From Eledone cirrhosa (Eukaryota), in the NCBI GenBank assembly GCA_964016885.1, contig OZ024764.1:26598001-26662000 (forward strand): 64,000 nucleotides of DNA. The letters run 5' to 3'. Made by a program: the position numbers and the translations under genes. Under the pieces are notes generated by a model that saw only the letters and a program-made list of their open reading frames with translations, had not been told where the DNA came from and made no database searches. Shown one piece after another: positions 1-64,000 of this stretch (positions are counted from its first letter, which is position 1; every line of letters begins with the position of its first letter).

Positions 1-385
1 AAATTCTTCACAATTAAAAGAAAAATATTTCTAACACGTTTCTAGACAACACCAAGTTTACACCTTCAATATCCGGTAAAAGTAAAAACATATTCTGGAG
101 ACATTTAACGAAACGAAACTATGTAAAGAAAAACGAAAATTAAACGAAGACAAATAGTAAATTTTAATTTTTATTAAATAAAATACCAGTAATACACTGC
201 AGTAGATTTAATCAACTTTACTCTCTCTGCACGAAAGAAGAAAAAAATTCCTGACTTAGTGCTTAATATATAGAGAGGGGGAGAGTTTGGTGTTACTTCA
301 TATAGAGAGGGGTATTGGAAGAGAGTGCCGTGTAGTAGATATAGAGAGGGAGAGAGTGTGTGCTAATTGATATAAAGAGGGGGAT
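1..385. repeat. Segment duplicated at 40133-40516 (start of macro-repeat copy A)
   Basis: aaattc(t/g)tcacaattaaaagaaaaatatttc...gatataaagaggggga is near-identical at 1-385 and 40133-40516. Confidence 0.95.
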
Positions 386-503
386 TTGCACCCCCCCCCC
401 CGCCTAGAAAAATTCTGAAATGCTTCGACCTCCCTGTACATATATATATATATATAGTATACACACACAGACATATATATAGTAAATAAATGTGTGTGTG
501 TAT

Positions 504-686
504 CAGTGGTCCCCAAACTTTTCTGTTCCACACCCCTCCTCTAAAATATGTTTATGTTCCCCTTTAATATAAAAACAATCCGAGTATTCTGAAAGTATTA
601 TTACTGTAATATAAAGTAGAAACCCTTTATTTAAACAAAGCTACGATGCAGCGATGATCAAAACAAACTTCTCGTAGGTGCTGCCA
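504..686 (+). mobile_element. hAT(Charlie)-like terminus; outer arm fragment of the foldback element family
   Basis: Starts CAGTGGTCCCCAAACTTTT, typical of hAT-Charlie TIRs. Homologous to 41600-41810 and reverse-complementary to ~3143-3290. Confidence 0.6.
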
Positions 687-1154
687 AGCGGGGAAAAGTG
701 GATGTATAATGATGATGATATATATATATATGCCCCACCCTTGCAAACAGGGAAAAGCAGACGTAAAATGAAAATGATGATATATATATAGATAGATAGA
801 TATGTATATATATATATTTATACTTATACGTCATGGTGGCTACAGGTGCCAAGAGGAAGAAGCCGGTCAAATCCTCTGATATTTGTTTATCTTCCTTTCC
901 TTTGTATATATATATATAGTATGTGTGTGTGTATGAAGATGTATGACCCCTAGCAAGCCAAACTACAGTTACTCCCCAACATGGAGAGCAAATTAAAACA
1001 TTACCTGTTAGAGACGAACGTGAAATGATTTGTTAGTGAACTACCGGTGTCACAGTAATTATGTTACCGGTGTAACTATTTCTGTTTACCTTATTTTTAA
1101 ATGACACTCCTATATTAGTTTAGTGACCTTTCAATTCAAATAAATTCTTGATGA

Positions 1155-1563
1155 TGATTGAACTCGCATCGGAGTAGCCCAACGCCTTGGCCTCCGCGTG
1201 TGTGAGCCACATAAATGCTCTCAACGACATAGTGAGAAGAAGCCTGGACGCAGCTGAATTTCCATCTCAACTGGAGTCAGCAGGCTTAGGCCGCGGAGAT
1301 GGCAAGCACCCCGAGGGAATCACCCTCTTCCCATTCGAAGGAGGTAGATCCACAAACCCCAGCATCGCTGCCCGTCTCGCAGATGAACATAAAATAAACA
1401 AATTCCGGTGTTTGTCCTGGAGCCTCTTCTAAGCACCAGCCGCCGTCGAGACCCCGGGCCAACTTGGACCCATTACAGCCGAGCTCCTCCGCAACATCGC
1501 AGTGTCTGTGGCCCGTCTGAGGATGGAGTCCCACGAGATTGGATGCCTGTTGCAGCAGGTGTT
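1155..1563 (+). pseudogene. Decayed non-LTR retrotransposon fragment, CRE-type C-terminal restriction-like endonuclease (RLE) region
   Basis: Translation across frames gives RIGVAQRLGLRVCEP, then NALNDIVRRSLDAAEFPSQLESAGLGRGDGKHPEGITLFPFEGGRS (cf. HxxLNDII..EPxGLxRxDGKRPDGxT), then after a stop PAAVETPGQLGP. Stops, frameshift and deletions present. Confidence 0.8.
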
Positions 1564-1688
1564 ACTGTCCTTACATATATATACGTAAATGTTCCCTTGA
1601 CTGCTATTTCTAGCATATATTAATAGACACTTTAGAAACAGCAGCTAAAAATCAAGAAACAACAGTGTGTGTCTGTATATATATACAC

Positions 1689-1763
<75 letters not shown>

Positions 1764-1842
1764 AGCCAAAGACACGCACACACGAACATACACATACACA
1801 CAGGTGTATGTCTGCGTGTATGTATATATATGTGTGTGTCTT

Positions 1843-1900
<58 letters not shown>
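1563..1900. repeat. Foldback-family fragment plus (GA)n, (CT)n and (TA)n microsatellites
   Basis: tgactgctatttctagc...tagaaacagcagc (1598-1645) matches the inner-arm hairpin at 2461-2504. (GA)n at ~1689-1761, (CT)n(TA)n at ~1849-1900. Confidence 0.75.
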
Positions 1901-1904
<4 letters not shown>

Positions 1905-1928
1905 GTCAGTGATCCCCCTCGCAACCTT

Positions 1929-3290
1929 TAATTAAACAAACCTGCGATGAGGCGATGATCAAAATAAACACCAAAGTATAAACAAACAGCCCATAGGTGC
2001 TGCCGGATACACGATAACATGTGTAGACGAAGTAAAACTTTTATTACTGTAATATAAAGTAGAAACCCTTTATTTAAACAAAGCTGCGATGCAGCGATGA
2101 TCAAAACAAACTTCAAATAACATGTGTATACGAAGTGTATCTCGAAGCTTGGTCGTATTATATGACTTTCAAATTGACCCCTATTATATTCAAATTATCC
2201 CCTGTGGGGCGTGCACCCCACGTTGAGAATCCCTCATAAATAAATATATGTGAGTGTGTTGCTATGACTGCTATTTCTAGCAGGTTTACTGCAGTCCTGT
2301 AGACGCACAACAAAAACCGGAAGTGGCAGCCATTAAAAAACTTTGGCTTAAAATCAGGCAAAAGTTTTTTAACAATTTGCCAAGAAAGATAACTCTTGTC
2401 TTACTTAATCGCAAAAATCGAGGCAAAAATTTTGTGGGTGTACAGTTTGTTTGGTGTATTTGACTGCTATTTCTAGCATGTATGGACACTTTAGAAATAG
2501 CAGCGAAAAACGGAAAACAGCAGAAAGAAGGACACACACCTATATATATATATATATATACCAGCTATACACTCACCCATACATATATATATATACCAGC
2601 TATACACACACCCATATCTACGTATAGGTGTGTGTGCGCGCGTGTATGTATATATAAATATATATATTTAAATGTATATATCTGTGCATATATATATGTA
2701 TATATATATACGTGTGTGTCCTTCTTTCTTATGTTTCCCGTGTTTCGCTGCTATTTCTAAAGTGTCCATATATGCTAGAAATAGCAGTCAAATACACCAA
2801 ACAAACTGCACACCCGCAAAATTTTTTGCCTCGATTTTTGCGATTAAGTAAGACAAGAGTTATCTTTCTTGGCAAATTGTTAAAAAACTTTTGCCTGATT
2901 TTAAGCCAAAGTTTTTTAATGGCTTCCACTTCCGGTTTTTGTTGTGCGTCTACAGGACTGCAGTAAACCTGCTAGAAATAGCAGTCATAGCAACACACTC
3001 ACATATATTTATTTATGAGGGATTCTCAACGTGGGGTGCACGCCCCACAGAGGATAATTTGAATATAATAGGGGTCAATTTGAAAGTCATATAATACGAC
3101 CCAACTCCCTGTTACACTTCGTATACACATGTTATCGTGTATCTGGCAGCACCTGCGAGAAGTTTGTTTACATTTTGGGGTTTGCTTTGATGATCGCTGC
3201 ATCTCAGCCTTGTTTAAATAAAGGGTTTCTACTTTATATTACAGTAATAACACTTTTACAAGACTCGGATTGTTTTTATATTAAAGGGGG
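1929..3290. mobile_element. Foldback/MITE-like long inverted repeat P (arms ~2030-2540 and 2712-3290, TA-rich spacer)
   Basis: Arms are near-perfect reverse complements. The mirrored spurious ORFs 2158-2361(-) and 2891-3094(+) are almost identical. Confidence 0.9.
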
Positions 3291-3930
3291 AGATGTTTTT
3301 TAAACTCTGAACTCAGCATCTTTCTGTTGTTCTCCGGGATTCTAGCAAAGTATAAAAAAAAATATATATATATAGATATATATATATATATCTGGCAGTC
3401 AACCTCAGACTCGAAAAAGCCGCCGCTAATCGTGATCGTTGGGGTTATAATTCGACTAAAGTGCTTCCACTGGGCACCATTAGCTGGTTGTGATCATTGG
3501 AGAATTCTTTCTGCGCTGAAAGAGCCTAGGACTAAAAGATATATATATAGATGTCGAAACGGCAGTAGCACAGCCGTTGGGGTCCTGAATATTTTCACAT
3601 CTATATATGTGTGTGTATTCTGCGACATTTATAATTACATAAGCAAGCATATTTGAATAACAAAATTTGAGGTTTAAATACTTTATTTTTTACCAATAAC
3701 ATAGAGAAAGGCATGAACAACACCACATGTTAATTACTTTAATATTGAAAGTAGGCTTATAAATATTAAAAAAGCAGATGTTTGTATCTTTCATGGTGGT
3801 CTGGTGGGTGATACCAGAGATCGTGGTAGTCATGGTTTCGGTTTCAATCCTGGTCATGGGTTACATATAAGGTCTCATTTTTCTTTCTTTCAATTTTCTT
3901 CTTATCTCTAGATATAAATATATATACATA

Positions 3931-4038
3931 AGGTAATTTGGTAGAATTGTTAGAACATCAGATAGAATTCTTTGCAGTATTTTTCCAGTTCTTTACTCTG
4001 AGTTCAACTTTACCTTTCTTCCATTCGGTGTCGATAAG
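3931..4038 (+). mobile_element. Degenerate tRNA-derived SINE (also ~6640, ~9343, ~44039)
   Basis: tggtagaattgttag (A-box-like)...ctgagttcaa (B-box-like)...ctttacctttcttccattcggtgtcgataa, a diverged version of the SINE core seen at 12174-12339. Confidence 0.6.
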
Positions 4039-4735
4039 TCTTGAATATGTCTAACGTAGCAATAACTGGAGCTACTTAACCAAGTTTTCCCAACCTAGTC
4101 GATGTCACCTACTGGTTGGCGATTTAAACTGTTGGCTGGGACAATGACCAACTAATCAGTCAGATTCCAACTCACTATGTCTGGCATATATTTTATATTT
4201 TATATTTGAATGAAGTTCTGTAAGTAACCTGGTGGCTTAGATGGCAATACTGCTCGAATAGATGGCTTCTATTATGAAGTTATAAGTTCATTCCCTATCC
4301 AGGATTGTAGAATTAATTTTATTTAGTTATTATTTAATCAATTGTTTTAACAAACAAATTATATCTATAAAACGCCAAATATAGTGAGTTCAAATCTGAC
4401 TGACATGCATGGTATATATTTATGTTTCATTATACAGCGACACAATACACAGGAACTTATAAAGATATGTATATATTGTCCAGGAGTTTCGAGTTTAGTG
4501 GGAATTGGTACAACTCTCAATTGGAGCTAGTCCCTGCAAGATCAGCATAAATAATGTTATACCTTTTCATGAAATCTTGCACACCCGATATTTTATACAT
4601 GATTATTTAAAGGTGAACAAAAACCAAAGAACATTGTGCAGCATTTCTCAACCTTTCTACCCATGTCGATCTCTTGAAATAGTTTTTATGTCTCAGGGAA
4701 GCCCTGCATAAAATATACTTTTTCTATCTCTAGAG

Positions 4736-4790
4736 CAGTGGTTCCCAAATCGTGTGCTGCGAGATGAAACAAGATGAGCTGCAAAAGACT
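4736..4790 (+). mobile_element. hAT(Charlie)-like 5' terminus (repeated at ~7444, ~10150, ~44844)
   Basis: CAGTGGTTCCCAAA directly preceded by CTCTAGAG, matching the NTCTAGAN target preference of Charlie-type hAT elements. The right boundary is approximate. Confidence 0.6.
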
Positions 4791-5322
4791 AAGATTAAGT
4801 TTTAAGATGTGAAAAATATAAAACTGAAATTTCATATAAAAGTTCAAATATAGCTACAGCCACAAACCTAGGCTCCACACCCCGCAATGCAGAGGATAGT
4901 AAGATAGTACCAAGGCCTGACTCACCTCTTCCACTCCATTGAGACCTCTGCCATACTTGGTCCCTGTACTGCTGATTTCCTCCATAAAGTCGGGAGGAAA
5001 GACAACAGGAGCCTCATGAGGAGGGGCAACTATTGTAGCAGGTGTCTCTGGCCTTGTTCCGAGGTAATGCTTTTACGTTTCTTCCACAGGTTGCGGCTGA
5101 GGGACCACTTAGACTGGGGTGAAGTGTCTGTCCCTCCCCCGACTTCTTACTTCTTTTTTTTCTCATTTTCATTTTCTTTTCTCTTCTTGCTTATCTCTGC
5201 TATACCACGGCATCAAAAACATATATAATATGTGTATGTATGGTATAGGTGTATTTATATTTAGGATAGTTATCAAAGGTAAATAGACTGGTTGGAGCAA
5301 TAACAGTCTTGTTTATGTATAT

Positions 5323-5383
<61 letters not shown>

Positions 5384-5484
5384 TGTTCTTGTATTTCCAT
5401 AGAAAAGGTAAAGAAAAGAAGAATGCTATATATATTGTACAGAGCTATTTAATTACATAATAAACAACAGAATATAATTATTCC

Positions 5485-5736
5485 ATGCAAATAGACTTAG
5501 ACTGGAAAACATTCAGACAGAGAAGAATGGATAATGAGCGTCGTAAGAGAAATTGCCAACAATTAATATTAATGGAAATGTAGAAGAATTTCATATTAGT
5601 GATATGAATGTTTCGTGTGATCACTGTGGAGCTTTGAAATTTAGAAATGAAAATTGTAACTGTTGTAATAAAGGAAAGGTTATGTTGCCACCATTGCAAA
5701 TATACCCTGAGAGACTGAGAAATCTCTTTGAAAGAG
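5485..5736 (+). pseudogene. Helitron Rep/helicase N-terminal fragment, truncated by a snap-back palindrome
   Basis: MNVSCDHCGALKFRNENCNCCNKGKVMLPPL matches the Helitron N-terminal Zn-finger-like motif (CxHCxALxFxxE..CCxxGKVxLP). Confidence 0.85.
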
Positions 5737-5760
5737 ATTTCTCAGTCTCTCAGGGTATAT
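5700..5760. repeat. Perfect palindrome, 30-bp arms with a 1-nt centre
   Basis: atataccctgagagactgagaaatctcttt-g-aaagagatttctcagtctctcagggtatat. Confidence 0.97.
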
Positions 5761-6557
5761 ATTCCCGCCGGTGAAATAAAAATTTTAATAGAAAAACGCC
5801 GGGAATATATGTTACAACCCAACCTACATATTTTTGGGTTGTAACATATATTCCCGCCGTTGAAATAAATATTTTAATAGAAAAACGGCGGGAATATATG
5901 TTACAACCCAATCTATATATATTTGAGTTGTAACATATATTCCCGCCGTTGAAATAAAAATTTTAATAGAAAAACGGCGGGAATATATGTTACAACGCAA
6001 TCTATATATATTTGGGTTGTAACATATATTCCCGCCGTTGAAATAAAAATTTTAATAGAAAAACGGCGGGAATATATGTTACAACCCAACCTATATATGT
6101 TTGGGTTGTAATATATATTCCCGCCGTTTTTCTGTTAAAATTTTTATTTCAACGGCGGGAATATATGTTACAACCCAAATATATGTAGATTGTGTTGTAA
6201 CATATATTCCCGCCGTTTTTCTATTAAAATTTTTATTTCGACGGCGGGAATATATGTTACAACCCAAATATATATAGATTGCGTTGTAACATATATTCCC
6301 GCCGTTTTTCTATTAAAATTTTTATTTCAACGGCGGGAATATATGTTACAACCCAAATATATGTAGATTGGATTGTAACATATATTCCCGCCGTTTTTCT
6401 ATTAAAATTTTTATTTCAACGGCGGGAATATATGTTACAACTCAAATATATATAGATTGGGTTGTAACATATATTCCCGCCGTTTTTCTATTAAAATTTT
6501 TATTTCACCGGCGGGAATATGTTACAACCCAAATATATATATATTGAGTTGTAACAT
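5759..6557. repeat. Array of nine 89-bp double-hairpin units, 4 forward then 5 inverted
   Basis: ttcccgccg recurs at 5762, 5851, 5940, 6029, 6118 and onward (period 89). Loop gaaataaaaattttaatagaaa flips to tttctattaaaatttttatttc after ~6095. Confidence 0.95.
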
Positions 6558-8031
6558 CGGTTACATATAAGGTCTCATTTTTTTTCTTTTCTTTCTTTCA
6601 GTTTTCTTCTTATCTCTAGATATAAATATATACACATGAGGTAACTTGGTAGAATTGTTAGAACATCAGATAGAATTCTTTGCAGTATTTTTCCAGTTCT
6701 TTACTCTGAGTTCAACTTTACCTTTCTTCCATTCAGTGTCGATAAGTCTTGGATATGTCTAACGTAGCAATAACTGGAGCTACTTAACCAAGTTTTCCCA
6801 ACCTAGTCGATGTCACCTACTGGTTGGCGATTTAAACTGTTGGCTGGGACAATGACCAACTAATCAGTCAGATTCGAACTCACTATGTCTGGCATATATT
6901 TTATATTTTATATTTGAATGAAGTTCTGTAAGTAACCTGGTGGCTTAGATGGCAATACTGCTCGAATAGATGGCTTCTATTATGCAGTTATAAGTTCATT
7001 CCCTATCCAGGATTGTAGAATTAATTTTATTTAGTTATTATTTAATCAATTGTTTTAACAAACAAATTATATCTATAAAACGCCAAATATAGTGAGTTCA
7101 AATCTGACTGACATGCATGGTATATATTTATGTTTCATTATACAGCGACACAATACACAGGAACTTATAAAGATATGTATATATTGTCCAGGAGTTTCGA
7201 GTTTAGTGGGAATTGGTACAACTCTCAATTGGAGCTAGTCCCTGCAAGATCAGCATAAATAATGTTATACCTTTTCATGAAATCTTGCACACCCGATATT
7301 TTATACATGATTATTTAAAGGTGAACAAAAACCAAAGAACATTGTGCAGCATTTCTCAACCTTTCTACCCATGTCGATCTCTTGAAATAGTTTTTATGTC
7401 TCAGGGAAGCCCTGCATAAAATATACTTTTTCTATCTCTAGAGCAGTGGTTCCCAAATCGTGTGCTGCGAGATGAAACAAGATGAGCTGCAAAAGACTAA
7501 GATTAAGTTTTAAGATGTGAAAAATATAAAACTGAAATTTCATATAAAAGTTCAAATATAGCTACAGCCACAAACCTAGGCTCCACACCCCGCAATGCAA
7601 AGGATAGTAAGATAGTACCAAGGCCTGACTCACCTCTTCCACTCCATTGAGACCTCTGCCATACTTGGTCCCTGTACTGCTGATTTCCTCCATAAAGTCG
7701 GGAGGAAAGACAACAGGAGCCTCATGAGGAGGGGCGACTATTGTAGCAGGTGTCTCTGGCCTTGCTCCGAGGTAACGCTTTTACGTTTCTTCCACAGGTT
7801 GCGGCTGAGGGACTACTTAGACTGGGGTGAAGTGTCTGTCCCTCCCCCGACTTCTTACTTCTTTTTTTTTCTCATTTTCATTTTCTTTTCTCTTCTTGCT
7901 TATCTCTGCTATACCACGGCATCAAAAACATATATAATATGTGTATGTATGGTATAGGTGTATTTATATTTAGGATAGTTATCAAAGGTAAATAGACTGG
8001 TTGGAGCAATAACAGTCTTGTTTATGTATAT

Positions 8032-8078
<47 letters not shown>

Positions 8079-8189
8079 TATATATGTTTGTTCTTGTATT
8101 TCCATAGAAAAGGTAACGAAAAGAAGAATGCTATATATATTGTACAGAGCTATTTAATTACATAATAAACAACAGAATATAATTATTCC

Positions 8190-8441
8190 ATGCAAATAGA
8201 CTTAGACTGGAAAACATTCAGACAGAGAAGAATGGATAATGAGCGTCGTAAGAGAAATTGCCAACAATTAATATTAATGGAAATGTAGAAGGATTTCATA
8301 TTAGTGATATGAATGTTTCGTGTGATCACTGTAGAGCTTTGAAATTTAGAAATGAAAATTGTAACTGTTGTAATAAAGGAAAGGTTATGTTGCCACCATT
8401 GCAAATATACCCTGAGAGACTGAGAAATCTCTTTGAAAGAG
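8190..8441 (+). pseudogene. Helitron N-terminal fragment, second 2.7-kb unit
   Basis: Same motif as 5485-5736 (ORF 8258-8479), followed by the same palindrome at 8405-8465. Confidence 0.85.
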
Positions 8442-8463
8442 ATTTCTCAGTCTCTCAGGGTAT

Positions 8464-9262
8464 ATATTCCCGCCGGTGAAATAAAAATTTTAATAGAAAA
8501 ACGGCGGGAATATATGTTACAACCCAACCTACATATTTTTGGGCTGTAACATATATTCCCGCCGTTGAAATAAATATTTTAATAGAAAAACGGCGGGAAT
8601 ATATGTTTCAACCCAATCTATATATATTTGAGTTGTAACATATATTCCCGCCGTTGAAATAAAAATTTTAATAGAAAAACGGCGGGAATATATGTTACAA
8701 CGCAATCTATATATATTTGGGTTGTAACATATATTCCCGCCGTTGAAATAAAAATTTTAATAGAAAAACGGCGGGAATATATGTTACAACCCAACCTACA
8801 TATGTTTGGGTTGTAATATATATTCCCGCCGTTTTTCTGTTAAAATTTTTATTTCAACGGCGGGAATATATGTTACAACCCAAATATATGTAGATTGGGT
8901 TGTAACATATATTCCCGCCGTTTTTCTATTAAAATTTTTATTTCGACGGCGGGAATATATGTTACAACCCAAATATATATAGATTGCGTTGTAACATATA
9001 TTCCCGCCGTTTTTCTATTAAAATTTTTATTTCAACGGCGGGAATATATGTTACAACCCAAATATATGTACATTGGATTGTAACATATATTCCCGCCGTT
9101 TTTCTATTCAAATTTTTATTTCAACGGCGGGAATATATGTTACAACTCAAATATATATAGATTGGGTTGTAACATATATTCCCGCCGTTTTTCTATTAAA
9201 ATTTTTATTTCACCGGCGGGAATATGTTACAACCCAAATATATATATATTGAGTTGTAACAT
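8464..9262. repeat. Second copy of the 89-bp double-hairpin array
   Basis: Near-identical to 5759-6557 at offset 2705. Confidence 0.95.
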
Positions 9263-10875
9263 GGGTTACATATAAGGTCTCATTTTTTTTCTTTTCTTTC
9301 TTTCAGTTTTCTTCTTATCTCTAGATATAAATATATATACATGAGGTAACTTGGTAGAATTGTTAGAACATCAGATAGAATTCTTTGCAGTATTTTTCCA
9401 GTTCTTTACTCTGAGTTCAACTTTACCTTTCTTCCATTCAGTGTCGATAAGTCTTGAATATGTCTAACGTAGCAATAACTGGAGCTACTTAACCAAGTTT
9501 TCCCAACCTAGTCGATGTCACCTACTGGTTGGCGATTTAAACTGTTGGCTGGGACAATGACCAACTAATCAGTCAGATTCGAACTCACTATGTCTGGCAT
9601 ATATTTTATATTTTATATTTGAATGAAGTTCTGTAAGTAACCTGGTGGCTTAGATGGCAATACTGCTCGAATAGATGGCTTCTATTATGCAGTTATAAGT
9701 TCATTCCCTATCCAGGATTGTAGAATTAATTTTATTTAGTTATTATTTAATCAATTGTTTTAACAAACAAATTATATCTATAAAACGCCAAATATAGTGA
9801 GTTCAAATCTGACTGACATGCATGGTATATATTTATGTTTCATTATACAGCGACACAATACACAGGAACTTATAAAGATATGTATATATTGTCCAGGAGT
9901 TTCGAGTTTAGTGGGAATTGGTACAACTCTCAATTGGAGCTAGTCCCTGCAAGATCAGCATAAATAATGTTATACCTTTTCATGAAATCTTGCACACCCG
10001 ATATTTTATACATGATTATTTAAAGGTGAACAAAAACCAAAGAACATTGTGCAGCATTTCTCAACCTTTCTACCCATGTCGATCTCTTGAAATAGTTTTT
10101 ATGTCTCAGGGAAGCCCTGCATAAAATATACTATTTTCTATCTCTAGAGCAGTGGTTCCCGAATCGTGTGCTGCGAGATGAAACAAGATGAGCTGCAAAA
10201 GACTAAGATTAAGTTTTATGATGTGAAAAATGTAAAGCTGAAATTTCATATAAAAGTTCAAATATAGCTACAGCCACAAACCTAGGCTCCACACCCCGCA
10301 ATGCAGAGGATAGTAAGATAGTACCAAGGCCTGACTCACCTCTTCCACTCCATTGAGACCTCTGCCATACTTGGTCCCTGTACTGCTGATTTCCTCCATA
10401 AAGTCGGGAGGAAAGATGACAGGAGCCTCATGAGGAGGGGCGACTATTGTAGCAGGTGTCTCTGGCCTTGCTCCGAGGTAACGCTTTTACGTTTCTTCCA
10501 CAGGTTGCGGCTGAGAGACCACTTAGACTGGGGTGAAGTGTCTGTCCCTCCCCCGACTTCTTACTTCTTTTTTTTTCTCCTTTTCATTTTCTTTTCTCTT
10601 CTTGCTTATCTCTGCTATACCACGGCATCAAAAACATATATGATATATGTATGTATGGTATAGGTGTATTTATATTTAGGATAGTTATCAAAGGTAAATA
10701 GACTGGTTGGAGCAATAACAGTCTTGTTTATGTATATACATATATATATATATTTATATGTTTGTTCTTGTATTTCCATAGAAAAGGTAAAGAAAAGAAT
10801 AGTGCTCTATGTATTGTACAGAGCTATTTAATTACATAATAAACAACAGAATGGAAAACATTCAGACAGAGAAGA

Positions 10876-11593
10876 ATGGATAATGAGCGTTGTAAGAGAA
10901 ATTGGCCAACAATTAATATTAATGGAAATGTAGAAGAATTTCATATTAGTGATATGAATGTTTCGTGTGATCACTGTGGAGCTTTGAAATTTAGAAATGA
11001 AAATTGTAACTGTTGTAATAAAGGAAAGGTTGTGTTGCCACCATTGCAAATATACCCTGAGAGACTGAGAAATCTCTTTGAAAGAGGCCAGGAAGCAGTT
11101 GATTTCACAGAAACATCTGCAATTAAAACTACATTTATTTCACTTCATTTGGTGTTACCACCCGGCAGAGGCCCGTATAGCTTTCATATTCAGGGTCAAA
11201 CATATCACTACACCCCCATCTCTGTAACCTGCAGAAAATACACCACAATATGGCCAGTTATATATTATTGATGGGAACGAAGGTATGTAGCACAGATTGG
11301 AAGTACGTCTAAATAATTGTTTCTAGCACAAGGCCAGCAATTACTGGTACTTTATTCTATCGACCTAATAAGGATGAAAACAAAGTCAACCTTGGAGGGA
11401 TTTGAACCCAGAACGTAAAGGGACATAACCCTATGCTGTAAAGCATGGTGTCTGGCGCTCTACCGATACTGCCAATCCACTGCCCTAGTACCAACAAATA
11501 ATGACTGCTCACCACAAAAAATGGCTATGATAAGAGAAGTGTTGCATGAATGTAATTCATATGTCGAAGTGTACAATACAATGCATGGCATCA
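10876..11593 (+). pseudogene. Helitron 5' fragment interrupted by a SINE
   Basis: Zn-finger-like motif plus PPGRGPYSFHIQGQTYH (cf. GPYxFRIxGQxYH) and YGQLYIIDG. Colinear with 35827-36544 until atgcatggcatca, then diverges. Confidence 0.85.
11318..11485 (-). mobile_element. tRNA-derived SINE (octopus-type, Deu/Nin-like core)
   Basis: Minus strand reads gggcagtggattggcagtatcggtagagcg (A box)...ggttcaaatcc (B box)...gttgactttgttttcatcc...gtcgatagaataaagtaccagt...agaaaca(att). Confidence 0.85.
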
Positions 11594-11597
11594 CAAA

Positions 11598-11638
<41 letters not shown>

Positions 11639-12173
11639 TACTAAAGAGTATGTAAAATTTTAAAATAAATACTTAAATTCAATTTGTATAATTACACATA
11701 CAATATGTTTTGTTGTAAAACCCTAAATAATGATTTAAGAAATGATGTCAATCTCTTTGTACAGAGAAAAACAATTTATATATATGCATTGTGTGCGCGT
11801 GTATACTCCATTTAAGACAGTGAAAAACCTAGTACCTCCTTCAAAGAATGCCAAATAGTTTATGCCTAAGGTGTAACACTAATTAAGTTACCGGTGTAGA
11901 TATTTCAGTTGAACCCTGCTTCAAACATGCATATTATTATTATATATTTTCAAACACACTTACATACATTATATTTATACACATAGAAATAATAAGTTAA
12001 AACTAAAGTATAATGATATAACAACAGTATATAATAGTTTTCTTCACTTTATTGAAATGCAATCGTTTTAAAGAAAAAACATGACAGTATAAGAAATATT
12101 TAATATGATAACATAATATTTCAGGTAGGATGGTCGTTTCTCTATGATGGTGGTTTCTCTTTGAACTAATAAT

Positions 12174-12339
12174 TGTTTCTATTTTAGGCACAAGGTCAGT
12201 AATTAACCAGTACATTACTGGTACTTTATTTTATCGACCCCGTAAGGATGAAAGGCAAAGTTGACCTCGGATCGTAAAGGGACGTAACTATGCTGGAAAG
12301 CATGGCGTCAGACCCTCTACCGATACTGCCAATTCACCA
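12174..12339 (-). mobile_element. tRNA-derived SINE, internally deleted
   Basis: tactggtactttattttatcgaccccgtaaggatgaaaggcaaagttgacctcgg core. The B-box segment is missing. Confidence 0.85.
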
Positions 12340-12529
12340 TACAGTATAATTATACAAATATGCATATAGATAGCAATATATATACACTAATATGTATGTA
12401 CATATTTACACATATGTACATATATATAGGGAGAGAGAGAGACACATGTATGTATATATATATACACATGCGTGTATGCATGTGTGTTTATGTACATTCT
12501 TCGGTATATATATCGGTATACACATTGGA

Positions 12530-12793
12530 GACACAGAGAGAGAGAGTTGAAACGAGAGGTGAGAGAGTTGAAACAAGAGAGGAGATGGTTGAAACACGAG
12601 GAGAGAGAGAGAGTTGAAACGAGAGGAGAGAGAGAGAGTTGAAACGAGGAGAGAGTTGAAACAAGAGGGTGAGGGGAGAGAGGAAGAGAGAGAGAGAGAG
12701 GAAGAGAGAGAGAGGGGATGAGAGAGAGGAATAGAGATAGAGGGGAAGAGAGAGAGGGGGAGAGAAGGGGATGAAACAACAGAGAGAGGGGAT

Positions 12794-12834
<41 letters not shown>

Positions 12835-15800
12835 ATTGAAACAAGAGAGAGATGAAACAAGTGAGGGATTAGAGAGAGATGAAACAAGTGAGGGATTAGA
12901 GTGTTGAAACAAGAGAGAGAGAGCGAGATGAAATGAGAGAAAGAGAGTGAGATGAAATGAGAGAGTGGGAGCGAGATGAAACGAGACAGGGAGAGCGAGA
13001 TGAAATGAGAGAGTTAGAGTGAGATGAAACGAGAGAGTGAGAGCGAGATGAAACGAGAGACAGAGAGCGCGAGATGACACGAGACAGAGAGCGAGATGAA
13101 ATGAGAGAGAGAGAGTGAGAGAGAGAGATGAAACGAGAGAGAGAGTGCGAGATGAAACGAGAGTGAGAGAGCGAGATGAAACGAGAGAGTGAGAGCGAGA
13201 TGAAATGAGAGAGAGAGAGAACGAGATGAAATGAGAGAGAGAGAGAGCGAGATGAAATGAGACATAGAGAGATGAAACGAGAGAGAGATGAAACGAGAAA
13301 GAGAGGAAACGAGAGAGAGGAAACGTGAGTAGAGAGCGAGATGAAACAGGAGCGAGAGAGCGAGATGAAACGAGAGGGAGAGAGAGATGAAACGAGAGCG
13401 AGAGAGAGATAGAGGGAAATGAAACGTCAGAGAGAGAGACAGATGAAACGAGGGATATAGAGATGAAACGAGAGAGAGAGATGAAACGAGAGAGAGGAAG
13501 AGAGAGATAGAACGAGAGAGAGGAAGAGAGAGATGAAACGAGAGAGAAGAAGAGAGAGGTGAAACGAGAGAGAGAGCGAGATGAAACGAGAGAGAGAGCG
13601 AGATGAAACGAGAGAGAGGAAGAGAGAGAGCGAGAGATGAAACTCTGTCATGGACATATCTGACCCTGGGGCTAATAATTGTCATGTAATGTTATGGACA
13701 TCTCTGCCCCTGTGGCTAATAATTCTGTCATGTAATGTTATGGACATCTCTGCCCCTGTGGCTAATAATTCTGTCATGTAATGTTATGGAAATCTCTGCC
13801 CCTGTGGCTAATAATTCTGACATGTAATGTTATGGAATCTCTGCCCCTGTGGCTAATAAATCTGTCATTTGATGTTACGGACATCTCTGCCCCTGTGGCT
13901 AATAAATCTGTCATGTAATGTTATGGACATCTCTGCCCCTGTGGCTAATAATTGTGACATGTAATGTTATGGACATCTCTGCCCCTGTAGCTAATAATTC
14001 TGACATGTAATGTTATGGACATCTCTGCCCCTGTTGCTAATAAATTCGTCATGTAATGTTATGGACATCTCTGCCCCTGTGGCTAATAAATCTGTCATGT
14101 AATGTTATGGACATCTCTGCCCCTGTGGCTAATAATTCTGACATGTAATGTTATGGACATCTCTGCCCCTGTGGCTAATAATTCTGACATGTAATGTTAT
14201 GGACATCTCTGCCCCTGTGGCTAATAATTCTGAGAGAGATGAAACAAGTGAGGGATTAGAGAGAGATGAAACAAGTGAGGGATTAGAGTGTTGAAACAAG
14301 AGAGAGAGAGGAAGAGAGAGTGAGAGCGAAATCAAACGAGAGAGAGCGAGATGAAATGAGAGAGTGAGAGCGAGATGAAACGAGAGAGAGAGAGAGAGAG
14401 AGCGAGATGAAATGAGAGAGAGAGAGCGAGATGAAATGAGAGAGAGAGAGCGAGATGAAACGAGACAGAGAGAGCGGGATGAAACGAGACAGAGAGAGCG
14501 AGAGCGAGATGAAACGAGACAGAGAGAGCGAGATGAAACGAGAGAGAGAGAGCGAGATGAAATGAGAGAGAGAGAGCGAGATAAAATGAGAGAGAGAGAG
14601 CGAGATGAAACGAGAGAGTGAGAGCGAGATGGAACGAGACAGAGAGAGCGAGATGAAACGAGAGTGGGAGAGCTAGATGAAACGAGAGAGAGAGGAAATG
14701 AGAGAGACGAAACGAGAGAGAGGAAACGAGAGTAGAGAGCGAGATGAAACAGGAGAGAGAGAGCGAGATGAAACAGGAGCGAGAGAGCGAGATGAAACGA
14801 GAGGGAGAGAGAGATGAAACGAGAGAGCGAGAGAGATATAGAGGGAGATGAAACGACAGAGAGAGAGACAGATGAAACGAGGGAGATAGAGATGAAACGA
14901 GAGAGAGAGATGAAACGAGAGAGAGGAAGAGAGAGATGGAACGAGAGAGAGGAAGAGAGAGATGGAACGAGAGAGAGGAAGACAGAGATGAAACGAGAGA
15001 GAGAGAGAGCAAGATGAAACGAGAGAGAGAGATGAAACGAGAGAGAGGAAGAGAGAGATGGAACGAGAGAGAGGAAGAGAGAGATGGAACGAGCGAGAGG
15101 AAGACAGAGATGAAACGAGACAGAGAGAGATCGAGATGAAACGAGAGAGAGGAAGAGAGAGAGCGCAAGATGAAACGAGAGAGAGATAGAGAGCGAGATG
15201 AAACGAGAGAGAGGAAGAGAGAGAGCGCGAGATGAAACGAGAGAGAGGAAGAGAGAGAGAGCGCGAGATGAAATGAGAGAGAGAGAGCGAGATGAAATGA
15301 GAGATTGAGAGTGAGATGAAACGAGAGAGTGAGAGAGAGCGAGATGAAATGAGAGAGAGAGAGCGAGATGAAATGAGAGGGAGAGAGAGCGAGATGAAAC
15401 GAGACAGAGAGAGCGGGATGAAACGAGACAGAGAGATCGAGATGAAATGAGAGAGAGAGAGCGAGATGAAATGAGAGAGAGAGAGCGAGATGAAACGAGA
15501 GAGTGAGAGCGAGATGGAACGAGTCAGAGAGAGCGAAATGAAACGAGAGAGTGAGAGCTAGATGAAACGAGAGAGAGAGGAAACGACAGAGAGTGGAAAC
15601 GAGAGAGAGGAAACGAGAGAGAGGAAACGAGAGTAGAGAGCAAGATGAAACAGGAGAGAGAGAGAGCGAGATGAAACCGGAGAGAGAGAGCGAGATGAAA
15701 CGAGAGGGAGGGAGAGATGAAACGAGAGAGCGAGAGAGAGATAGAGGGAGATGAAACGAGAGAGTGATAGCTAGATGAAACGAGAGAGAGAGGAATAGAG

Positions 15801-18800
15801 AGATGGAACGAGAGAGAGGAAGACAGATATGAAACGAGAGAGAGAGAGAGCGAGATGAAACGAGAGAGAGGAAGAGAGAGAGCGCGAGATGAAAGTCTGT
15901 CATGTAATGTTATGGACATATCTGCCCTTGGGGCTAATAATTGTCATGTAATGTTATGGACATATCTACCCTTGGGGCTAATAATTGTCATGTAATGTTA
16001 TGTACATCTCTGCCCCTGTGGCAAATAATTCTGTCATGTAATGTTATGGACATCTCTGTCCCTGTGGCTAATAATTATGTCATGTAATGTTATGGACATC
16101 TCTGCCCCTGTGGCTAATAATTCTGTCATGTAATGTTATGGACATCTCTGCCCCTGTGGCTAATAAATTCGTCATGTAATGTTATGGACATCTCTGCCCC
16201 TGTGGCTAATAAATCTGTCATGTAATGTTATGGACATCTCTGCCCCTGTGGCTAATAATTCTGACATGTAATGTTATGGATATCTCTGCCCCTGTGGCTA
16301 ATAATTCTGAGAGTGATGAAACAAGTGAGGGATAAGAGAGAGATGAAACAAATGAGGGATTAGAGTGTTGAAACAAGAGAGAGAGAGGAAGAGAGAGTGA
16401 GAGCGAGATCAAACGAGAGAGAGAGAGCGAGATGAAATGAGAGAGTGAGAGCGAGATGAAACGAGAGAGAGAGAGCGAGATGAAATGAGAGAGCGAGAGC
16501 GAGATGAAATGAGAGAGAGAGAGCGAGATGAAACGAGACAGAGAGAGCGAGATGAAACGAGAGAGAGAGGAAACGAGAGAGAGGATACGAGAGAGAGGAA
16601 ACGAGAGTAGAGAGCGAGATGAAACAGGAGAGAGAGAGCGAGATGAAACAGGAGAGAGAGAGCGAGATGAAACGAGAGGGTGAGAGAGATGAAACGAGAG
16701 AGCGAGAGAGAGATAGAGGGAGATGAAACGACAGAGAGAGAGACAGATGAAACGAGGGAGATAGAGATGAAACGAGAGAGAGAGATGAAACGAGAGAGAG
16801 GAAGAGAGAGATGGAACGAGAGAGAGGAAGAGAGAGATGGAACGAGAGAGAGGAAGACAGAGATGAAACGAGAGAGAGAGAGAGCGAGATGAAACGAGAG
16901 AGAGGAAGAGAGAACGCGAGATGAAACGAGAGAGAGAGAGAGCAAGATGAAACGAGAGAGAGGAAGAGAGAGAGCGCAAGATGAAACGAGAGAGAGAGCG
17001 CGAGATGAAAGTCTGTCATGTAATGTTATGGACATATCTGCCCTTGGGGCTAATAATTGTCATGTAATGTTATGGAAATCTCTGCCTCTGTGGCTAATAA
17101 TTCTTTCATGTAATGTTATGGACATCTCTGCCCCTGTGGCTAATAATTCTGTCATGTAATGTTATGGACATCTCTGCCCCTGTGGCTAATAAATCTGTCA
17201 TGTAATGTTATGGACATCTCTGCCCCTGTGGCTAATAATTCTGACATGTAATGTTATGGACATCTCTGCCCCTGTGGCTAATAAATATGACATGTAATGT
17301 TATGGACATCTCTGCCCCTGTGGCTAATAAATCTGTCATGTAATGTTATGGACATCTCTGCCCCTGTGGCTAATAATTCTGACATGTAATGTTATGGACA
17401 TCTCTGCCCCTGTGGCTAATAATTCTGAGAGAGATGAAACAAGTGAGGGATTAGAGAGAGATGAAACAAGTGAGGGATTAGAGTGTTGAAACAAGAGAGA
17501 GAGAGAGAGGAAGAGAGAGTGGGAGCGAAATCAAACGAGAGAGAGCGAGATGAAATGAGAGAGTGAGAGCGAGATGAAACGAGAGAGAGAGAGAGAGCGA
17601 GATGAAATGAGAGAGAGACAGCGAGATGAAATGAGAGAGAGAGAGCGAGATGAAACGAGACAGAGAGAGCGGGATGAAACGAGACAGAGAGAGCGAGAGC
17701 GAGATGAAACGAGACAGAGAGAGCGAGATGAAACGAGAGAGAGAGAGCGAGATGAAATGAGAGAGAGAGAGCGAGATGAAATGAGAGAGAGAGAGCGAGA
17801 TGAAACGAGAGAGTGAGAGCGAGATGGAACGAGACAGAGAGAGCGAGATGAAACGAGAGTGGGAGAGCTAGATGAAACGAGAGAGAGAGGAAACGAGAGA
17901 GACGAAACGAGAGAGAGGAAACGAGAGTAGAGAGCGAACTGAAACAGGATAGAGAGAGCGAGATGAAACAGTAGAGAGAGAGCGAGATGAAACGAGAGGG
18001 AGAGAGAGATGAAACGAGAGAGCGAGATAGAGGGAGATGAAACGACAGAGAGAGAGACAGATGAAACGAGGGAGATAGAGATGAAACGAGAGAGAGAGAT
18101 GAAACGAGAGAGAGGAAGAGAGAGATGGAACGAGAGAGAGGAAGGGAGAGATGGAACGAGAGAGAGGAAGACAGAGATGAAACGAGAGAGAGAGAGAGCA
18201 AGATGAAACGAGAGAGAGAGATGAAACGAGAGAGAGGAAGAGAGAGATGGAACGAGAGAGAGGAAGAGAGAGATGGAACGAGCGAGAGGAAGACAGAGAT
18301 GAAACGAGACAGAGAGAGATCGAGATGAAACGAGAGAGAGGAAGAGAGAGAGCGCAAGATGAAACGAGAGAGAGAGAGAGGAAGAGAGAGAGCGCGAGAT
18401 GAAATGAGAGAGAGAGAGCGAGATGAAATGAGAGATTGAGAGTGAGATGAAACGAGAGAGTGAGAGAGAGCGAGATGAAATGACAGAGAGAGAGCGAGAT
18501 GAAATGAGAGAGAGAGAGCGAGATGAAACGAGACAGAGAGAGCGGGATGAAACGAGACAGAGAGATCGAGATGAAATGAGAGAGAGAGAGCGAGATGAAA
18601 TGAGAGAGAGAGAGCGAGATGAAACGAGAGAGTGAGAGCGAGATGGAACGAGTCAGAGAGAGCGAGATGAAACGAGAGAGTGAGAGCTAGATGAAACGAG
18701 AGAGAGAGGAAACGAGAGAGAGAGGAAACGAGAGAGAGGAAACGAGAGAGAGGAAACGAGAGTAGAGAGCAAGATGAAACAGGAGAGAGAGAGAGCGAGA

Positions 18801-21800
18801 TGAAACCGGAGAGAGAGAGCGAGATGAAACGAGAGGGAGGGAGAGATGAAACGAGAGAGCGAGAGAGAGATAGAGGGAGATGAAACGAGAGAGTGATAGC
18901 TAGATGAAACGAGAGAGAGAGGAATAGAGAGATGGAACGAGAGAGAGGAAGACAGATATGAAACGAGAGAGAGAGAGAGCGAGATGAAACGAGAGAGAGG
19001 AAGAGAGAGAGCGCGAGATGAAACGAGAGAGAGAGAGCGAGATGAAACGAGAGAGAGAGCGAGATGAAACGAGAGAGAGGAAGAGAGAGAGCGCGAGATG
19101 AAAGTCTGTCATGTAATGTTATGGACATATCTGCCCTTGGGGCTAATAATTGTCATGTAATGTTATGGACATATCTACCCTTGGGGCTAATAATTGTCAT
19201 GTAATGTTATGTACATCTCTGCCCCTGTGGCAAATAATTCTGTCATGTAATGTTATGGATACCTCTGTCCCTGTGGCTAATAATTATGTCATGTAATGTT
19301 ATGGACATCTCTGCCCCTGTGGCTAATAATTCTGTCATGTAATGTTATGGACATCTCTGCCCCTGTGGCTAATAAATTCGTCATGTAATGTTATGGACAT
19401 CTCTGCCCCTGTGGCTAATAAATCTGTCATGTAATGTTTTGGACATCTCTTCCCCTGTGGCTAATAATTCTGACATGTAATGTTATGGATATCTCTGCCC
19501 CTGTGGCTAATAATTCTGAGAGAGATGAAACAAGTGAGGGATAAGAGAGAGATGAAACAAGTGAGGGATTAGAGTGTTGAAACAAGAGAGAGAGAGGAAG
19601 AGAGAGTGAGAGCGAGATCAAACGAGAGAGAGAGAGCGAGATGAAATGAGAGAGTGAGAGCGAGATGAAATGAGAGAGAGAGAGCGAGATGAAATGAGAG
19701 AGAGAGAGCGAGATGAAACGAGACAGAGAGAGCGAGGTGAAACGAGAGAGAGAGAGAGCGAAATGAAACGAGACAGATTAGAGCGAGATGAAACGAGAGA
19801 GAGAGAGCAAGATGAAATGAGAGAGAGAGAGCGAGATGAAACGAGAGAGTGAGAGCTAGAGGAAACGATAGAGACAGGAAACGAGAGAGAGAGGAAACGA
19901 GAGAGAGGATACGAGAGAGAGGAAACGAGAGTAAAGAGCGAGATGAAACAGGAGAGAGAGAGCGAGATGAAACGAGACAGAGAGAGCGAGGTGAAACGAG
20001 AGAGAGAGAGAGCGAAATGAAACGAGACAGATTAGAGCGAGATGAAACGAGAGAGAGAGAGCAAGATGAAATGAGAGAGAGAGAGCGAGATGAAACGAGA
20101 GAGTGAGAGCTAGAGGAAACGATAGAGACAGGAAACGAGAGAGAGAGGAAACGAGAGAGAGGATACGAGAGAGAGGAAACGAGAGTAAAGAGCGAGATGA
20201 AACAGGAGAGAGAGAGCGAGATGAAACAGGAGAGAGAGAGCGAGATGAAACGAGAGGGAGAGTGAGATGAAACGAGAGAGCGAGAGAGAGATAGAGGGAG
20301 ATGAAACGACAGAGAGAGAGACAGATGAAACGAGGGAGATAGAGATGAAACGAGAGAGAGAGATGAAACGAGAGAGAGGAAGAGAGAGATGGAACGAGAG
20401 AGAGGAAGAGAGAGATGGAACGAGAGAGAGGAAGACAGAGATGAAACGAGAGAGAGAGAGAGCGAGATGAAACGAGAGAGAGGAAGAGAGAGAACGCGAG
20501 ATGAAACGAGAGAGAGAGCAAGATGAAACGAGAGAGAGGAAGAGAGAGAGCGCAAGATGAAACGAGAGAGAGAGAGCGCGAGATGAAAGTCTGTCATGTA
20601 ATGTTATGGACATATCTGCCCTTGGGGCTAATAATTGTCATGTAATGTTATGGAAATCTCTGCCCCTGTGGCTAATAATTCTGTCATGTAATGTTATGGA
20701 CATCTCTGCCCCTGTGGCTAATAATTCTGTCATGTAATGTTATGGACATCTCTGCCCCTGTGGCTAATAAATCTGTCATGTAATGTTATGGACATCTCTG
20801 CCCCTGTGGCTAATAATTCTGACATGTAATGTTATGGACATCTCTGCCCCTGTGGCTAATAAATATGACATGTAATGTTATGGACATCTCTGCCCCTGTG
20901 GCTAATAAATCTGTCATGTAATGTTATGGACATCTCTGCCCCTGTGGCTAATAATTCTGACATGTAATGTTATGGACATCTCTGCCCCTGTGGCTAATAA
21001 ATCTGTCATGTAATGTTATGGACATCTCTGCCCCTGTGGCTAATAATTCTGACATGTAATGTTATGGACATCTCTGCCCCTGTGGCTAATAATTCTGTCA
21101 TGTAATGTTATGGACATCTCTGCCCCTGTGGCTAATAAATTCGTCATGTAATGTTATGGACATCTCTGCCCCTGTGGCTAATAAATCTGTCATGTAATGT
21201 TATGGACATCTCTGCCCCTGTGGCTAATAATTCTGACATGTAATGTTATGGATATCTCTGCCCCTGTGGCTAATAATTCTGAGAGAGATGAAACAAGTGA
21301 GGGATAAGAGAGAGATGAAACAAATGAGGGATTAGAGTGTTGAAACAAGAGAGAGAGAGGAAGAGAGAGTGAGAGCGAGATCAAACGAGAGAGAGAGAGC
21401 GAGATGAAATGAGAGAGTGAGAGCGAGATGAAACGAGAGAGAGAGAGCGAGATGAAATGAGAGAGCGAGAGCGAGATGAAATGAGAGAGAGAGAGCGAGA
21501 TGAAACGAGACAGAGAGAGCGAGATGAAACGAGAGAGAGAGAGAGCGAAATGAAACGAGACAGATTAGAGCGAGATGAAACGAGAGAGAGAGAGAGCGAG
21601 ATGAAATGAGAGAGAGAGAGCGAGATGAAACGAGAGAGTGAGAGCTAGAGGAAACGAGAGAGAGAGGAAACGAGAGAGAGGATACGAGAGAGAGGAAACG
21701 AGAGTAGAGAGCGAGATGAAACAGGAGAGAGAGAGCGAGATGAAACAGGAGAGAGAGAGCGAGATGAAACGAGAGGGAGAGAGAGATGAAACGAGAGAGC

Positions 21801-24800
21801 GAGAGAGAGATAGAGGGAGATGAAACGACAGAGAGAGAGACAGATGAAACGAGGGAGATAGAGATGAAACGAGAGAGAGAGATGAAACGAGAGAGAGGAA
21901 GAGAGAGATGGAATGAGAGAGAGGAAGAGAGAGATGGAACGAGAGAGAGGAAGACAGAGATGAAACGAGAGAGAGAGAGAGAGCGAGATGAAACGAGAGA
22001 GAGGAAGAGAGAACGCGAGATGAAACGAGAGAGAGAGAGAGCAAGATGAAACGAGAGAGAGGAAGAGAGAGAGCGCAAGATGAAACGAGAGAGAGAGCGC
22101 GAGATGAAAGTCTGTCATGTAATGTTATGGACATATCTGCCCTTGGGGCTAATAATTGTCATGTAATGTTATGGAAATCTCTGCCTCTGTGGCTAATAAT
22201 TCTTTCATGTAATGTTATGGACATCTCTGCCCCTGTGGCTAATAATTCTGTCATGTAATGTTATGGACATCTCTGCCCCTGTGGCTAATAAATCTGTCAT
22301 GTAATGTTATGGACATCTCTGCCCCTGTGGCTAATAATTCTGACATGTAATGTTATGGACATCTCTGCCCCTGTGGCTAATAAATATGACATGTAATATT
22401 ATGGACATCTCTGCCCCTGTGGCTAATAAATCTGTCATGTAATGTTATGGACATCTCTGCCCCTGTGGCTAATAATTCTGACATGTAATGTTATGGACAT
22501 CTCTGCCCCTGTGGCTAATAATTCTGAGAGAGATGAAACAAGTGAGGGATTAGAGAGAGATGAAACAAGTGAGGGATTAGAGTGTTGAAACAAGAGAGAG
22601 AGAGAGGAAGAGAGAGTGAGAGCGAAATCAAACGAGAGAGAGCGAGATGAAATGAGAGAGTGAGAGCGAGATGAAACGAGAGAGAGAGAGAGAGCGAGAT
22701 GAAATGAGAGAGAGAGAGAGCGAGATGAAATGAGAGAGAGAGAGCGAGATGAAACGAGACAGAGAGAGCGGGATGAAACGAGACAGAGAGAGCGAGAGCG
22801 AGATGAAACGAGACAGAGAGAGCGAGATGAAACGAGAGAGAGAGAGCGAGATGAAATGAGAGAGAGAGAGCGAGATGAAACGAGAGAGTGAGAGCGAGAT
22901 GGAACGAGACAGAGAGAGCGAGATGAAACGAGAGTGGGAGAGCTAGATGAAACGAGAGAGAGAGGAAACGAGAGAGACGAAACGAGAGAGAGGAAACGAG
23001 AGTAGAGAGCGAGATGAAACAGGAGAGAGAGAGCGAGATGAAACAGGAGAGAGAGAGCGAGATGAAACGAGAGGGAGAGAGAGATGAAACGAGAGAGCGA
23101 GAGAGAGATAGAGGGAGATGAAACGACAGAGAGAGAGACAGATGAAACGAGGGAGATAGAGATGAAACGAGAGAGAGAGATGAAACGAGAGAGAGGAAGA
23201 GAGAGATGGAACGAGAGAGAGGAAGGGAGAGATGGAACGAGAGAGAGGAAGACAGAGATGAAACGAGAGAGAGAGAGAGCAAGATGAAACGAGAGAGAGA
23301 GATGAAACGAGAGAGAGGAAGAGAGAGATGGAACGAGAGAGAGGAAGAGAGAGATGGAACGAGCGAGAGGAAGACAGAGATGAAACGAGACAGAGAGAGA
23401 TCGAGATGAAACGAGAGAGAGGAAGAGAGAGAGCGCAAGATGAAACGAGAGAGAGAGAGAGAGCGAGATGAAACGAGAGAGAGGAAGAGAGAGAGCGCGA
23501 GATGAAACGAGAGAGAGGAAGAGAGAGAGCGCGAGATGAAATGAGAGAGAGAGAGCGAGATGAAATGAGAGATTGAGAGTGAGATGAAACGAGAGTGTGA
23601 GAGAGAGCGAGATGAAATGACAGAGAGAGAGCGAGATGAAATGAGAGAGAGAGAGCGAGATGAAACGAGACAGAGAGAGCGGGATGAAACGAGACAGAGA
23701 GATCGAGATGAAATGAGAGAGAGAGAGCGAGATGAAATGAGAGAGAGAGAGCGAGATGAAACGAGAGAGTGAGAGCGAGATGGAACGAGTCAGAGAGAGC
23801 GAGATGAAACGAGAGAGTGAGAGCTAGATGAAACGAGAGAGAGAGGAAACGAGAGAGAGAGGAAACGAGAGAGAGGAATCGAGAGAGAGGAAACGAGAGT
23901 AGAGAGCAAGATGAAACAGGAGAGAGAGAGAGCGAGATGAAACCGGAGAGAGAGAGCGAGATGAAACGAGAGGGAGGGAGAGATGAAACGAGAGAGCGAG
24001 AGAGAGATAGAGGGAGATGAAACGAGAGAGTGATAGCTAGATGAAACGAGAGAGAGAGGAATAGAGAGATGGAACGAGAGAGAGGAAGACAGATATGAAA
24101 CGAGAGAGAGAGAGAGAGCGAGATGAAACGAGAGAGAGGAAGAGAGCGCGAGATGAAACGAGAGAGAGAGAGCGAGATGAAACGAGAGAGAGAGCGAGAT
24201 GAAACGAGAGAGAGGAAGAGAGAGAGCGCGAGATGAAAGTCTGTCATGTAATGTTATGGACATATCTGCCCTTGGGGCTAATAATTGTCATGTAATGTTA
24301 TGGACATATCTACCCTTGGGGCTAATAATTGTCATGTAATGTTATGTACATCTCTGCCCCTGTGGCAAATAATTCTGTCATGTAATGTTATGGACACCTC
24401 TGTCCCTGTGGCTAATAATTATGTCATGTAATGTTATGGACATCTCTGCCCCTGTGGCTAATAAATTCGTCATGTAATGTTATGGACATCTCTGCCCCTG
24501 TGGCTAATAAATCTGTCATGTAATGTTTTGGACATCTCTTCCCCTGTGGCTAATAATTCTGACATGTAATGTTATGGATATCTCTGCCCCTGTGGCTAAT
24601 AATTCTGAGAGAGATGAAACAAGTGAGGGATAAGAGAGAGATGAAACAAGTGAGGGATTAGAGTGTTGAAACAAGAGAGAGAGAGGAAGAGAGAGTGAGA
24701 GCGAGATCAAACGAGAGAGAGAGAGCGAGATGAAATGAGAGAGTGAGAGCGAGATGAAACGAGAGAGAGAGAGCGAGATGAAATGAGAGAGAGAGAGCGA

Positions 24801-25953
24801 GATGAAATGAGAGAGAGAGAGCGAGATGAAACGAGACAGAGAGAGCGAGGTGAAACGAGAGAGAGAGCGAAATGAAACGAGACAGATTAGAGCGAGATGA
24901 AACGAGAGAGAGAGAGAGCAAGATGAAATGAGAGAGAGAGAGCGAGATGAAACGAGAGAGTGAGAGCTAGAGGAAACGATAGAGAGAGGAAACGAGAGAG
25001 AGAGGAAACGAGAGAGAGGATACGAGAGAGAGGAAACGAGAGTAGAGAGCGAGATGAAACAGGAGAGAGAGAGCGAGATGAAACAGGAGAGAGAGAGCGA
25101 GATGAAACGAGAGGGAGAGTGAGATGAAACGAGAGAGCGAGAGAGAGATAGAGGGAGATGAAACGACACAGAGAGAGACAGATGAAACGAGGGAGATAGA
25201 GATGAAACGAGAGAGAGAGATGAAACGAGAGAGAGGAAGAGAGAGATGGAACGAGAGAGAGGAAGAGAGAGATGGAACGAGAGAGAGGAAGACAGAGATG
25301 AAACGAGAGAGAGAGAGAGCGAGATGAAACGAGAGAGAGGAAGAGAGAGAACGCGAGATGAAACGAGAGAGAGAGCAAGATGAAACGAGAGAGAGGAAGA
25401 GAGAGAGCGCAAGATGAAACGAGACAGAGAGAGCGCGAGATGGAAGTCTGTCATGTAATGTTATGGACATATCTGCCCTTGGGGCTAATAATTGTCATGT
25501 AATGTTATGGAAATCTCTGCCCCTGTGGCTAATAATTCTGTCATGTAATGTTATGGACATCTCTGCCCCTGTGGCTAATAAATCTGTCATGTAATGTTAT
25601 GGACATCTCTGCCCCTGTGGCTAATAAATCTGTCATGTAATGTTATGGACATCTCTGCCCCTGTGGCTAATAATTCTGACATGTAATGTTATGGACATCT
25701 CTGCCCCTGTGGCTAATAAATATGACATGTAATGTTATGGACATCTCTGCCCCTGTGGCTAATAAATCTGTCATGTAATGTTATGGACATCTCTGCCCCT
25801 GTGGCTAATAATTCTGACATGTAATGTTATGGACATCTCTGCCCCTGTGGCTAATAAATCTGTCATGTAATGTTATGGACATCTCTGCCCCTGTGGCTAA
25901 TAATTCTGACATGTAATGTTATGGACATCTCTGCCCCTGTGGCTAATAATTCT
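12530..25953 (+). repeat. Composite satellite, left arm (GA on top strand): eight GA-rich cassettes alternating with 46-bp arrays
   Basis: 46-bp unit tgtcatgtaatgttatggacatctctgcccctgtggctaataattc (period 46, e.g. 13681 to 13727). Arrays at ~13644-14232, 15896-16308, 17012-17427, 19104-19518, 20589-21281, 22110-22526, 24239-24607, 25446-25953. Cassettes are made of (GA)n-GCGAGATGAAA(C/T) modules. Confidence 0.97.
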
Positions 25954-28900
25954 GATTTATTAGCCACAGGGGCAGAGATGTCCATAACATTACATGACAG
26001 AATTATTAGCCACAGGGGCAGAGATTTCCATAACATTACATGTCAGAATTATTAGCCACAGGGGCAGAGATGTCCATAACATTACATGTCAGAATTATTA
26101 GCCACAGGGGCAGAGATGTCCATAACATTACATGACAGAATTATTAACCACAGGGGCAGAGATGACCATAACATTACATGACAATTATTAGACACAGGGG
26201 CAGATATGTCAATAACGTTACATGACAGAGTTTCATCTTGCGCTCTCTCTCTCTCGTTTCATCTCGCTCTCCCTCTCTCTCGTTTCATCTCTGTCTTCCT
26301 CTCTCTCGTTTCATCTCGCTCTCTCTCTCGTTTCATCTCTGTCTTCCTCTCTCTCGTTCCATCTCTCTCTTCCTCTCTCTCGTTCCATCTCTCTCTTCCT
26401 CTCTTTCGTTTCATCTCTATCTCCCTTCTTTCATCTGTCTCTCTCTCTGTCGTTTCATCTCGCGCTCTCTCTCTCTCGTTTCATCTTGCGCTCTCTCTCT
26501 CTCGTTTCGTCTTGCTCTCTCTCTCTCTCGTTTCATCTCTGTCTTCCTCTCTCTCGTTCCATCTCTCTATTCCTCTCTCTCGTTCCATCTCTCTCATCCT
26601 CTCTCTCGTTTCATCTCTATCTCCCTCCTTTCATCTGTCTCTCTCTCTGTCGTTTCATCTCGCGCTCTCTCTCTCTCTCGTTTCATCTTGCGCTCTCTCT
26701 CTCTCGTTTCATCTCGTTCTCTCTCTCGTTTCATCTCTGTCTTCCTCTCTCTCGTTCCATCTCTCTCTTCCTCTCTCTCGTTCCATCTCTCTCTTCCTCT
26801 CTCTCGTTTCATCTCTATCTCCCTTCTTTCATCTGTCTCGCTCTCTGTCGTTTCATCTCGCGCTCTCTCTCTCTCGTTTCATGTCGCGCTCTCTCTCTCT
26901 CGTTTCATCTCGCTCTCTCTCTCTCGTTTCATCTCTGTCTTCCTCTCTCTCGTGCCATCTCTCTCTTCCTCTCTCTCTTCCTCTCTCTCGTTTCATCTCT
27001 ATCTCCCTTGTTTCATCTCTCTCTCGCTCTCTCGTTTCATCTCTCTCTCCCTCTCGTTTCATCTCGCTCTCTCTCTCCTGTTTCATCTCGCTCTCTCTCT
27101 CTCGTTTCATCTCTGTCTTCCTCTCTCTCGTGCCATCTCTGTCTTCCTCTCTCTCGTTCCATCTCTCGCTTCCTCTCTCTCGTTTCATCTCGCTCTCCCT
27201 CGTTTCATCTCTCTCTCGCTCTCTCGTTTCATCTCTCTCTCCCTCTCATTTCATCTCGCTCTCTCTCTCCTGTTTCATCTGGCTCTCTCTCTCTCCTGTT
27301 TCATCTCGCTCTCTACTCTCGTTTCCTCTCTCTCGTTTCATCTCTCTCTCCCCCCCGTTTCATCTCGCTCTCTCTCTCTCATTTCATCTCGCTCTCTCTC
27401 TCTCGTTTCATCTCGCTCTCCCTCTCTCGTTTCATCCCGCTCTCACTCTCTCATTTCTTCTCGCTCTCTCTCTCTCTTGTTTCAACACTCTAATCCCTCA
27501 CTTGTTTACTATCTCTCAGAATTATTAGCCACAGGGGCAGAGATGACCATAACATTACATGGCAGAATTATTAGCCACAAGGGCAGAGATGTCCATAACA
27601 TTACATGACAGAATTATTAGCCACAGGGGCAGAGATGACCATAACATTACATGACAATTATTAGCCACAGGGGCAGATATGTCAATAACATTACATGACA
27701 GAGTTTCATCTCGCGCTCTCTCTCTCTCGTTTCATCTTGCGCTCTCTCTCTCTCTCGTTTCATCTTGCTCTCTCTCTCGTTTCATCTCTGTCTTCCTCTC
27801 TCTCGTTCCATCTCTCTCTTCCTCTCTCTAGTTCCATCTCTCTCATCCTCTCTCTCGTTTCATCTCTATCTCCCTCCTTTCATCTGTCTCTCTCTCTGTC
27901 GTTTCATCTCGCGCTCTCTCTCTCTCGTTTCATCTCGCGCTCTCTCTGTCTCGTTTCATCTCGCTCTCTCTCTCTCTCGTTTCATCTCTGTCTTCCTCTC
28001 TCTCGTTCCATCTCTCTCTTCCTCTCTCTCGTTCCATCTCTCTCTTCCTCTCTCTCGTTTCATCTCTATCTCCCTCGTTTCATCTCTCTCTCGCTCTCTC
28101 GTTTCATCTCTCTCTCCCGCTCGTTTCTTTTCGCTCTCTCTCTCCTGTTTCATCTCGCTCTCTACTCTCGTTTCCTCTCTCTCATTTCCTCTCTCTCTCG
28201 TTTCCTCTCTGTCTCGTTTCATCTCGCTCTCTCTCTTTCTCGTTTGATCTCGCTCTCACTCTCTCGTTTCATCTCGCTTCTCTCACTCTCTTGTTTCATC
28301 TCGCTCTCTCTCTCTCTTCCTCTCTCTCTCTTGTTTCAACACTCTAATCCCTCACTTGTTTTATCTCTCTCTAATCCCTCACTTGGTTCATCTCTCTCAG
28401 AATTATTAGCCACAGGGGCAGAGATGTCCATAACATTACATGTCAGAATTATTAGCCACAGGGCAGAGATGTCCATAACATTACATGTCAGAATTATTAG
28501 CCACTGGGGCAGAGATGTCCATAACATTACATGTCAGAATTATTAGCCACAGGGGTAGAGATGTCCATAACATTACATGTCAGAATTATTAGCCACAGGG
28601 GCAGAGATGTCCATAACATTACATGACAGAATTATTAGCCACAGGGGCAGTGATGTCCATAACATTACATGACAATTATTAGCCCCAAGGGCAGATATGT
28701 CCATAACATTACATGACAGAGTTCCATCTCGCGCTCTCTCTCTTCCTCTCTCTCGTTTCATCTCGCTCTCTCTCTCTCGTTTCATCTCGCTCTCTCGTTT
28801 CATCTCGCTCTCTCGTTTCATCTCGCTCTCCCTCGTTTCATCTCTGTCTTCCTCTCTCTCGTTCCATCTCTCTCTTCCTCTCTCTCGTTCCATCTCTCTC

Positions 28901-31900
28901 TTCCTCTCTCTCGTTTCATCTCTATCTCCCTCGTTTCATCTCTCTCTCCCTCTCGTTTCATCTCGCTCTCTCTCTCCTGTTTCATCTCGCTCTCTACTCT
29001 CGTTTCCTCTCTCTCGTTTCCTCTCTGTCTCGTTCCATCCCGCTCTCTCTCTCTCTCATTACATCTCGCTCTCTCTGTCTCGTTTCATCTCGCTCTCTCT
29101 CTCTCTCGTTTCATCTCGCTCTCACTCTCTCGTTTCATCTCGCGTTTCATCTCACTCTCCCTGTCTCATTTCACCTCGCTCTCTCTCTCTCTTCCTCTCT
29201 CTCTCTTGTTTCAACACTCTAATCCCTCACTTGTTTTATCTCTCTCTAATCCCTCACTTGTTTCATCTCTTTCAGAATTATTAGCCACAGGGGCAGAGAT
29301 GTCCATAACATTACATGTCAGAATTATTAGCCACAGGGCAGAGATGTCCATAACATTACATGTCAGAGTTATTAGCCACAGGGGCAGAGATGTCCATAAC
29401 ATTACATGTCAGAATTATTAGCCACGGGGGCGGAGACGTCCATAACATTACATGACAGAATTATTAGCCACAGGGGCAGAGATGACCATAACATTACATG
29501 ACAATTATTAGCCACAGGGGCAGATATATCAATAACATTACATGATAGAGTTTCATCTCGCGCTCTCTCTCTCTCGTTTCATCTTGCTCTCTCTCTCTCT
29601 CGTTTCATCTCTGTCTTCCTCTCTCTCGTTCCATCTCTCTCTTCCTCTCTCTCGTTCCATCTCTCTCATCCTCTCTCTCGTTTCATCTCTATCTCCCTCC
29701 TTTCATCTGTCTCTCTCTGTCGTTTCATCTCGTGCTCTCTCTCTCTCGTTTCATCTCGCGCTCTCTCTGTCTCGTTTCATCTCGCTCTCTCTCTCTCTCG
29801 TTTCATCTCTGTCTTCCTCTCTCACGTTCCATCTCTCTCTTCCTCTCTCTCGTTCCATCTCTCTCTTCCTCTCTCTCGTTTCATCTCTATCTCCCTCGTT
29901 TCATCTCTCTCTCGCTCTCTCGTTTCATCTCTCTCTCCCTCTCGTTTCATCTCGCTCTCTACTCTCGTTTCCTCTCTCTCGTTTCCTCTCTGTCTCGTTC
30001 CATCCCGCTCTCTCTCTCTCACATTACATCTCGCTCTCTCTGTCTCGTTTCATCTCGCTCTCTCTCTCTCTCGTTTCATCTCGCTCTCACTCTCTCGTTT
30101 CATCTCGCTTCTCTCACTATTGCGTTTCATCTCGCTCTCCCTGTCTCATTTCATCTCGCTCTCTCTCTCTCTTCCTCTCTCTTGTTTCAACACCCTAATC
30201 CCTCACTTGTTTTATCTCTCTCTAATCCCTCACTTGTTTCATCTCTCTCAGAAATATTAGCCACAGGGGCAGAGATGTCCATAACATTACATGTCAGAAT
30301 TATTAGCCACAGGGCAGAGATGTCCATAACATTACATGTCAGAATTATTAACCACAGGGGCAGAGATGTCCATAACATTACATGTCAGAATTATTAGCCA
30401 CAGGGGCGGAGACGTCCATAACATTACATGACAGAATTATTAGCCACAGGGGCAGAGATGACCATAACATTACATGACAATTATTAGCCACAGGGGCAGA
30501 TATATCAATAACATTACATGAAAGAGTTTCATCTCGCGCTCTCTCTCTCTCGTTTCATCTTGCGCTCTCTCTCTCTCGTTTCATCTTGCTCTCTCTCTCT
30601 CTCGTTTCATCTCTGTATTCCTCTCTCTCGTTCCATCTCTCTATTCCTCTCTCTCGTTCCATCTCTCTCATCCTCTCTCTCGTTTTATCTGTATCTCCCT
30701 CCTTCAATCTGTCTCTCTCTCTGTCGTTTCATCTCGTGCTCTCTCTGTCTCGTTTCATCTCGCGCTCTCTCTGTCTCGTTTCATCTCGCTCTCTCTCTCT
30801 CTCTCGTTTCATCTCTGTCTTCCTCTCTCTCGTTCCATCTCTCTCTTCCTCTTTCTCGTTCCATCTCTCTCTTCCTCTCTCTCGTTTCATCTCTATCTCC
30901 CTCGTTTCATCTCTCTCTCGCTCTCTCGTTTCATCTCTCTCTCCCTCTCGTTTCATCTCGCTCTCTACTCTCGTTTCCTCTCTCTCGTTTCCTCTCTGTC
31001 TCGTTCCATCCCGCTCTCTCTCTCTCTCATTACATCTCGCTCTCTCTGTCTCGTTTCATCTCGCTCTCTCTCGCTCTCGTTTCATCTCGCTCTCACTCTC
31101 TCGTTTCATCTCGCTTCTCTCACTATTGCGTTTCATCTCGCTCTCCCTGTCTCATTTCATCTCGCTCTCTCTCTCTCTTCCTCTCTCTTGTTTCAACACC
31201 CTAATCCCTCACTTGTTTTATCTCTCTCTAATCCCTCACTTGTTTCATCTCTCTCAGAATTATTAGCCACAGGGGCAGAGATGTCCATAACATTACATGT
31301 CAGAGTTATTAGCCACAGGGGCAGAGATGTCCATAACGTTACATGACAATTATTAGCCCCAAGGGCAGATATGTCCATAACATTACATGACAGAGTTTCA
31401 TCTCGCGCTCTCTCTCTCTCGTTTCATCTCGCGCTCTCTCTCTTCCTCTCTCTCGTTTCATCTCGCTCTCTCTCTCTCTCGTTTCACCTCTGTCTTCCAT
31501 CTCTCTCTTCCTCTCTCTCGTTCCATCTCACTCTTCCTCTCTCTCATTTCATCTCTCTCTCTCGTTTCATCTCTATCTCTCTCTCTCGTTTCATCTGTCT
31601 CTCTCTCTGTCGTTTCATCTCCCTCTATCTCTCTCTCCCTCTCGTTTCATCTCGCTCTCTCTCTCCTGTTTCATCTCGCTCTCTCTCTCTCCTGTTTCAT
31701 CTCGATCTCACTCTCTCGTTTCATCTCGCTCTCTCTCTGTCTCGTTTCATCTCGCTCTCTCTCTCTCATTTCATCTCGCTCTCTCTCTCTCATTTCATCT
31801 CGCTCTCTCTCTCTCGTTTCATCTCGCTCTCACTCTCTCGTTTCATCTCGCTCTCACTCTCTCGTTTCATCTCGCTCTCCCTGTCCCGTTTCATCTCGCT

Positions 31901-34900
31901 CACACTCTCTCATTTCATCTCGCTCTCTCTCTCTTCTTTCAACACTCTAATCCCTCACTTGTTTCATCTCTCTCAGAATTATTAGCCACAGGGGCAGAGA
32001 TGACCATAACATTACATGTCAGAATTATTAGCCACAGGGGCAGAGATGTCCATAACATTACATGTCAGAATCATTAGCCACAGGGGCAGAGATGTCCATA
32101 ACATTACATGACAGAATTATTAGCCACAGGGGCAGAGATGACCATAACATTACATGACAATTATTAGCCACAGGGGCAGATATGTCAATAACATTACATG
32201 ACAGAGTTTCATCTCGCGCTCTCTCTCTCTCTCGTTTCATCTTGCGCTCTCTCTCTCTCGTTTCCTCTCGCTCTCTCTCTCTCTCGTTTCATCTCTGTCT
32301 TCCTCTCTCTCGTTCCATCTCTCTCTTCCTCTCTCTCGTTCAATCTCTCTCTTCCTCTCTCTCGTTTCATCTGTCTCTCTCTCTGTCGTTTCATCTCGCG
32401 CTCTCTCTCTCTCGTTTCATCTCGCGCTCTCTCTCTCTCATTTCATCTCGCTCTCTCTCTCTCTCGTTTCATCTCTGTCTTCCTCTCTCTCTTCCTCTCT
32501 CTCGTTCCATCTCTCTCTTCCTCTCTCTCGTTTCATCTCTATCTCCCTCGTTTCATCTCTCTCTCGCTCTCTCGTTTCATCTCTCTCTCCCTCTCGTCTC
32601 ATCTCGCTCTCTCTCTTCTGTTTCATCTCGCTCTCTACTCTCGTCTCCTCTCTGTCGTTTCCTCTCTGTCTCGTTTCATCTCGCTCTCCCTGTCTCATTT
32701 CATCTCGCTCTCTCTCTCTCTCTTCCTCTCTGTCTCTTGTTTCAACACTCTAATCCCTCACTTGTTTTATCTCTCTCTAATCCCTCACTTGTTTCATCTC
32801 TCTCAGAATTATTAGCCACAGGGGCAGAGATGTCCATAACATTACATGTCAGAGTTATTAGCCACAGGGGCAGAGATGTCCATAACGTTACATGACAATT
32901 ATTAGCCCCAAGGGCAGATATGTCCATAACATTACATGACAGAGTTTCATCTCGCGCTCTCTCTCTCTCGTTTCATCTCGCGCTCTCTCTCTTCCTCTCT
33001 CTCGTTTCATCTCGCTCTCTCTCTCTCTCGTTTCACCTCTGTCTTCCATCTCTCTCTTCCTCTCTCTCGTTCCATCTCACTCTTCCTCTCTCTCATTTCA
33101 TCTCTCTCTCTCGTTTCATCTCTATCTCTCTCTCTCGTTTCATCTGTCTCTCTCTCTGTCGTTTCATCTCCCTCTATCTCTCTCTCCCTCTCGTTTCATC
33201 TCGCTCTCTCTCTCCTGTTTCATCTCGCTCTCTCTCTCTCCTGTTTCATCTCGCTCTCTACTCTCGTTTCCTCTCTCTCTCCCTCCTGTTTCATCTCGCT
33301 CTCTCTCTCTCGTTTCATCTCGCTCTCACTCTCTCGTTTCATCTCGCTCTCTCTCTGTCTCGTTTCATCTCGCTCTCTCTCTCTCATTTCATCTCGCTCT
33401 CTCTCTCTCGTTTCATCTCGCTCTCACTCTCTCGTTTCATCTCGCTCTCACTCTCTCGTTTCATCTCGCTCTCCCTGTCTCGTTTCATCTCGCTCACACT
33501 CTCTCATTTCATCTCGCTCTCTCTCTCTTCTTTCAACACTCTAATCCCTCACTTGTTTCATCTCTCTCAGAATTATTAGCCACAGGGCAGAGATGTCCAT
33601 AACATTACATGTCAGAATTATTAGCCACAGGGGCAGAGATGTCCATAACATTACATGACAGAGTTTCATCTCGCTCTCTCTCTCTCTCGTTTCATCAGTG
33701 TCTTCCTCTCTCTCGTTCCATCTCTCTCTTGCTCTCTCTCGTTCCATCTCTATCTTCATCTCTCTCGTTTCATCTCTATCTCCCTCCTTTCATCTGTCTC
33801 TCTCTCTGTCGTTTCATCTCGCGCTCTCTCTCTCTCGTTTCATCTCGCGCTCTCTCTCTCTTTCTCTCTCTCGTTTCATCTCTATCTCCCTCGTTTCATC
33901 TGTCTCTCGCTCTCTCGTTTCATCTCTCTCTCCCTCTCGTTTCATCTCGCTCTCTACTCTCGTTTCCTCTCTCTCGCGTTCCATCCCACTCTCTCTCTCT
34001 CTCATTACATCTCGCTCTCTCTGTCTAGTTTCATCTCGCTCTCTCTCTCTCTCTCGTTTCATCTCGCTCTCACTCTCTCGTTTCATCTCGCTTCTCTCAC
34101 TCTCGTGTTTCATCTCGCTCTCCCTGTCTCATTTCATCTCGCTCTCTCTCTCTCTTCCTCTCTCTCTCTTGTTTCAACACTCTAATCCCTCACTTGTTTT
34201 ATCTCTCTCTAATCCCTCACTTGTTTCATCTCTCTCAGAATTATTAGCCACAGGGGCAGAGATGTCCATAACATTACATGTCAGAATTATTAGCCACAGG
34301 GCAGAGATGTCCATAACATTACACGTCAGAATTATTAGCCACAGGGGCAGAGATGTCCATAACATTACATGACAGAATTATTAGCCACAGGGGCAGAGAT
34401 GTCCATAACATTACATGTCAGAATTATTAGACACAGGGCAGAGATGTCCATAACATTACATGTCAGAATTATTAGCCACAGGGGCAGAGATGTCCATAAC
34501 ATTACATGTCAGAATTATTAGCCACAGGGGCCGAGATGTCCATAACATTACATGAAAGAATTATTAGCCACAGGGGCAGAGATGTCCATAACATTACATG
34601 ACAGAATTATTAGCCACAGGGGCAGAGATGTCCATAACATTACATGACAATTATTAGCCCCAAGGGCAGATATGTCCATAACATTACATGACAGAGTTTC
34701 ATCTGGCGCTCTCTCTCTTCCTCTCTCTCGTTTCATCTCTGTCTTCCTCTCTCTCGTTCCATCTCTCTCTTCCTCTCGCTCGTTCCATCTCTCTCTTCCT
34801 CTCTCTCGTTTCATCTCTATCTCCCTCCTTTCATCTGTCTCTCTCTCTGTCGTTTCATCTCGCGCTCTCTCTCTCTCGTTTCATCTCGCGCTCTCTCTCT

Positions 34901-35610
34901 CTCGTTTCATCTCTCTCTCTCTCTCGTTTCATCTCTGTCTTCCTCTCTCTCGTTCCATCTCTCTCTTCCTCTCTCTCGTTTCATCTCTATCTCCCTCGTT
35001 TCATCTCTCTCTCCCTCTCGTTTCATCTCGCTCTCTCTCTCCTGTTTCATCTCGCTCTCTACTCTCGTTTCCTCACTCTCGTTTCCTCTCTCTCTCGTTT
35101 CCTCTCTGTCTCGTTCCATCCCGCTCTCTCTCTCTCTCATTACATCTCGCTCTCTCTGTCTCGTTTCATCTCGCTCTCTCTCTCTCTCGTTTCATCTCGC
35201 TCTCACTCTCTCGTTTCATCTCGCTTCTCTCACTCTCGCGTTTCATCTCGCTCTCCCTGTCTCATTTCATCTCGCTCTCTCTCTCTCTTCCTCTCTCTCT
35301 CTTGTTTCAACACTCTAATCCCTCACTTGTTTTATCTCTCTCTAATCCCCCACGTGTTTCATCTCTCTCAGAATTATTAGCCACAGGGGCAGAGATGTCC
35401 ATAACATTACATGTCAGAATTATTAGCCACAGGGCAGAGATGTCCATAACATTACATGTCAGAATTATTAACCACAGGGGCAGAGATGTCCATAACATAA
35501 CATGACAGAATTATTAGCCGCAGGGGCAGAGATGTCCATAACATTACATGACAGAATTATTAGCCACAGGGGCAGATATGTCCATAACATTACATGACAG
35601 AGTTTCATCT
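25954..35610 (-). repeat. Composite satellite, right arm (inverted; CT on top strand), about ten shorter cassettes
   Basis: Reverse-complement 46-bp unit gaattattagccacaggggcagagatgtccataacattacatg(ac/tc)a alternates with gtttcatctcgc(tc)n cassettes of ~0.55-1.3 kb. Confidence 0.97.
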
Positions 35611-35649
35611 GGTTGGAGTAATAACAGTCTTGTTTATGTATATACACAC

Positions 35650-35681
<32 letters not shown>

Positions 35682-35785
35682 GTTTGTTCTTGTATTTCTA
35701 TAGAAAAGGTAAAGAAAAGAAGAATGCTCTATGTATTGTACAGAGCTATTTAATTACATAATAAACAACAGAATATAATTATTCC

Positions 35786-38140
35786 ATGCAAATAGACTTA
35801 GAATGGAAAACATTCAGACAGAGAAGAATGGATAATGAGCGTCGTAAGAGAAATTGGCCAACAATTAATATTAATGGAAATCTAGAAGAATTTCATATTA
35901 GTGATATGAATGTTTCGTGTGATCACTGTGAAGCTTTGAAATTTAGAAATGAAAATTGTAACTGTTGTAATAAAGGAAAGGTTGTGTTGCCTCCATTGCA
36001 AATATACCCCGAGAGACTGAGAAATCTCTTTGAAAGAGGCCAGGAAGCAGTTGATTTCACAGAAACGTCTGCAATTAAAACTACATTTATTTCACTTCAT
36101 TTGGTGTTACCACCCGGCAGAGGCCCGTATAGCTTTCATATTCAGGGTCAAACATATCACTACACCCCCATCTCTGTAACCTGCAGAAAATACACCACAA
36201 TATGGCCAGTTATATATTATTGATGGGAACGAAGGTGTGTAGCACAGATTGGAAGTACGACCAAATAATTGTTTCTGGCACAAGGCCAGCAATTACTGGT
36301 ACTTTATTCTATCGACCTCATAAGGATGAAAACAAAGTCAACCTTGGAGGGATTTGAACCCAGAACGTAAAGGGCCATAACCCTATGCTGCAAAGCATGG
36401 TGTCTGACGCTCTACCGATACTGCCAATCCACCGCCCTAGTACCAACAAATAATGAGTGCTCACCACAAAAAATGGCTATGATAAGAGAGGTGTTGCGTG
36501 ATGTAATCCATATGTCGAAGTGTACAATACAATGCATGGCATCAAACAGCAAAGTGCAAGAAGAGAAAATTGTTGTGTACAGAACTGTAAATTAAGATTT
36601 AGAAGAGGATCAGATATGAGCTGCTATAATTTACCAACTAGTAATGATAGCTGTTGTTTTGTGGGGGATTGAGGGCAGACCACCTGTACAAAGAGATATT
36701 ATCATCTTTCCTAAAGACCATCCTCCTCAGAATATATCACATAATTCATGCCACTTGGACCTCATGACCAACCCATAATGGTGAATTTTGGTGGCATAGT
36801 GACATGGAGAGGAATGCAGGACCTGTGTTTGCAATAGACTGACAATGCAGGAGTATTACATATACAGTATAGCATATAGAGGAGGATTTAGTGCGATATA
36901 TAGGGCAGGTAAATTATTTTAGCAGTATTTAGTGGAAGCCTATATGAAAGTAGGGGGATGCAGGCTTCAATATTTGAGGAACAATCAAGCCCAATTGTGA
37001 GTGGATGAGTATAATGGTTTAATGAATTATCTAAACAGATGATAACACTGAGCCTTAAGAAATGAAGACAAGATAAGAAACAGAGAAGACATTGACAGAA
37101 TCGTGTCAGCAGAAATACCTGCATTGGAAGATGATCAAGTACTACATGAGCAGGTTTAAAAGTTTATGATACACGGGCCATGTGGTTCTGGAAACCCTTT
37201 TCCCCCATTTATACAAAATGGATTTTTCCAAAAGAACTATCCAAAAACCTACAGAAGGGAAACATTATTGAACCTAAATGGATACCCAGAGTACAGGAGG
37301 TGCAAGACAGGAACTGCAGTGTAAATTGGATGACATTCAGTAGATAACAGGAATGTTGTGCCATTTAATGCCTTTTTGCTTAAGAAATATTGTGCATATA
37401 TTAATGTTGAAGTTTGCGCTTCTGTAAAAAGTGTCAAGTACCTCTTTAAATATGTTACATGGGGCATGATTGTACATCTATAGAAGTAACGAATAATGCA
37501 TTACCTAATGAGGCTCAGAACCAACACAACCATGATGAAATAAGAACCTATCTTTGTTGCAGGTATGTGTCTCAGCCAGAAGCAGTGTCGTGTCTGTCCG
37601 AATTTAAGCTTCATGGTACATCACATACATTATACAGCCTAGCCACACACCTGGAGAACAAACAGAGTTTACTTTCAAAGAGGCAATGCTCAGGTTGTGG
37701 TAGAAATGCAGGGACCCTTGCTGCCTGGTTCAAGCTAAATGAACTTGCTTACACCTTCTGGGATGCCGCCTCACAAACTCCAATTAAAAGCAGGATCAAT
37801 AATAATGCTTCTATGGAATATTTCAATCCAGAACAGATTATGTAATGGCACAAGATTAGAAGTAGTAGAACTGCATAAACATTTTATCAAAGCTTCTCAT
37901 ATCTATGGTCCTTTGATGGGCAGGTGTGTTTTGATCCCAAGACTGAAGTTAGCCCCCAGTGGTGCCAACATCCTTTTTACTTCGGAAAGACCCCAGTTTC
38001 CATTAAGACTGTCATATGCCATGACAATCAACAAGAACCATGGTCAAATACATGATAAAGTGGGTCTGTTCCTCCCTGAGCAAGTATTTAACCCTGGACA
38101 ATTGTATGTTGCTTTTTCAAGAGTTCACAGACAGATGTAA
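35786..38140 (+). mobile_element. Decayed, internally deleted Helitron Rep/PIF1-helicase pseudogene
   Basis: Motifs in order: Zn-finger-like motif; GPYSFHIQGQTYH; GKLF*QYLVEAYMKV..RLQYLRNNQ (~36905-36990); DIDRIVSAEIP..MIHGPCG (~37088-37186); INVEVCASVKSVKYLFKYV..GHD..DEIRTYL..RYVS (Rep motif 3); PSGMPPHKLQLK..LCNGTRL..QFPLRLSYAMTINKNHGQ..VFNPGQLYVAFSRV (PIF1 C-terminus). Many stops and frameshifts. Confidence 0.93.
36270..36437 (-). mobile_element. tRNA-derived SINE inserted in the Helitron ORF
   Basis: Same element as 11318-11485. Flanked by an imperfect 16-bp direct repeat, agtacgaccaaataat (36254-36269) and agtaccaacaaataat (36439-36454). Confidence 0.85.
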
Positions 38141-38434
38141 AAATTAATCCTAGCAAACCCCCACCACTCCTACAACTGTTAGCTGTTAGCCCACCCCCAG
38201 CATCACCCAACCTCCGTTCTAGTCCCACCGTTAGAACCAATGCTGCTTACCCTGCCTCTTTTACTAGTTCACTCCGTCGCTCGAATTTCAAAGCTGGCCC
38301 TCTACACTTGGTCGTTGCCAGCTCACCACCTGGTTGTGCTCTCTGTGTCCGCACTAGCCGGTACCTAAACACAATAAAATGTCACCTGTGCTACCAAAAC
38401 TACCACAGGAACTCTGTCGGCATCAGCAAGGCTC

Positions 38435-38457
38435 AAGCCGAAAGGCTTCAATACTAG
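38435..38457 (+). other. Candidate Helitron 3' terminus (hairpin then CTAG)
   Basis: aagcc-gaaa-ggctt hairpin followed by caata-CTAG, ~300 bp after the helicase stop. The next base is A rather than the canonical T. Confidence 0.3.
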
Positions 38458-38712
38458 ACCTGTAATCAGGGCCACTTTACCTCCGACGACCAGCTTTCTA
38501 CCGAGTGTGTGTTGATGGAGGGGACATGAGACCAGCAAAGTCCTAGGAGTAGAGACTAGTAAATAATAAACGGTCCTAGCTATGTTAAGAATATATATAA
38601 TAAAAATGTTCTATACATTTAAGAAGACAAGAGAAATAAATATTTACCTCTTTCATGTAGGTAATATAGCGGTGTTATAAAAGTATAATAACTGATGCGG
38701 GTAGTTTGTTTC

Positions 38713-39300
38713 AAACTATAACACATATAACTCTATCAGTGAAGCCCTTTAGTATAGGTCAACTGGGAAACTATAACACATATAACCCTATCAGTGAAGT
38801 CCTTTAGTATAGGTCAACTGGAAAACTATAACACATATAACCCTATCAGTGAAGTCCTTTAGTATAGGTCAACTGGGAAACTATAACACATATAACCCTA
38901 TCAGTGAAGTCCTTTAGTATAGGTCAACTGGGAAACTATAACACATATAACCCTATCAGTGAAGCCCTCTGGGAAACTATAACACATATAACTCTATCAG
39001 TGAAGCCCTTTAGTATAGGTCAACTGGGAAACTATAACACATATAACCCTATCAGTGAAGTCCTTTAGTATAGGTCAACTGGGAAACTATAACACATATA
39101 ACCCTATCAGTGAAGTCCTTTAGTATAGGTCAACTGGGAAATTATAACACATATAACCCTATCAGTGAAGTCCTTTAGTATAGGTCAACTGGGAAACTAT
39201 AACACATATAACCCTATCAGTGAAGTCCTTTAGTATAGGTCAACTGGGAAACTATAACACATATAACCTTATCAGTGAAGTCCTTTAGTATAGGTCAACT
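38713..39300. repeat. 55-bp minisatellite, 11 units (one 41-bp truncated)
   Basis: aaactataacacatataaccctatcagtgaagtcctttagtataggtcaactggg starts at 38713, 38768, 38823, 38878, 38933 (short), 38974, 39029, 39084, 39139, 39194, 39249. Confidence 0.97.
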
Positions 39301-39354
39301 AACAGAAGTATTACGGGTATGGAAAAAATTCTAAATAAGCCTACAACAGTCATT

Positions 39355-39420
39355 GCGGGCCACTCTGACTGGTCAGGTGGGCTCGATTGTGGCCCGCGGG
39401 CCGCCTGTTGTACGCCCCTC
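39355..39420 (+). mobile_element. hAT-like 3' terminus
   Basis: gcgggcc...tggcccgcgggccgcctgttgtacgcccctc followed by ctttagac. GCGGGCC subterminal motifs, a ...ccctg-like end and an NTCTAGAN-like flank are typical of hAT elements. Confidence 0.6.
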
Positions 39421-39458
39421 CTTTAGACAGAATATCTATCACTGTTAAGTAATAATGT

Positions 39459-39662
39459 GATCTGTCGGCCAACTACATTTTCCAGCCTGTGGCGTTTGGG
39501 GGAGTCGGGATACTGACTGCGAGATTCCTATCTTCACTGGCGGCTAGCCTGACGAAGGTGACTGGTGAAGCTCGTGAGGGCACTTGGTTGTTCCAGCTCC
39601 TCAGCCTCGCCATCGCCCGAGGTAACGCTGCAGACGTGCTGGCTTGCCTAAAAAATCATTAG
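39459..39662 (+). pseudogene. CRE-type non-LTR retrotransposon, extreme C-terminus of the RLE domain
   Basis: DLSANYIFQPVAFGGVGILTARFLSSLAASLTKVTGEAREGTWLFQLLSLAIARGNAADVLACLKNH* (cf. YxFxPxA..TGxxRExxWLxQRLSxAxxRGNAA). Confidence 0.8.
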
Positions 39663-39745
39663 AGAGGTTTCCCAGTGCTCCTCGCGATACTGTTAACTTT
39701 TGATCTAGTAGCAGCTCGTTTGTCCACCCCTTTCGCCTGCCTTTG

Positions 39746-39935
39746 GTTGTATGTCGTCCTAGATGTGTGTATTACCTGCTTGTGTGTTGTATGTGGTCCT
39801 AGATGTGTTATTACCTGCTTATGTGGTCCTAGATGTATGTATTACCTGCTGGTGTGTTGTATGTGGTCCCAGATGTGTGGATTACCTGTTTTTGTGTTGT
39901 ATGTGGTCCCAAATGTGTGTGCTACCCGCTTCTGT
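39746..39935. repeat. ~40-bp degenerate minisatellite, about 5 units
   Basis: gttgtatgtggtcctagatgtgtgtattacctgcttgtgt variants in tandem. Confidence 0.85.
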
Positions 39936-40516
39936 GATTTGTTTCTTCTTCCTCTCTTCCGAGAAACAATCGTGTATTTTTTAAATCTATTCCATGCGTT
40001 AAGTAATTAGCAGCAACAACAAACTGATTTTCAGTTGTAAAAAGAATCTTTAAACCTTCACCATTTACATTAACACATACCATACGTTGTCCCAGCCACA
40101 AATAAACAGTAAAAAAAACTTACTTTGCGGTTAAATTCGTCACAATTAAAAGAAAAATATTTCTAACACGTTTCTAGACAACACCAAGTTTACACCTTCA
40201 ATATCCGGTAAAAGTAAAAACAAATTCTGGAGACATTTAACGAAACGAAACTATGTAAAGAAAAACGAAAATTAAACGAAGACAAATAGTAAATTTTAAT
40301 TTTTATTAAATAAAATACCAGTAATTCACTGCAGTAGATTTAATCAACTTTAGTCTCTCTGCACAAAAGAAGAAAAAAATTCCTGACTTAGTGCTTAATA
40401 TATAGAGAGGGGGAGAGTTTGGTGTTTCTTCATATAGAGAGGGGTATTGGAAGAGAGTGCCGTGTAGTAGATATAGAGAGGGAGAGAGTTAGTGCTAATT
40501 GATATAAAGAGGGGGA

Positions 40517-41574
40517 TATTCAATTATCCCCTGTGGGGCGTGCACCCCACGTTGAGAATACCTCATAAATAAATATATGTGAGTGTGTTTCTATGACTGC
40601 TATTTCTAGCAGGTTTACTGCAGTCCTGTAGACGCACAACAAAAACCGGAAGTGGCAGCCATTAAAAAACTTTGGCTTAAAATCAGGCAAAAGTTTTTTA
40701 ACAATTTGCCAAGAAAGATAACTCTTGTCTTACTTAATCGCAAAAATCGAGGCAAAAATTTTGCGGGTGTGCAGTTTGTTTGGTGTATTTGACTGCTATT
40801 TCTAGCATGTATGGACACTTTAGAAATAGCAGCGAAAAACGGAAAACAGCAGAAAGAAGGACACACACCTATATATATATATATATATATATACCAGCTA
40901 TACACTCACCCATACATATATATATATATATACCAGCTATACACACACCCATATCTACGTATAGGTGTGTGTGCGCGCGTGTATGTATATATAAATATAT
41001 ATATTTAAATGTATATATCTGTGCATATATATATGTATATATGTATATATATATGTATATATGTATATATATATATATATATACAGATACATAATTATAT
41101 ATATATATATACTTGTGTGACCTTCTTTCTTATGTTTCCCGTGTTTTGCTGCTATTTCTAAAGTGTCCATATATGCTAGAAATAGCAGTCAAATACACCA
41201 AACAAACTGCACACCCGCAACATTTTTGCCTCGATTTTTGCGATTAAGTAAGACAAGAGTTATCTTTCTTGGCAAATTGTTAAAAAACTTTTGCCTGATT
41301 TTAAGCCAAAGTTTTTTAATGGCTGCCACTTCCGGTTTTTGTTGTGCGTCTACAGGACTGCAGTAAACCTGCTAGAAATAGCAGTCATAGCAACACACTC
41401 ACATATATTTATTTATGAGGGATTCTCAACGTGGGGTGCACGCCCCACAGGGGATAATTTGAATATAATAGGGGTCAATTTGAAAGTCATATAATACGAC
41501 CCAACTCCCTGTTACACTTCGTATACACATGTTATCGTGTATCTGGCAGCACCTGCGAGAAGTTTGTTTACATT
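40517..41574. mobile_element. Foldback inverted repeat P' (duplicate of P)
   Basis: Arms ~40517-40870 and ~41115-41574 are reverse complements. The spacer matches 2540-2710 with microsatellite changes. Confidence 0.9.
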
Positions 41575-41599
41575 AATAAAAACGATGATTCGTTGTCTT

Positions 41600-42219
41600 C
41601 AGTAGTTCCAAACCTTTTTTGCTCCATGCCCCACCTCAACGTTTAAAAATTAGGTTTATGTTCCCCTTTAATATAGAAATAAACCGAGTCTTGTAAAAGT
41701 GTTACTACTGTAATATAAAGTAGAAATGCTTTAATTAAACAAAGCTACGATGCCGCGATGATCAAAACAAACTTCAAAATATAAACAAACTTCTCGTAGC
41801 TGCTGCCAGATACACGATAACATGTGAACAAAGTGTAACTGGAAGTTTGGTCGTATTATATCACTTTCTAATTGGCCCCTATTAAATTCAAATTGCCCCC
41901 TGTGGGGCGTGTACCCTTCGTTGAGAATCCCTGATATATAAATATACATAAGTGTGTTGTTATGACTGCTATTTCTAGTAGGTTTCTGGCTGTCCTGTAG
42001 ACGCACAACAAAAACCGGAAGTGGCAGCCATTAAAAAACTTCGGCTTAAAATCAGCCAAAAGATTTTCAATAATAGTAAAATTTTATTTTTGACAAGGAC
42101 GATAACTTTTGTCTTACTTAATCGCAAAAATCGAGGCAAAAATTTTGCGGGTGTCCAGTTAACACGCTAAAATAAACCTGCTAGAAATAGCAGTCATAGC
42201 CACTCACATATATTTATAT

Positions 42220-42255
<36 letters not shown>

Positions 42256-42648
42256 CCAAACACACACACTTATATATGTACGTGTGTGTGTGTTGACCGC
42301 TATATATATATATAGCAGCCAAACACATACACAGACACACATATATATATATATACATGTGTGTGTCCTCCTCTCGTCTATGGCTGTTATTTTTACATTG
42401 TCCTTTTTGTTATTTTTCTCGGGATTTGCCCGGATTCGAACATGCGACCACCTATTTACAATATAGAATCTTTACAGCTTTACTGACTTTTAAGTAATCG
42501 AAGTTGTAACCCCGGATTTAGGGGTGTTTAATTTATTTTGAAGTATTTTATTATTGGTCTTAGTTAGACGATCGTCCAAGACCATGCTGGGGCATATATA
42601 TATATATGTATATATATGTGTGTGTGTATGCTGGGGCATATATATATA

Positions 42649-42702
<54 letters not shown>

Positions 42703-43392
42703 CTGGGGCATATATATATATGTGTGTGTGTGTATATATATATATGTGTGTGTGTGTGTGTCCTTTCTGTTATTCGCTGCTATTTCTAAAGTGTCCATAT
42801 ATATATCATATATATATATATATGATATATAAATATATGTAAGTGAGTTGCTATGACTGCTATTTCTAGCAGGTTTATTTTTAGCGTGTAAACTGCACAC
42901 CCTCAAAATTTTTGCCTCGATTTTTGCGATTAAGTAAGACAAAAGTTATCGTCCTTGTCAAAAATAAAATTTTACTATTATTGAAAATCTTTTGGCTGAT
43001 TTTAAGCCAAAGTTTTTTAATGGCTGCCACTTCCGGTTTTTGTTGTGCGTCTACAGGACTGCAGTAAACCTGCTAGAAATAGCAGTCATAGCAACACACT
43101 CACATATATTTATTTATGAGGGATTCTCAACGTGGGGTGCACGCCCCACAGGGGATAATTTGAATATAATAGGGGTCAATTTGAAAGTCATATAATACGA
43201 CCCAACTCCCTGTTACACTTCGTATACACATGTTATCGTGTATCTGGCAGCACCTGCGAGAAGTTTGTTTACATTTTGGGGTTTGCTTTGATGATCGCTG
43301 CATCGCAGCTTTGTTTAAATAAAGGGTTTCTACTTTATATTACAGTAATAACACTTTTACAAGACTCGGATTGTTTTTATATTAAAGGGGAC
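41600..43392. mobile_element. Second foldback inverted repeat P'' with a hAT-like left terminus
   Basis: Starts CAGTAGTTCCAAACCTTTTT. Arms ~41660-42215 and ~42830-43392 are reverse complements. Mirrored spurious ORFs 41868-42059(-) and 42992-43195(+). Confidence 0.88.
42421..42460 (-). other. tRNA/SINE-like B-box remnant in the P'' spacer
   Basis: Minus strand ggtcgcatGTTCGAATCCgggcaaatccc. No full cloverleaf is recognisable. Confidence 0.3.
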
Positions 43393-45569
43393 ATGTTTTT
43401 TAAACTCTGAACTCAGCATCTTTCTGTTGTTCTCCGGGATTCTAGCAAAGTATAAAAATATATATATATATATATAGATATATATATATATATCTGGCAG
43501 TCAACCTCAGACTCGAAAAAGCCGCCGCTAATCGTGATCGTTGGGGTTACAATTAGACTAAAGTGCTTCCACTGGGCACCATTAGCTGGTTGTGATCATT
43601 GGAGAATTCTTTCTGCGCTGAAAGAGCCTAGGACAAAAATATATATATATAGATGTCGAAACGGCAGTAGCACAGCCGTTGGGGTCCTGAATATTTTCAC
43701 ATCTATATATGTGTGTGTATTCTGCGACATTTATAATTACATAAGCAAGCATATTTGAATAACAAAATTTGAGGTTTAAATACTTTATTTTTTACCAATA
43801 ACATAGAGAAAGGCATGAACAACACCACATGTTAATTACTTTAATATTGAAAGTAGGCTTATAAATATTAAAAAAGCAGATTTTTGTATCTTTCATGGTG
43901 GTCTGGTGGGTGATACCAGAGATGGTGGTAGTCCTGGTTTCGGTTTCAATCCTGGTCATGGGTTACATATAAGGTCTCATTTTTTTTTTTCTTTCTTTCA
44001 GTTTTCTTCTTATCTCTAGATATAAATATATATACATAAGGTAATTTGGTAGAATTGTTAGAACATCAGATAGAATTCTTTGCAGTATTTTTCCTGTTCT
44101 TTACTCTGAGTTCAACTTTACCTTTCTTCCATTCGGTGTCGATAAGTCTTGAATATGTCTAACGTAGCAATAACTGGAGCTACTTAACCAAGTTTTCCCA
44201 ACCTAGTCGATGTCACCTACTGGTTGGCGATTTAAACTGTTGGCTGGGACAATGACCAACTAATCAGTCAGATTCGAACTCACTATGTCTGGCATATATT
44301 TTATATTTTATATTTGAATGAAGTTCTGTAAGTAACCTGGTGGCTTAGATGGCAATACTGCTCGAATAGATGGCTTCTATTATGAAGTTATAAGTTCATT
44401 CCCTATCCAGGATTGTAGAATTAATTTTATTTAGTTATTATTTAATCAATTGTTTTAACAAACAAATTCTGTCTATAAAACGCCAAATATAGTGAGTTCA
44501 AATCTGACTGACATGCATGGTATATATTTATGTTTCATTATACAGCGACACAATACACAGGAACTTATAAAGATATGTATATATTGTCCAGGAGTTTCGA
44601 GTTTAGTGGGAATTGGTACAACTCTCAATTGGAGCTAGTCCCTGCAAGACCAGCATAAATAATGTTATACCTTTTCATGAAATCTTGCACACCCGATATT
44701 TTATACATGATTATCTAAAGGTGAACAAAAACCAAAGAACATTGTGCAGCATTTCTCAACCTTTCTACCCATGTCGATCTCTTGAAATAGTTTTTATGTC
44801 TCAGGGAAGCCCTGCATAAAATATACTTTTTCTATCTCTAGAGCAGTGGTTCCCAAATCGTGTGCTGCGAGATGAAACAAGATGAGCTGCAAAAGACTAA
44901 GATTAAGTTTTATGATGTGAAAAATATAAAACTGAAATTTCATATAAAAGTTCAAATATAGCTACAGCCACAAACCTAGGCTCCACACCCCGCAATGCAG
45001 AGGATAGTAAGATAGTACCAAGGCCTGACTCACCTCTTCCACTCCATTGAGACCTCTGCCATACTTGGTCCCTGTACTGCTGATTTCCTCCATAAAGTCG
45101 GGAGGAAAGATGACAGGAGCCTCATGAGGAGGGGCGACTATTGTAGCAGGTGTCTCTGGCCTTGCTCCGAGGTAACGCTTTTACGTTTCTTCCACAGGTT
45201 GCGGCTGAGGGACCACTTAGACTGGGGTGAAGTGTTTGTCCCTCCCCCGACTTCTTACTTCTTTTTTTTTCTCCTTTTCATTTTCTTTTCTCTTCTTGCT
45301 TATCTCTGCTATACCACGGCATCAAAAACATATATGATATATGTATGTATGGTATAGGTGTATTTATATTTAGGATAGTTATCAAAGGTAAATAGACTGG
45401 TTGGAGCAATAACAGCCTTGTTTATGTATATACATATATATATATATTTACATGTTTGTTCTTGTATTTCCATAGAAAAGGTAAAGAAAAGAAGAGTGCT
45501 CTATGTATTGTACAGAGCTATTTAATTACATAATAAACAACAGAATGGAAAACATTCAGACAGAGAAGA

Positions 45570-46287
45570 ATGGATAATGAGCGTTGTAAGAGAAATTGGC
45601 CAACAATTAATATTAATGGAAATGTAGAAGAATTTCATATTAGTGATATGAATGTTTCGTGTGATCACTGTGGAGCTTTGAAATTTAGAAATGAAAATTG
45701 TAACTGTTGTAATAAAGGAAAGGTTGTGTTGCCACCATTGCAAATATACCCTGAGAGACTGAGAAATCTCTTTGAAAGAGGCCAGGAAGCAGTTGATTTC
45801 ACAGAAACATCTGCAATTAAAACTACATTTATTTCACTTCATTTGGTGTTACCACCCGGCAGAGGCCCGTATAGCTTTCATATTCAGGGTCAAACATATC
45901 ACTACACCCCCATCTCTGTAACCTGCAGAAAATACACCACAATATGACCAGTTATATATTATTGATGGGAACGAAGGTGTGTAGCACAGATTGGAAGTAC
46001 AACCAAATAATTGTTTCTGGCACAAGGCCAGCAATTACTGGTACTTTATTCTATCGACCTCATAAGGATGAAAACAAAGTCAACCTTGGAGGGATTTGAA
46101 CCCAGAACGTAAATGGCCATAACCCTATGCTGTAAAGCATGGTGTCTGGCGCTCTACCGATACTGCCAATCCACTGCCCTAGTACCAACAAATAATGACT
46201 GCTCACCATAAAAAATGGCTATGATAAGAGAAGTGTTGCATGAACGTAATTCATATGTCGAAGTGTACAATACAATGCATGGCATCA
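45570..46287 (+). pseudogene. Helitron 5' fragment (copy B) containing a SINE at 46012-46179(-)
   Basis: Near-identical to 10876-11593, with an extra premature stop at 45945-45947. Confidence 0.85.
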
Positions 46288-46415
46288 CAAATGAATATAT
46301 ATATATATATATATATATATACTACTAAAGTGTATGTAAAATTTTAAAATAAATACTTAAATTCAATTTGTATAATTACACATACAATATGTTTTGTTGT
46401 AAAACCCTAAATAAT

Positions 46416-46542
46416 TGTTTCTACTTTTTGGCACAAGGCCAGCAATTACCCAGTGCATTACTGGTACTTTATTTTATCGACCCCGTAAGGATGAAAGGCA
46501 AAGTCAACCTCAGCGGGATTTGAACTCAGATCGTTAAGGGAC
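46416..46542 (-). mobile_element. 5'-truncated SINE with a 17-bp target-site duplication, absent from copy A
   Basis: gtaaaaccctaaataat at 46399-46415, 46543-46559 and 46560-46576. A single empty-site copy lies at 11715-11731. Confidence 0.9.
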
Positions 46543-47018
46543 GTAAAACCCTAAATAATGTAAAACCCTAAATAATGATTTAAGAAATGATGTCAATCTC
46601 TTTGTACAGAGAAAAACAATTTATATATATGCATTGTGTGCGCGTGTATACTCCATTTAAGACATTGAAAAACCTAGTACCTCCTTCAAAGAATGCCAAA
46701 TAGTTTATGCCTAAGGTGTAACACTAATTAAGTTACCGGTGTAGATATTTCAGTTGAACGCTGCTTCAAACATGCATATTATTATTATATATTTTCAAAC
46801 ACACTTACATACATTATATTTATACACATAGAAATAATAAGTTAAAACTAAAGTATAATGATATAACAACAGTATATAATAGTTTTCTTCACTTTATTGA
46901 AATCCAATCGTTTTAAAGAAAAAACATGACAGTATAAGAAATATTTAATATGATAACATAATATTTCAGGTAGGATGGTGGTTTCTCTATGATGGTGGTT
47001 TCTCTTTGAACTAATAAT

Positions 47019-47160
47019 TGTTTCTATTTTAGGCACAAGGTCAGTAATTAACCAGTACATTACTAGTACTTTATTTTATCGACCCCGTAAGGATGAAAGG
47101 CAAAGTTGACCTCGGATCGTAAAGGGACGTAACTATGCTGGAAAGCATGGCGTCAGACCC
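47019..47160 (-). mobile_element. SINE (duplicate of 12174-12339), truncated by the satellite
   Basis: Identical core. Ends at cgtcagaccc, fused directly to GA modules. Confidence 0.85.
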
Positions 47161-50100
47161 GAGAGACAGAGAGAGCGAGATGACACGAGACAGAGAGCGA
47201 GATGAAATGAGAGAGAGAGAGAGAGAGATGAAACGAGAGAGAGAGTGCGAGATGAAACGAGAGTGAGAGAGCGAGATGAAACGAGAGAGTGAGAGCGAGA
47301 TGAAATGAGAGAGAGAGAGAACGAGATGAAATGAGAGAGAGAGAGAGCGAGATGAAATGAGACATAGAGAGATGAAACGAGAGAGAGATGAAACGAGAAA
47401 GAGAGGAAACGAGAGAGAGGAAACGTGAGTAGAGAGCGAGATGAAACAGGAGAGAGAGAGCGAGATGAAACGAGAGGGAGAGAGAGATGAAACGAGAGAG
47501 CGAGAGAGAGATAGAGGGAAATGAAACGACAGAGAGAGAGACAGATGAAACGAGGGATATAGAGATGAAACGAGAGAGAGAGATGAAACGAGAGAGAGGA
47601 AGAGAGAGATAGAACGAGAGAGAGGAAGAGAGAGATGAAACGAGAGAGAAGAAGACAGAGGTGAAACGAGAGAGAGAGAGAGCGAGATGAAACGAGAGAG
47701 AGAGAGCGAGATGAAACGAGAGAGAGGAAGAGAGAGAGCGAGAGATGAAACTCTGTCATGGACATATCTGACCCTGGGGCTAATAATTGTCATGTAATGT
47801 TATGGACATCTCTGCCCCTGTGGCTAATAATTCTGTCATGTAATGTTATGGAAATCTCTGCCCCTGTGGCTAATAATTCTGACATGTAATGTTATGGAAT
47901 CTCTGCCCCTGTGGCTAATAAATCTGTCATTTAATGTTACGGACATCTCTGCCACTGTGGCTAATAAATCTGTCATGTAATGTTATGGACATCTCTGCCC
48001 CTGTGGCTAATAATTCTGACATGTAATGTTATGGACATCTCTGCCCCTGTAGCTAATAATTCTGACATGTAATGTTATGGACATCTCTGCCCCTGTGGCT
48101 AATAAATTCGGCATGTAATGTTATGGACATCTCTGCCCCTGTGGCTAATAAATCTGTCATGTAATGTTATGGACATCTCTGCCCCTGTGGCTAATAATTC
48201 TGACATGTAATGTTATGGACATCTCTGCCCCTGTGGCTAATAATTCTGACATGTAATGTTATGGACATCTCTGCCCCTGTGGCTAATAATTCTGAGAGAG
48301 ATGAAACAAGTGAGGGATTAGAGAGAGATGAAACAAGTGAGGGATTAGAGTGTTGAAACAAGAGAGAGAGAGGAAGAGAGAGTGAGAGCGAGATGAAACG
48401 AGAGAGAGAGAGAGCGAGATGAAATGAGAGAGAGAGAGCGAGATGAAATGAGAGAGAGAGAGCGAGATGAAACGAGACAGAGAGAGCGGGATGAAACGTG
48501 ACAGAGAGAGCAAGAGCGAGATGAAACGAGACAGAGAGAGCGAGATGAAACGAGAGAGAGAGAGCGAGATGAAATGAGAGAGAGAGAGCGAGATGAAATG
48601 AGAGAGAGAGAGCGAGATGAAACGAGAGAGTGAGAGCGAGATGGAACGAGACAGAGAGAGCGAGATGAAACGAGAGTAGGAGAGCTAGATGAAACGAGAG
48701 AGAGAGGAAACGAGAGATACGAAACGAGAGAGAGGAAACGAGAGTAGAGAGCGAGATGAAACAGGAGAGAGAGAGCGAGATGAAACAGGAGAGAGAAAGC
48801 GAGATGAAACGAGAGGGAGAGAGAGATGAAACGAGAGAGCGAGAGAGAGATAGAGGGAGATGAAACGAGGGAGATAGAGATGAAACGAGAGAGAGAGATG
48901 AAACGAGAGAGAGGAAGAGAGAGATGGAACGAGAGAGAGGAAGAGAGAGATGGAACGAGAGAGAGGAAGACAGAGATGAAACGAGAGAGAGAGAGAGCAA
49001 GATGAAACGAGAGAGAGGAAGAGAGAGATGGAACGAGAGAGAGGAAGAGAGAGATGGAACGAGCGAGAGGAAGACAGAGATGAAACGAGACAGAGAGAGA
49101 TCGAGATGAAACGAGAGAGAGGAAGAGAGAGAGCGCAAGATGAAACGAGAGAGAGAGAGCGAGATGAAACGAGAGAGAGGAAGAGAGAGAGCGCGAGATG
49201 AAACGAGAGAGAGGAAGAGAGAGAGCGCGAGATGAAGTGAGAGAGAGAGAGCGAGATGAAATGAGAGATTGAGAGTGAGATGAAACGAGAGAGTGAGAGA
49301 GAGCGAGATGAAATGAGAGAGAGAGAGCCAGATGAAATGAGAGAGAGAGAGAGCGAGATGAAATGAGAGAGAGAGAGCGAGATGAAACGAGACAGAGAGA
49401 GCGGGATGAAACGAGACAGAGAGATCGAGATGAAATGAGAGAGAGAGAGCGAGATGAAACGAGAGAGTGAGAGCGAGATGGAACGAGTCAGAGAGAGCGA
49501 GATGAAACGAGAGAGTGAGAGCTAGATGAAACGAGAGAGAGAGGAAACGAGAGAGAGAGGAAACTAGAGAGAGGAAACAAGAGAGAGGAAACGAGAGTAG
49601 AGAGCAAGATGAAACAGGAGAGAGAGAGAGCGAGATGAAACCGGAGAGAGAGAGCGAGATGAAACGAGAGGGAGGGAGAGATGAAACGAGAGAGCGAGAG
49701 AGAGATAGAGGGAGATGAAACGAGAGAGTGATAGCTAGATGAAACGAGAGAGAGAGGAATAGAGAGATGGAACGAGAGAGAGGAAGACAGATATGAAACG
49801 AGAGAGAGAGAGAGCGAGATGAAACGAGAGAGAGGAAGAGAGAGAGCGCGAGATGAAACGAGAGAGAGAGAGCGAGATGAAACGAGAGAGAGAGAGCGAG
49901 ATGAAACGAGAGAGAGAGAGCGAGATGAAACGAGAGAGAGGAAGAGAGAGAGCGCGAGATGAAAGTCTGTCATGTAATGTTATGGACATATCTGCCCTTG
50001 GGGCTAATAATTGTCATGTAATGTTATGGACATATCTACCCTTGGGGCTAATAATTGTCATGTAATTTTATGTACATCTCTGCCCCTGTGGCAAATAATT

Positions 50101-53100
50101 CTGTCATGTAATGTTATGGACATCTCTGTCCCTGTGGCTAATAATTATGTCATGTAATGTTATGGACATCTCTGCCCCTGTGGCTAATAATTCTGTCATG
50201 TAATGTTATGGACATCTCTGCCCCTGTGGCTAATAAATTTGTCATGTAATGTTATGGACATCTCTGCCCCTGTGGCTAATAAATCTGTCATGTAATGTTA
50301 TGGACATCTCTGCCCCTGTGGCTAATAATTCTGACATGTAATGTCATGGATATCTCTGCCCCTGTGGCTAATAATTCTGAGAGAGATGAAACAAGTGAGG
50401 GATAAGAGAGAGATGAAACAAGTGAGGGATTAGAGTGTTGAAACAAGAGAGAGAGAGGAAGAGAGAGTGAGAGCGAGATCAAACGAGAGAGAGAGAGAGA
50501 GCGAGATGAAATGAGAGAGAGAGAGCGAGATGAAATGAGAGAGAGAGAGCGAGATGAAACGAGACAGAGAGAGCCGGATGAAACGTGACAGAGAGAGCAA
50601 GAGCGAGATGAAACGAGATAGAGAGAGCGAGATGAAACGAGAGAGAGAGAGCGAGATGAAATGAGAGAGAGAGAGCGAGATGAAATGAGAGAGAGAGAGC
50701 GAGATGAAACGAGAGAGTGAGAGCGAGATGGAACGAGACAGAGAGAGCGAGATGAAACGAGAGTAGGAGAGCTAGATGAAACGATAGAGAGAGGAAACGA
50801 GAGATACGAAACGAGAGAGAGGAAACGAGAGTAGAGAGCGAGATGAAACAGGAGAGAGAGAGTGAGATGAAACAGGAGAGAGAAAGCGAGATGAAACGAG
50901 AGGGAGAGAGAGATGAAACGAGAGAGCGAGAGAGAGATAGAGGGAGATGAAACGACAGAGAGAGAGACAGATGAAACGAGGGAGATAGAGATGAAACGAG
51001 AGAGAGAGATGAAACGAGAGAGAGGAAGAGAGAGATGGAACGAGAGAGAGGAAGAGAGAGATGGAACGAGAGAGAGGAAGACAGAGATGAAACGAGAGAG
51101 AGAGAGAGCAAGATGAAACGAGAGAGAGGAAGAGAGAGATGGAACGAGAGAGAGGAAGAGAGAGATGGAACGAGCGAGAGGAGGACAGAGATGAAACGAG
51201 ACAGAGAGAGATCGAGATGAAACGAGAGAGAGGAAGAGAGAGAGCGCAAGATGAAACGAGAGAGAGAGAGAGAGCGAGATGAAACGAGAGAGAGGAAGAG
51301 AGAGAGCGCGAGATGAAACGAGAGAGAGGAAGAGAGAGAGCGCGAGATGAAGTGAGAGAGAGAGAGCGAGATGAAATGAGAGATTGAGAGTGAGATGAAA
51401 CGAGAGAGTGAGAGAGAGCGAGATGAAATGAGAGAGAGAGAGCGAGATGAAATGAGAGAGAGAGAGCGAGATGAAATGAGAGAGAGAGAGCGAGATGAAA
51501 CGAGACAGAGAGAGCGGGATGAAACGAGACAGAGAGATCGAGATGAAATGAGAGAGAGAGAGCGAGATGAAATGAGAGAGAGAGAGCGAGATGAAACGAG
51601 AGAGTGAGAGCGAGATGGAACGAGTCAGAGAGAGCGAGATGAAACGAGAGAGTGAGAGCTAGATGAAACGAGAGAGAGAGGAAACGAGAGAGAGAGGAAA
51701 CGAGAGAGAGAGGAAACTAGAGAGAGGAAACAAGAGAGAGGAAACGAGAGTAGAGAGCAAGATGAAACAGGAGAGAGAGAGAGCGAGATGAAACCGGAGA
51801 GAGAGAGCGAGATGAAACGAGAGGGAGGGAGAGATGAAACGAGAGAGCGAGAGAGAGATAGAGGGAGATGAAACGAGAGAGTGATAGCTAGATGAAACGA
51901 GAGAGAGAGGAATAGAGAGATGGAACGAGAGAAAGGAAGACAGATATGACACGAGAGAGAGAGAGAGCGAGATGAAACGAGAGAGAGGAAGAGAGAGAGC
52001 GCGAGATGAAACGAGAGAGAGAGAGCGAGATGAAACGAGAGAGAGAGAGCGAGATGAAACGAGAGAGAGAGAGCGAGATGAAACGAGAGAGAGAGAGCGA
52101 GATGAAACGAGAGAGAGGAAGAGAGAGAGCGCGAGATGAAAGTCTGTCATGTAATGTTATGGACATATCTGCCCTTGGGGCTAATAATTGTCATGTAATG
52201 TTATGGACATATCTACCCTTGGGGCTAATAATTGTCATGTAATGTTATGTACATCTCTGCCCCTGTGGCAAATAATTCTGTCATGTAATGTTATGGACAT
52301 CTCTGTCCCTGTGGCTAATAATTATGTCATGTAATGTTATGGACATCTCTGCCCCTGTGGCTAATAATTCTGTCATGTAATGTTATGGACATCTCTGCCC
52401 CTGTGGCTAATAAATTTGTCATGTAATGTTATGGACATCTCTGCCCCTGTGGCTAATAAATCTGTCATGTAATGTTATGGACATCTCTACCCCTGTGGCT
52501 AATAATTCTGACATGTAATGTTATGGATATCTCTGCCCCTGTGGCTAATAATTCTGAGAGAGATGAAACAAGTGAGGGATAAGAGAGAGATGAAACAAGT
52601 GAGGGATTAGAGTGTTGAAACAAGAGAGAGAGAGGAAGAGAGAGTGAGAGCGAGATCAAACGAGAGAGAGAGAGCGAGATGAAATGAGAGAGTGAGAGCG
52701 AGATGAAACGAGAGAGAGAGAGCGAGATGAAATGAGAGAGAGAGAGCGAGATGAAATGAGAGAGAGAGAGCGAGATGAAACGAGACAGAGAGAGCGAGGT
52801 GAAACGAGAGAGAGAGAGAGCGAAATGAAACGAGACAGATTAGAGCGAGATGAAACGAGAGAGAGAGAGCGAGATGAAATGAGAGAGAGAGAGCGAGATG
52901 AAACGAGAGAGTGAGAGCTAGAGGAAACGATAGAGAGAGGAAACGAGAGAGAGAGGAAACGAGAGAGAGGATACGAGAGAGAGGAAACGAGAGTAGAGAG
53001 CGAGATGAAACAGGAGAGAGAGAGCGAGATGAAACAGGAGAGAGAGAGAACGAGATGAAACGAGAGGGAGAGAGAGATGAAACGAGAGAGCGAGAGAGAG

Positions 53101-56100
53101 ATAGAGGGAGATGAAACGACAGAGAGAGAGACAGATGAAACAAGTGAGGGATAAGAGAGAGATGAAACAAGTGAGGGATTAGAGTGTTGAAACAAGAGAG
53201 AGAGAGGAAGAGAGAGTGAGAGCGAGATCAAACGAGAGAGAGAGAGCGATATGAAATGAGAGAGTGAGAGCGAGATGAAACGAGAGAGAGAGAGCGAGAT
53301 GAAATGAGAGAGCGAGAGCGAGATGAAATGAGAGAGAGAGAGCGAGATGAAACGAGACAGAGAGAGCGAGATGAAACGAGAGAGAGAGAGAGCGAAATGA
53401 AACGAGACAGATTAGAGCGAGATGAAACGAGAGAGAGAGAGCGAGATGAAATGAGAGAGAGAGAGCGAGATGAAACGAGAGAGTGAGAGCTAGAGGAAAC
53501 GAGAGAGAGAGGAAACGAGAGTAGAGAGCGAGATGAAACAGGAGAGAGAGAGCGAGATGAAACAGGAGAGAGAGAGCGAGATGAAACAGGAGAGAGAGAG
53601 CGAGATGAAACAGGAGAGAGAGAGCGAGATGAAACAGGAGAGAGAGAGCGAGATGAAACGAGAGGGAGAGAGAGATGAAACGAGAGAGCGAGAGAGAGAT
53701 AGAGGGAGATGAAACGACAGAGAGAGAGACAGATGAAACGAGGGAGATAGAGATGAAACGAGAGAGAGAGATGAAACGAGAGAGAGGAAGAGAGAGATGG
53801 AACGAAAGAGAGGAAGAGAGAGATGGAACGAGAGAGAGGAAGACAGAGATGAAACGAGAGAGAGAGAGAGCGAGATGAAACGAGAGAGAGGAAGAGAGAG
53901 AACGCGAGATGAAACGAGAGAGAGAGAGAGCAAGATGAAACGAGAGAGAGGAAGAGAGAGAGCGGAAGATGAAACGAGAGAGAGAGAGAGCGCGAGATGA
54001 AAGTCTGTCATGTAATGTTATGGACACATCTGCCCTTGGGGCTAATAATTGTCATGTAATGTTATGGAAATCTCTGCCCCTGTGGCTAATAATTCTGTCA
54101 TGTAATGTTATGGACATCTCTGCCCCTGTGGCTAATAATTCTGTCATGTAATGTTATGGACATCTCTGCCCCTGTGGCTAATAAATCTGTCATGTAATGT
54201 TATGGACATCTCTGCCCCTGTGGCTAATAATTCTGACATGTAATGTTATGGACATCTCTGCCCCTGTGGCTAATAAATATGACATGTAATGTTATGGACA
54301 TCTCTGCCCCTGTGGCTAATAAATCTGTCATGTAATGTTATGGACATCTCTGCCCCTGTGGCTAATAATTCTGACATGTAATGTTATGGACATCTCTGCC
54401 CCTGTGGCTAATAATTCTGAGATAGATGAAACAAGTGAGGGATTAGATAGAGATGAAACAAGTGAGGGATTAGAGTGTTGAAACAAGAGAGAGAGAGGAA
54501 GAGAGAGTGAAAGCGAAATCAAACGAGAGAGAGCGAGATGAAATGAGAGAGTGAGAGCGAGATGAAACGAGAGAGAGAGAGAGAGCGAGATGAAATGAGA
54601 GAGAGAGAGCGAGATGAAATGAGAGAGAGAGAGCGAGATGAAACGAGACAGAGAGAGCGGGATGAAACGAGACAGAGAGAGCGAGAGCGAGATGAAACGA
54701 GACAGAGAGAGCGAGATGAAACGAGAGAGAGAGAGCGAGATGAAATGAGAGAGAGAGAGCGAGATGAAATGAGAGAGAGAGAGCGAGATGAAACGAGAGA
54801 GTGAGAGCGAGATGGAACGAGACAGAGAGAGCGAGATGAAACGAGAGTGGGAGAGCTAGATGAAACGAGAGAGAGAGGAAACGAGAGAGACGAAACGAGA
54901 GAGAGGAAACGAGAGTAGAGAGCGAGATGAAACAGGAGAGAGAGAGCGAGATGAAACGAGAGGGAGAGAGAGATGAAACGAGAGAGCGAGAGAGAGATAG
55001 AGGGAGATGAAACGACAGAGAGAGAAACAGATGAAACGAGGGAGATAGAGATGAAACGAGAGAGAGAGATGAAACGAGAGAGAGAGAGATCGAGATGAAA
55101 CGAGAGAGAGGAAGAGAGAGAGCGCAAGATGAAACGAGAGAGAGAGAGAGAGCGAGATGAAACGAGAGAGAGGAAGAGAGAGAGCGCGAGATGAAACGAG
55201 AGAGAGGAAGAGATAGAGCGCGAGATGAAATGAGAGAGAGAGAGCGAGATGAAATGAGAGATTGAGAGTGAGATGAAACGAGAGAGTGAGAGAGAGCGAG
55301 ATGAAATGAGAGAGAGAGAGCGAGATGAAATGAGAGAGAGAGAGCGAGATGAAACGAGACAGAGAGAGCGGGATGAAACGAGACAGAGAGATCGAGATGA
55401 AATGAGAGAGAGAGAGCGAGATGAAATGAGAGAGAGAGAGCGAGATGAAACGAGAGAGTGAGAGCGAGATGGAACGAGTCAGAGAGAGCGAGATGAAACG
55501 AGAGAGTGAGAGCTAGATGAAACGAGAGATAGAGGAAACGAGAGAGAGAGGAAACGAGAGAGAGGAAACGAGAGAGAGGAAACGAGAGTAGAGAGCAAGA
55601 TGAAACAGGAGAGAGAGAGAGCGAGATGAAACCGGAGAGAGAGAGCGAGATGAAACGAGTGGGAGGGAGAGATGAAACGAGAGAGCGAGAGAGAGATAGA
55701 GGGAGATGAAACGAGAGAGTGATAGCTAGACGAAACGAGAGAGAGAGGAATAGAGAGATGGAACGAGAGAGAGGAAGACAGATATGAAACGAGAGAGAGA
55801 GAGCGAGATGAAACGAGAGAGAGGAAGAGAGAGAGCGCGAGATGAAACGAGAGAGAGAGCGAGATGAAACGAGAGAGAGAGAGAGCGAGATGAAACGAGA
55901 GAGAGGAAGAGAGAGAGCGCGAGATGAAAGTCTGTCATGTAATGTTATGGACATATCTGCCCCTGGGGCTAATAATTGTCATGTAATGTTATGGACATAT
56001 CTGCCCTTGGGGCTAATAATTGTCATGTAATGTTATGTACATCTCTGCCCCTGTGGCAAATAATTCTGTCATGTAATGTTATGGACATCTCTGTCCCTGT

Positions 56101-57722
56101 GGCTAATAATTATGTCATGTAATGTTATGGACATCTCTGCCCCTGTGGCTAATAATTCTGTCATGTAATGTTATGGACATCTCTGCCCCTGTGGCTAATA
56201 AATTCGTCATGTAATGTTATGGACATCTCTGCCCCTGTGGCTAATAAATCTGTCATGTAATGTTATGGACATCTCTGCCCCTGTGGCTAATAATTCTGAC
56301 ATGTAATGTTATGGATATCTCTGCCCCTGTGGCTAATAATTCTGAGAGAGATGAAACAAGTGAGGGATAAGAGAGAGATGAAACAAGTGAGGGATTAGAG
56401 TGTTGAAACAAGAGAGAGAGAGGAAGAGAGAGTGAGAGCGAGATCAAACGAGAGAGAGAGAGCGAGATGAAATGAGAGAGTGAGAGCGAGATGAAACGAG
56501 AGAGAGAGAGCGAGATGAAATGAGAGAGAGAGAGCGAGATGAAATGAGAGAGAGAGAGCGAGATGAAACGAGACAGAGAGAGCGAGATGAAACGAGAGAG
56601 AGAGAGAGCGAAATGAAACGAGACAGATTAGAGCGAGATGAAACGAGAGAGAGAGAGAGCGAGATGAAATGAGAGAGAGAGAGCGAGATGAAACGAGAGA
56701 GTGAGAGCTAGAGGAAACGAGAGCTAGAGGAAACGAGAGAGAGAGGAAACGAGAGAGAGGATACGAGAGAGAGGAAACGAGAGTAGAGAGCGAGATGAAA
56801 CAGGAGAGAGAGAGCGAGATGAAACAGGAGAGAGAGAGCGAGATGAAACGAGAGGGAGAGAGAGATGAAACGAGAGAGCGAGAGAGAGATAGAGGGAGAT
56901 GAAACGACAGAGAGAGAGACAGATGAAACGAGGGAGAGAGAGATGAAACGAGAGAGAGGAAGAGAGAGATGGAACGAGAGAGAGGAAGAGAGAGATGGAA
57001 CGAGAGAGAGGAAGACAGAGTTGAAACGAGAGAGAGAGAGAGCGAGATGAAACGAGAGAGAGGAAGAGAGAGAACGCGAGATGAAACGAGAGAGAGAGCA
57101 AGATGAAACGAGAGAGAGGAAGAGAGAGAGCGCAAGATGAAACGAGAGAGAGAGAGCGCGAGATGAAAGTCTGTCATGTAATGTTATGGACATATCTGCC
57201 CTTGGGGCTAATAATTGTCATGTAATGTTATGGAAATCTCTGCCCCTGTGGCTAATAATTCTGTCATGTAATGTTATGGACATCTCTGCCCCTGTGGCTA
57301 ATAATTCTGTCATGTAATGTTATGAACATCTCTGCCCCTGTGGCTAATAAATCTGTCATGTAATGTTATGGACATCTCTGCCCCTGTGGCTAATAATTCT
57401 GACATGTAATGTTATGGACATCTCTGCCCCTGTGGCTAATAAATATGACATGTAATGTTATGGACATCTCTGCCCCTGTGGCTAATAAATCTGTCATGTA
57501 ATGTTATGGACATCTCTGCCCCTGTGGCTAATAATTCTGACATGTAATGTTATGGACATCTCTGCCCCTGTGGCTAATAAATCTGTCATGTAATGTTATG
57601 GACATCTCTGCCCCTGTGGCTAATAATTCTGACATGTAATGTTATGGACATCTCTGCCCCTGTGGCTAATAATTCTGACATGTAATGTTATGGACATCTC
57701 TGCCCCTGTGGCTAATAATTCT
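47161..57722 (+). repeat. Composite satellite copy B, left arm
   Basis: Same 46-bp unit and GA cassettes. Arrays at ~47751-48294, 49965-50379, 52142-52556, 54003-54419, 55930-56344, 57169-57722. Confidence 0.97.
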
Positions 57723-60700
57723 GATTTATTAGCCACAGGGGCAGAGATGTCCATAACATTACATGACAGAATTATTAGCCACAGGGGCATAGATTTCCAT
57801 AACATTACATGTCAGAATTATTAGCCACAGGGGCAGAGATGTCCATAACATTACATGTCAGAATTATTAGCCACAGGGGCAGAGATGTCCATAACATTAC
57901 ATGACAGAATTATTAGCCACAGGGGCAGAGATGACCATAACATTACATGACAATTATTAGCCACAGGGTCAGATATGTCAATAACATTACATGACAGAGT
58001 TTCATCTTGCGCGCTCTCTCTCTCGTTTCATCTCGCTCTCCCTCTCTCTCGTTTCATCTCTGTCTTCCTCTCTCTCGTTTCATCTCGCTCTCTCTCTCTC
58101 TCGTTTCATCTCTGTCTTCCTCTCTCTCGTTCCATCTCTCACTTCCTCTCTCTCGTTCCATCTCTCTCTTCCTCTCTCTCGTTTCATTTCTATCTCCCTT
58201 CTTTCATCTGTCTCTCTCTCTGTCGTTTCATCTCGCGCTCTCTCTCTCTCTCGTTTCATCTTGCGCTCTCTCTCTCTCTCGTTTCGTCTTGCTCTCTCTC
58301 TCTCTCGTTTCATCTCTGTCTTCCTCTCTCTCGTTCCATCTCTCTCTTCCTCTCTCTCGTTCCATCTCTCTCATCCTCTCTCTCGTTTCATCTCTATCTC
58401 CCTCCTTTCATCTGTCTCTCTCTCTGTCGTTTCATCTCGCGCTCTCTCTCTCTCGTTTCATCTTGCGCTCTCTCTCTCTCGTTTCATCTCGCTCTCTCTC
58501 TCGTTTCATCTCTGTCTTCCTCTCTCTCGTTCCATCTCTCTCTTCCTCTCTCTCGTTCCATCTCTCTCTTCCTCTCTCTCGTTTCATCTCTATCTCCCTT
58601 CTTTCATCTGTCTCGCTCTCTGTAGTTTCATCTCGCGCTCTCTCTCTCTCGTTTCATGTCGCGCTCTCTCTCTCTCGTTTCATCTCGCTCTCTCTCTCTC
58701 GTTTCATCTCTGTCTTCCTCTCTCTCGTGCCATCTCTCTCTTCCTCTCTCTCGTTCCATCTCTCTCTTCCTCTCTCTCGTTTCATCTCATCTCCCTTGTT
58801 TCATCTCTCTCTCGCTCTCTCGTTTCATCTCTCTCTCCCTCTCGTTTCATCTCGCTCTCTCTCTCCTGTTTCATCTCGCTCTCTCTCTCTCGTTTCATCT
58901 CTGTCTTCCTCTCTCTCGTTCCATCTCTGTCTTCCTCTCTCTCGTTCCATCTCTCTCTTCCTCTCCCTCGTTTCATCTCTCTCTCGCTCTCTCGTTTCAT
59001 CTCTCTCTCCCTCTCATTTCATCTCGCTCTCTCTCTCCTGTTTCATCTCGCTCTCTACTCTCGTTTCCTCTCTCTCTCTCGTTTCATCTCTCTCTCCCTC
59101 CCGTTTCATCTCGCTCTCTCTCTCTCATTTCATCTCGCTCTCTCTCTCTCGTTTCATCTCGCTCTCCCTCTCTCGTTTCATCCCGCTCTCACTCTCTCAT
59201 TTCTTCTCGCTCTCTCTCTCTTGTTTCAACACTCTAATCCCTCACTTGTTTACTATCTCTCAGAATTATTAGCCACAGGGACAGAGATGACCATAACATT
59301 ACATGTCAGAATTATTAGCCACAAGGGCAGAGATGTCCATAACATTACATGACAGAATTATTAGCCACAGGGGCAGAGATGACCATAACATTACATGAAA
59401 ATTATTAGCCACAGGGGCAGATATGTCAATAACATTACATGACAGAGTTTCATCTCGCGCTCTCTCTCTCTCGTTTCATCTTGCGCTCTCTCTCTCTCTC
59501 GTTTCATCTTGCTCTCTCTCTCGTTTCATCTCTGTCTTCCTCTCTCTCGTTCCATCTCTCTCTTCCTCTCCCTCGTTCCATCTCTCTCATCCTCTCTCTC
59601 GTTTCATCTCTATCTCCCTCCTTTCATCTGTCTCTCTCTCTGTCGTTTCATCTCGCGCTCTCTCTCTCTCGTTTCATCTCGCGCTCTCTCTGTCTCGTTT
59701 CATCTCGCTCTCTCTCGTTTCATCTCTGTCTTCCTCTCTCTCGTTCCATCTCTCTCTTCCTCTCTCTCGTTCCATCTCTCTCTTCCTCTCTCTCGTTTCA
59801 TCTCTATCTCCCTCGTTTCATCTCTCTCTCGCTCTCTCGTTTCATCTCTCTCTCCCGCTCGTTTCTTCTCGCTCTCTCTCTCCTGTTTCATCTCGCTCTC
59901 TACTCTCGTTTCCTCTCTCTCATTTCCTCTCTCTCTCGTTTCATCTCTGTCTCGTTTCATCTCGCTCTCTCTCTTTCTCGTTTGATCTCGCTCTCACTCT
60001 CTCGTTTCATCTCGCTTCTCTCACTCTCTTGTTTCATCTCGCTCTCTCTCTCTCTTCCTCTCTCTCTCTTGTTTCAACACTCTAATCCCTCACTTGTTTT
60101 ATCTCTCTCTAATCCCTCACTTGGTTCATCTCTCTCAGAATTATTAGCCACAGGGGCAGAGATGTCCATAACATTGCATGTCAGAATTATTAGCCACAGG
60201 GCAGAGATGTCCATAACATTACGTCAGAATTATTAGCCACAGGGGCAGAGATGTCCATAACATTACATGTCAGAATTATTAGCCACAGGGGCAGAGATGT
60301 CCATAACATTACATGACAGAATTATTAGCCACAGGGGCAGAGATGTCCATAACATTACATGTCAGAATTATTAGCCATAGGGGCAGAGATGTCCATAACA
60401 TTACATGACAATTATTAGCCCCAAGGGCAGATATGTCGATAACATTACATGAGAGAGTTTCATCTCGCGCTCTCTCTCTTCCTCTCTCTCGTTTCATCTC
60501 TGTCTTCCTCTCTCTCGTTCCATCTCCCTCTTCCTCTCTCTCGTTCCATCTCTCTCTTCCTCTCTCTCGTTTCATCTCTATCTCCCTCCTTTCATCTGTC
60601 TCTCTCTCTGTCGTTTCATCTCGCGCTCTCTCTCTCTCGTTTCATCTTGCGCTCTCTCTCTCTCGTTTCATCTCGCTCTCTCTCTCTCTCGTTTCATCTC

Positions 60701-63700
60701 TGTCTTCCTCTCTCTCGTTCCATCTCTCTCTTCCTCTCTCTCGTTTCATCTCTATCTCCCTCGTTTCATCTCTCTCTCGCTCTCTCGTTTCATCTCTCTC
60801 TCCCTCTCGTTTCATCTCGCTCTCTACTCTCGTTTCCTCTCTGTCTCGTTCCATCCCGCTCTCTCTCTCTCTCATTACATCTCGCTCTCTCTGTCTCGTT
60901 TCATCTCGCTCTCACTCTCTCGTTTCAACACTCTAATCCCTCACTTGTTTTATCTCTCTCTAATCCCCCACTTGTTTCATCTCTCTCAGAATTATTAGCC
61001 ACAGGGGGAGAGATGTCCATAACATTACATGTAAGAATTATTAGCCACAGGGGCAGAGATGTCCATAACATTACATGACAGAATTATTAGCCACAGGGCC
61101 AGTGATGTCCATAACATTACATGACAATTATTAGCCCGAAGGGCAGATATGTCCATAACATTACATGACAGAGTTTCATCTCGCGCTCTCTCTCTTGCTC
61201 TCTCTCGTTTCATCTCGCTCTCTCTCTCTCTCGTTTCATCTCGCTCTCTCTCGTGTCATCTCTGTCTTCCTCTCTCTCGTTCCATCTCTCTCTTCCTCTC
61301 TCTCGTTCCATCTCTCTCTTCCTCTCTCTCGTTCCATCTCTCTCTTCCTCTCTCTCGTTTCATTTCTATCTCCCTCCTTTCATCTGTCTCTCTCTCTGTC
61401 GTTTCATCTCGCGCTCTCTCTCTCTCGATTCATCTCGCGCTCTCTCTCTCTCGTTTCATCTCGCTCTCTCTCTCTCTCGTTTCATCTCTGTCTTCCTCTC
61501 TCTCGTTCCATCTCTCTCTTCCTCTCTCTCGTTTCATCACTATCTCCCTCGTTTCATCTCTCTCTCCCTCTCGTTTCATCTCGCTCTCTCTCTCCTGTTT
61601 CATCTCGCTCTCTACTCTCGTTTCCTCTCTGTCTCGTTCCATCCCGCTCTCTCTCTCTCTCATTACATCTCGCTCTCTCTGTCTCGTTTCATCTCGCTCT
61701 CTCTCTCTCTCGTTTCATCTCGCTCTCACTCTCTCGTTTCATCTCGCGTTTCATCTCACTCTCCCTGTCTCATTTCATCTCGCTCTCTCTCTCTCTCTTC
61801 CTCTCTCTCTCTTGTTTCAACACTCTAATCCCTCACTTGTTTTATCTCTCTCTAATCCCTCACTTGTTTCATCTCTCTCAGAATTATTAGCCACAGGGGC
61901 AGAGATGTCCATAACATTACATGTCAGAATTATTAGCCACAGGGCAGAGATGTCCATAACATTACATGTCAGAGTTATTAGCCACAGGGGCAGAGATGTC
62001 CATAACATTACATGTCTGAATTATTAGCCACAGGGGCGGAGACGTCCATAACATTACATGATAGAATTATTAGCCACAGGGGCAGAGATGACCATAACAT
62101 TACATGACAATTATTAGCCACAGGGGCAGATATATCAATAACATTACATGATAGAGTTTCATCTCGCGCTCTCTCTCTCTCGTTTCATCTTGCTCTCTCT
62201 CTCTCTCGTTTCATCTCTGTCTTCCTCTCTCTCGTTCCATCTCTCTCTTCCTCTCTCTCGTTCCATCTCTCTCATCCTCTCTCTCGTTTCATCTCTATCT
62301 CCCTCCTTTCATCTGTCTCTCTCTCTGTCGTTTCATCTCGTGCTCTCTCTCTCTCGTTTCATCTCGCGCCCTCTCTGTCTCGTTTCATCTCGCTCTCTCT
62401 CTCTCTCGTTTCATCTCTGTCTTCCTCTCTCTCGTTCCATCTCTCTCTTCCTCTCTCTCTTCCTCTCTCTCGTTTCATCTCTATCTCCCTCGTTTCATCT
62501 CTCTCTCGCTCTCTCGTTTCATCTCTCTCTCCCTCTCGTTTCATCTCGCTCTCTACTCTCGTTTGCTCTCTGTCTCGTTCCATCCCGCTCTCTCTCTCTC
62601 ACATTACATCTCGCTCTCTCTGTCTCGTTTCATCTCGCTCTCTCTCTCTCTCGTTTCATCTCGATCTCACTCGCTCGTTTCATCTCGCTTCTCTCACTAT
62701 TGCGTTTCATCTCGCTCACCCTGTCTCATTTCATCTCGCTCTCTCTCTCTCTCTTCCTCTCTCTCTCTTGTTTCAACACTCTAATCCCTCACTTGTTTTA
62801 TCTCTCTCTAATCCCTCCCTTGTTTCATCTCTCTCAGAATTATTAGCCACTGGGGCAGAGATGTCCATAACATTACATGTCAGAGTTATTAGCCACAGGG
62901 GCAGAGATGTCCATAACATTACATGACAATTATTAGCCCCAAGGGCAGATATGTGCATAACATTACATGACAGAGTTTCATCTCGCGCTCTCTCTCTCTC
63001 GTTTCATCTCGCGCTCTCTCCCTTCCTCTCTCTCGTTTCATCTCGATCTCTCTCTCTCTCGTTTCACCTCTGTCTTTCATCTCTCTCTTCCTCTCTCTCG
63101 TTCCATCTCTCTCTTCCTCTCTCTCGTTTCATCTCTATCTCCCTCCTTTCATCTGTCTCTCTCTCTGTCGTTTCATCTCGCGCTCTCTCTCTCTCCTTTC
63201 ATCTCGTGCTCTCTCTCTCTCGTTTCATCTCGCTCTCTCTCTCTCTCGTTTCATCTCTGTCTTCCTCTCTCTCGTTCCATCTCTCTCTTCCTCTCTCTCT
63301 TCCTCTCTCTCGTTTCATCTCTATCTCCCTCGTTTCATCTCTCTCTCCCTCTCGTTTCATCTCGCTCTCTCTCTCTCCTGTTTCATCTCGCTCTCTACTC
63401 TCGTTTCCTCTCTCTCGTTTCCTCTCTGTCTCGTTCCATCCCGCTCTCTCTCTCTCTCATTACATCTCGCTCTCTCTGTCTCGTTTCATCTCGCTCTCTG
63501 TCTCTCTCGTTTCATCTCGCTCTCACTCTCTCGTTTCATCTCGCGTTTCATCTCACTCTCCCTGTCTCATTTCATCTCGCTCTCTCTCTCTCTTCCTCTC
63601 TCTCTCTTGTTTCAACACTCTAATCCCTCACTTGTTTTATCTCTCTCTAATCCCTCACTTGTTTCATCTCTCTCAGAATTATTAGCCACAGGGGCAGAGA

Positions 63701-64000
63701 TGTCCATAACATTACATGTCAGAATTATTAGCCACAGGGCAGAGATGTCCATAACATTACATGTCAGAATTATTAGCCACAGGGGCAGAGATGTCCATAA
63801 CATTACATGTCAGAATTATTAGCCACAGGGGCGGAGACGTCCATAACATTACATGACAGAATTATTAGCCACAGGGGCAGAGATGACCATAACATTACAT
63901 GACAATTATTAGCCACAGGGGCAGATATATCAATAACATTACATGATAGAGTTTCATCTCGCGCTCTCTCTCTCGTTTCATCTTGCGCTCTCTCTCTCTC
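57723..64000 (-). repeat. Composite satellite copy B, right arm (incomplete)
   Basis: Inverted 46-bp arrays and CT cassettes. The first two cassettes are colinear with 26233-28397. Confidence 0.97.

What the first reader, a model, noticed from the sequence alone, without database searches (positions are those of the whole stretch)
5759..6557. Palindrome of palindromes: 89-bp units of two abutting hairpins, arrayed as a mirror image
Seen: each unit is atattcccgccgtt[22-nt loop]aacggcgggaatat followed by atgttacaacccaa[11-nt loop]ttgggttgtaacat. Four units face forward and five are inverted. Private variants are mirrored: cgccggtgaa (~5766) vs ttcaccggcg (~6504), ttgagttg (~5922) vs caactcaa (~6438), caacgcaatc (~5993) vs gattgcgttg (~6277). 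The segment can fold as many short cruciforms or one ~400-bp hairpin. It occurs only at the triplication junctions and not in copy B. Inference: either a Foldback-type transposon with internally repetitive arms or a product of iterative hairpin-primed (rolling-hairpin-like) synthesis.
Basis: partly seen in the sequence, partly recalled or inferred. Interest (0 to 1): 0.7.

Follow-up and report, generated by a model that had tools for sequence, protein, structure and literature searches.

The report
Mirrored chain of tiny mariner transposons
The mirror-image repeat is a chain of copies of a 78-base dead jumping gene that turns round once in the middle; it likely arose from one faulty DNA repair, now sits in 88 near-identical copies on three chromosomes, and its two arms have likely swapped and copied sequence since, which makes it an ordinary but unusually well-recorded piece of repeat evolution.

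Summary
It is not two hairpins: it is one 78-bp mariner MITE (28-bp terminal inverted repeats, TIRs) plus an 11-bp (TA)n-like spacer. Single copies lie across the genome, 58 of 76 with TA on both sides, and a decayed transposase-bearing parent has the same TIRs. The array is cut inside TIRs at both ends, so it has no transposon ends. It fills the junction of a 1.88-kb tandem duplication, entered through a perfect 30-bp snap-back hairpin of host DNA (ATAT microhomology) and left through CAT microhomology. All 88 arrays found share the left junction, so they descend from one event and cannot test breakpoint enrichment. All have exactly one turn, which argues against iterative rolling-hairpin synthesis. 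The 267-bp centre exists in two opposite orientations among paralogues (265 of 267 identical). The mirrored variants are lineage-restricted, so they most likely record later arm-to-arm copying. Closest known: Bari1 tandem arrays, MADE1, TmSat2 dyad cassettes. The scan had not noted this array before; it noted other mirrored or transposon-born satellites in this genome. Real, explicable, modest interest.

The parts
3855..5736 (+). Copy 1 of the 1.88-kb duplicated host segment; ends at the left breakpoint
   Evidence: matches 6555-8441, 9260-11086 and 43957-45780 at about 95-97%
5700..5760 (.). Host snap-back hairpin: arms 5700-5729 and 5731-5760, 1-nt loop. Only the inner 6 bp exist in the unrearranged allele; 5737-5760 is new sequence
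   Evidence: compared with copy B and with 11086; fold
5757..5760 (+). ATAT microhomology between the snap-back tract and the MITE TIR
5757..5822 (+). MITE 1, forward, lacking the outer part of its left TIR
5834..6089 (+). MITEs 2-4, forward, whole (5834-5911, 5923-6000, 6012-6089), with 11-bp spacers
5986..6252 (.). Central block that lies in the opposite orientation in most paralogous arrays; holds the centre spacer 6090-6100 and the turn
   Evidence: 265 of 267 identical to the reverse strand of the array at G000:C18:34946753
6101..6532 (-). MITEs 5-9, reverse (6101-6178, 6190-6267, 6279-6356, 6368-6445, 6457-6532; the last has a 2-bp deletion in a TIR)
6533..6557 (.). Terminal pure (AT)n spacer and a 14-nt TIR stub; CAT (6555-6557) is the microhomology to the host at 3855
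6555..8441 (+). Copy 2 of the 1.88-kb segment
8405..9262 (.). Twin hairpin and twin array (second 2.7-kb repeat of the same junction)
9260..11086 (+). Copy 3 of the segment, running on into the unrearranged host sequence
10891..11268 (+). Decayed, probably Helitron RepHel N-terminal reading frame; the left breakpoint cuts its copies at 5736 and 8441
   Evidence: translation; no Pfam hit; weak Atlas lead to a cluster with 35% Helitron_like_N, score 0.90; motif likeness otherwise recalled
43957..45780 (+). Copy B: unrearranged allele without array, the comparison for both junctions

Best explanation
The array is a head-to-tail chain of one 78-bp mariner MITE copy with 11-bp spacers that turns round once at a terminal inverted repeat and fills the junction of a 1.88-kb duplication; it was likely made by one template-switching repair event, likely grew in place by unequal exchange, and its arms have likely exchanged sequence since. 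Steps: (1) shown: the unit is the MITE. (2) shown as sequence, inferred as mechanism: a broken host end folded on a 6-bp inverted repeat, copied 24 nt of itself, jumped by ATAT into a MITE TIR, copied MITE DNA and rejoined by CAT 1.88 kb upstream (snap-back SD-MMEJ or MMBIR type). (3) inferred: the insert, which starts and ends at the same point of the 89-bp unit, expanded by unequal exchange or slippage. (4) shown: a scar-free turn in TIR register; inferred: made by a strand switch between TIRs (fold-back or inversion, not separable here). (5) shown: 88 paralogues in three clusters; inferred: spread passively with a larger host repeat. (6) shown: two centre orientations and lineage-restricted mirrored variants; inferred: a flip or inverted gene conversion from a sister array. 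No function is needed.
For: Unit: 76 whole single elements of 72-82 bp in 82 loci, TA on both sides in 58 of 76; array unit 85% identical to their majority sequence, singles median 87.5%. Parent at G000:C10:29431405-29432887 has the same TIRs, TA flanks and Transposase_1 / HTH_Tnp_Tc3_2 / DDE_3 matches. Junctions. One event: 88 left junctions (C18 18, C20 14, C25 56); the same right junction found in 86 of 86 parsed; 241 unrearranged alleles, on 8 contigs among the 100 listed. One turn, 2-12 forward and 2-5 reverse units. Flip: 23 of 23 arrays with the window's centre spacer match its block in the same sense, 62 of the other 63 match it better reversed; the window's lineage is one 25-row clade, 97/91. 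Mirrored variants: C59G in both arms in 22 of 86, all in that clade; A54G in both arms in 5 of 86, all C20; T29C in both in 3 of 86, all C18; T11G in the reverse arm of 82 and the forward arm of 35 of 86. Both TIRs carry one private A>T change seen on both sides in 0 of 76 singles.
Against: No donor MITE or donor array with the array's private core was found (fully listed; one search lists only C1 to C18), so the capture step has no template in hand. About 11 of 939 hits of the unit-junction word are unplaced (my estimate after allowing for 2 unparsed arrays and 8 singles). Units differ 2.6% from their consensus while flanks differ about 0.3-0.6%, which fits a pre-formed array captured from a lost site equally well. 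The flank tree is mostly unresolved (10 of 58 inner branches starred, bootstrap not settled) and tandem paralogues recombine, so the polarity of T11G is not fixed. An 800-bp templated insert is far longer than typical Pol-theta tracts (recalled), which is why in-place growth has to be assumed.
Confidence: 0.65

Rival explanations
1. Bari1-like route: an 89-nt circle (MITE plus spacer) was copied round and round and the concatemer inserted at a break, the 1.88-kb duplication being a giant target duplication; the turn came later by inversion between TIRs.
For: The insert starts and ends within 2 nt of the same point of the unit. No donor array was found. Bari1 arrays show partial end elements and a ~500-nt duplication, with rolling-circle replication proposed (PMC5932611, passages).
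Against: It does not explain the host snap-back hairpin without adding a repair step. A fresh concatemer would have identical units, yet ordered variants such as A21T+G77A are shared by arrays on all three contigs. A whole number of units also follows from in-place growth.
Confidence: 0.17
2. The whole mirror was made in the same repair event: the new strand copied a pre-existing direct array, folded back once on a TIR and copied itself (single-turn form of the first reader's hairpin-primed idea).
For: The same junction already shows one snap-back. The turn has no scar. The order G77A, T67C, none appears in both arms of the longest arrays. A fold-back model exists for the Angel MITE (described in PMC12628747, passages).
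Against: In most lineages the arms do not mirror their private variants (C58T reverse 78, forward 6; A61T forward 24, reverse 0; A57G forward 37, reverse 0 of 86). No donor array was found.
Confidence: 0.12
3. A Foldback-type transposon with internally repetitive arms.
For: Long inverted arms built of subrepeats, arm length variable.
Against: One insertion site only; ends cut inside TIRs and joined by microhomology; no target duplication of transposon type; the linked transposase is a mariner whose TIRs are internal to every unit.
Confidence: 0.02
4. Iterative rolling-hairpin synthesis built the units.
For: Every unit is self-complementary, and one snap-back is evident at the left junction.
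Against: Repeated fold-backs give alternating orientations; 86 of 86 parsed arrays run forward then reverse with one turn.
Confidence: 0.02
5. Assembly or long-read fold-back artefact.
For: Palindromes are a known artefact class (recalled).
Against: 88 copies with nested private variants; short-read contigs of runs X1 and X2 (two studies) carry array pieces of 119 and 138 nt. No listed contig spans the turn, and one run may be the source of the assembly.
Confidence: 0.01

Closest known systems
MADE1 / Hsmar1 (human mariner MITE; PMC1784062, passages read)
   Same: About 80-bp non-autonomous mariner derivative made almost wholly of TIRs, hairpin-forming, with a ~1.3-kb transposase parent (here 1,272 bp at L149; 1,483 bp at L113, which holds an extra insert).
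   Different: 28-bp TIRs with a ~22-bp core instead of 37 + 6; different sequence; tandem mirrored arrays were not described for MADE1 in the passages seen.
Bari1 tandem arrays of Drosophila melanogaster (PMC5932611, passages read; Marsano 2003 not seen)
   Same: Tc1/mariner-family element in head-to-tail array, partial element at the edge, flanked by a long duplication unlike normal transposition.
   Different: Here the unit is a MITE with intact TIRs, the array is 4-15 units, has an internal turn, and the flanking duplication is 1.88 kb with a snap-back hairpin.
Tribolium madens TmSat2 macro-dyad cassettes (PMC13081366, passages read)
   Same: Fixed borders, one conserved inversion point, variable unit number per arm; inversion proposed to arise by ectopic recombination between similar inverted subunits.
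   Different: Under 1.4 kb and 88 copies rather than thousands of multi-kb arrays; the unit is a whole MITE; no sign of a centromeric role was tested.
Snap-back SD-MMEJ (PMC5728401, passages read) and ODIRA template switching (PMC10766183, abstract only)
   Same: Short inverted repeat primes hairpin synthesis, then microhomology annealing; strand switch at inverted repeats makes inverted copies.
   Different: Here inferred from fossil junctions only; insert far longer and coupled to a 1.88-kb duplication.
MITE-derived satellites Xstir and miDNA4 (as described in reviews PMC12628747 and PMC9659126, passages read)
   Same: A MITE is the source of tandem repeats.
   Different: Those amplify internal parts or hybrids; here the whole MITE with both TIRs is the monomer.
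Arm-to-arm gene conversion in Y-chromosome palindromes (PMC8600007, search listing only; otherwise recalled)
   Same: Variants copied between inverted arms; centre inverts.
   Different: Arms of 0.2-1 kb, no genes, few events.

Membership tests
Tc1/mariner MITE (the 78-bp unit) | Short, non-coding, bounded by TIRs | tested here: met
   72-82 bp, 28-bp TIRs, 76 whole elements in 82 loci; loci were chosen by TIR match, so TIR identity is biased upward
Tc1/mariner MITE (the 78-bp unit) | TA target duplication at dispersed, unrelated sites | tested here: met
   TA 5' in 66, 3' in 67, both in 58 of 76; no empty sites compared, and many sit in (TA)n
Tc1/mariner MITE (the 78-bp unit) | Shares TIRs with a mariner transposase element | tested here: met
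   L113/L148, L149, L150 carry both TIRs round a transposase; Pfam PF01359 over cut-off in two pieces; D-to-D spacing of 34 counted by eye across a frameshift
Tc1/mariner MITE (the 78-bp unit) | Currently mobilisable (intact transposase in the genome) | tested here: inconclusive
   Longest open stretch 257 aa in 8 of 8 loci examined; the search scored 20 candidates only
Foldback transposon (the whole array) | Long inverted arms of internal subrepeats | tested here: met
Foldback transposon (the whole array) | Defined outer termini with a target duplication | tested here: not met
   Ends cut inside TIRs, joined by 4-nt and 3-nt microhomology
Foldback transposon (the whole array) | Independent insertions at different sites | tested here: not met
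   88 copies with one left junction; same right junction in 86 of 86 parsed; variant words found only in the three clusters
Rolling-hairpin concatemer | Alternating head-to-head and tail-to-tail units | tested here: not met
   One turn in 86 of 86
Snap-back SD-MMEJ / MMBIR junction | Pre-existing short inverted primer repeat extended into a longer hairpin, then microhomology | tested here: met
   6-bp natural repeat, 24-nt extension, ATAT and CAT microhomologies
Snap-back SD-MMEJ / MMBIR junction | Dependence on Pol theta or a named repair pathway | not testable with these tools
   Fossil junction only
Helitron central tandem repeat | Array lies inside an element with TC...CTRR ends and a 3' hairpin | not tested
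   Only a weak lead that the flank is a RepHel fragment; element ends were not mapped

The most novel reading that the evidence does not exclude
MITE-built mini-palindromes act as self-editing cassettes: the cruciform centre breaks repeatedly and is patched from the opposite arm or from a sister array in inverted orientation, so 88 paralogues record arm-to-arm conversion and flip isomerisation at under 1 kb, and such breaks help drive the growth of the megabase repeat clusters that carry them.
Probability: 0.15. Interest if true: 0.55.

Novelty: new variant of a known kind. Interest (0 to 1): 0.28.

Why it matters
It is a compact, fully readable history of how a dead transposon becomes a mirrored satellite: parent mariner, dispersed MITE, repair junction with both microhomologies, a single turn, and later inverted exchange are all still in one genome. 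The 88 paralogues let one count unit gain and loss, flips and arm-to-arm copying in a palindrome far smaller than those usually studied. It reveals no new enzyme, gene or function, and each step has a described precedent.

Tried and rejected
Pfam PF01359 search of the genome: none of the 30 loci fetched carried this TIR; the parent was found instead among TIR hits. No exhaustive search for full-length parents was possible, so their number is a lower bound. Donor search: none for two ancestral variants (40 and 51 hits, all in the three clusters) and none for the common core on C1-C17 (contigs after C18 not listed). Pfam gave nothing for the flanking reading frame. No RNA holder listed, which says nothing on expression. 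Runs X6 and X7 did not cover the array, which is no proof of absence. Earlier-findings look-ups near the locus and by sequence gave nothing relevant. Considered and dropped: Ginger-type TGT...ACA ends for hairpin b (an effect of register), a Helitron 3' hairpin, viral hr palindromes (all recalled, none tested further once the MITE was found). Literature: six searches showed no description of this MITE or array in the listings; PMC13282606 (part 1 of 3 read) counts 73 recently active Tc1-Mariner and 65 MITE families in O. vulgaris without sequences, and its repeat library and supplements, which I did not see, may hold this family. Rows dropped: 4 overlapping loci before the count; 2 of 88 arrays are not in the tallies; the C18:34944070 row has a deleted right flank and a long branch in the tree.

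Full report
Observation. The segment 5757-6557 is nine copies of an 89-bp period, four cores forward and five reverse, with a twin at 8462-9262 that differs at 8 of 824 positions. It folds at -395 kcal/mol against -83 for 20 shuffles. The two arrays sit between three tandem copies of a 1.88-kb segment (3855-5736, 6555-8441, 9260-11086); a fourth copy at 43957-45780 has no array. The description is correct.

The unit is a mariner MITE read out of register. A 24-base unit-junction word has 939 exact hits in the 3.0-Gb genome, control 0; the first eight listed are isolated. These are single elements of about 80 bp in unrelated flanks. A TIR pattern gave 917 hits at up to one mismatch, 661 of them inside the 86 parsed arrays. 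In 82 loci chosen by such hits there were 76 whole elements of 72-82 bp, with TA on both sides in 58. The array unit in this register (for example 6012-6089) is 78 bp and 85% identical to their majority sequence. So hairpin A is the inner TIR halves plus core, and hairpin b is the outer TIR halves of two neighbours plus an 11-bp spacer. A parent lies at G000:C10:29431405-29432887: same TIRs, TA flanks, a transposase broken by stops, a frameshift and an insert near its 3' end, with Pfam Transposase_1, HTH_Tnp_Tc3_2 and DDE_3 matches. Four further near-full copies are 89-94% identical; none of 8 loci has an open stretch over 257 aa. The build is that of human MADE1 and Hsmar1 (PMC1784062, passages).

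The array was not inserted by transposase. It begins inside a left TIR and ends 14 nt into another. On the left, the unrearranged allele has a 6-bp inverted repeat at the break; the rearranged allele extends it by 24 nt into a perfect 30-bp hairpin (5700-5760) and passes into the TIR through ATAT. On the right it rejoins the host 1.88 kb upstream through CAT. This matches the snap-back product described for SD-MMEJ (PMC5728401, passages); the pathway is inferred. A Tc1-family array with partial end elements and a long flanking duplication is known for Bari1, where rolling-circle copying or dimer expansion were proposed (PMC5932611, passages).

One event, then passive spread. The left junction occurs 88 times: 18 on C18, 14 on C20, 56 on C25. 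I parsed 86; all have the same right junction, and the other two read the same way. They hold 899 of the 939 word hits. The unrearranged allele has 241 hits, on eight contigs among the 100 listed, often in tandem repeats of 8 kb or more. Flanks differ by about 0.3-0.6%, units by 2.6% from their consensus. The copies therefore cannot test enrichment at breakpoints. No donor was found (the last listing only to C18). Since the insert starts and ends at the same point of the unit, growth in place from a short permuted piece is the simplest reading; capture of a since-lost array or of a rolling-circle product remains open.

The mirror. All 86 parsed arrays run forward then reverse with one turn, 2-12 and 2-5 units. 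This rules out alternating rolling-hairpin products. The turn is in exact TIR register without extra bases, so it was homology-guided; fold-back and inversion give the same structure and I cannot separate them. Both TIRs of the unit share one A>T change that 0 of 76 single elements carry on both sides, another sign of TIR-to-TIR copying.

The arms have changed since. The block 5986-6252 matches the reverse strand of a C18 array at 265 of 267 positions, private variants included. All 23 arrays with the window's centre spacer match it in the same sense, and 62 of the other 63 match it better reversed. The window's lineage forms one 25-row clade in the flank tree (97/91; two members lost the centre by unit deletion), though most of the tree is unresolved. 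C59G is in both arms in 22 of 86, only in that clade, and in the reverse arm alone in C18. T11G is in the reverse arm of 82 and the forward arm of 35. A54G is mirrored only in 5 C20 arrays, T29C only in 3 C18 arrays. Other variants stay in one arm (C58T reverse 78, forward 6; A57G forward 37, reverse 0). The best reading is a few later inverted exchanges, within an array or from a sister array. These are about four events, not 86 independent ones.

Independent data. Short-read contigs of runs X1 and X2 (two studies, organisms A and B) carry array pieces of 119 and 138 nt; none listed spans the turn, and one run may be the assembly's source. No RNA holder was listed.

Comparison and verdict. 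Fixed borders, a conserved inversion point and variable unit number also describe TmSat2 cassettes of Tribolium madens (PMC13081366, passages). MITE-derived satellites are reviewed in PMC12628747 and PMC9659126 (passages). Six searches listed no account of this family or of a whole-MITE array with a turn; supplements were not seen. The host looks like an octopod from a recalled SINE motif, untested. The unit's identity is close to certain; the full chain of events I put at 0.65. New variant of a known kind, interest 0.28.

Noticed in passing
window 12500-35650 and 47100-64000: Giant mirrored satellite blocks: runs of a 46-bp unit alternate with GA-rich tracts and turn round at about 25955 and 57700; the same build is in G000:C20:26.89-26.93 Mb.
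   Followed up: partly
window 2032-3259, 40516-41574, 41662-43391: Long inverted-repeat (foldback-like) elements with arms of 300-600 bp, also in every 8.2-kb repeat on C23.
   Followed up: no
window 10891-11268, 35651-36544, 45560-46020: Decayed reading frame resembling a Helitron RepHel N-terminus, repeated in each host unit; the host repeat may be Helitron-derived.
   Followed up: partly
G000:C25:26.47-29.07 Mb: The arrays face + up to 27.99 Mb and - from 28.66 Mb, a megabase-scale inversion ending 0.28 Mb from the contig end.
   Followed up: no
L119:27-505 (G000:C12, near 40.741 Mb): Three copies of the same MITE within 500 bp, two of them a 115-bp tandem duplication: an independent start of MITE tandemisation.
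   Followed up: no
L040-L147 against L113:306-365 and 1729-1788: The MITE has two core types, one resembling the parent's 5' end and one its 3' end, suggesting two separate births (judged by eye).
   Followed up: partly
L039:2560-2720 (G000:C18, near 34.9426 Mb): The longest array (12 + 3 units) has lost most of the 1.88-kb segment on its right side.
   Followed up: no
window 38713-39300: 55-bp tandem repeat, about 11 copies, with a higher-order 261-bp period.
   Followed up: no
each TIR, e.g. window 5851-5858: The TIR holds TTCCCGCC, which resembles an E2F site (recalled); the arrays hold many such words.
   Followed up: no
L078-L107: At least four other mariner families with TIRs that start like this one; several loci in the search table have open frames of 340-468 aa.
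   Followed up: no

What the first reader, a model, noticed from the sequence alone, without database searches (positions are those of the whole stretch)
12530..35610. 23-kb two-component satellite arranged as a giant inverted repeat with a 7-nt apex
Seen: the satellite reads GA-top for ~13.4 kb and CT-top for ~9.7 kb. The switch lies inside a 46-bp array at ggctaataa-ttctgat-ttattagcc (loop 25950-25956), with no foreign spacer. The identical junction recurs at 57719-57725. Inference: one foldback event created a palindrome that survived, expanded and was duplicated. Long, nearly spacer-less palindromes are normally unstable, so its persistence suggests stabilisation by arm divergence or a structural role (heterochromatin, centromere or hairpin-RNA locus).
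Basis: partly seen in the sequence, partly recalled or inferred. Interest (0 to 1): 0.75.

Follow-up and report, generated by a model that had tools for sequence, protein, structure and literature searches.

The report
One old satellite inversion, copied 66×
This back-to-back satellite is real DNA present in 66 copies with the same central join, but its two arms are not mirror copies: it is likely one old inversion inside a repeat array that was later copied as part of a larger repeated block, and its centre likely persists because ordinary repeat turnover would not remove it.

Summary
Observation confirmed; interpretation revised. The orientation switch (loop 25950-25956, repeated at 57719-57725) occurs at 66 sites on three large contigs and one small one, always with the same T·T mismatch. 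It sits in a 17-50 kb tandem macro-unit with Helitron and SINE relics. Short reads from another study cross it (read indirectly from depth). It is not a 23-kb palindrome: arms pair in register for only about 220 bp at 96%, no better than random monomers, and left and right arms are separate sub-families (5% shared 61-mers; 61-75% between equivalent arms of related copies). One-directional relatives, a second opposite junction (16 copies) and a copy with only five inverted monomers point to an internal inversion, later flipped by arm-to-arm crossover, expanded per arm and amplified. The apex is intact in 48 of 51 anchored copies; recombination between direct repeats cannot delete it (inferred), so no function is needed. 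Closest known: Tribolium satellite macro-dyads.

The parts
12530..25953 (+). Left arm, copy 1: 8 higher-order units (46-mer array of 8-15 monomers, 27-mer x2, GA-rich tract); 'L' sub-family
25950..25956 (.). Head-to-head junction J1: 1-nt centre, 2-bp TC/GA microhomology, T·T mismatch; 66 of 66 genomic sites carry this asymmetric form
25954..35610 (-). Right arm, copy 1: 11 arrays of 1-8 monomers; 'R' sub-family
35609..35612 (+). 4-bp CTGG microhomology joining the right arm to the Helitron-relic flank; likely a deletion that removed the second junction; 35 genomic copies
35765..38137 (+). Dead Helitron RepHel relic (many stops, internal deletions); Pif1 2B domain at 37739-38137; the Helitron label rests on this domain plus recalled motifs
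   Evidence: PF21530, E 5e-14; 1 of 6 pieces hit
11714..12530 (+). Shared left flank of the macro-unit (SINE-like pieces, recalled); 99% copy at 46559-47160
47160..57722 (+). Left arm, copy 2 (start of arm deleted relative to copy 1)
57719..57725 (.). Junction J1, copy 2
57723..64000 (-). Right arm, copy 2; about 1.8 kb beyond the window it ends in the tail-to-tail junction J2, five forward monomers and the ancestral right flank
5757..6557 (.). Separate 89-bp palindromic satellite in the same macro-unit (copy at 8462-9262), next to a 61-bp foldback of the Helitron piece (5700-5760)

Best explanation
The structure is a satellite 'macro-dyad' whose central join is present in 66 copies, likely born once as an inversion inside a one-directional composite satellite and then copied passively inside a tandem 17-50 kb block. 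Steps: (1) A one-directional array sat between fixed flanks (shown to exist today; ancestral status inferred). (2) A microhomology-guided inversion or template switch inside a 46-mer array made a head-to-head join J1 (TC/GA) and a tail-to-tail join J2 (ACA) (joins shown; one common event inferred). (3) A crossover between oppositely oriented 46-mer arrays flipped J1 relative to the flanks and put kilobases of higher-order units into the inverted arm (both polarities shown; order inferred). (4) Each arm expanded and homogenised separately (shown as separate sub-families). (5) In this window's first copy J2 was lost by a 4-bp microhomology deletion (inferred). (6) The whole block was amplified in tandem and spread between contigs (shown). 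J1 likely persists because exchange between direct repeats of one arm cannot delete it and exchange between arms only flips it, while the pairable stem is short and interrupted (inferred).
For: Copy number and fixed form: 58 exact 29-nt matches; 66 of 66 sites of a pattern that also allows symmetric forms keep the T·T mismatch (50 sites listed, the other 16 matched). Shared flanks 94-99% identical on C18, C20 and C25. Arms separate: 61-mer sharing L vs R 0.03-0.08 in all pairs of 8 copies; L_w1 vs L_3 0.61, R_w1 vs R_3 0.75; longest exact L/R match 92-143 bp against 724-1081 bp between equivalent arms of the closest copies. Variant 46A: 119 of 407 L monomers vs 2 of 304 R monomers on C25, 26 of 95 vs 2 of 124 on C20. 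In 32 fetched junctions the in-register arm is a median 220 bp (35-248) with 4.1% mismatch, against 5.0% for random L/R monomer pairs. One-directional relatives with the same flanks at C1:212.6 Mb and C18:25.0-25.1 Mb. J2 in 16 copies; in the 8 of them fetched it is followed by forward monomers and the right flank of the one-directional copies. A copy with only about 5 inverted monomers between J1 and J2 at C18:34.938 Mb. J1 in reversed polarity to the left flank in C18 copies, and one copy with the left flank at both ends. Apex intact in 48 of 51 copies anchored by a distal junction, point-mutated in 1, deleted in 2, while arm length varies from about 3 to 18 kb.
Against: The order of steps 2 and 3 is not shown. 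The small C18 copy groups with neighbouring C18 arms and could be a deletion product of a large form. The phase fit between J1 and J2 has about a 13-25% chance of being coincidence (my estimate). A third tail-to-tail join (C20:27.349 Mb, C644) also leads back to the ancestral flank, so J2 may not be the original partner. On a tree of 230-bp pieces L and R are clustered but not monophyletic (5 and 6 changes; shuffled means 15.9 and 20.4), so some exchange between arms occurred. No neutral expectation for apex loss was computed, so 2 of 51 does not by itself exclude selection. No long reads, chromatin or RNA data were available.
Confidence: 0.7

Rival explanations
1. A functional macro-dyad: the apex or arms form a hairpin or cruciform, or give a long double-stranded RNA, and are kept by selection (centromere, heterochromatin or small-RNA locus), as proposed for Tribolium.
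For: The apex sequence is nearly invariant (66 of 66). A folded single strand would be stable (-65 kcal/mol for 121 nt, DNA parameters). The unit is full of transposon relics and other foldbacks. The same idea is published as a hypothesis for Tribolium (PMC12581902, PMC13081366; passages).
Against: No excess symmetry at the apex over random monomers (4.1% vs 5.0%). No copy has been corrected to a perfect palindrome. Flanks are about as conserved as the apex (left-flank tree branches under 0.6%), so invariance is explained by recent copying. J1 lies on only 3 large contigs and 1 small one of 1796. Apex-deleted copies exist.
Confidence: 0.12
2. A true foldback duplication (snap-back or breakage-fusion-bridge) copied the left arm to make the right arm, which then diverged.
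For: Head-to-head join at a 2-bp microhomology with no foreign DNA. L-R divergence of 7-8% could in principle date from such an event.
Against: The T·T mismatch and different monomer series on the two sides. The opposite junction returns to the ancestral right flank. R arms keep the array-start variant of the one-directional C1 copy while L arms carry a derived one. Flanks are not mirrored. An inverted-triplication (ODIRA-type) form of step 2 is not excluded and is counted under the best explanation.
Confidence: 0.08
3. A mobile foldback or Helitron-derived element that carries the palindrome and spreads by its own transposition or rolling-circle copying.
For: A RepHel relic lies in the units examined; copies lie on several contigs.
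Against: All fetched copies share the same flanks rather than new insertion sites; satellite ends are microhomology joins that differ between copies, with no terminal repeat or target duplication seen. The shortest C18 units keep under 2 kb of non-satellite DNA. The RepHel is full of stops.
Confidence: 0.07
4. An assembly artefact from chimeric foldback long reads.
For: A palindrome at a satellite centre is a known HiFi artefact (recalled; an earlier unchecked note reports one in this genome).
Against: Arms 7-8% diverged; 66 copies with their own SNPs near the apex; no foreign bases at the apex. In two short-read runs from another study, about 27 and 22 reads start at 25948 and run over the apex into the right arm with no differing letters listed (read from the depth table).
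Confidence: 0.03

Closest known systems
Satellite macro-dyad symmetries of Tribolium freemani (TfSat01/TfSat03) and T. madens (TmSat1/TmSat2); PMC12581902, PMC13081366 (passages read)
   Same: Multi-kilobase arrays split into two inverted, unequal sub-arrays; inversion sites of a few fixed types, made of truncated monomers with no foreign spacer and a short loop (9-27 bp there, 7 here); identical sites on different chromosomes.
   Different: There: thousands of sites in major (peri)centromeric satellites on nearly all chromosomes. Here: 66 sites in a minor composite satellite on three large contigs, inside a macro-unit with transposon relics; arms are separate sub-families; the reciprocal junction, one-directional relatives and a small-inversion copy survive. 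PMC13081366 states that such structures were documented only in Tribolium. The octopus-like identity of this genome is recalled from its repeats and from earlier notes, not tested.
Inverted triplications by template switching (ODIRA; small inverted triplications); PMC10766186 (passages), PMC13334657 (abstract)
   Same: A head-to-head and a tail-to-tail junction at very short inverted microhomologies; the smallest copy has an inverted block of about 200 bp (160 bp on average in the abstract); secondary deletions widen or remove junctions.
   Different: In a tandem array a copy-number gain cannot be told from a simple inversion. Microhomologies are 2-3 bp (6 bp on average in the abstract). Here the product is fixed and amplified in the germ line.
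Unstable quasi-palindromes (320-bp Alu inverted repeats, 12-bp spacer, 94-100% identity); PMC3855049 (passages)
   Same: Similar pairable length and identity (about 220 bp, 96%); occasional loss of the centre.
   Different: Embedded in tandem repeats, so out-of-register pairing and homologous repair from neighbours are available; most copies persist.

Membership tests
Satellite macro-dyad (Tribolium type) | Array made of kilobase-long inverted sub-arrays of unequal length | tested here: met
Satellite macro-dyad (Tribolium type) | Conserved inversion site of truncated monomers, no foreign spacer, short loop | tested here: met
Satellite macro-dyad (Tribolium type) | Identical inversion site on different chromosomes | tested here: met
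   C18, C20, C25 (contigs of 29-44 Mb), C644
Satellite macro-dyad (Tribolium type) | Major satellite present on nearly all chromosomes | tested here: not met
   J1 on 4 of 1796 contigs; 4161 exact 37-mers genome-wide, only the first 100 places seen
Satellite macro-dyad (Tribolium type) | (Peri)centromeric position | not testable with these tools
   needs CENP-A ChIP or FISH
True foldback palindrome (one arm a copy of the other) | Arms of one copy more alike than arms of different copies | tested here: not met
   0.03-0.08 vs up to 0.87 shared 61-mers; C18 copies: 0.09-0.12 vs 0.83-0.90
Inverted triplication (ODIRA/SIT) | Paired head-to-head and tail-to-tail junctions at short inverted microhomology | tested here: met
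Inverted triplication (ODIRA/SIT) | Net gain of two extra copies of the segment | tested here: inconclusive
   monomers too alike and array lengths too variable
Foldback DNA transposon | Mirrored termini, target-site duplication, unrelated flanks at each copy | tested here: not met
   same non-mirrored flanks in fetched copies; ends are microhomology joins
Active or intact Helitron | Intact RepHel and TC...CTRR ends bounding the unit | tested here: inconclusive
   RepHel broken by many stops; termini not searched for systematically

The most novel reading that the evidence does not exclude
A satellite macro-dyad system outside Tribolium in which the apex is actively kept: the foldback-rich, transposon-relic macro-unit on three chromosomes acts as a structural (cruciform or loop) or hairpin-RNA locus, with the purine strand always running toward the apex.
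Probability: 0.12. Interest if true: 0.7.

Novelty: new variant of a known kind. Interest (0 to 1): 0.4.

Why it matters
Conserved inversion sites in Tribolium satellites have been read as hints of structural function. Here the same signature (invariant spacer-less switch on several chromosomes) comes with its one-directional relatives, its reciprocal junction, a small-inversion form, flipped forms and apex-deleted forms. That gives a worked neutral route to the pattern and a set of natural controls for testing function. It would also extend macro-dyads beyond beetles. It does not reveal a new element or gene.

Tried and rejected
Rfam at gathering threshold on the window: 0 matches. ARAGORN on 464 kb from three contigs: 0 tRNA genes. 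So no structural-RNA cluster explains the macro-unit. A blastn of the Helitron relic against phages found nothing and was uninformative. Pfam hit 1 of 6 relic pieces. Run search: no RNA holder listed, which is no evidence on expression. The first read lay (91 bases) could not separate junction reads from monomer reads; no listed contig spanned the stretch. In the second lay, contigs of X4 and of X5 (another organism label) gave 0 laid, which is no proof of absence. X5 does hold the 46-mer with adjoining 27-mer and GA pieces. The tree of array-start pieces did not give clean L and R clades. The painting of region C25g printed empty through a coordinate slip; that region is described. In one search the J2 at C20:27,237,287 was paired by distance with the J1 of the neighbouring unit; one search shows its own apex is deleted, so I count 15 of 16. 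The regions for one search were partly chosen because they lacked an exact J1, so loss rates come from the anchor census, not from those regions. Literature: 9 searches; 'macro-dyad' is held by 5 papers (4 listed), two on Tribolium and two citing one of them only in the reference list; nothing on this satellite turned up. PMC232404 is not held. No supplements were read; those of the Tribolium papers may bear on how inversion sites arise.

Full report
Observation. The satellite is a higher-order unit of a 46-bp array, a doubled 27-mer and a GA-rich tract. The left arm has 8 arrays on + and the right arm 11 on -. The join can be read as a 1-nt centre, a 2-bp TC/GA pair and a T·T mismatch, followed by a 40-bp perfect stem; register is lost at about 231 bp. 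The mismatch falls on a common A/T polymorphism of the monomer, so the two sides come from different monomers.

Genomic context. The window is G000:C25:26,598,001-26,662,000 in a 3.0-Gb genome. The 29-nt junction has 58 exact matches (C18 16, C20 5, C25 35, C644 2; control 0). A shorter pattern that also admits symmetric versions finds 66 sites; the 50 listed and the 16 accounted for all keep the asymmetric form. Sites lie at least 13 kb apart, with medians of 24-49 kb on the large contigs. In the stretches fetched (about 1 Mb, covering 32 junctions), copies share flanks at 94-99%: SINE-like pieces on the left and a dead Helitron RepHel on the right. The dyad is therefore cargo of a tandem macro-unit, not an independently inserted element. 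That the repeats look octopus-like is recalled and echoed by earlier unchecked notes; I did not test it.

Is it real? Arms differ by 7-8%, copies carry their own SNPs near the apex, and there is no foreign sequence at the centre. On a 48-base stretch centred on the apex, two short-read runs of the same organism label from another study show depth steps at 25948 (X15: 367 to 382 and 20 to 32; X16: 496 to 506 and 12 to 24) that continue through the apex to the right end, with no differing letters listed. I read these as about 27 and 22 reads that begin at the AATT in the last left monomer (probably the library's cut site; inferred) and cross the join. This is indirect: no read with 31 letters on both sides was shown, and contigs of X4 and X5 gave 0.

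The arms are not mirror copies. Across 8 copies on C25 and C20, left and right arms share 3-8% of 61-mers, whether in the same copy or not. Equivalent arms of related copies share up to 87%, and 9-46% (L) or 15-41% (R) between contigs. Left arrays start with one variant and mostly hold 8-15 monomers; right arrays start with another and mostly hold 3-6. Variant 46A is in 119 of 407 left and 2 of 304 right monomers on C25. Over 32 junctions the in-register part is a median 220 bp with 4.1% mismatch, against 5.0% between random left and right monomers. So there is no sign of arm-to-arm correction at the apex. Against a clean split: a tree of 230-bp array-start pieces needs 5 and 6 changes for L and R, so some exchange has occurred.

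Origin. One-directional copies with the same flanks exist at C1:212.6 Mb and C18:25.0-25.1 Mb and end in a characteristic right flank. A tail-to-tail junction J2, at a 3-bp microhomology, occurs in 16 copies; in the 8 fetched it leads through about five forward monomers into that same flank. The window's second copy has it 1.8 kb past the window edge. At C18:34.938 Mb, J1 and J2 enclose only about five inverted monomers, with J1 in the polarity opposite to the window's. One crossover between an upstream forward array and that inverted block would give the window's layout. This predicts an older, more varied right arm and a younger left arm. Within-arm divergence is 6.3-6.6% for R and 3.7-4.5% for L, and R keeps the array-start variant of the C1 copy. 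In 35 copies, including the window's first, the right arm joins the Helitron flank at a 4-bp microhomology, likely a deletion of J2. C18 holds further recombinants, including one with the left flank at both ends. The order is inferred. The small copy groups with neighbouring C18 arms and may be a deletion product; a third tail-to-tail join exists; simple inversion and inverted triplication cannot be separated in a tandem array.

Persistence. Of 51 copies anchored by a distal junction, 48 have an intact J1, 1 a point change and 2 a deletion across the apex (with the correction noted under Tried and rejected). Arm lengths vary from about 3 to 18 kb. This fits recombination geometry (established knowledge, applied here by inference): exchange between direct repeats of one arm changes arm length but cannot span the apex, and exchange between arms inverts it. 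Only non-homologous deletion or loss of a whole unit removes it. Spacers and divergence are reported to lower palindrome instability (PMC3855049, PMC10766186; passages). The left flank is about as conserved as the apex, so apex invariance is what recent copying predicts. I did not compute a neutral loss rate, so selection is not excluded.

Comparison. The closest described structure is the satellite macro-dyad of Tribolium (PMC12581902, PMC13081366; passages): unequal inverted sub-arrays with conserved spacer-less inversion sites on several chromosomes. The authors propose a structural role but note that conservation may reflect how the arrays spread. PMC13081366 says such structures were documented only in Tribolium; a search for 'macro-dyad' gave 5 papers, 4 listed, with no other taxon among those listed. 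Inversions in satellite arrays as such are known, for example in maize CEN10 (PMC8997354; passage). This case meets the structural features but is not a major, genome-wide satellite. The lead to the Tribolium papers came from earlier notes; my inversion-plus-macro-unit reading was recorded before that look-up. Other papers seen: PMC13334657 (abstract), PMC8122249 and bioRxiv 10.64898/2026.09.17.752431 (passages, nothing decisive).

Verdict. A real satellite macro-dyad, new variant of a known kind. Most likely a frozen inversion amplified as cargo (0.7); a functional role is possible but unsupported (0.12). Interest 0.4, mainly as a natural control for functional claims about conserved inversion sites.

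Noticed in passing
window 5757-6557 and 8462-9262: An 89-bp satellite whose 800-bp array is itself a palindrome (94% to its own reverse complement) and whose monomer holds two hairpins; part of a 2.7-kb tandem sub-unit.
   Followed up: no
window 5700-5760 and 8405-8465: A 61-bp near-perfect foldback of the Helitron relic at the point where the 89-bp array begins; seen in other copies on C20 and C25.
   Followed up: partly
window 2117-3174, 40516-41574, 41658-43394: MITE-like inverted repeats with arms of about 450-600 bp, so the macro-unit carries at least four separate foldback structures.
   Followed up: no
G000:C25 26.5-28.0 Mb versus 28.65-29.1 Mb: The macro-unit array itself switches orientation: junction and flank markers are on + up to about 28.0 Mb and on - from 28.65 Mb, near the contig end at 29.35 Mb.
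   Followed up: no
L012-L013 region, G000:C25 about 26.668-26.677 Mb: A LINE-like insertion with a 940-residue open stretch in one unit copy, and a shorter version in another; could date the amplification. The family label is recalled.
   Followed up: no
L055:7760-7890 (G000:C7 about 42,172,760): Three 46-mers sit inside the head of a SINE-like repeat, apparently a captured piece of the satellite.
   Followed up: partly
L089:6075-7639 (G000:C25 14.686 Mb): A one-directional run of 35 monomers, the longest pure 46-mer array seen.
   Followed up: no
L081:6435-9263 (G000:C20 27.346-27.349 Mb): A compact copy where a J2-like start abuts unrelated DNA, followed by J1, three inverted arrays, a third tail-to-tail join with a 3-nt loop and the ancestral flank.
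   Followed up: partly
window 38713-39300: A 55-bp minisatellite of about 11 copies just after the Helitron relic.
   Followed up: no
run X5 (organism B): The 46-mer with adjoining 27-mer and GA pieces is present under another organism label; the junction was not seen there.
   Followed up: partly
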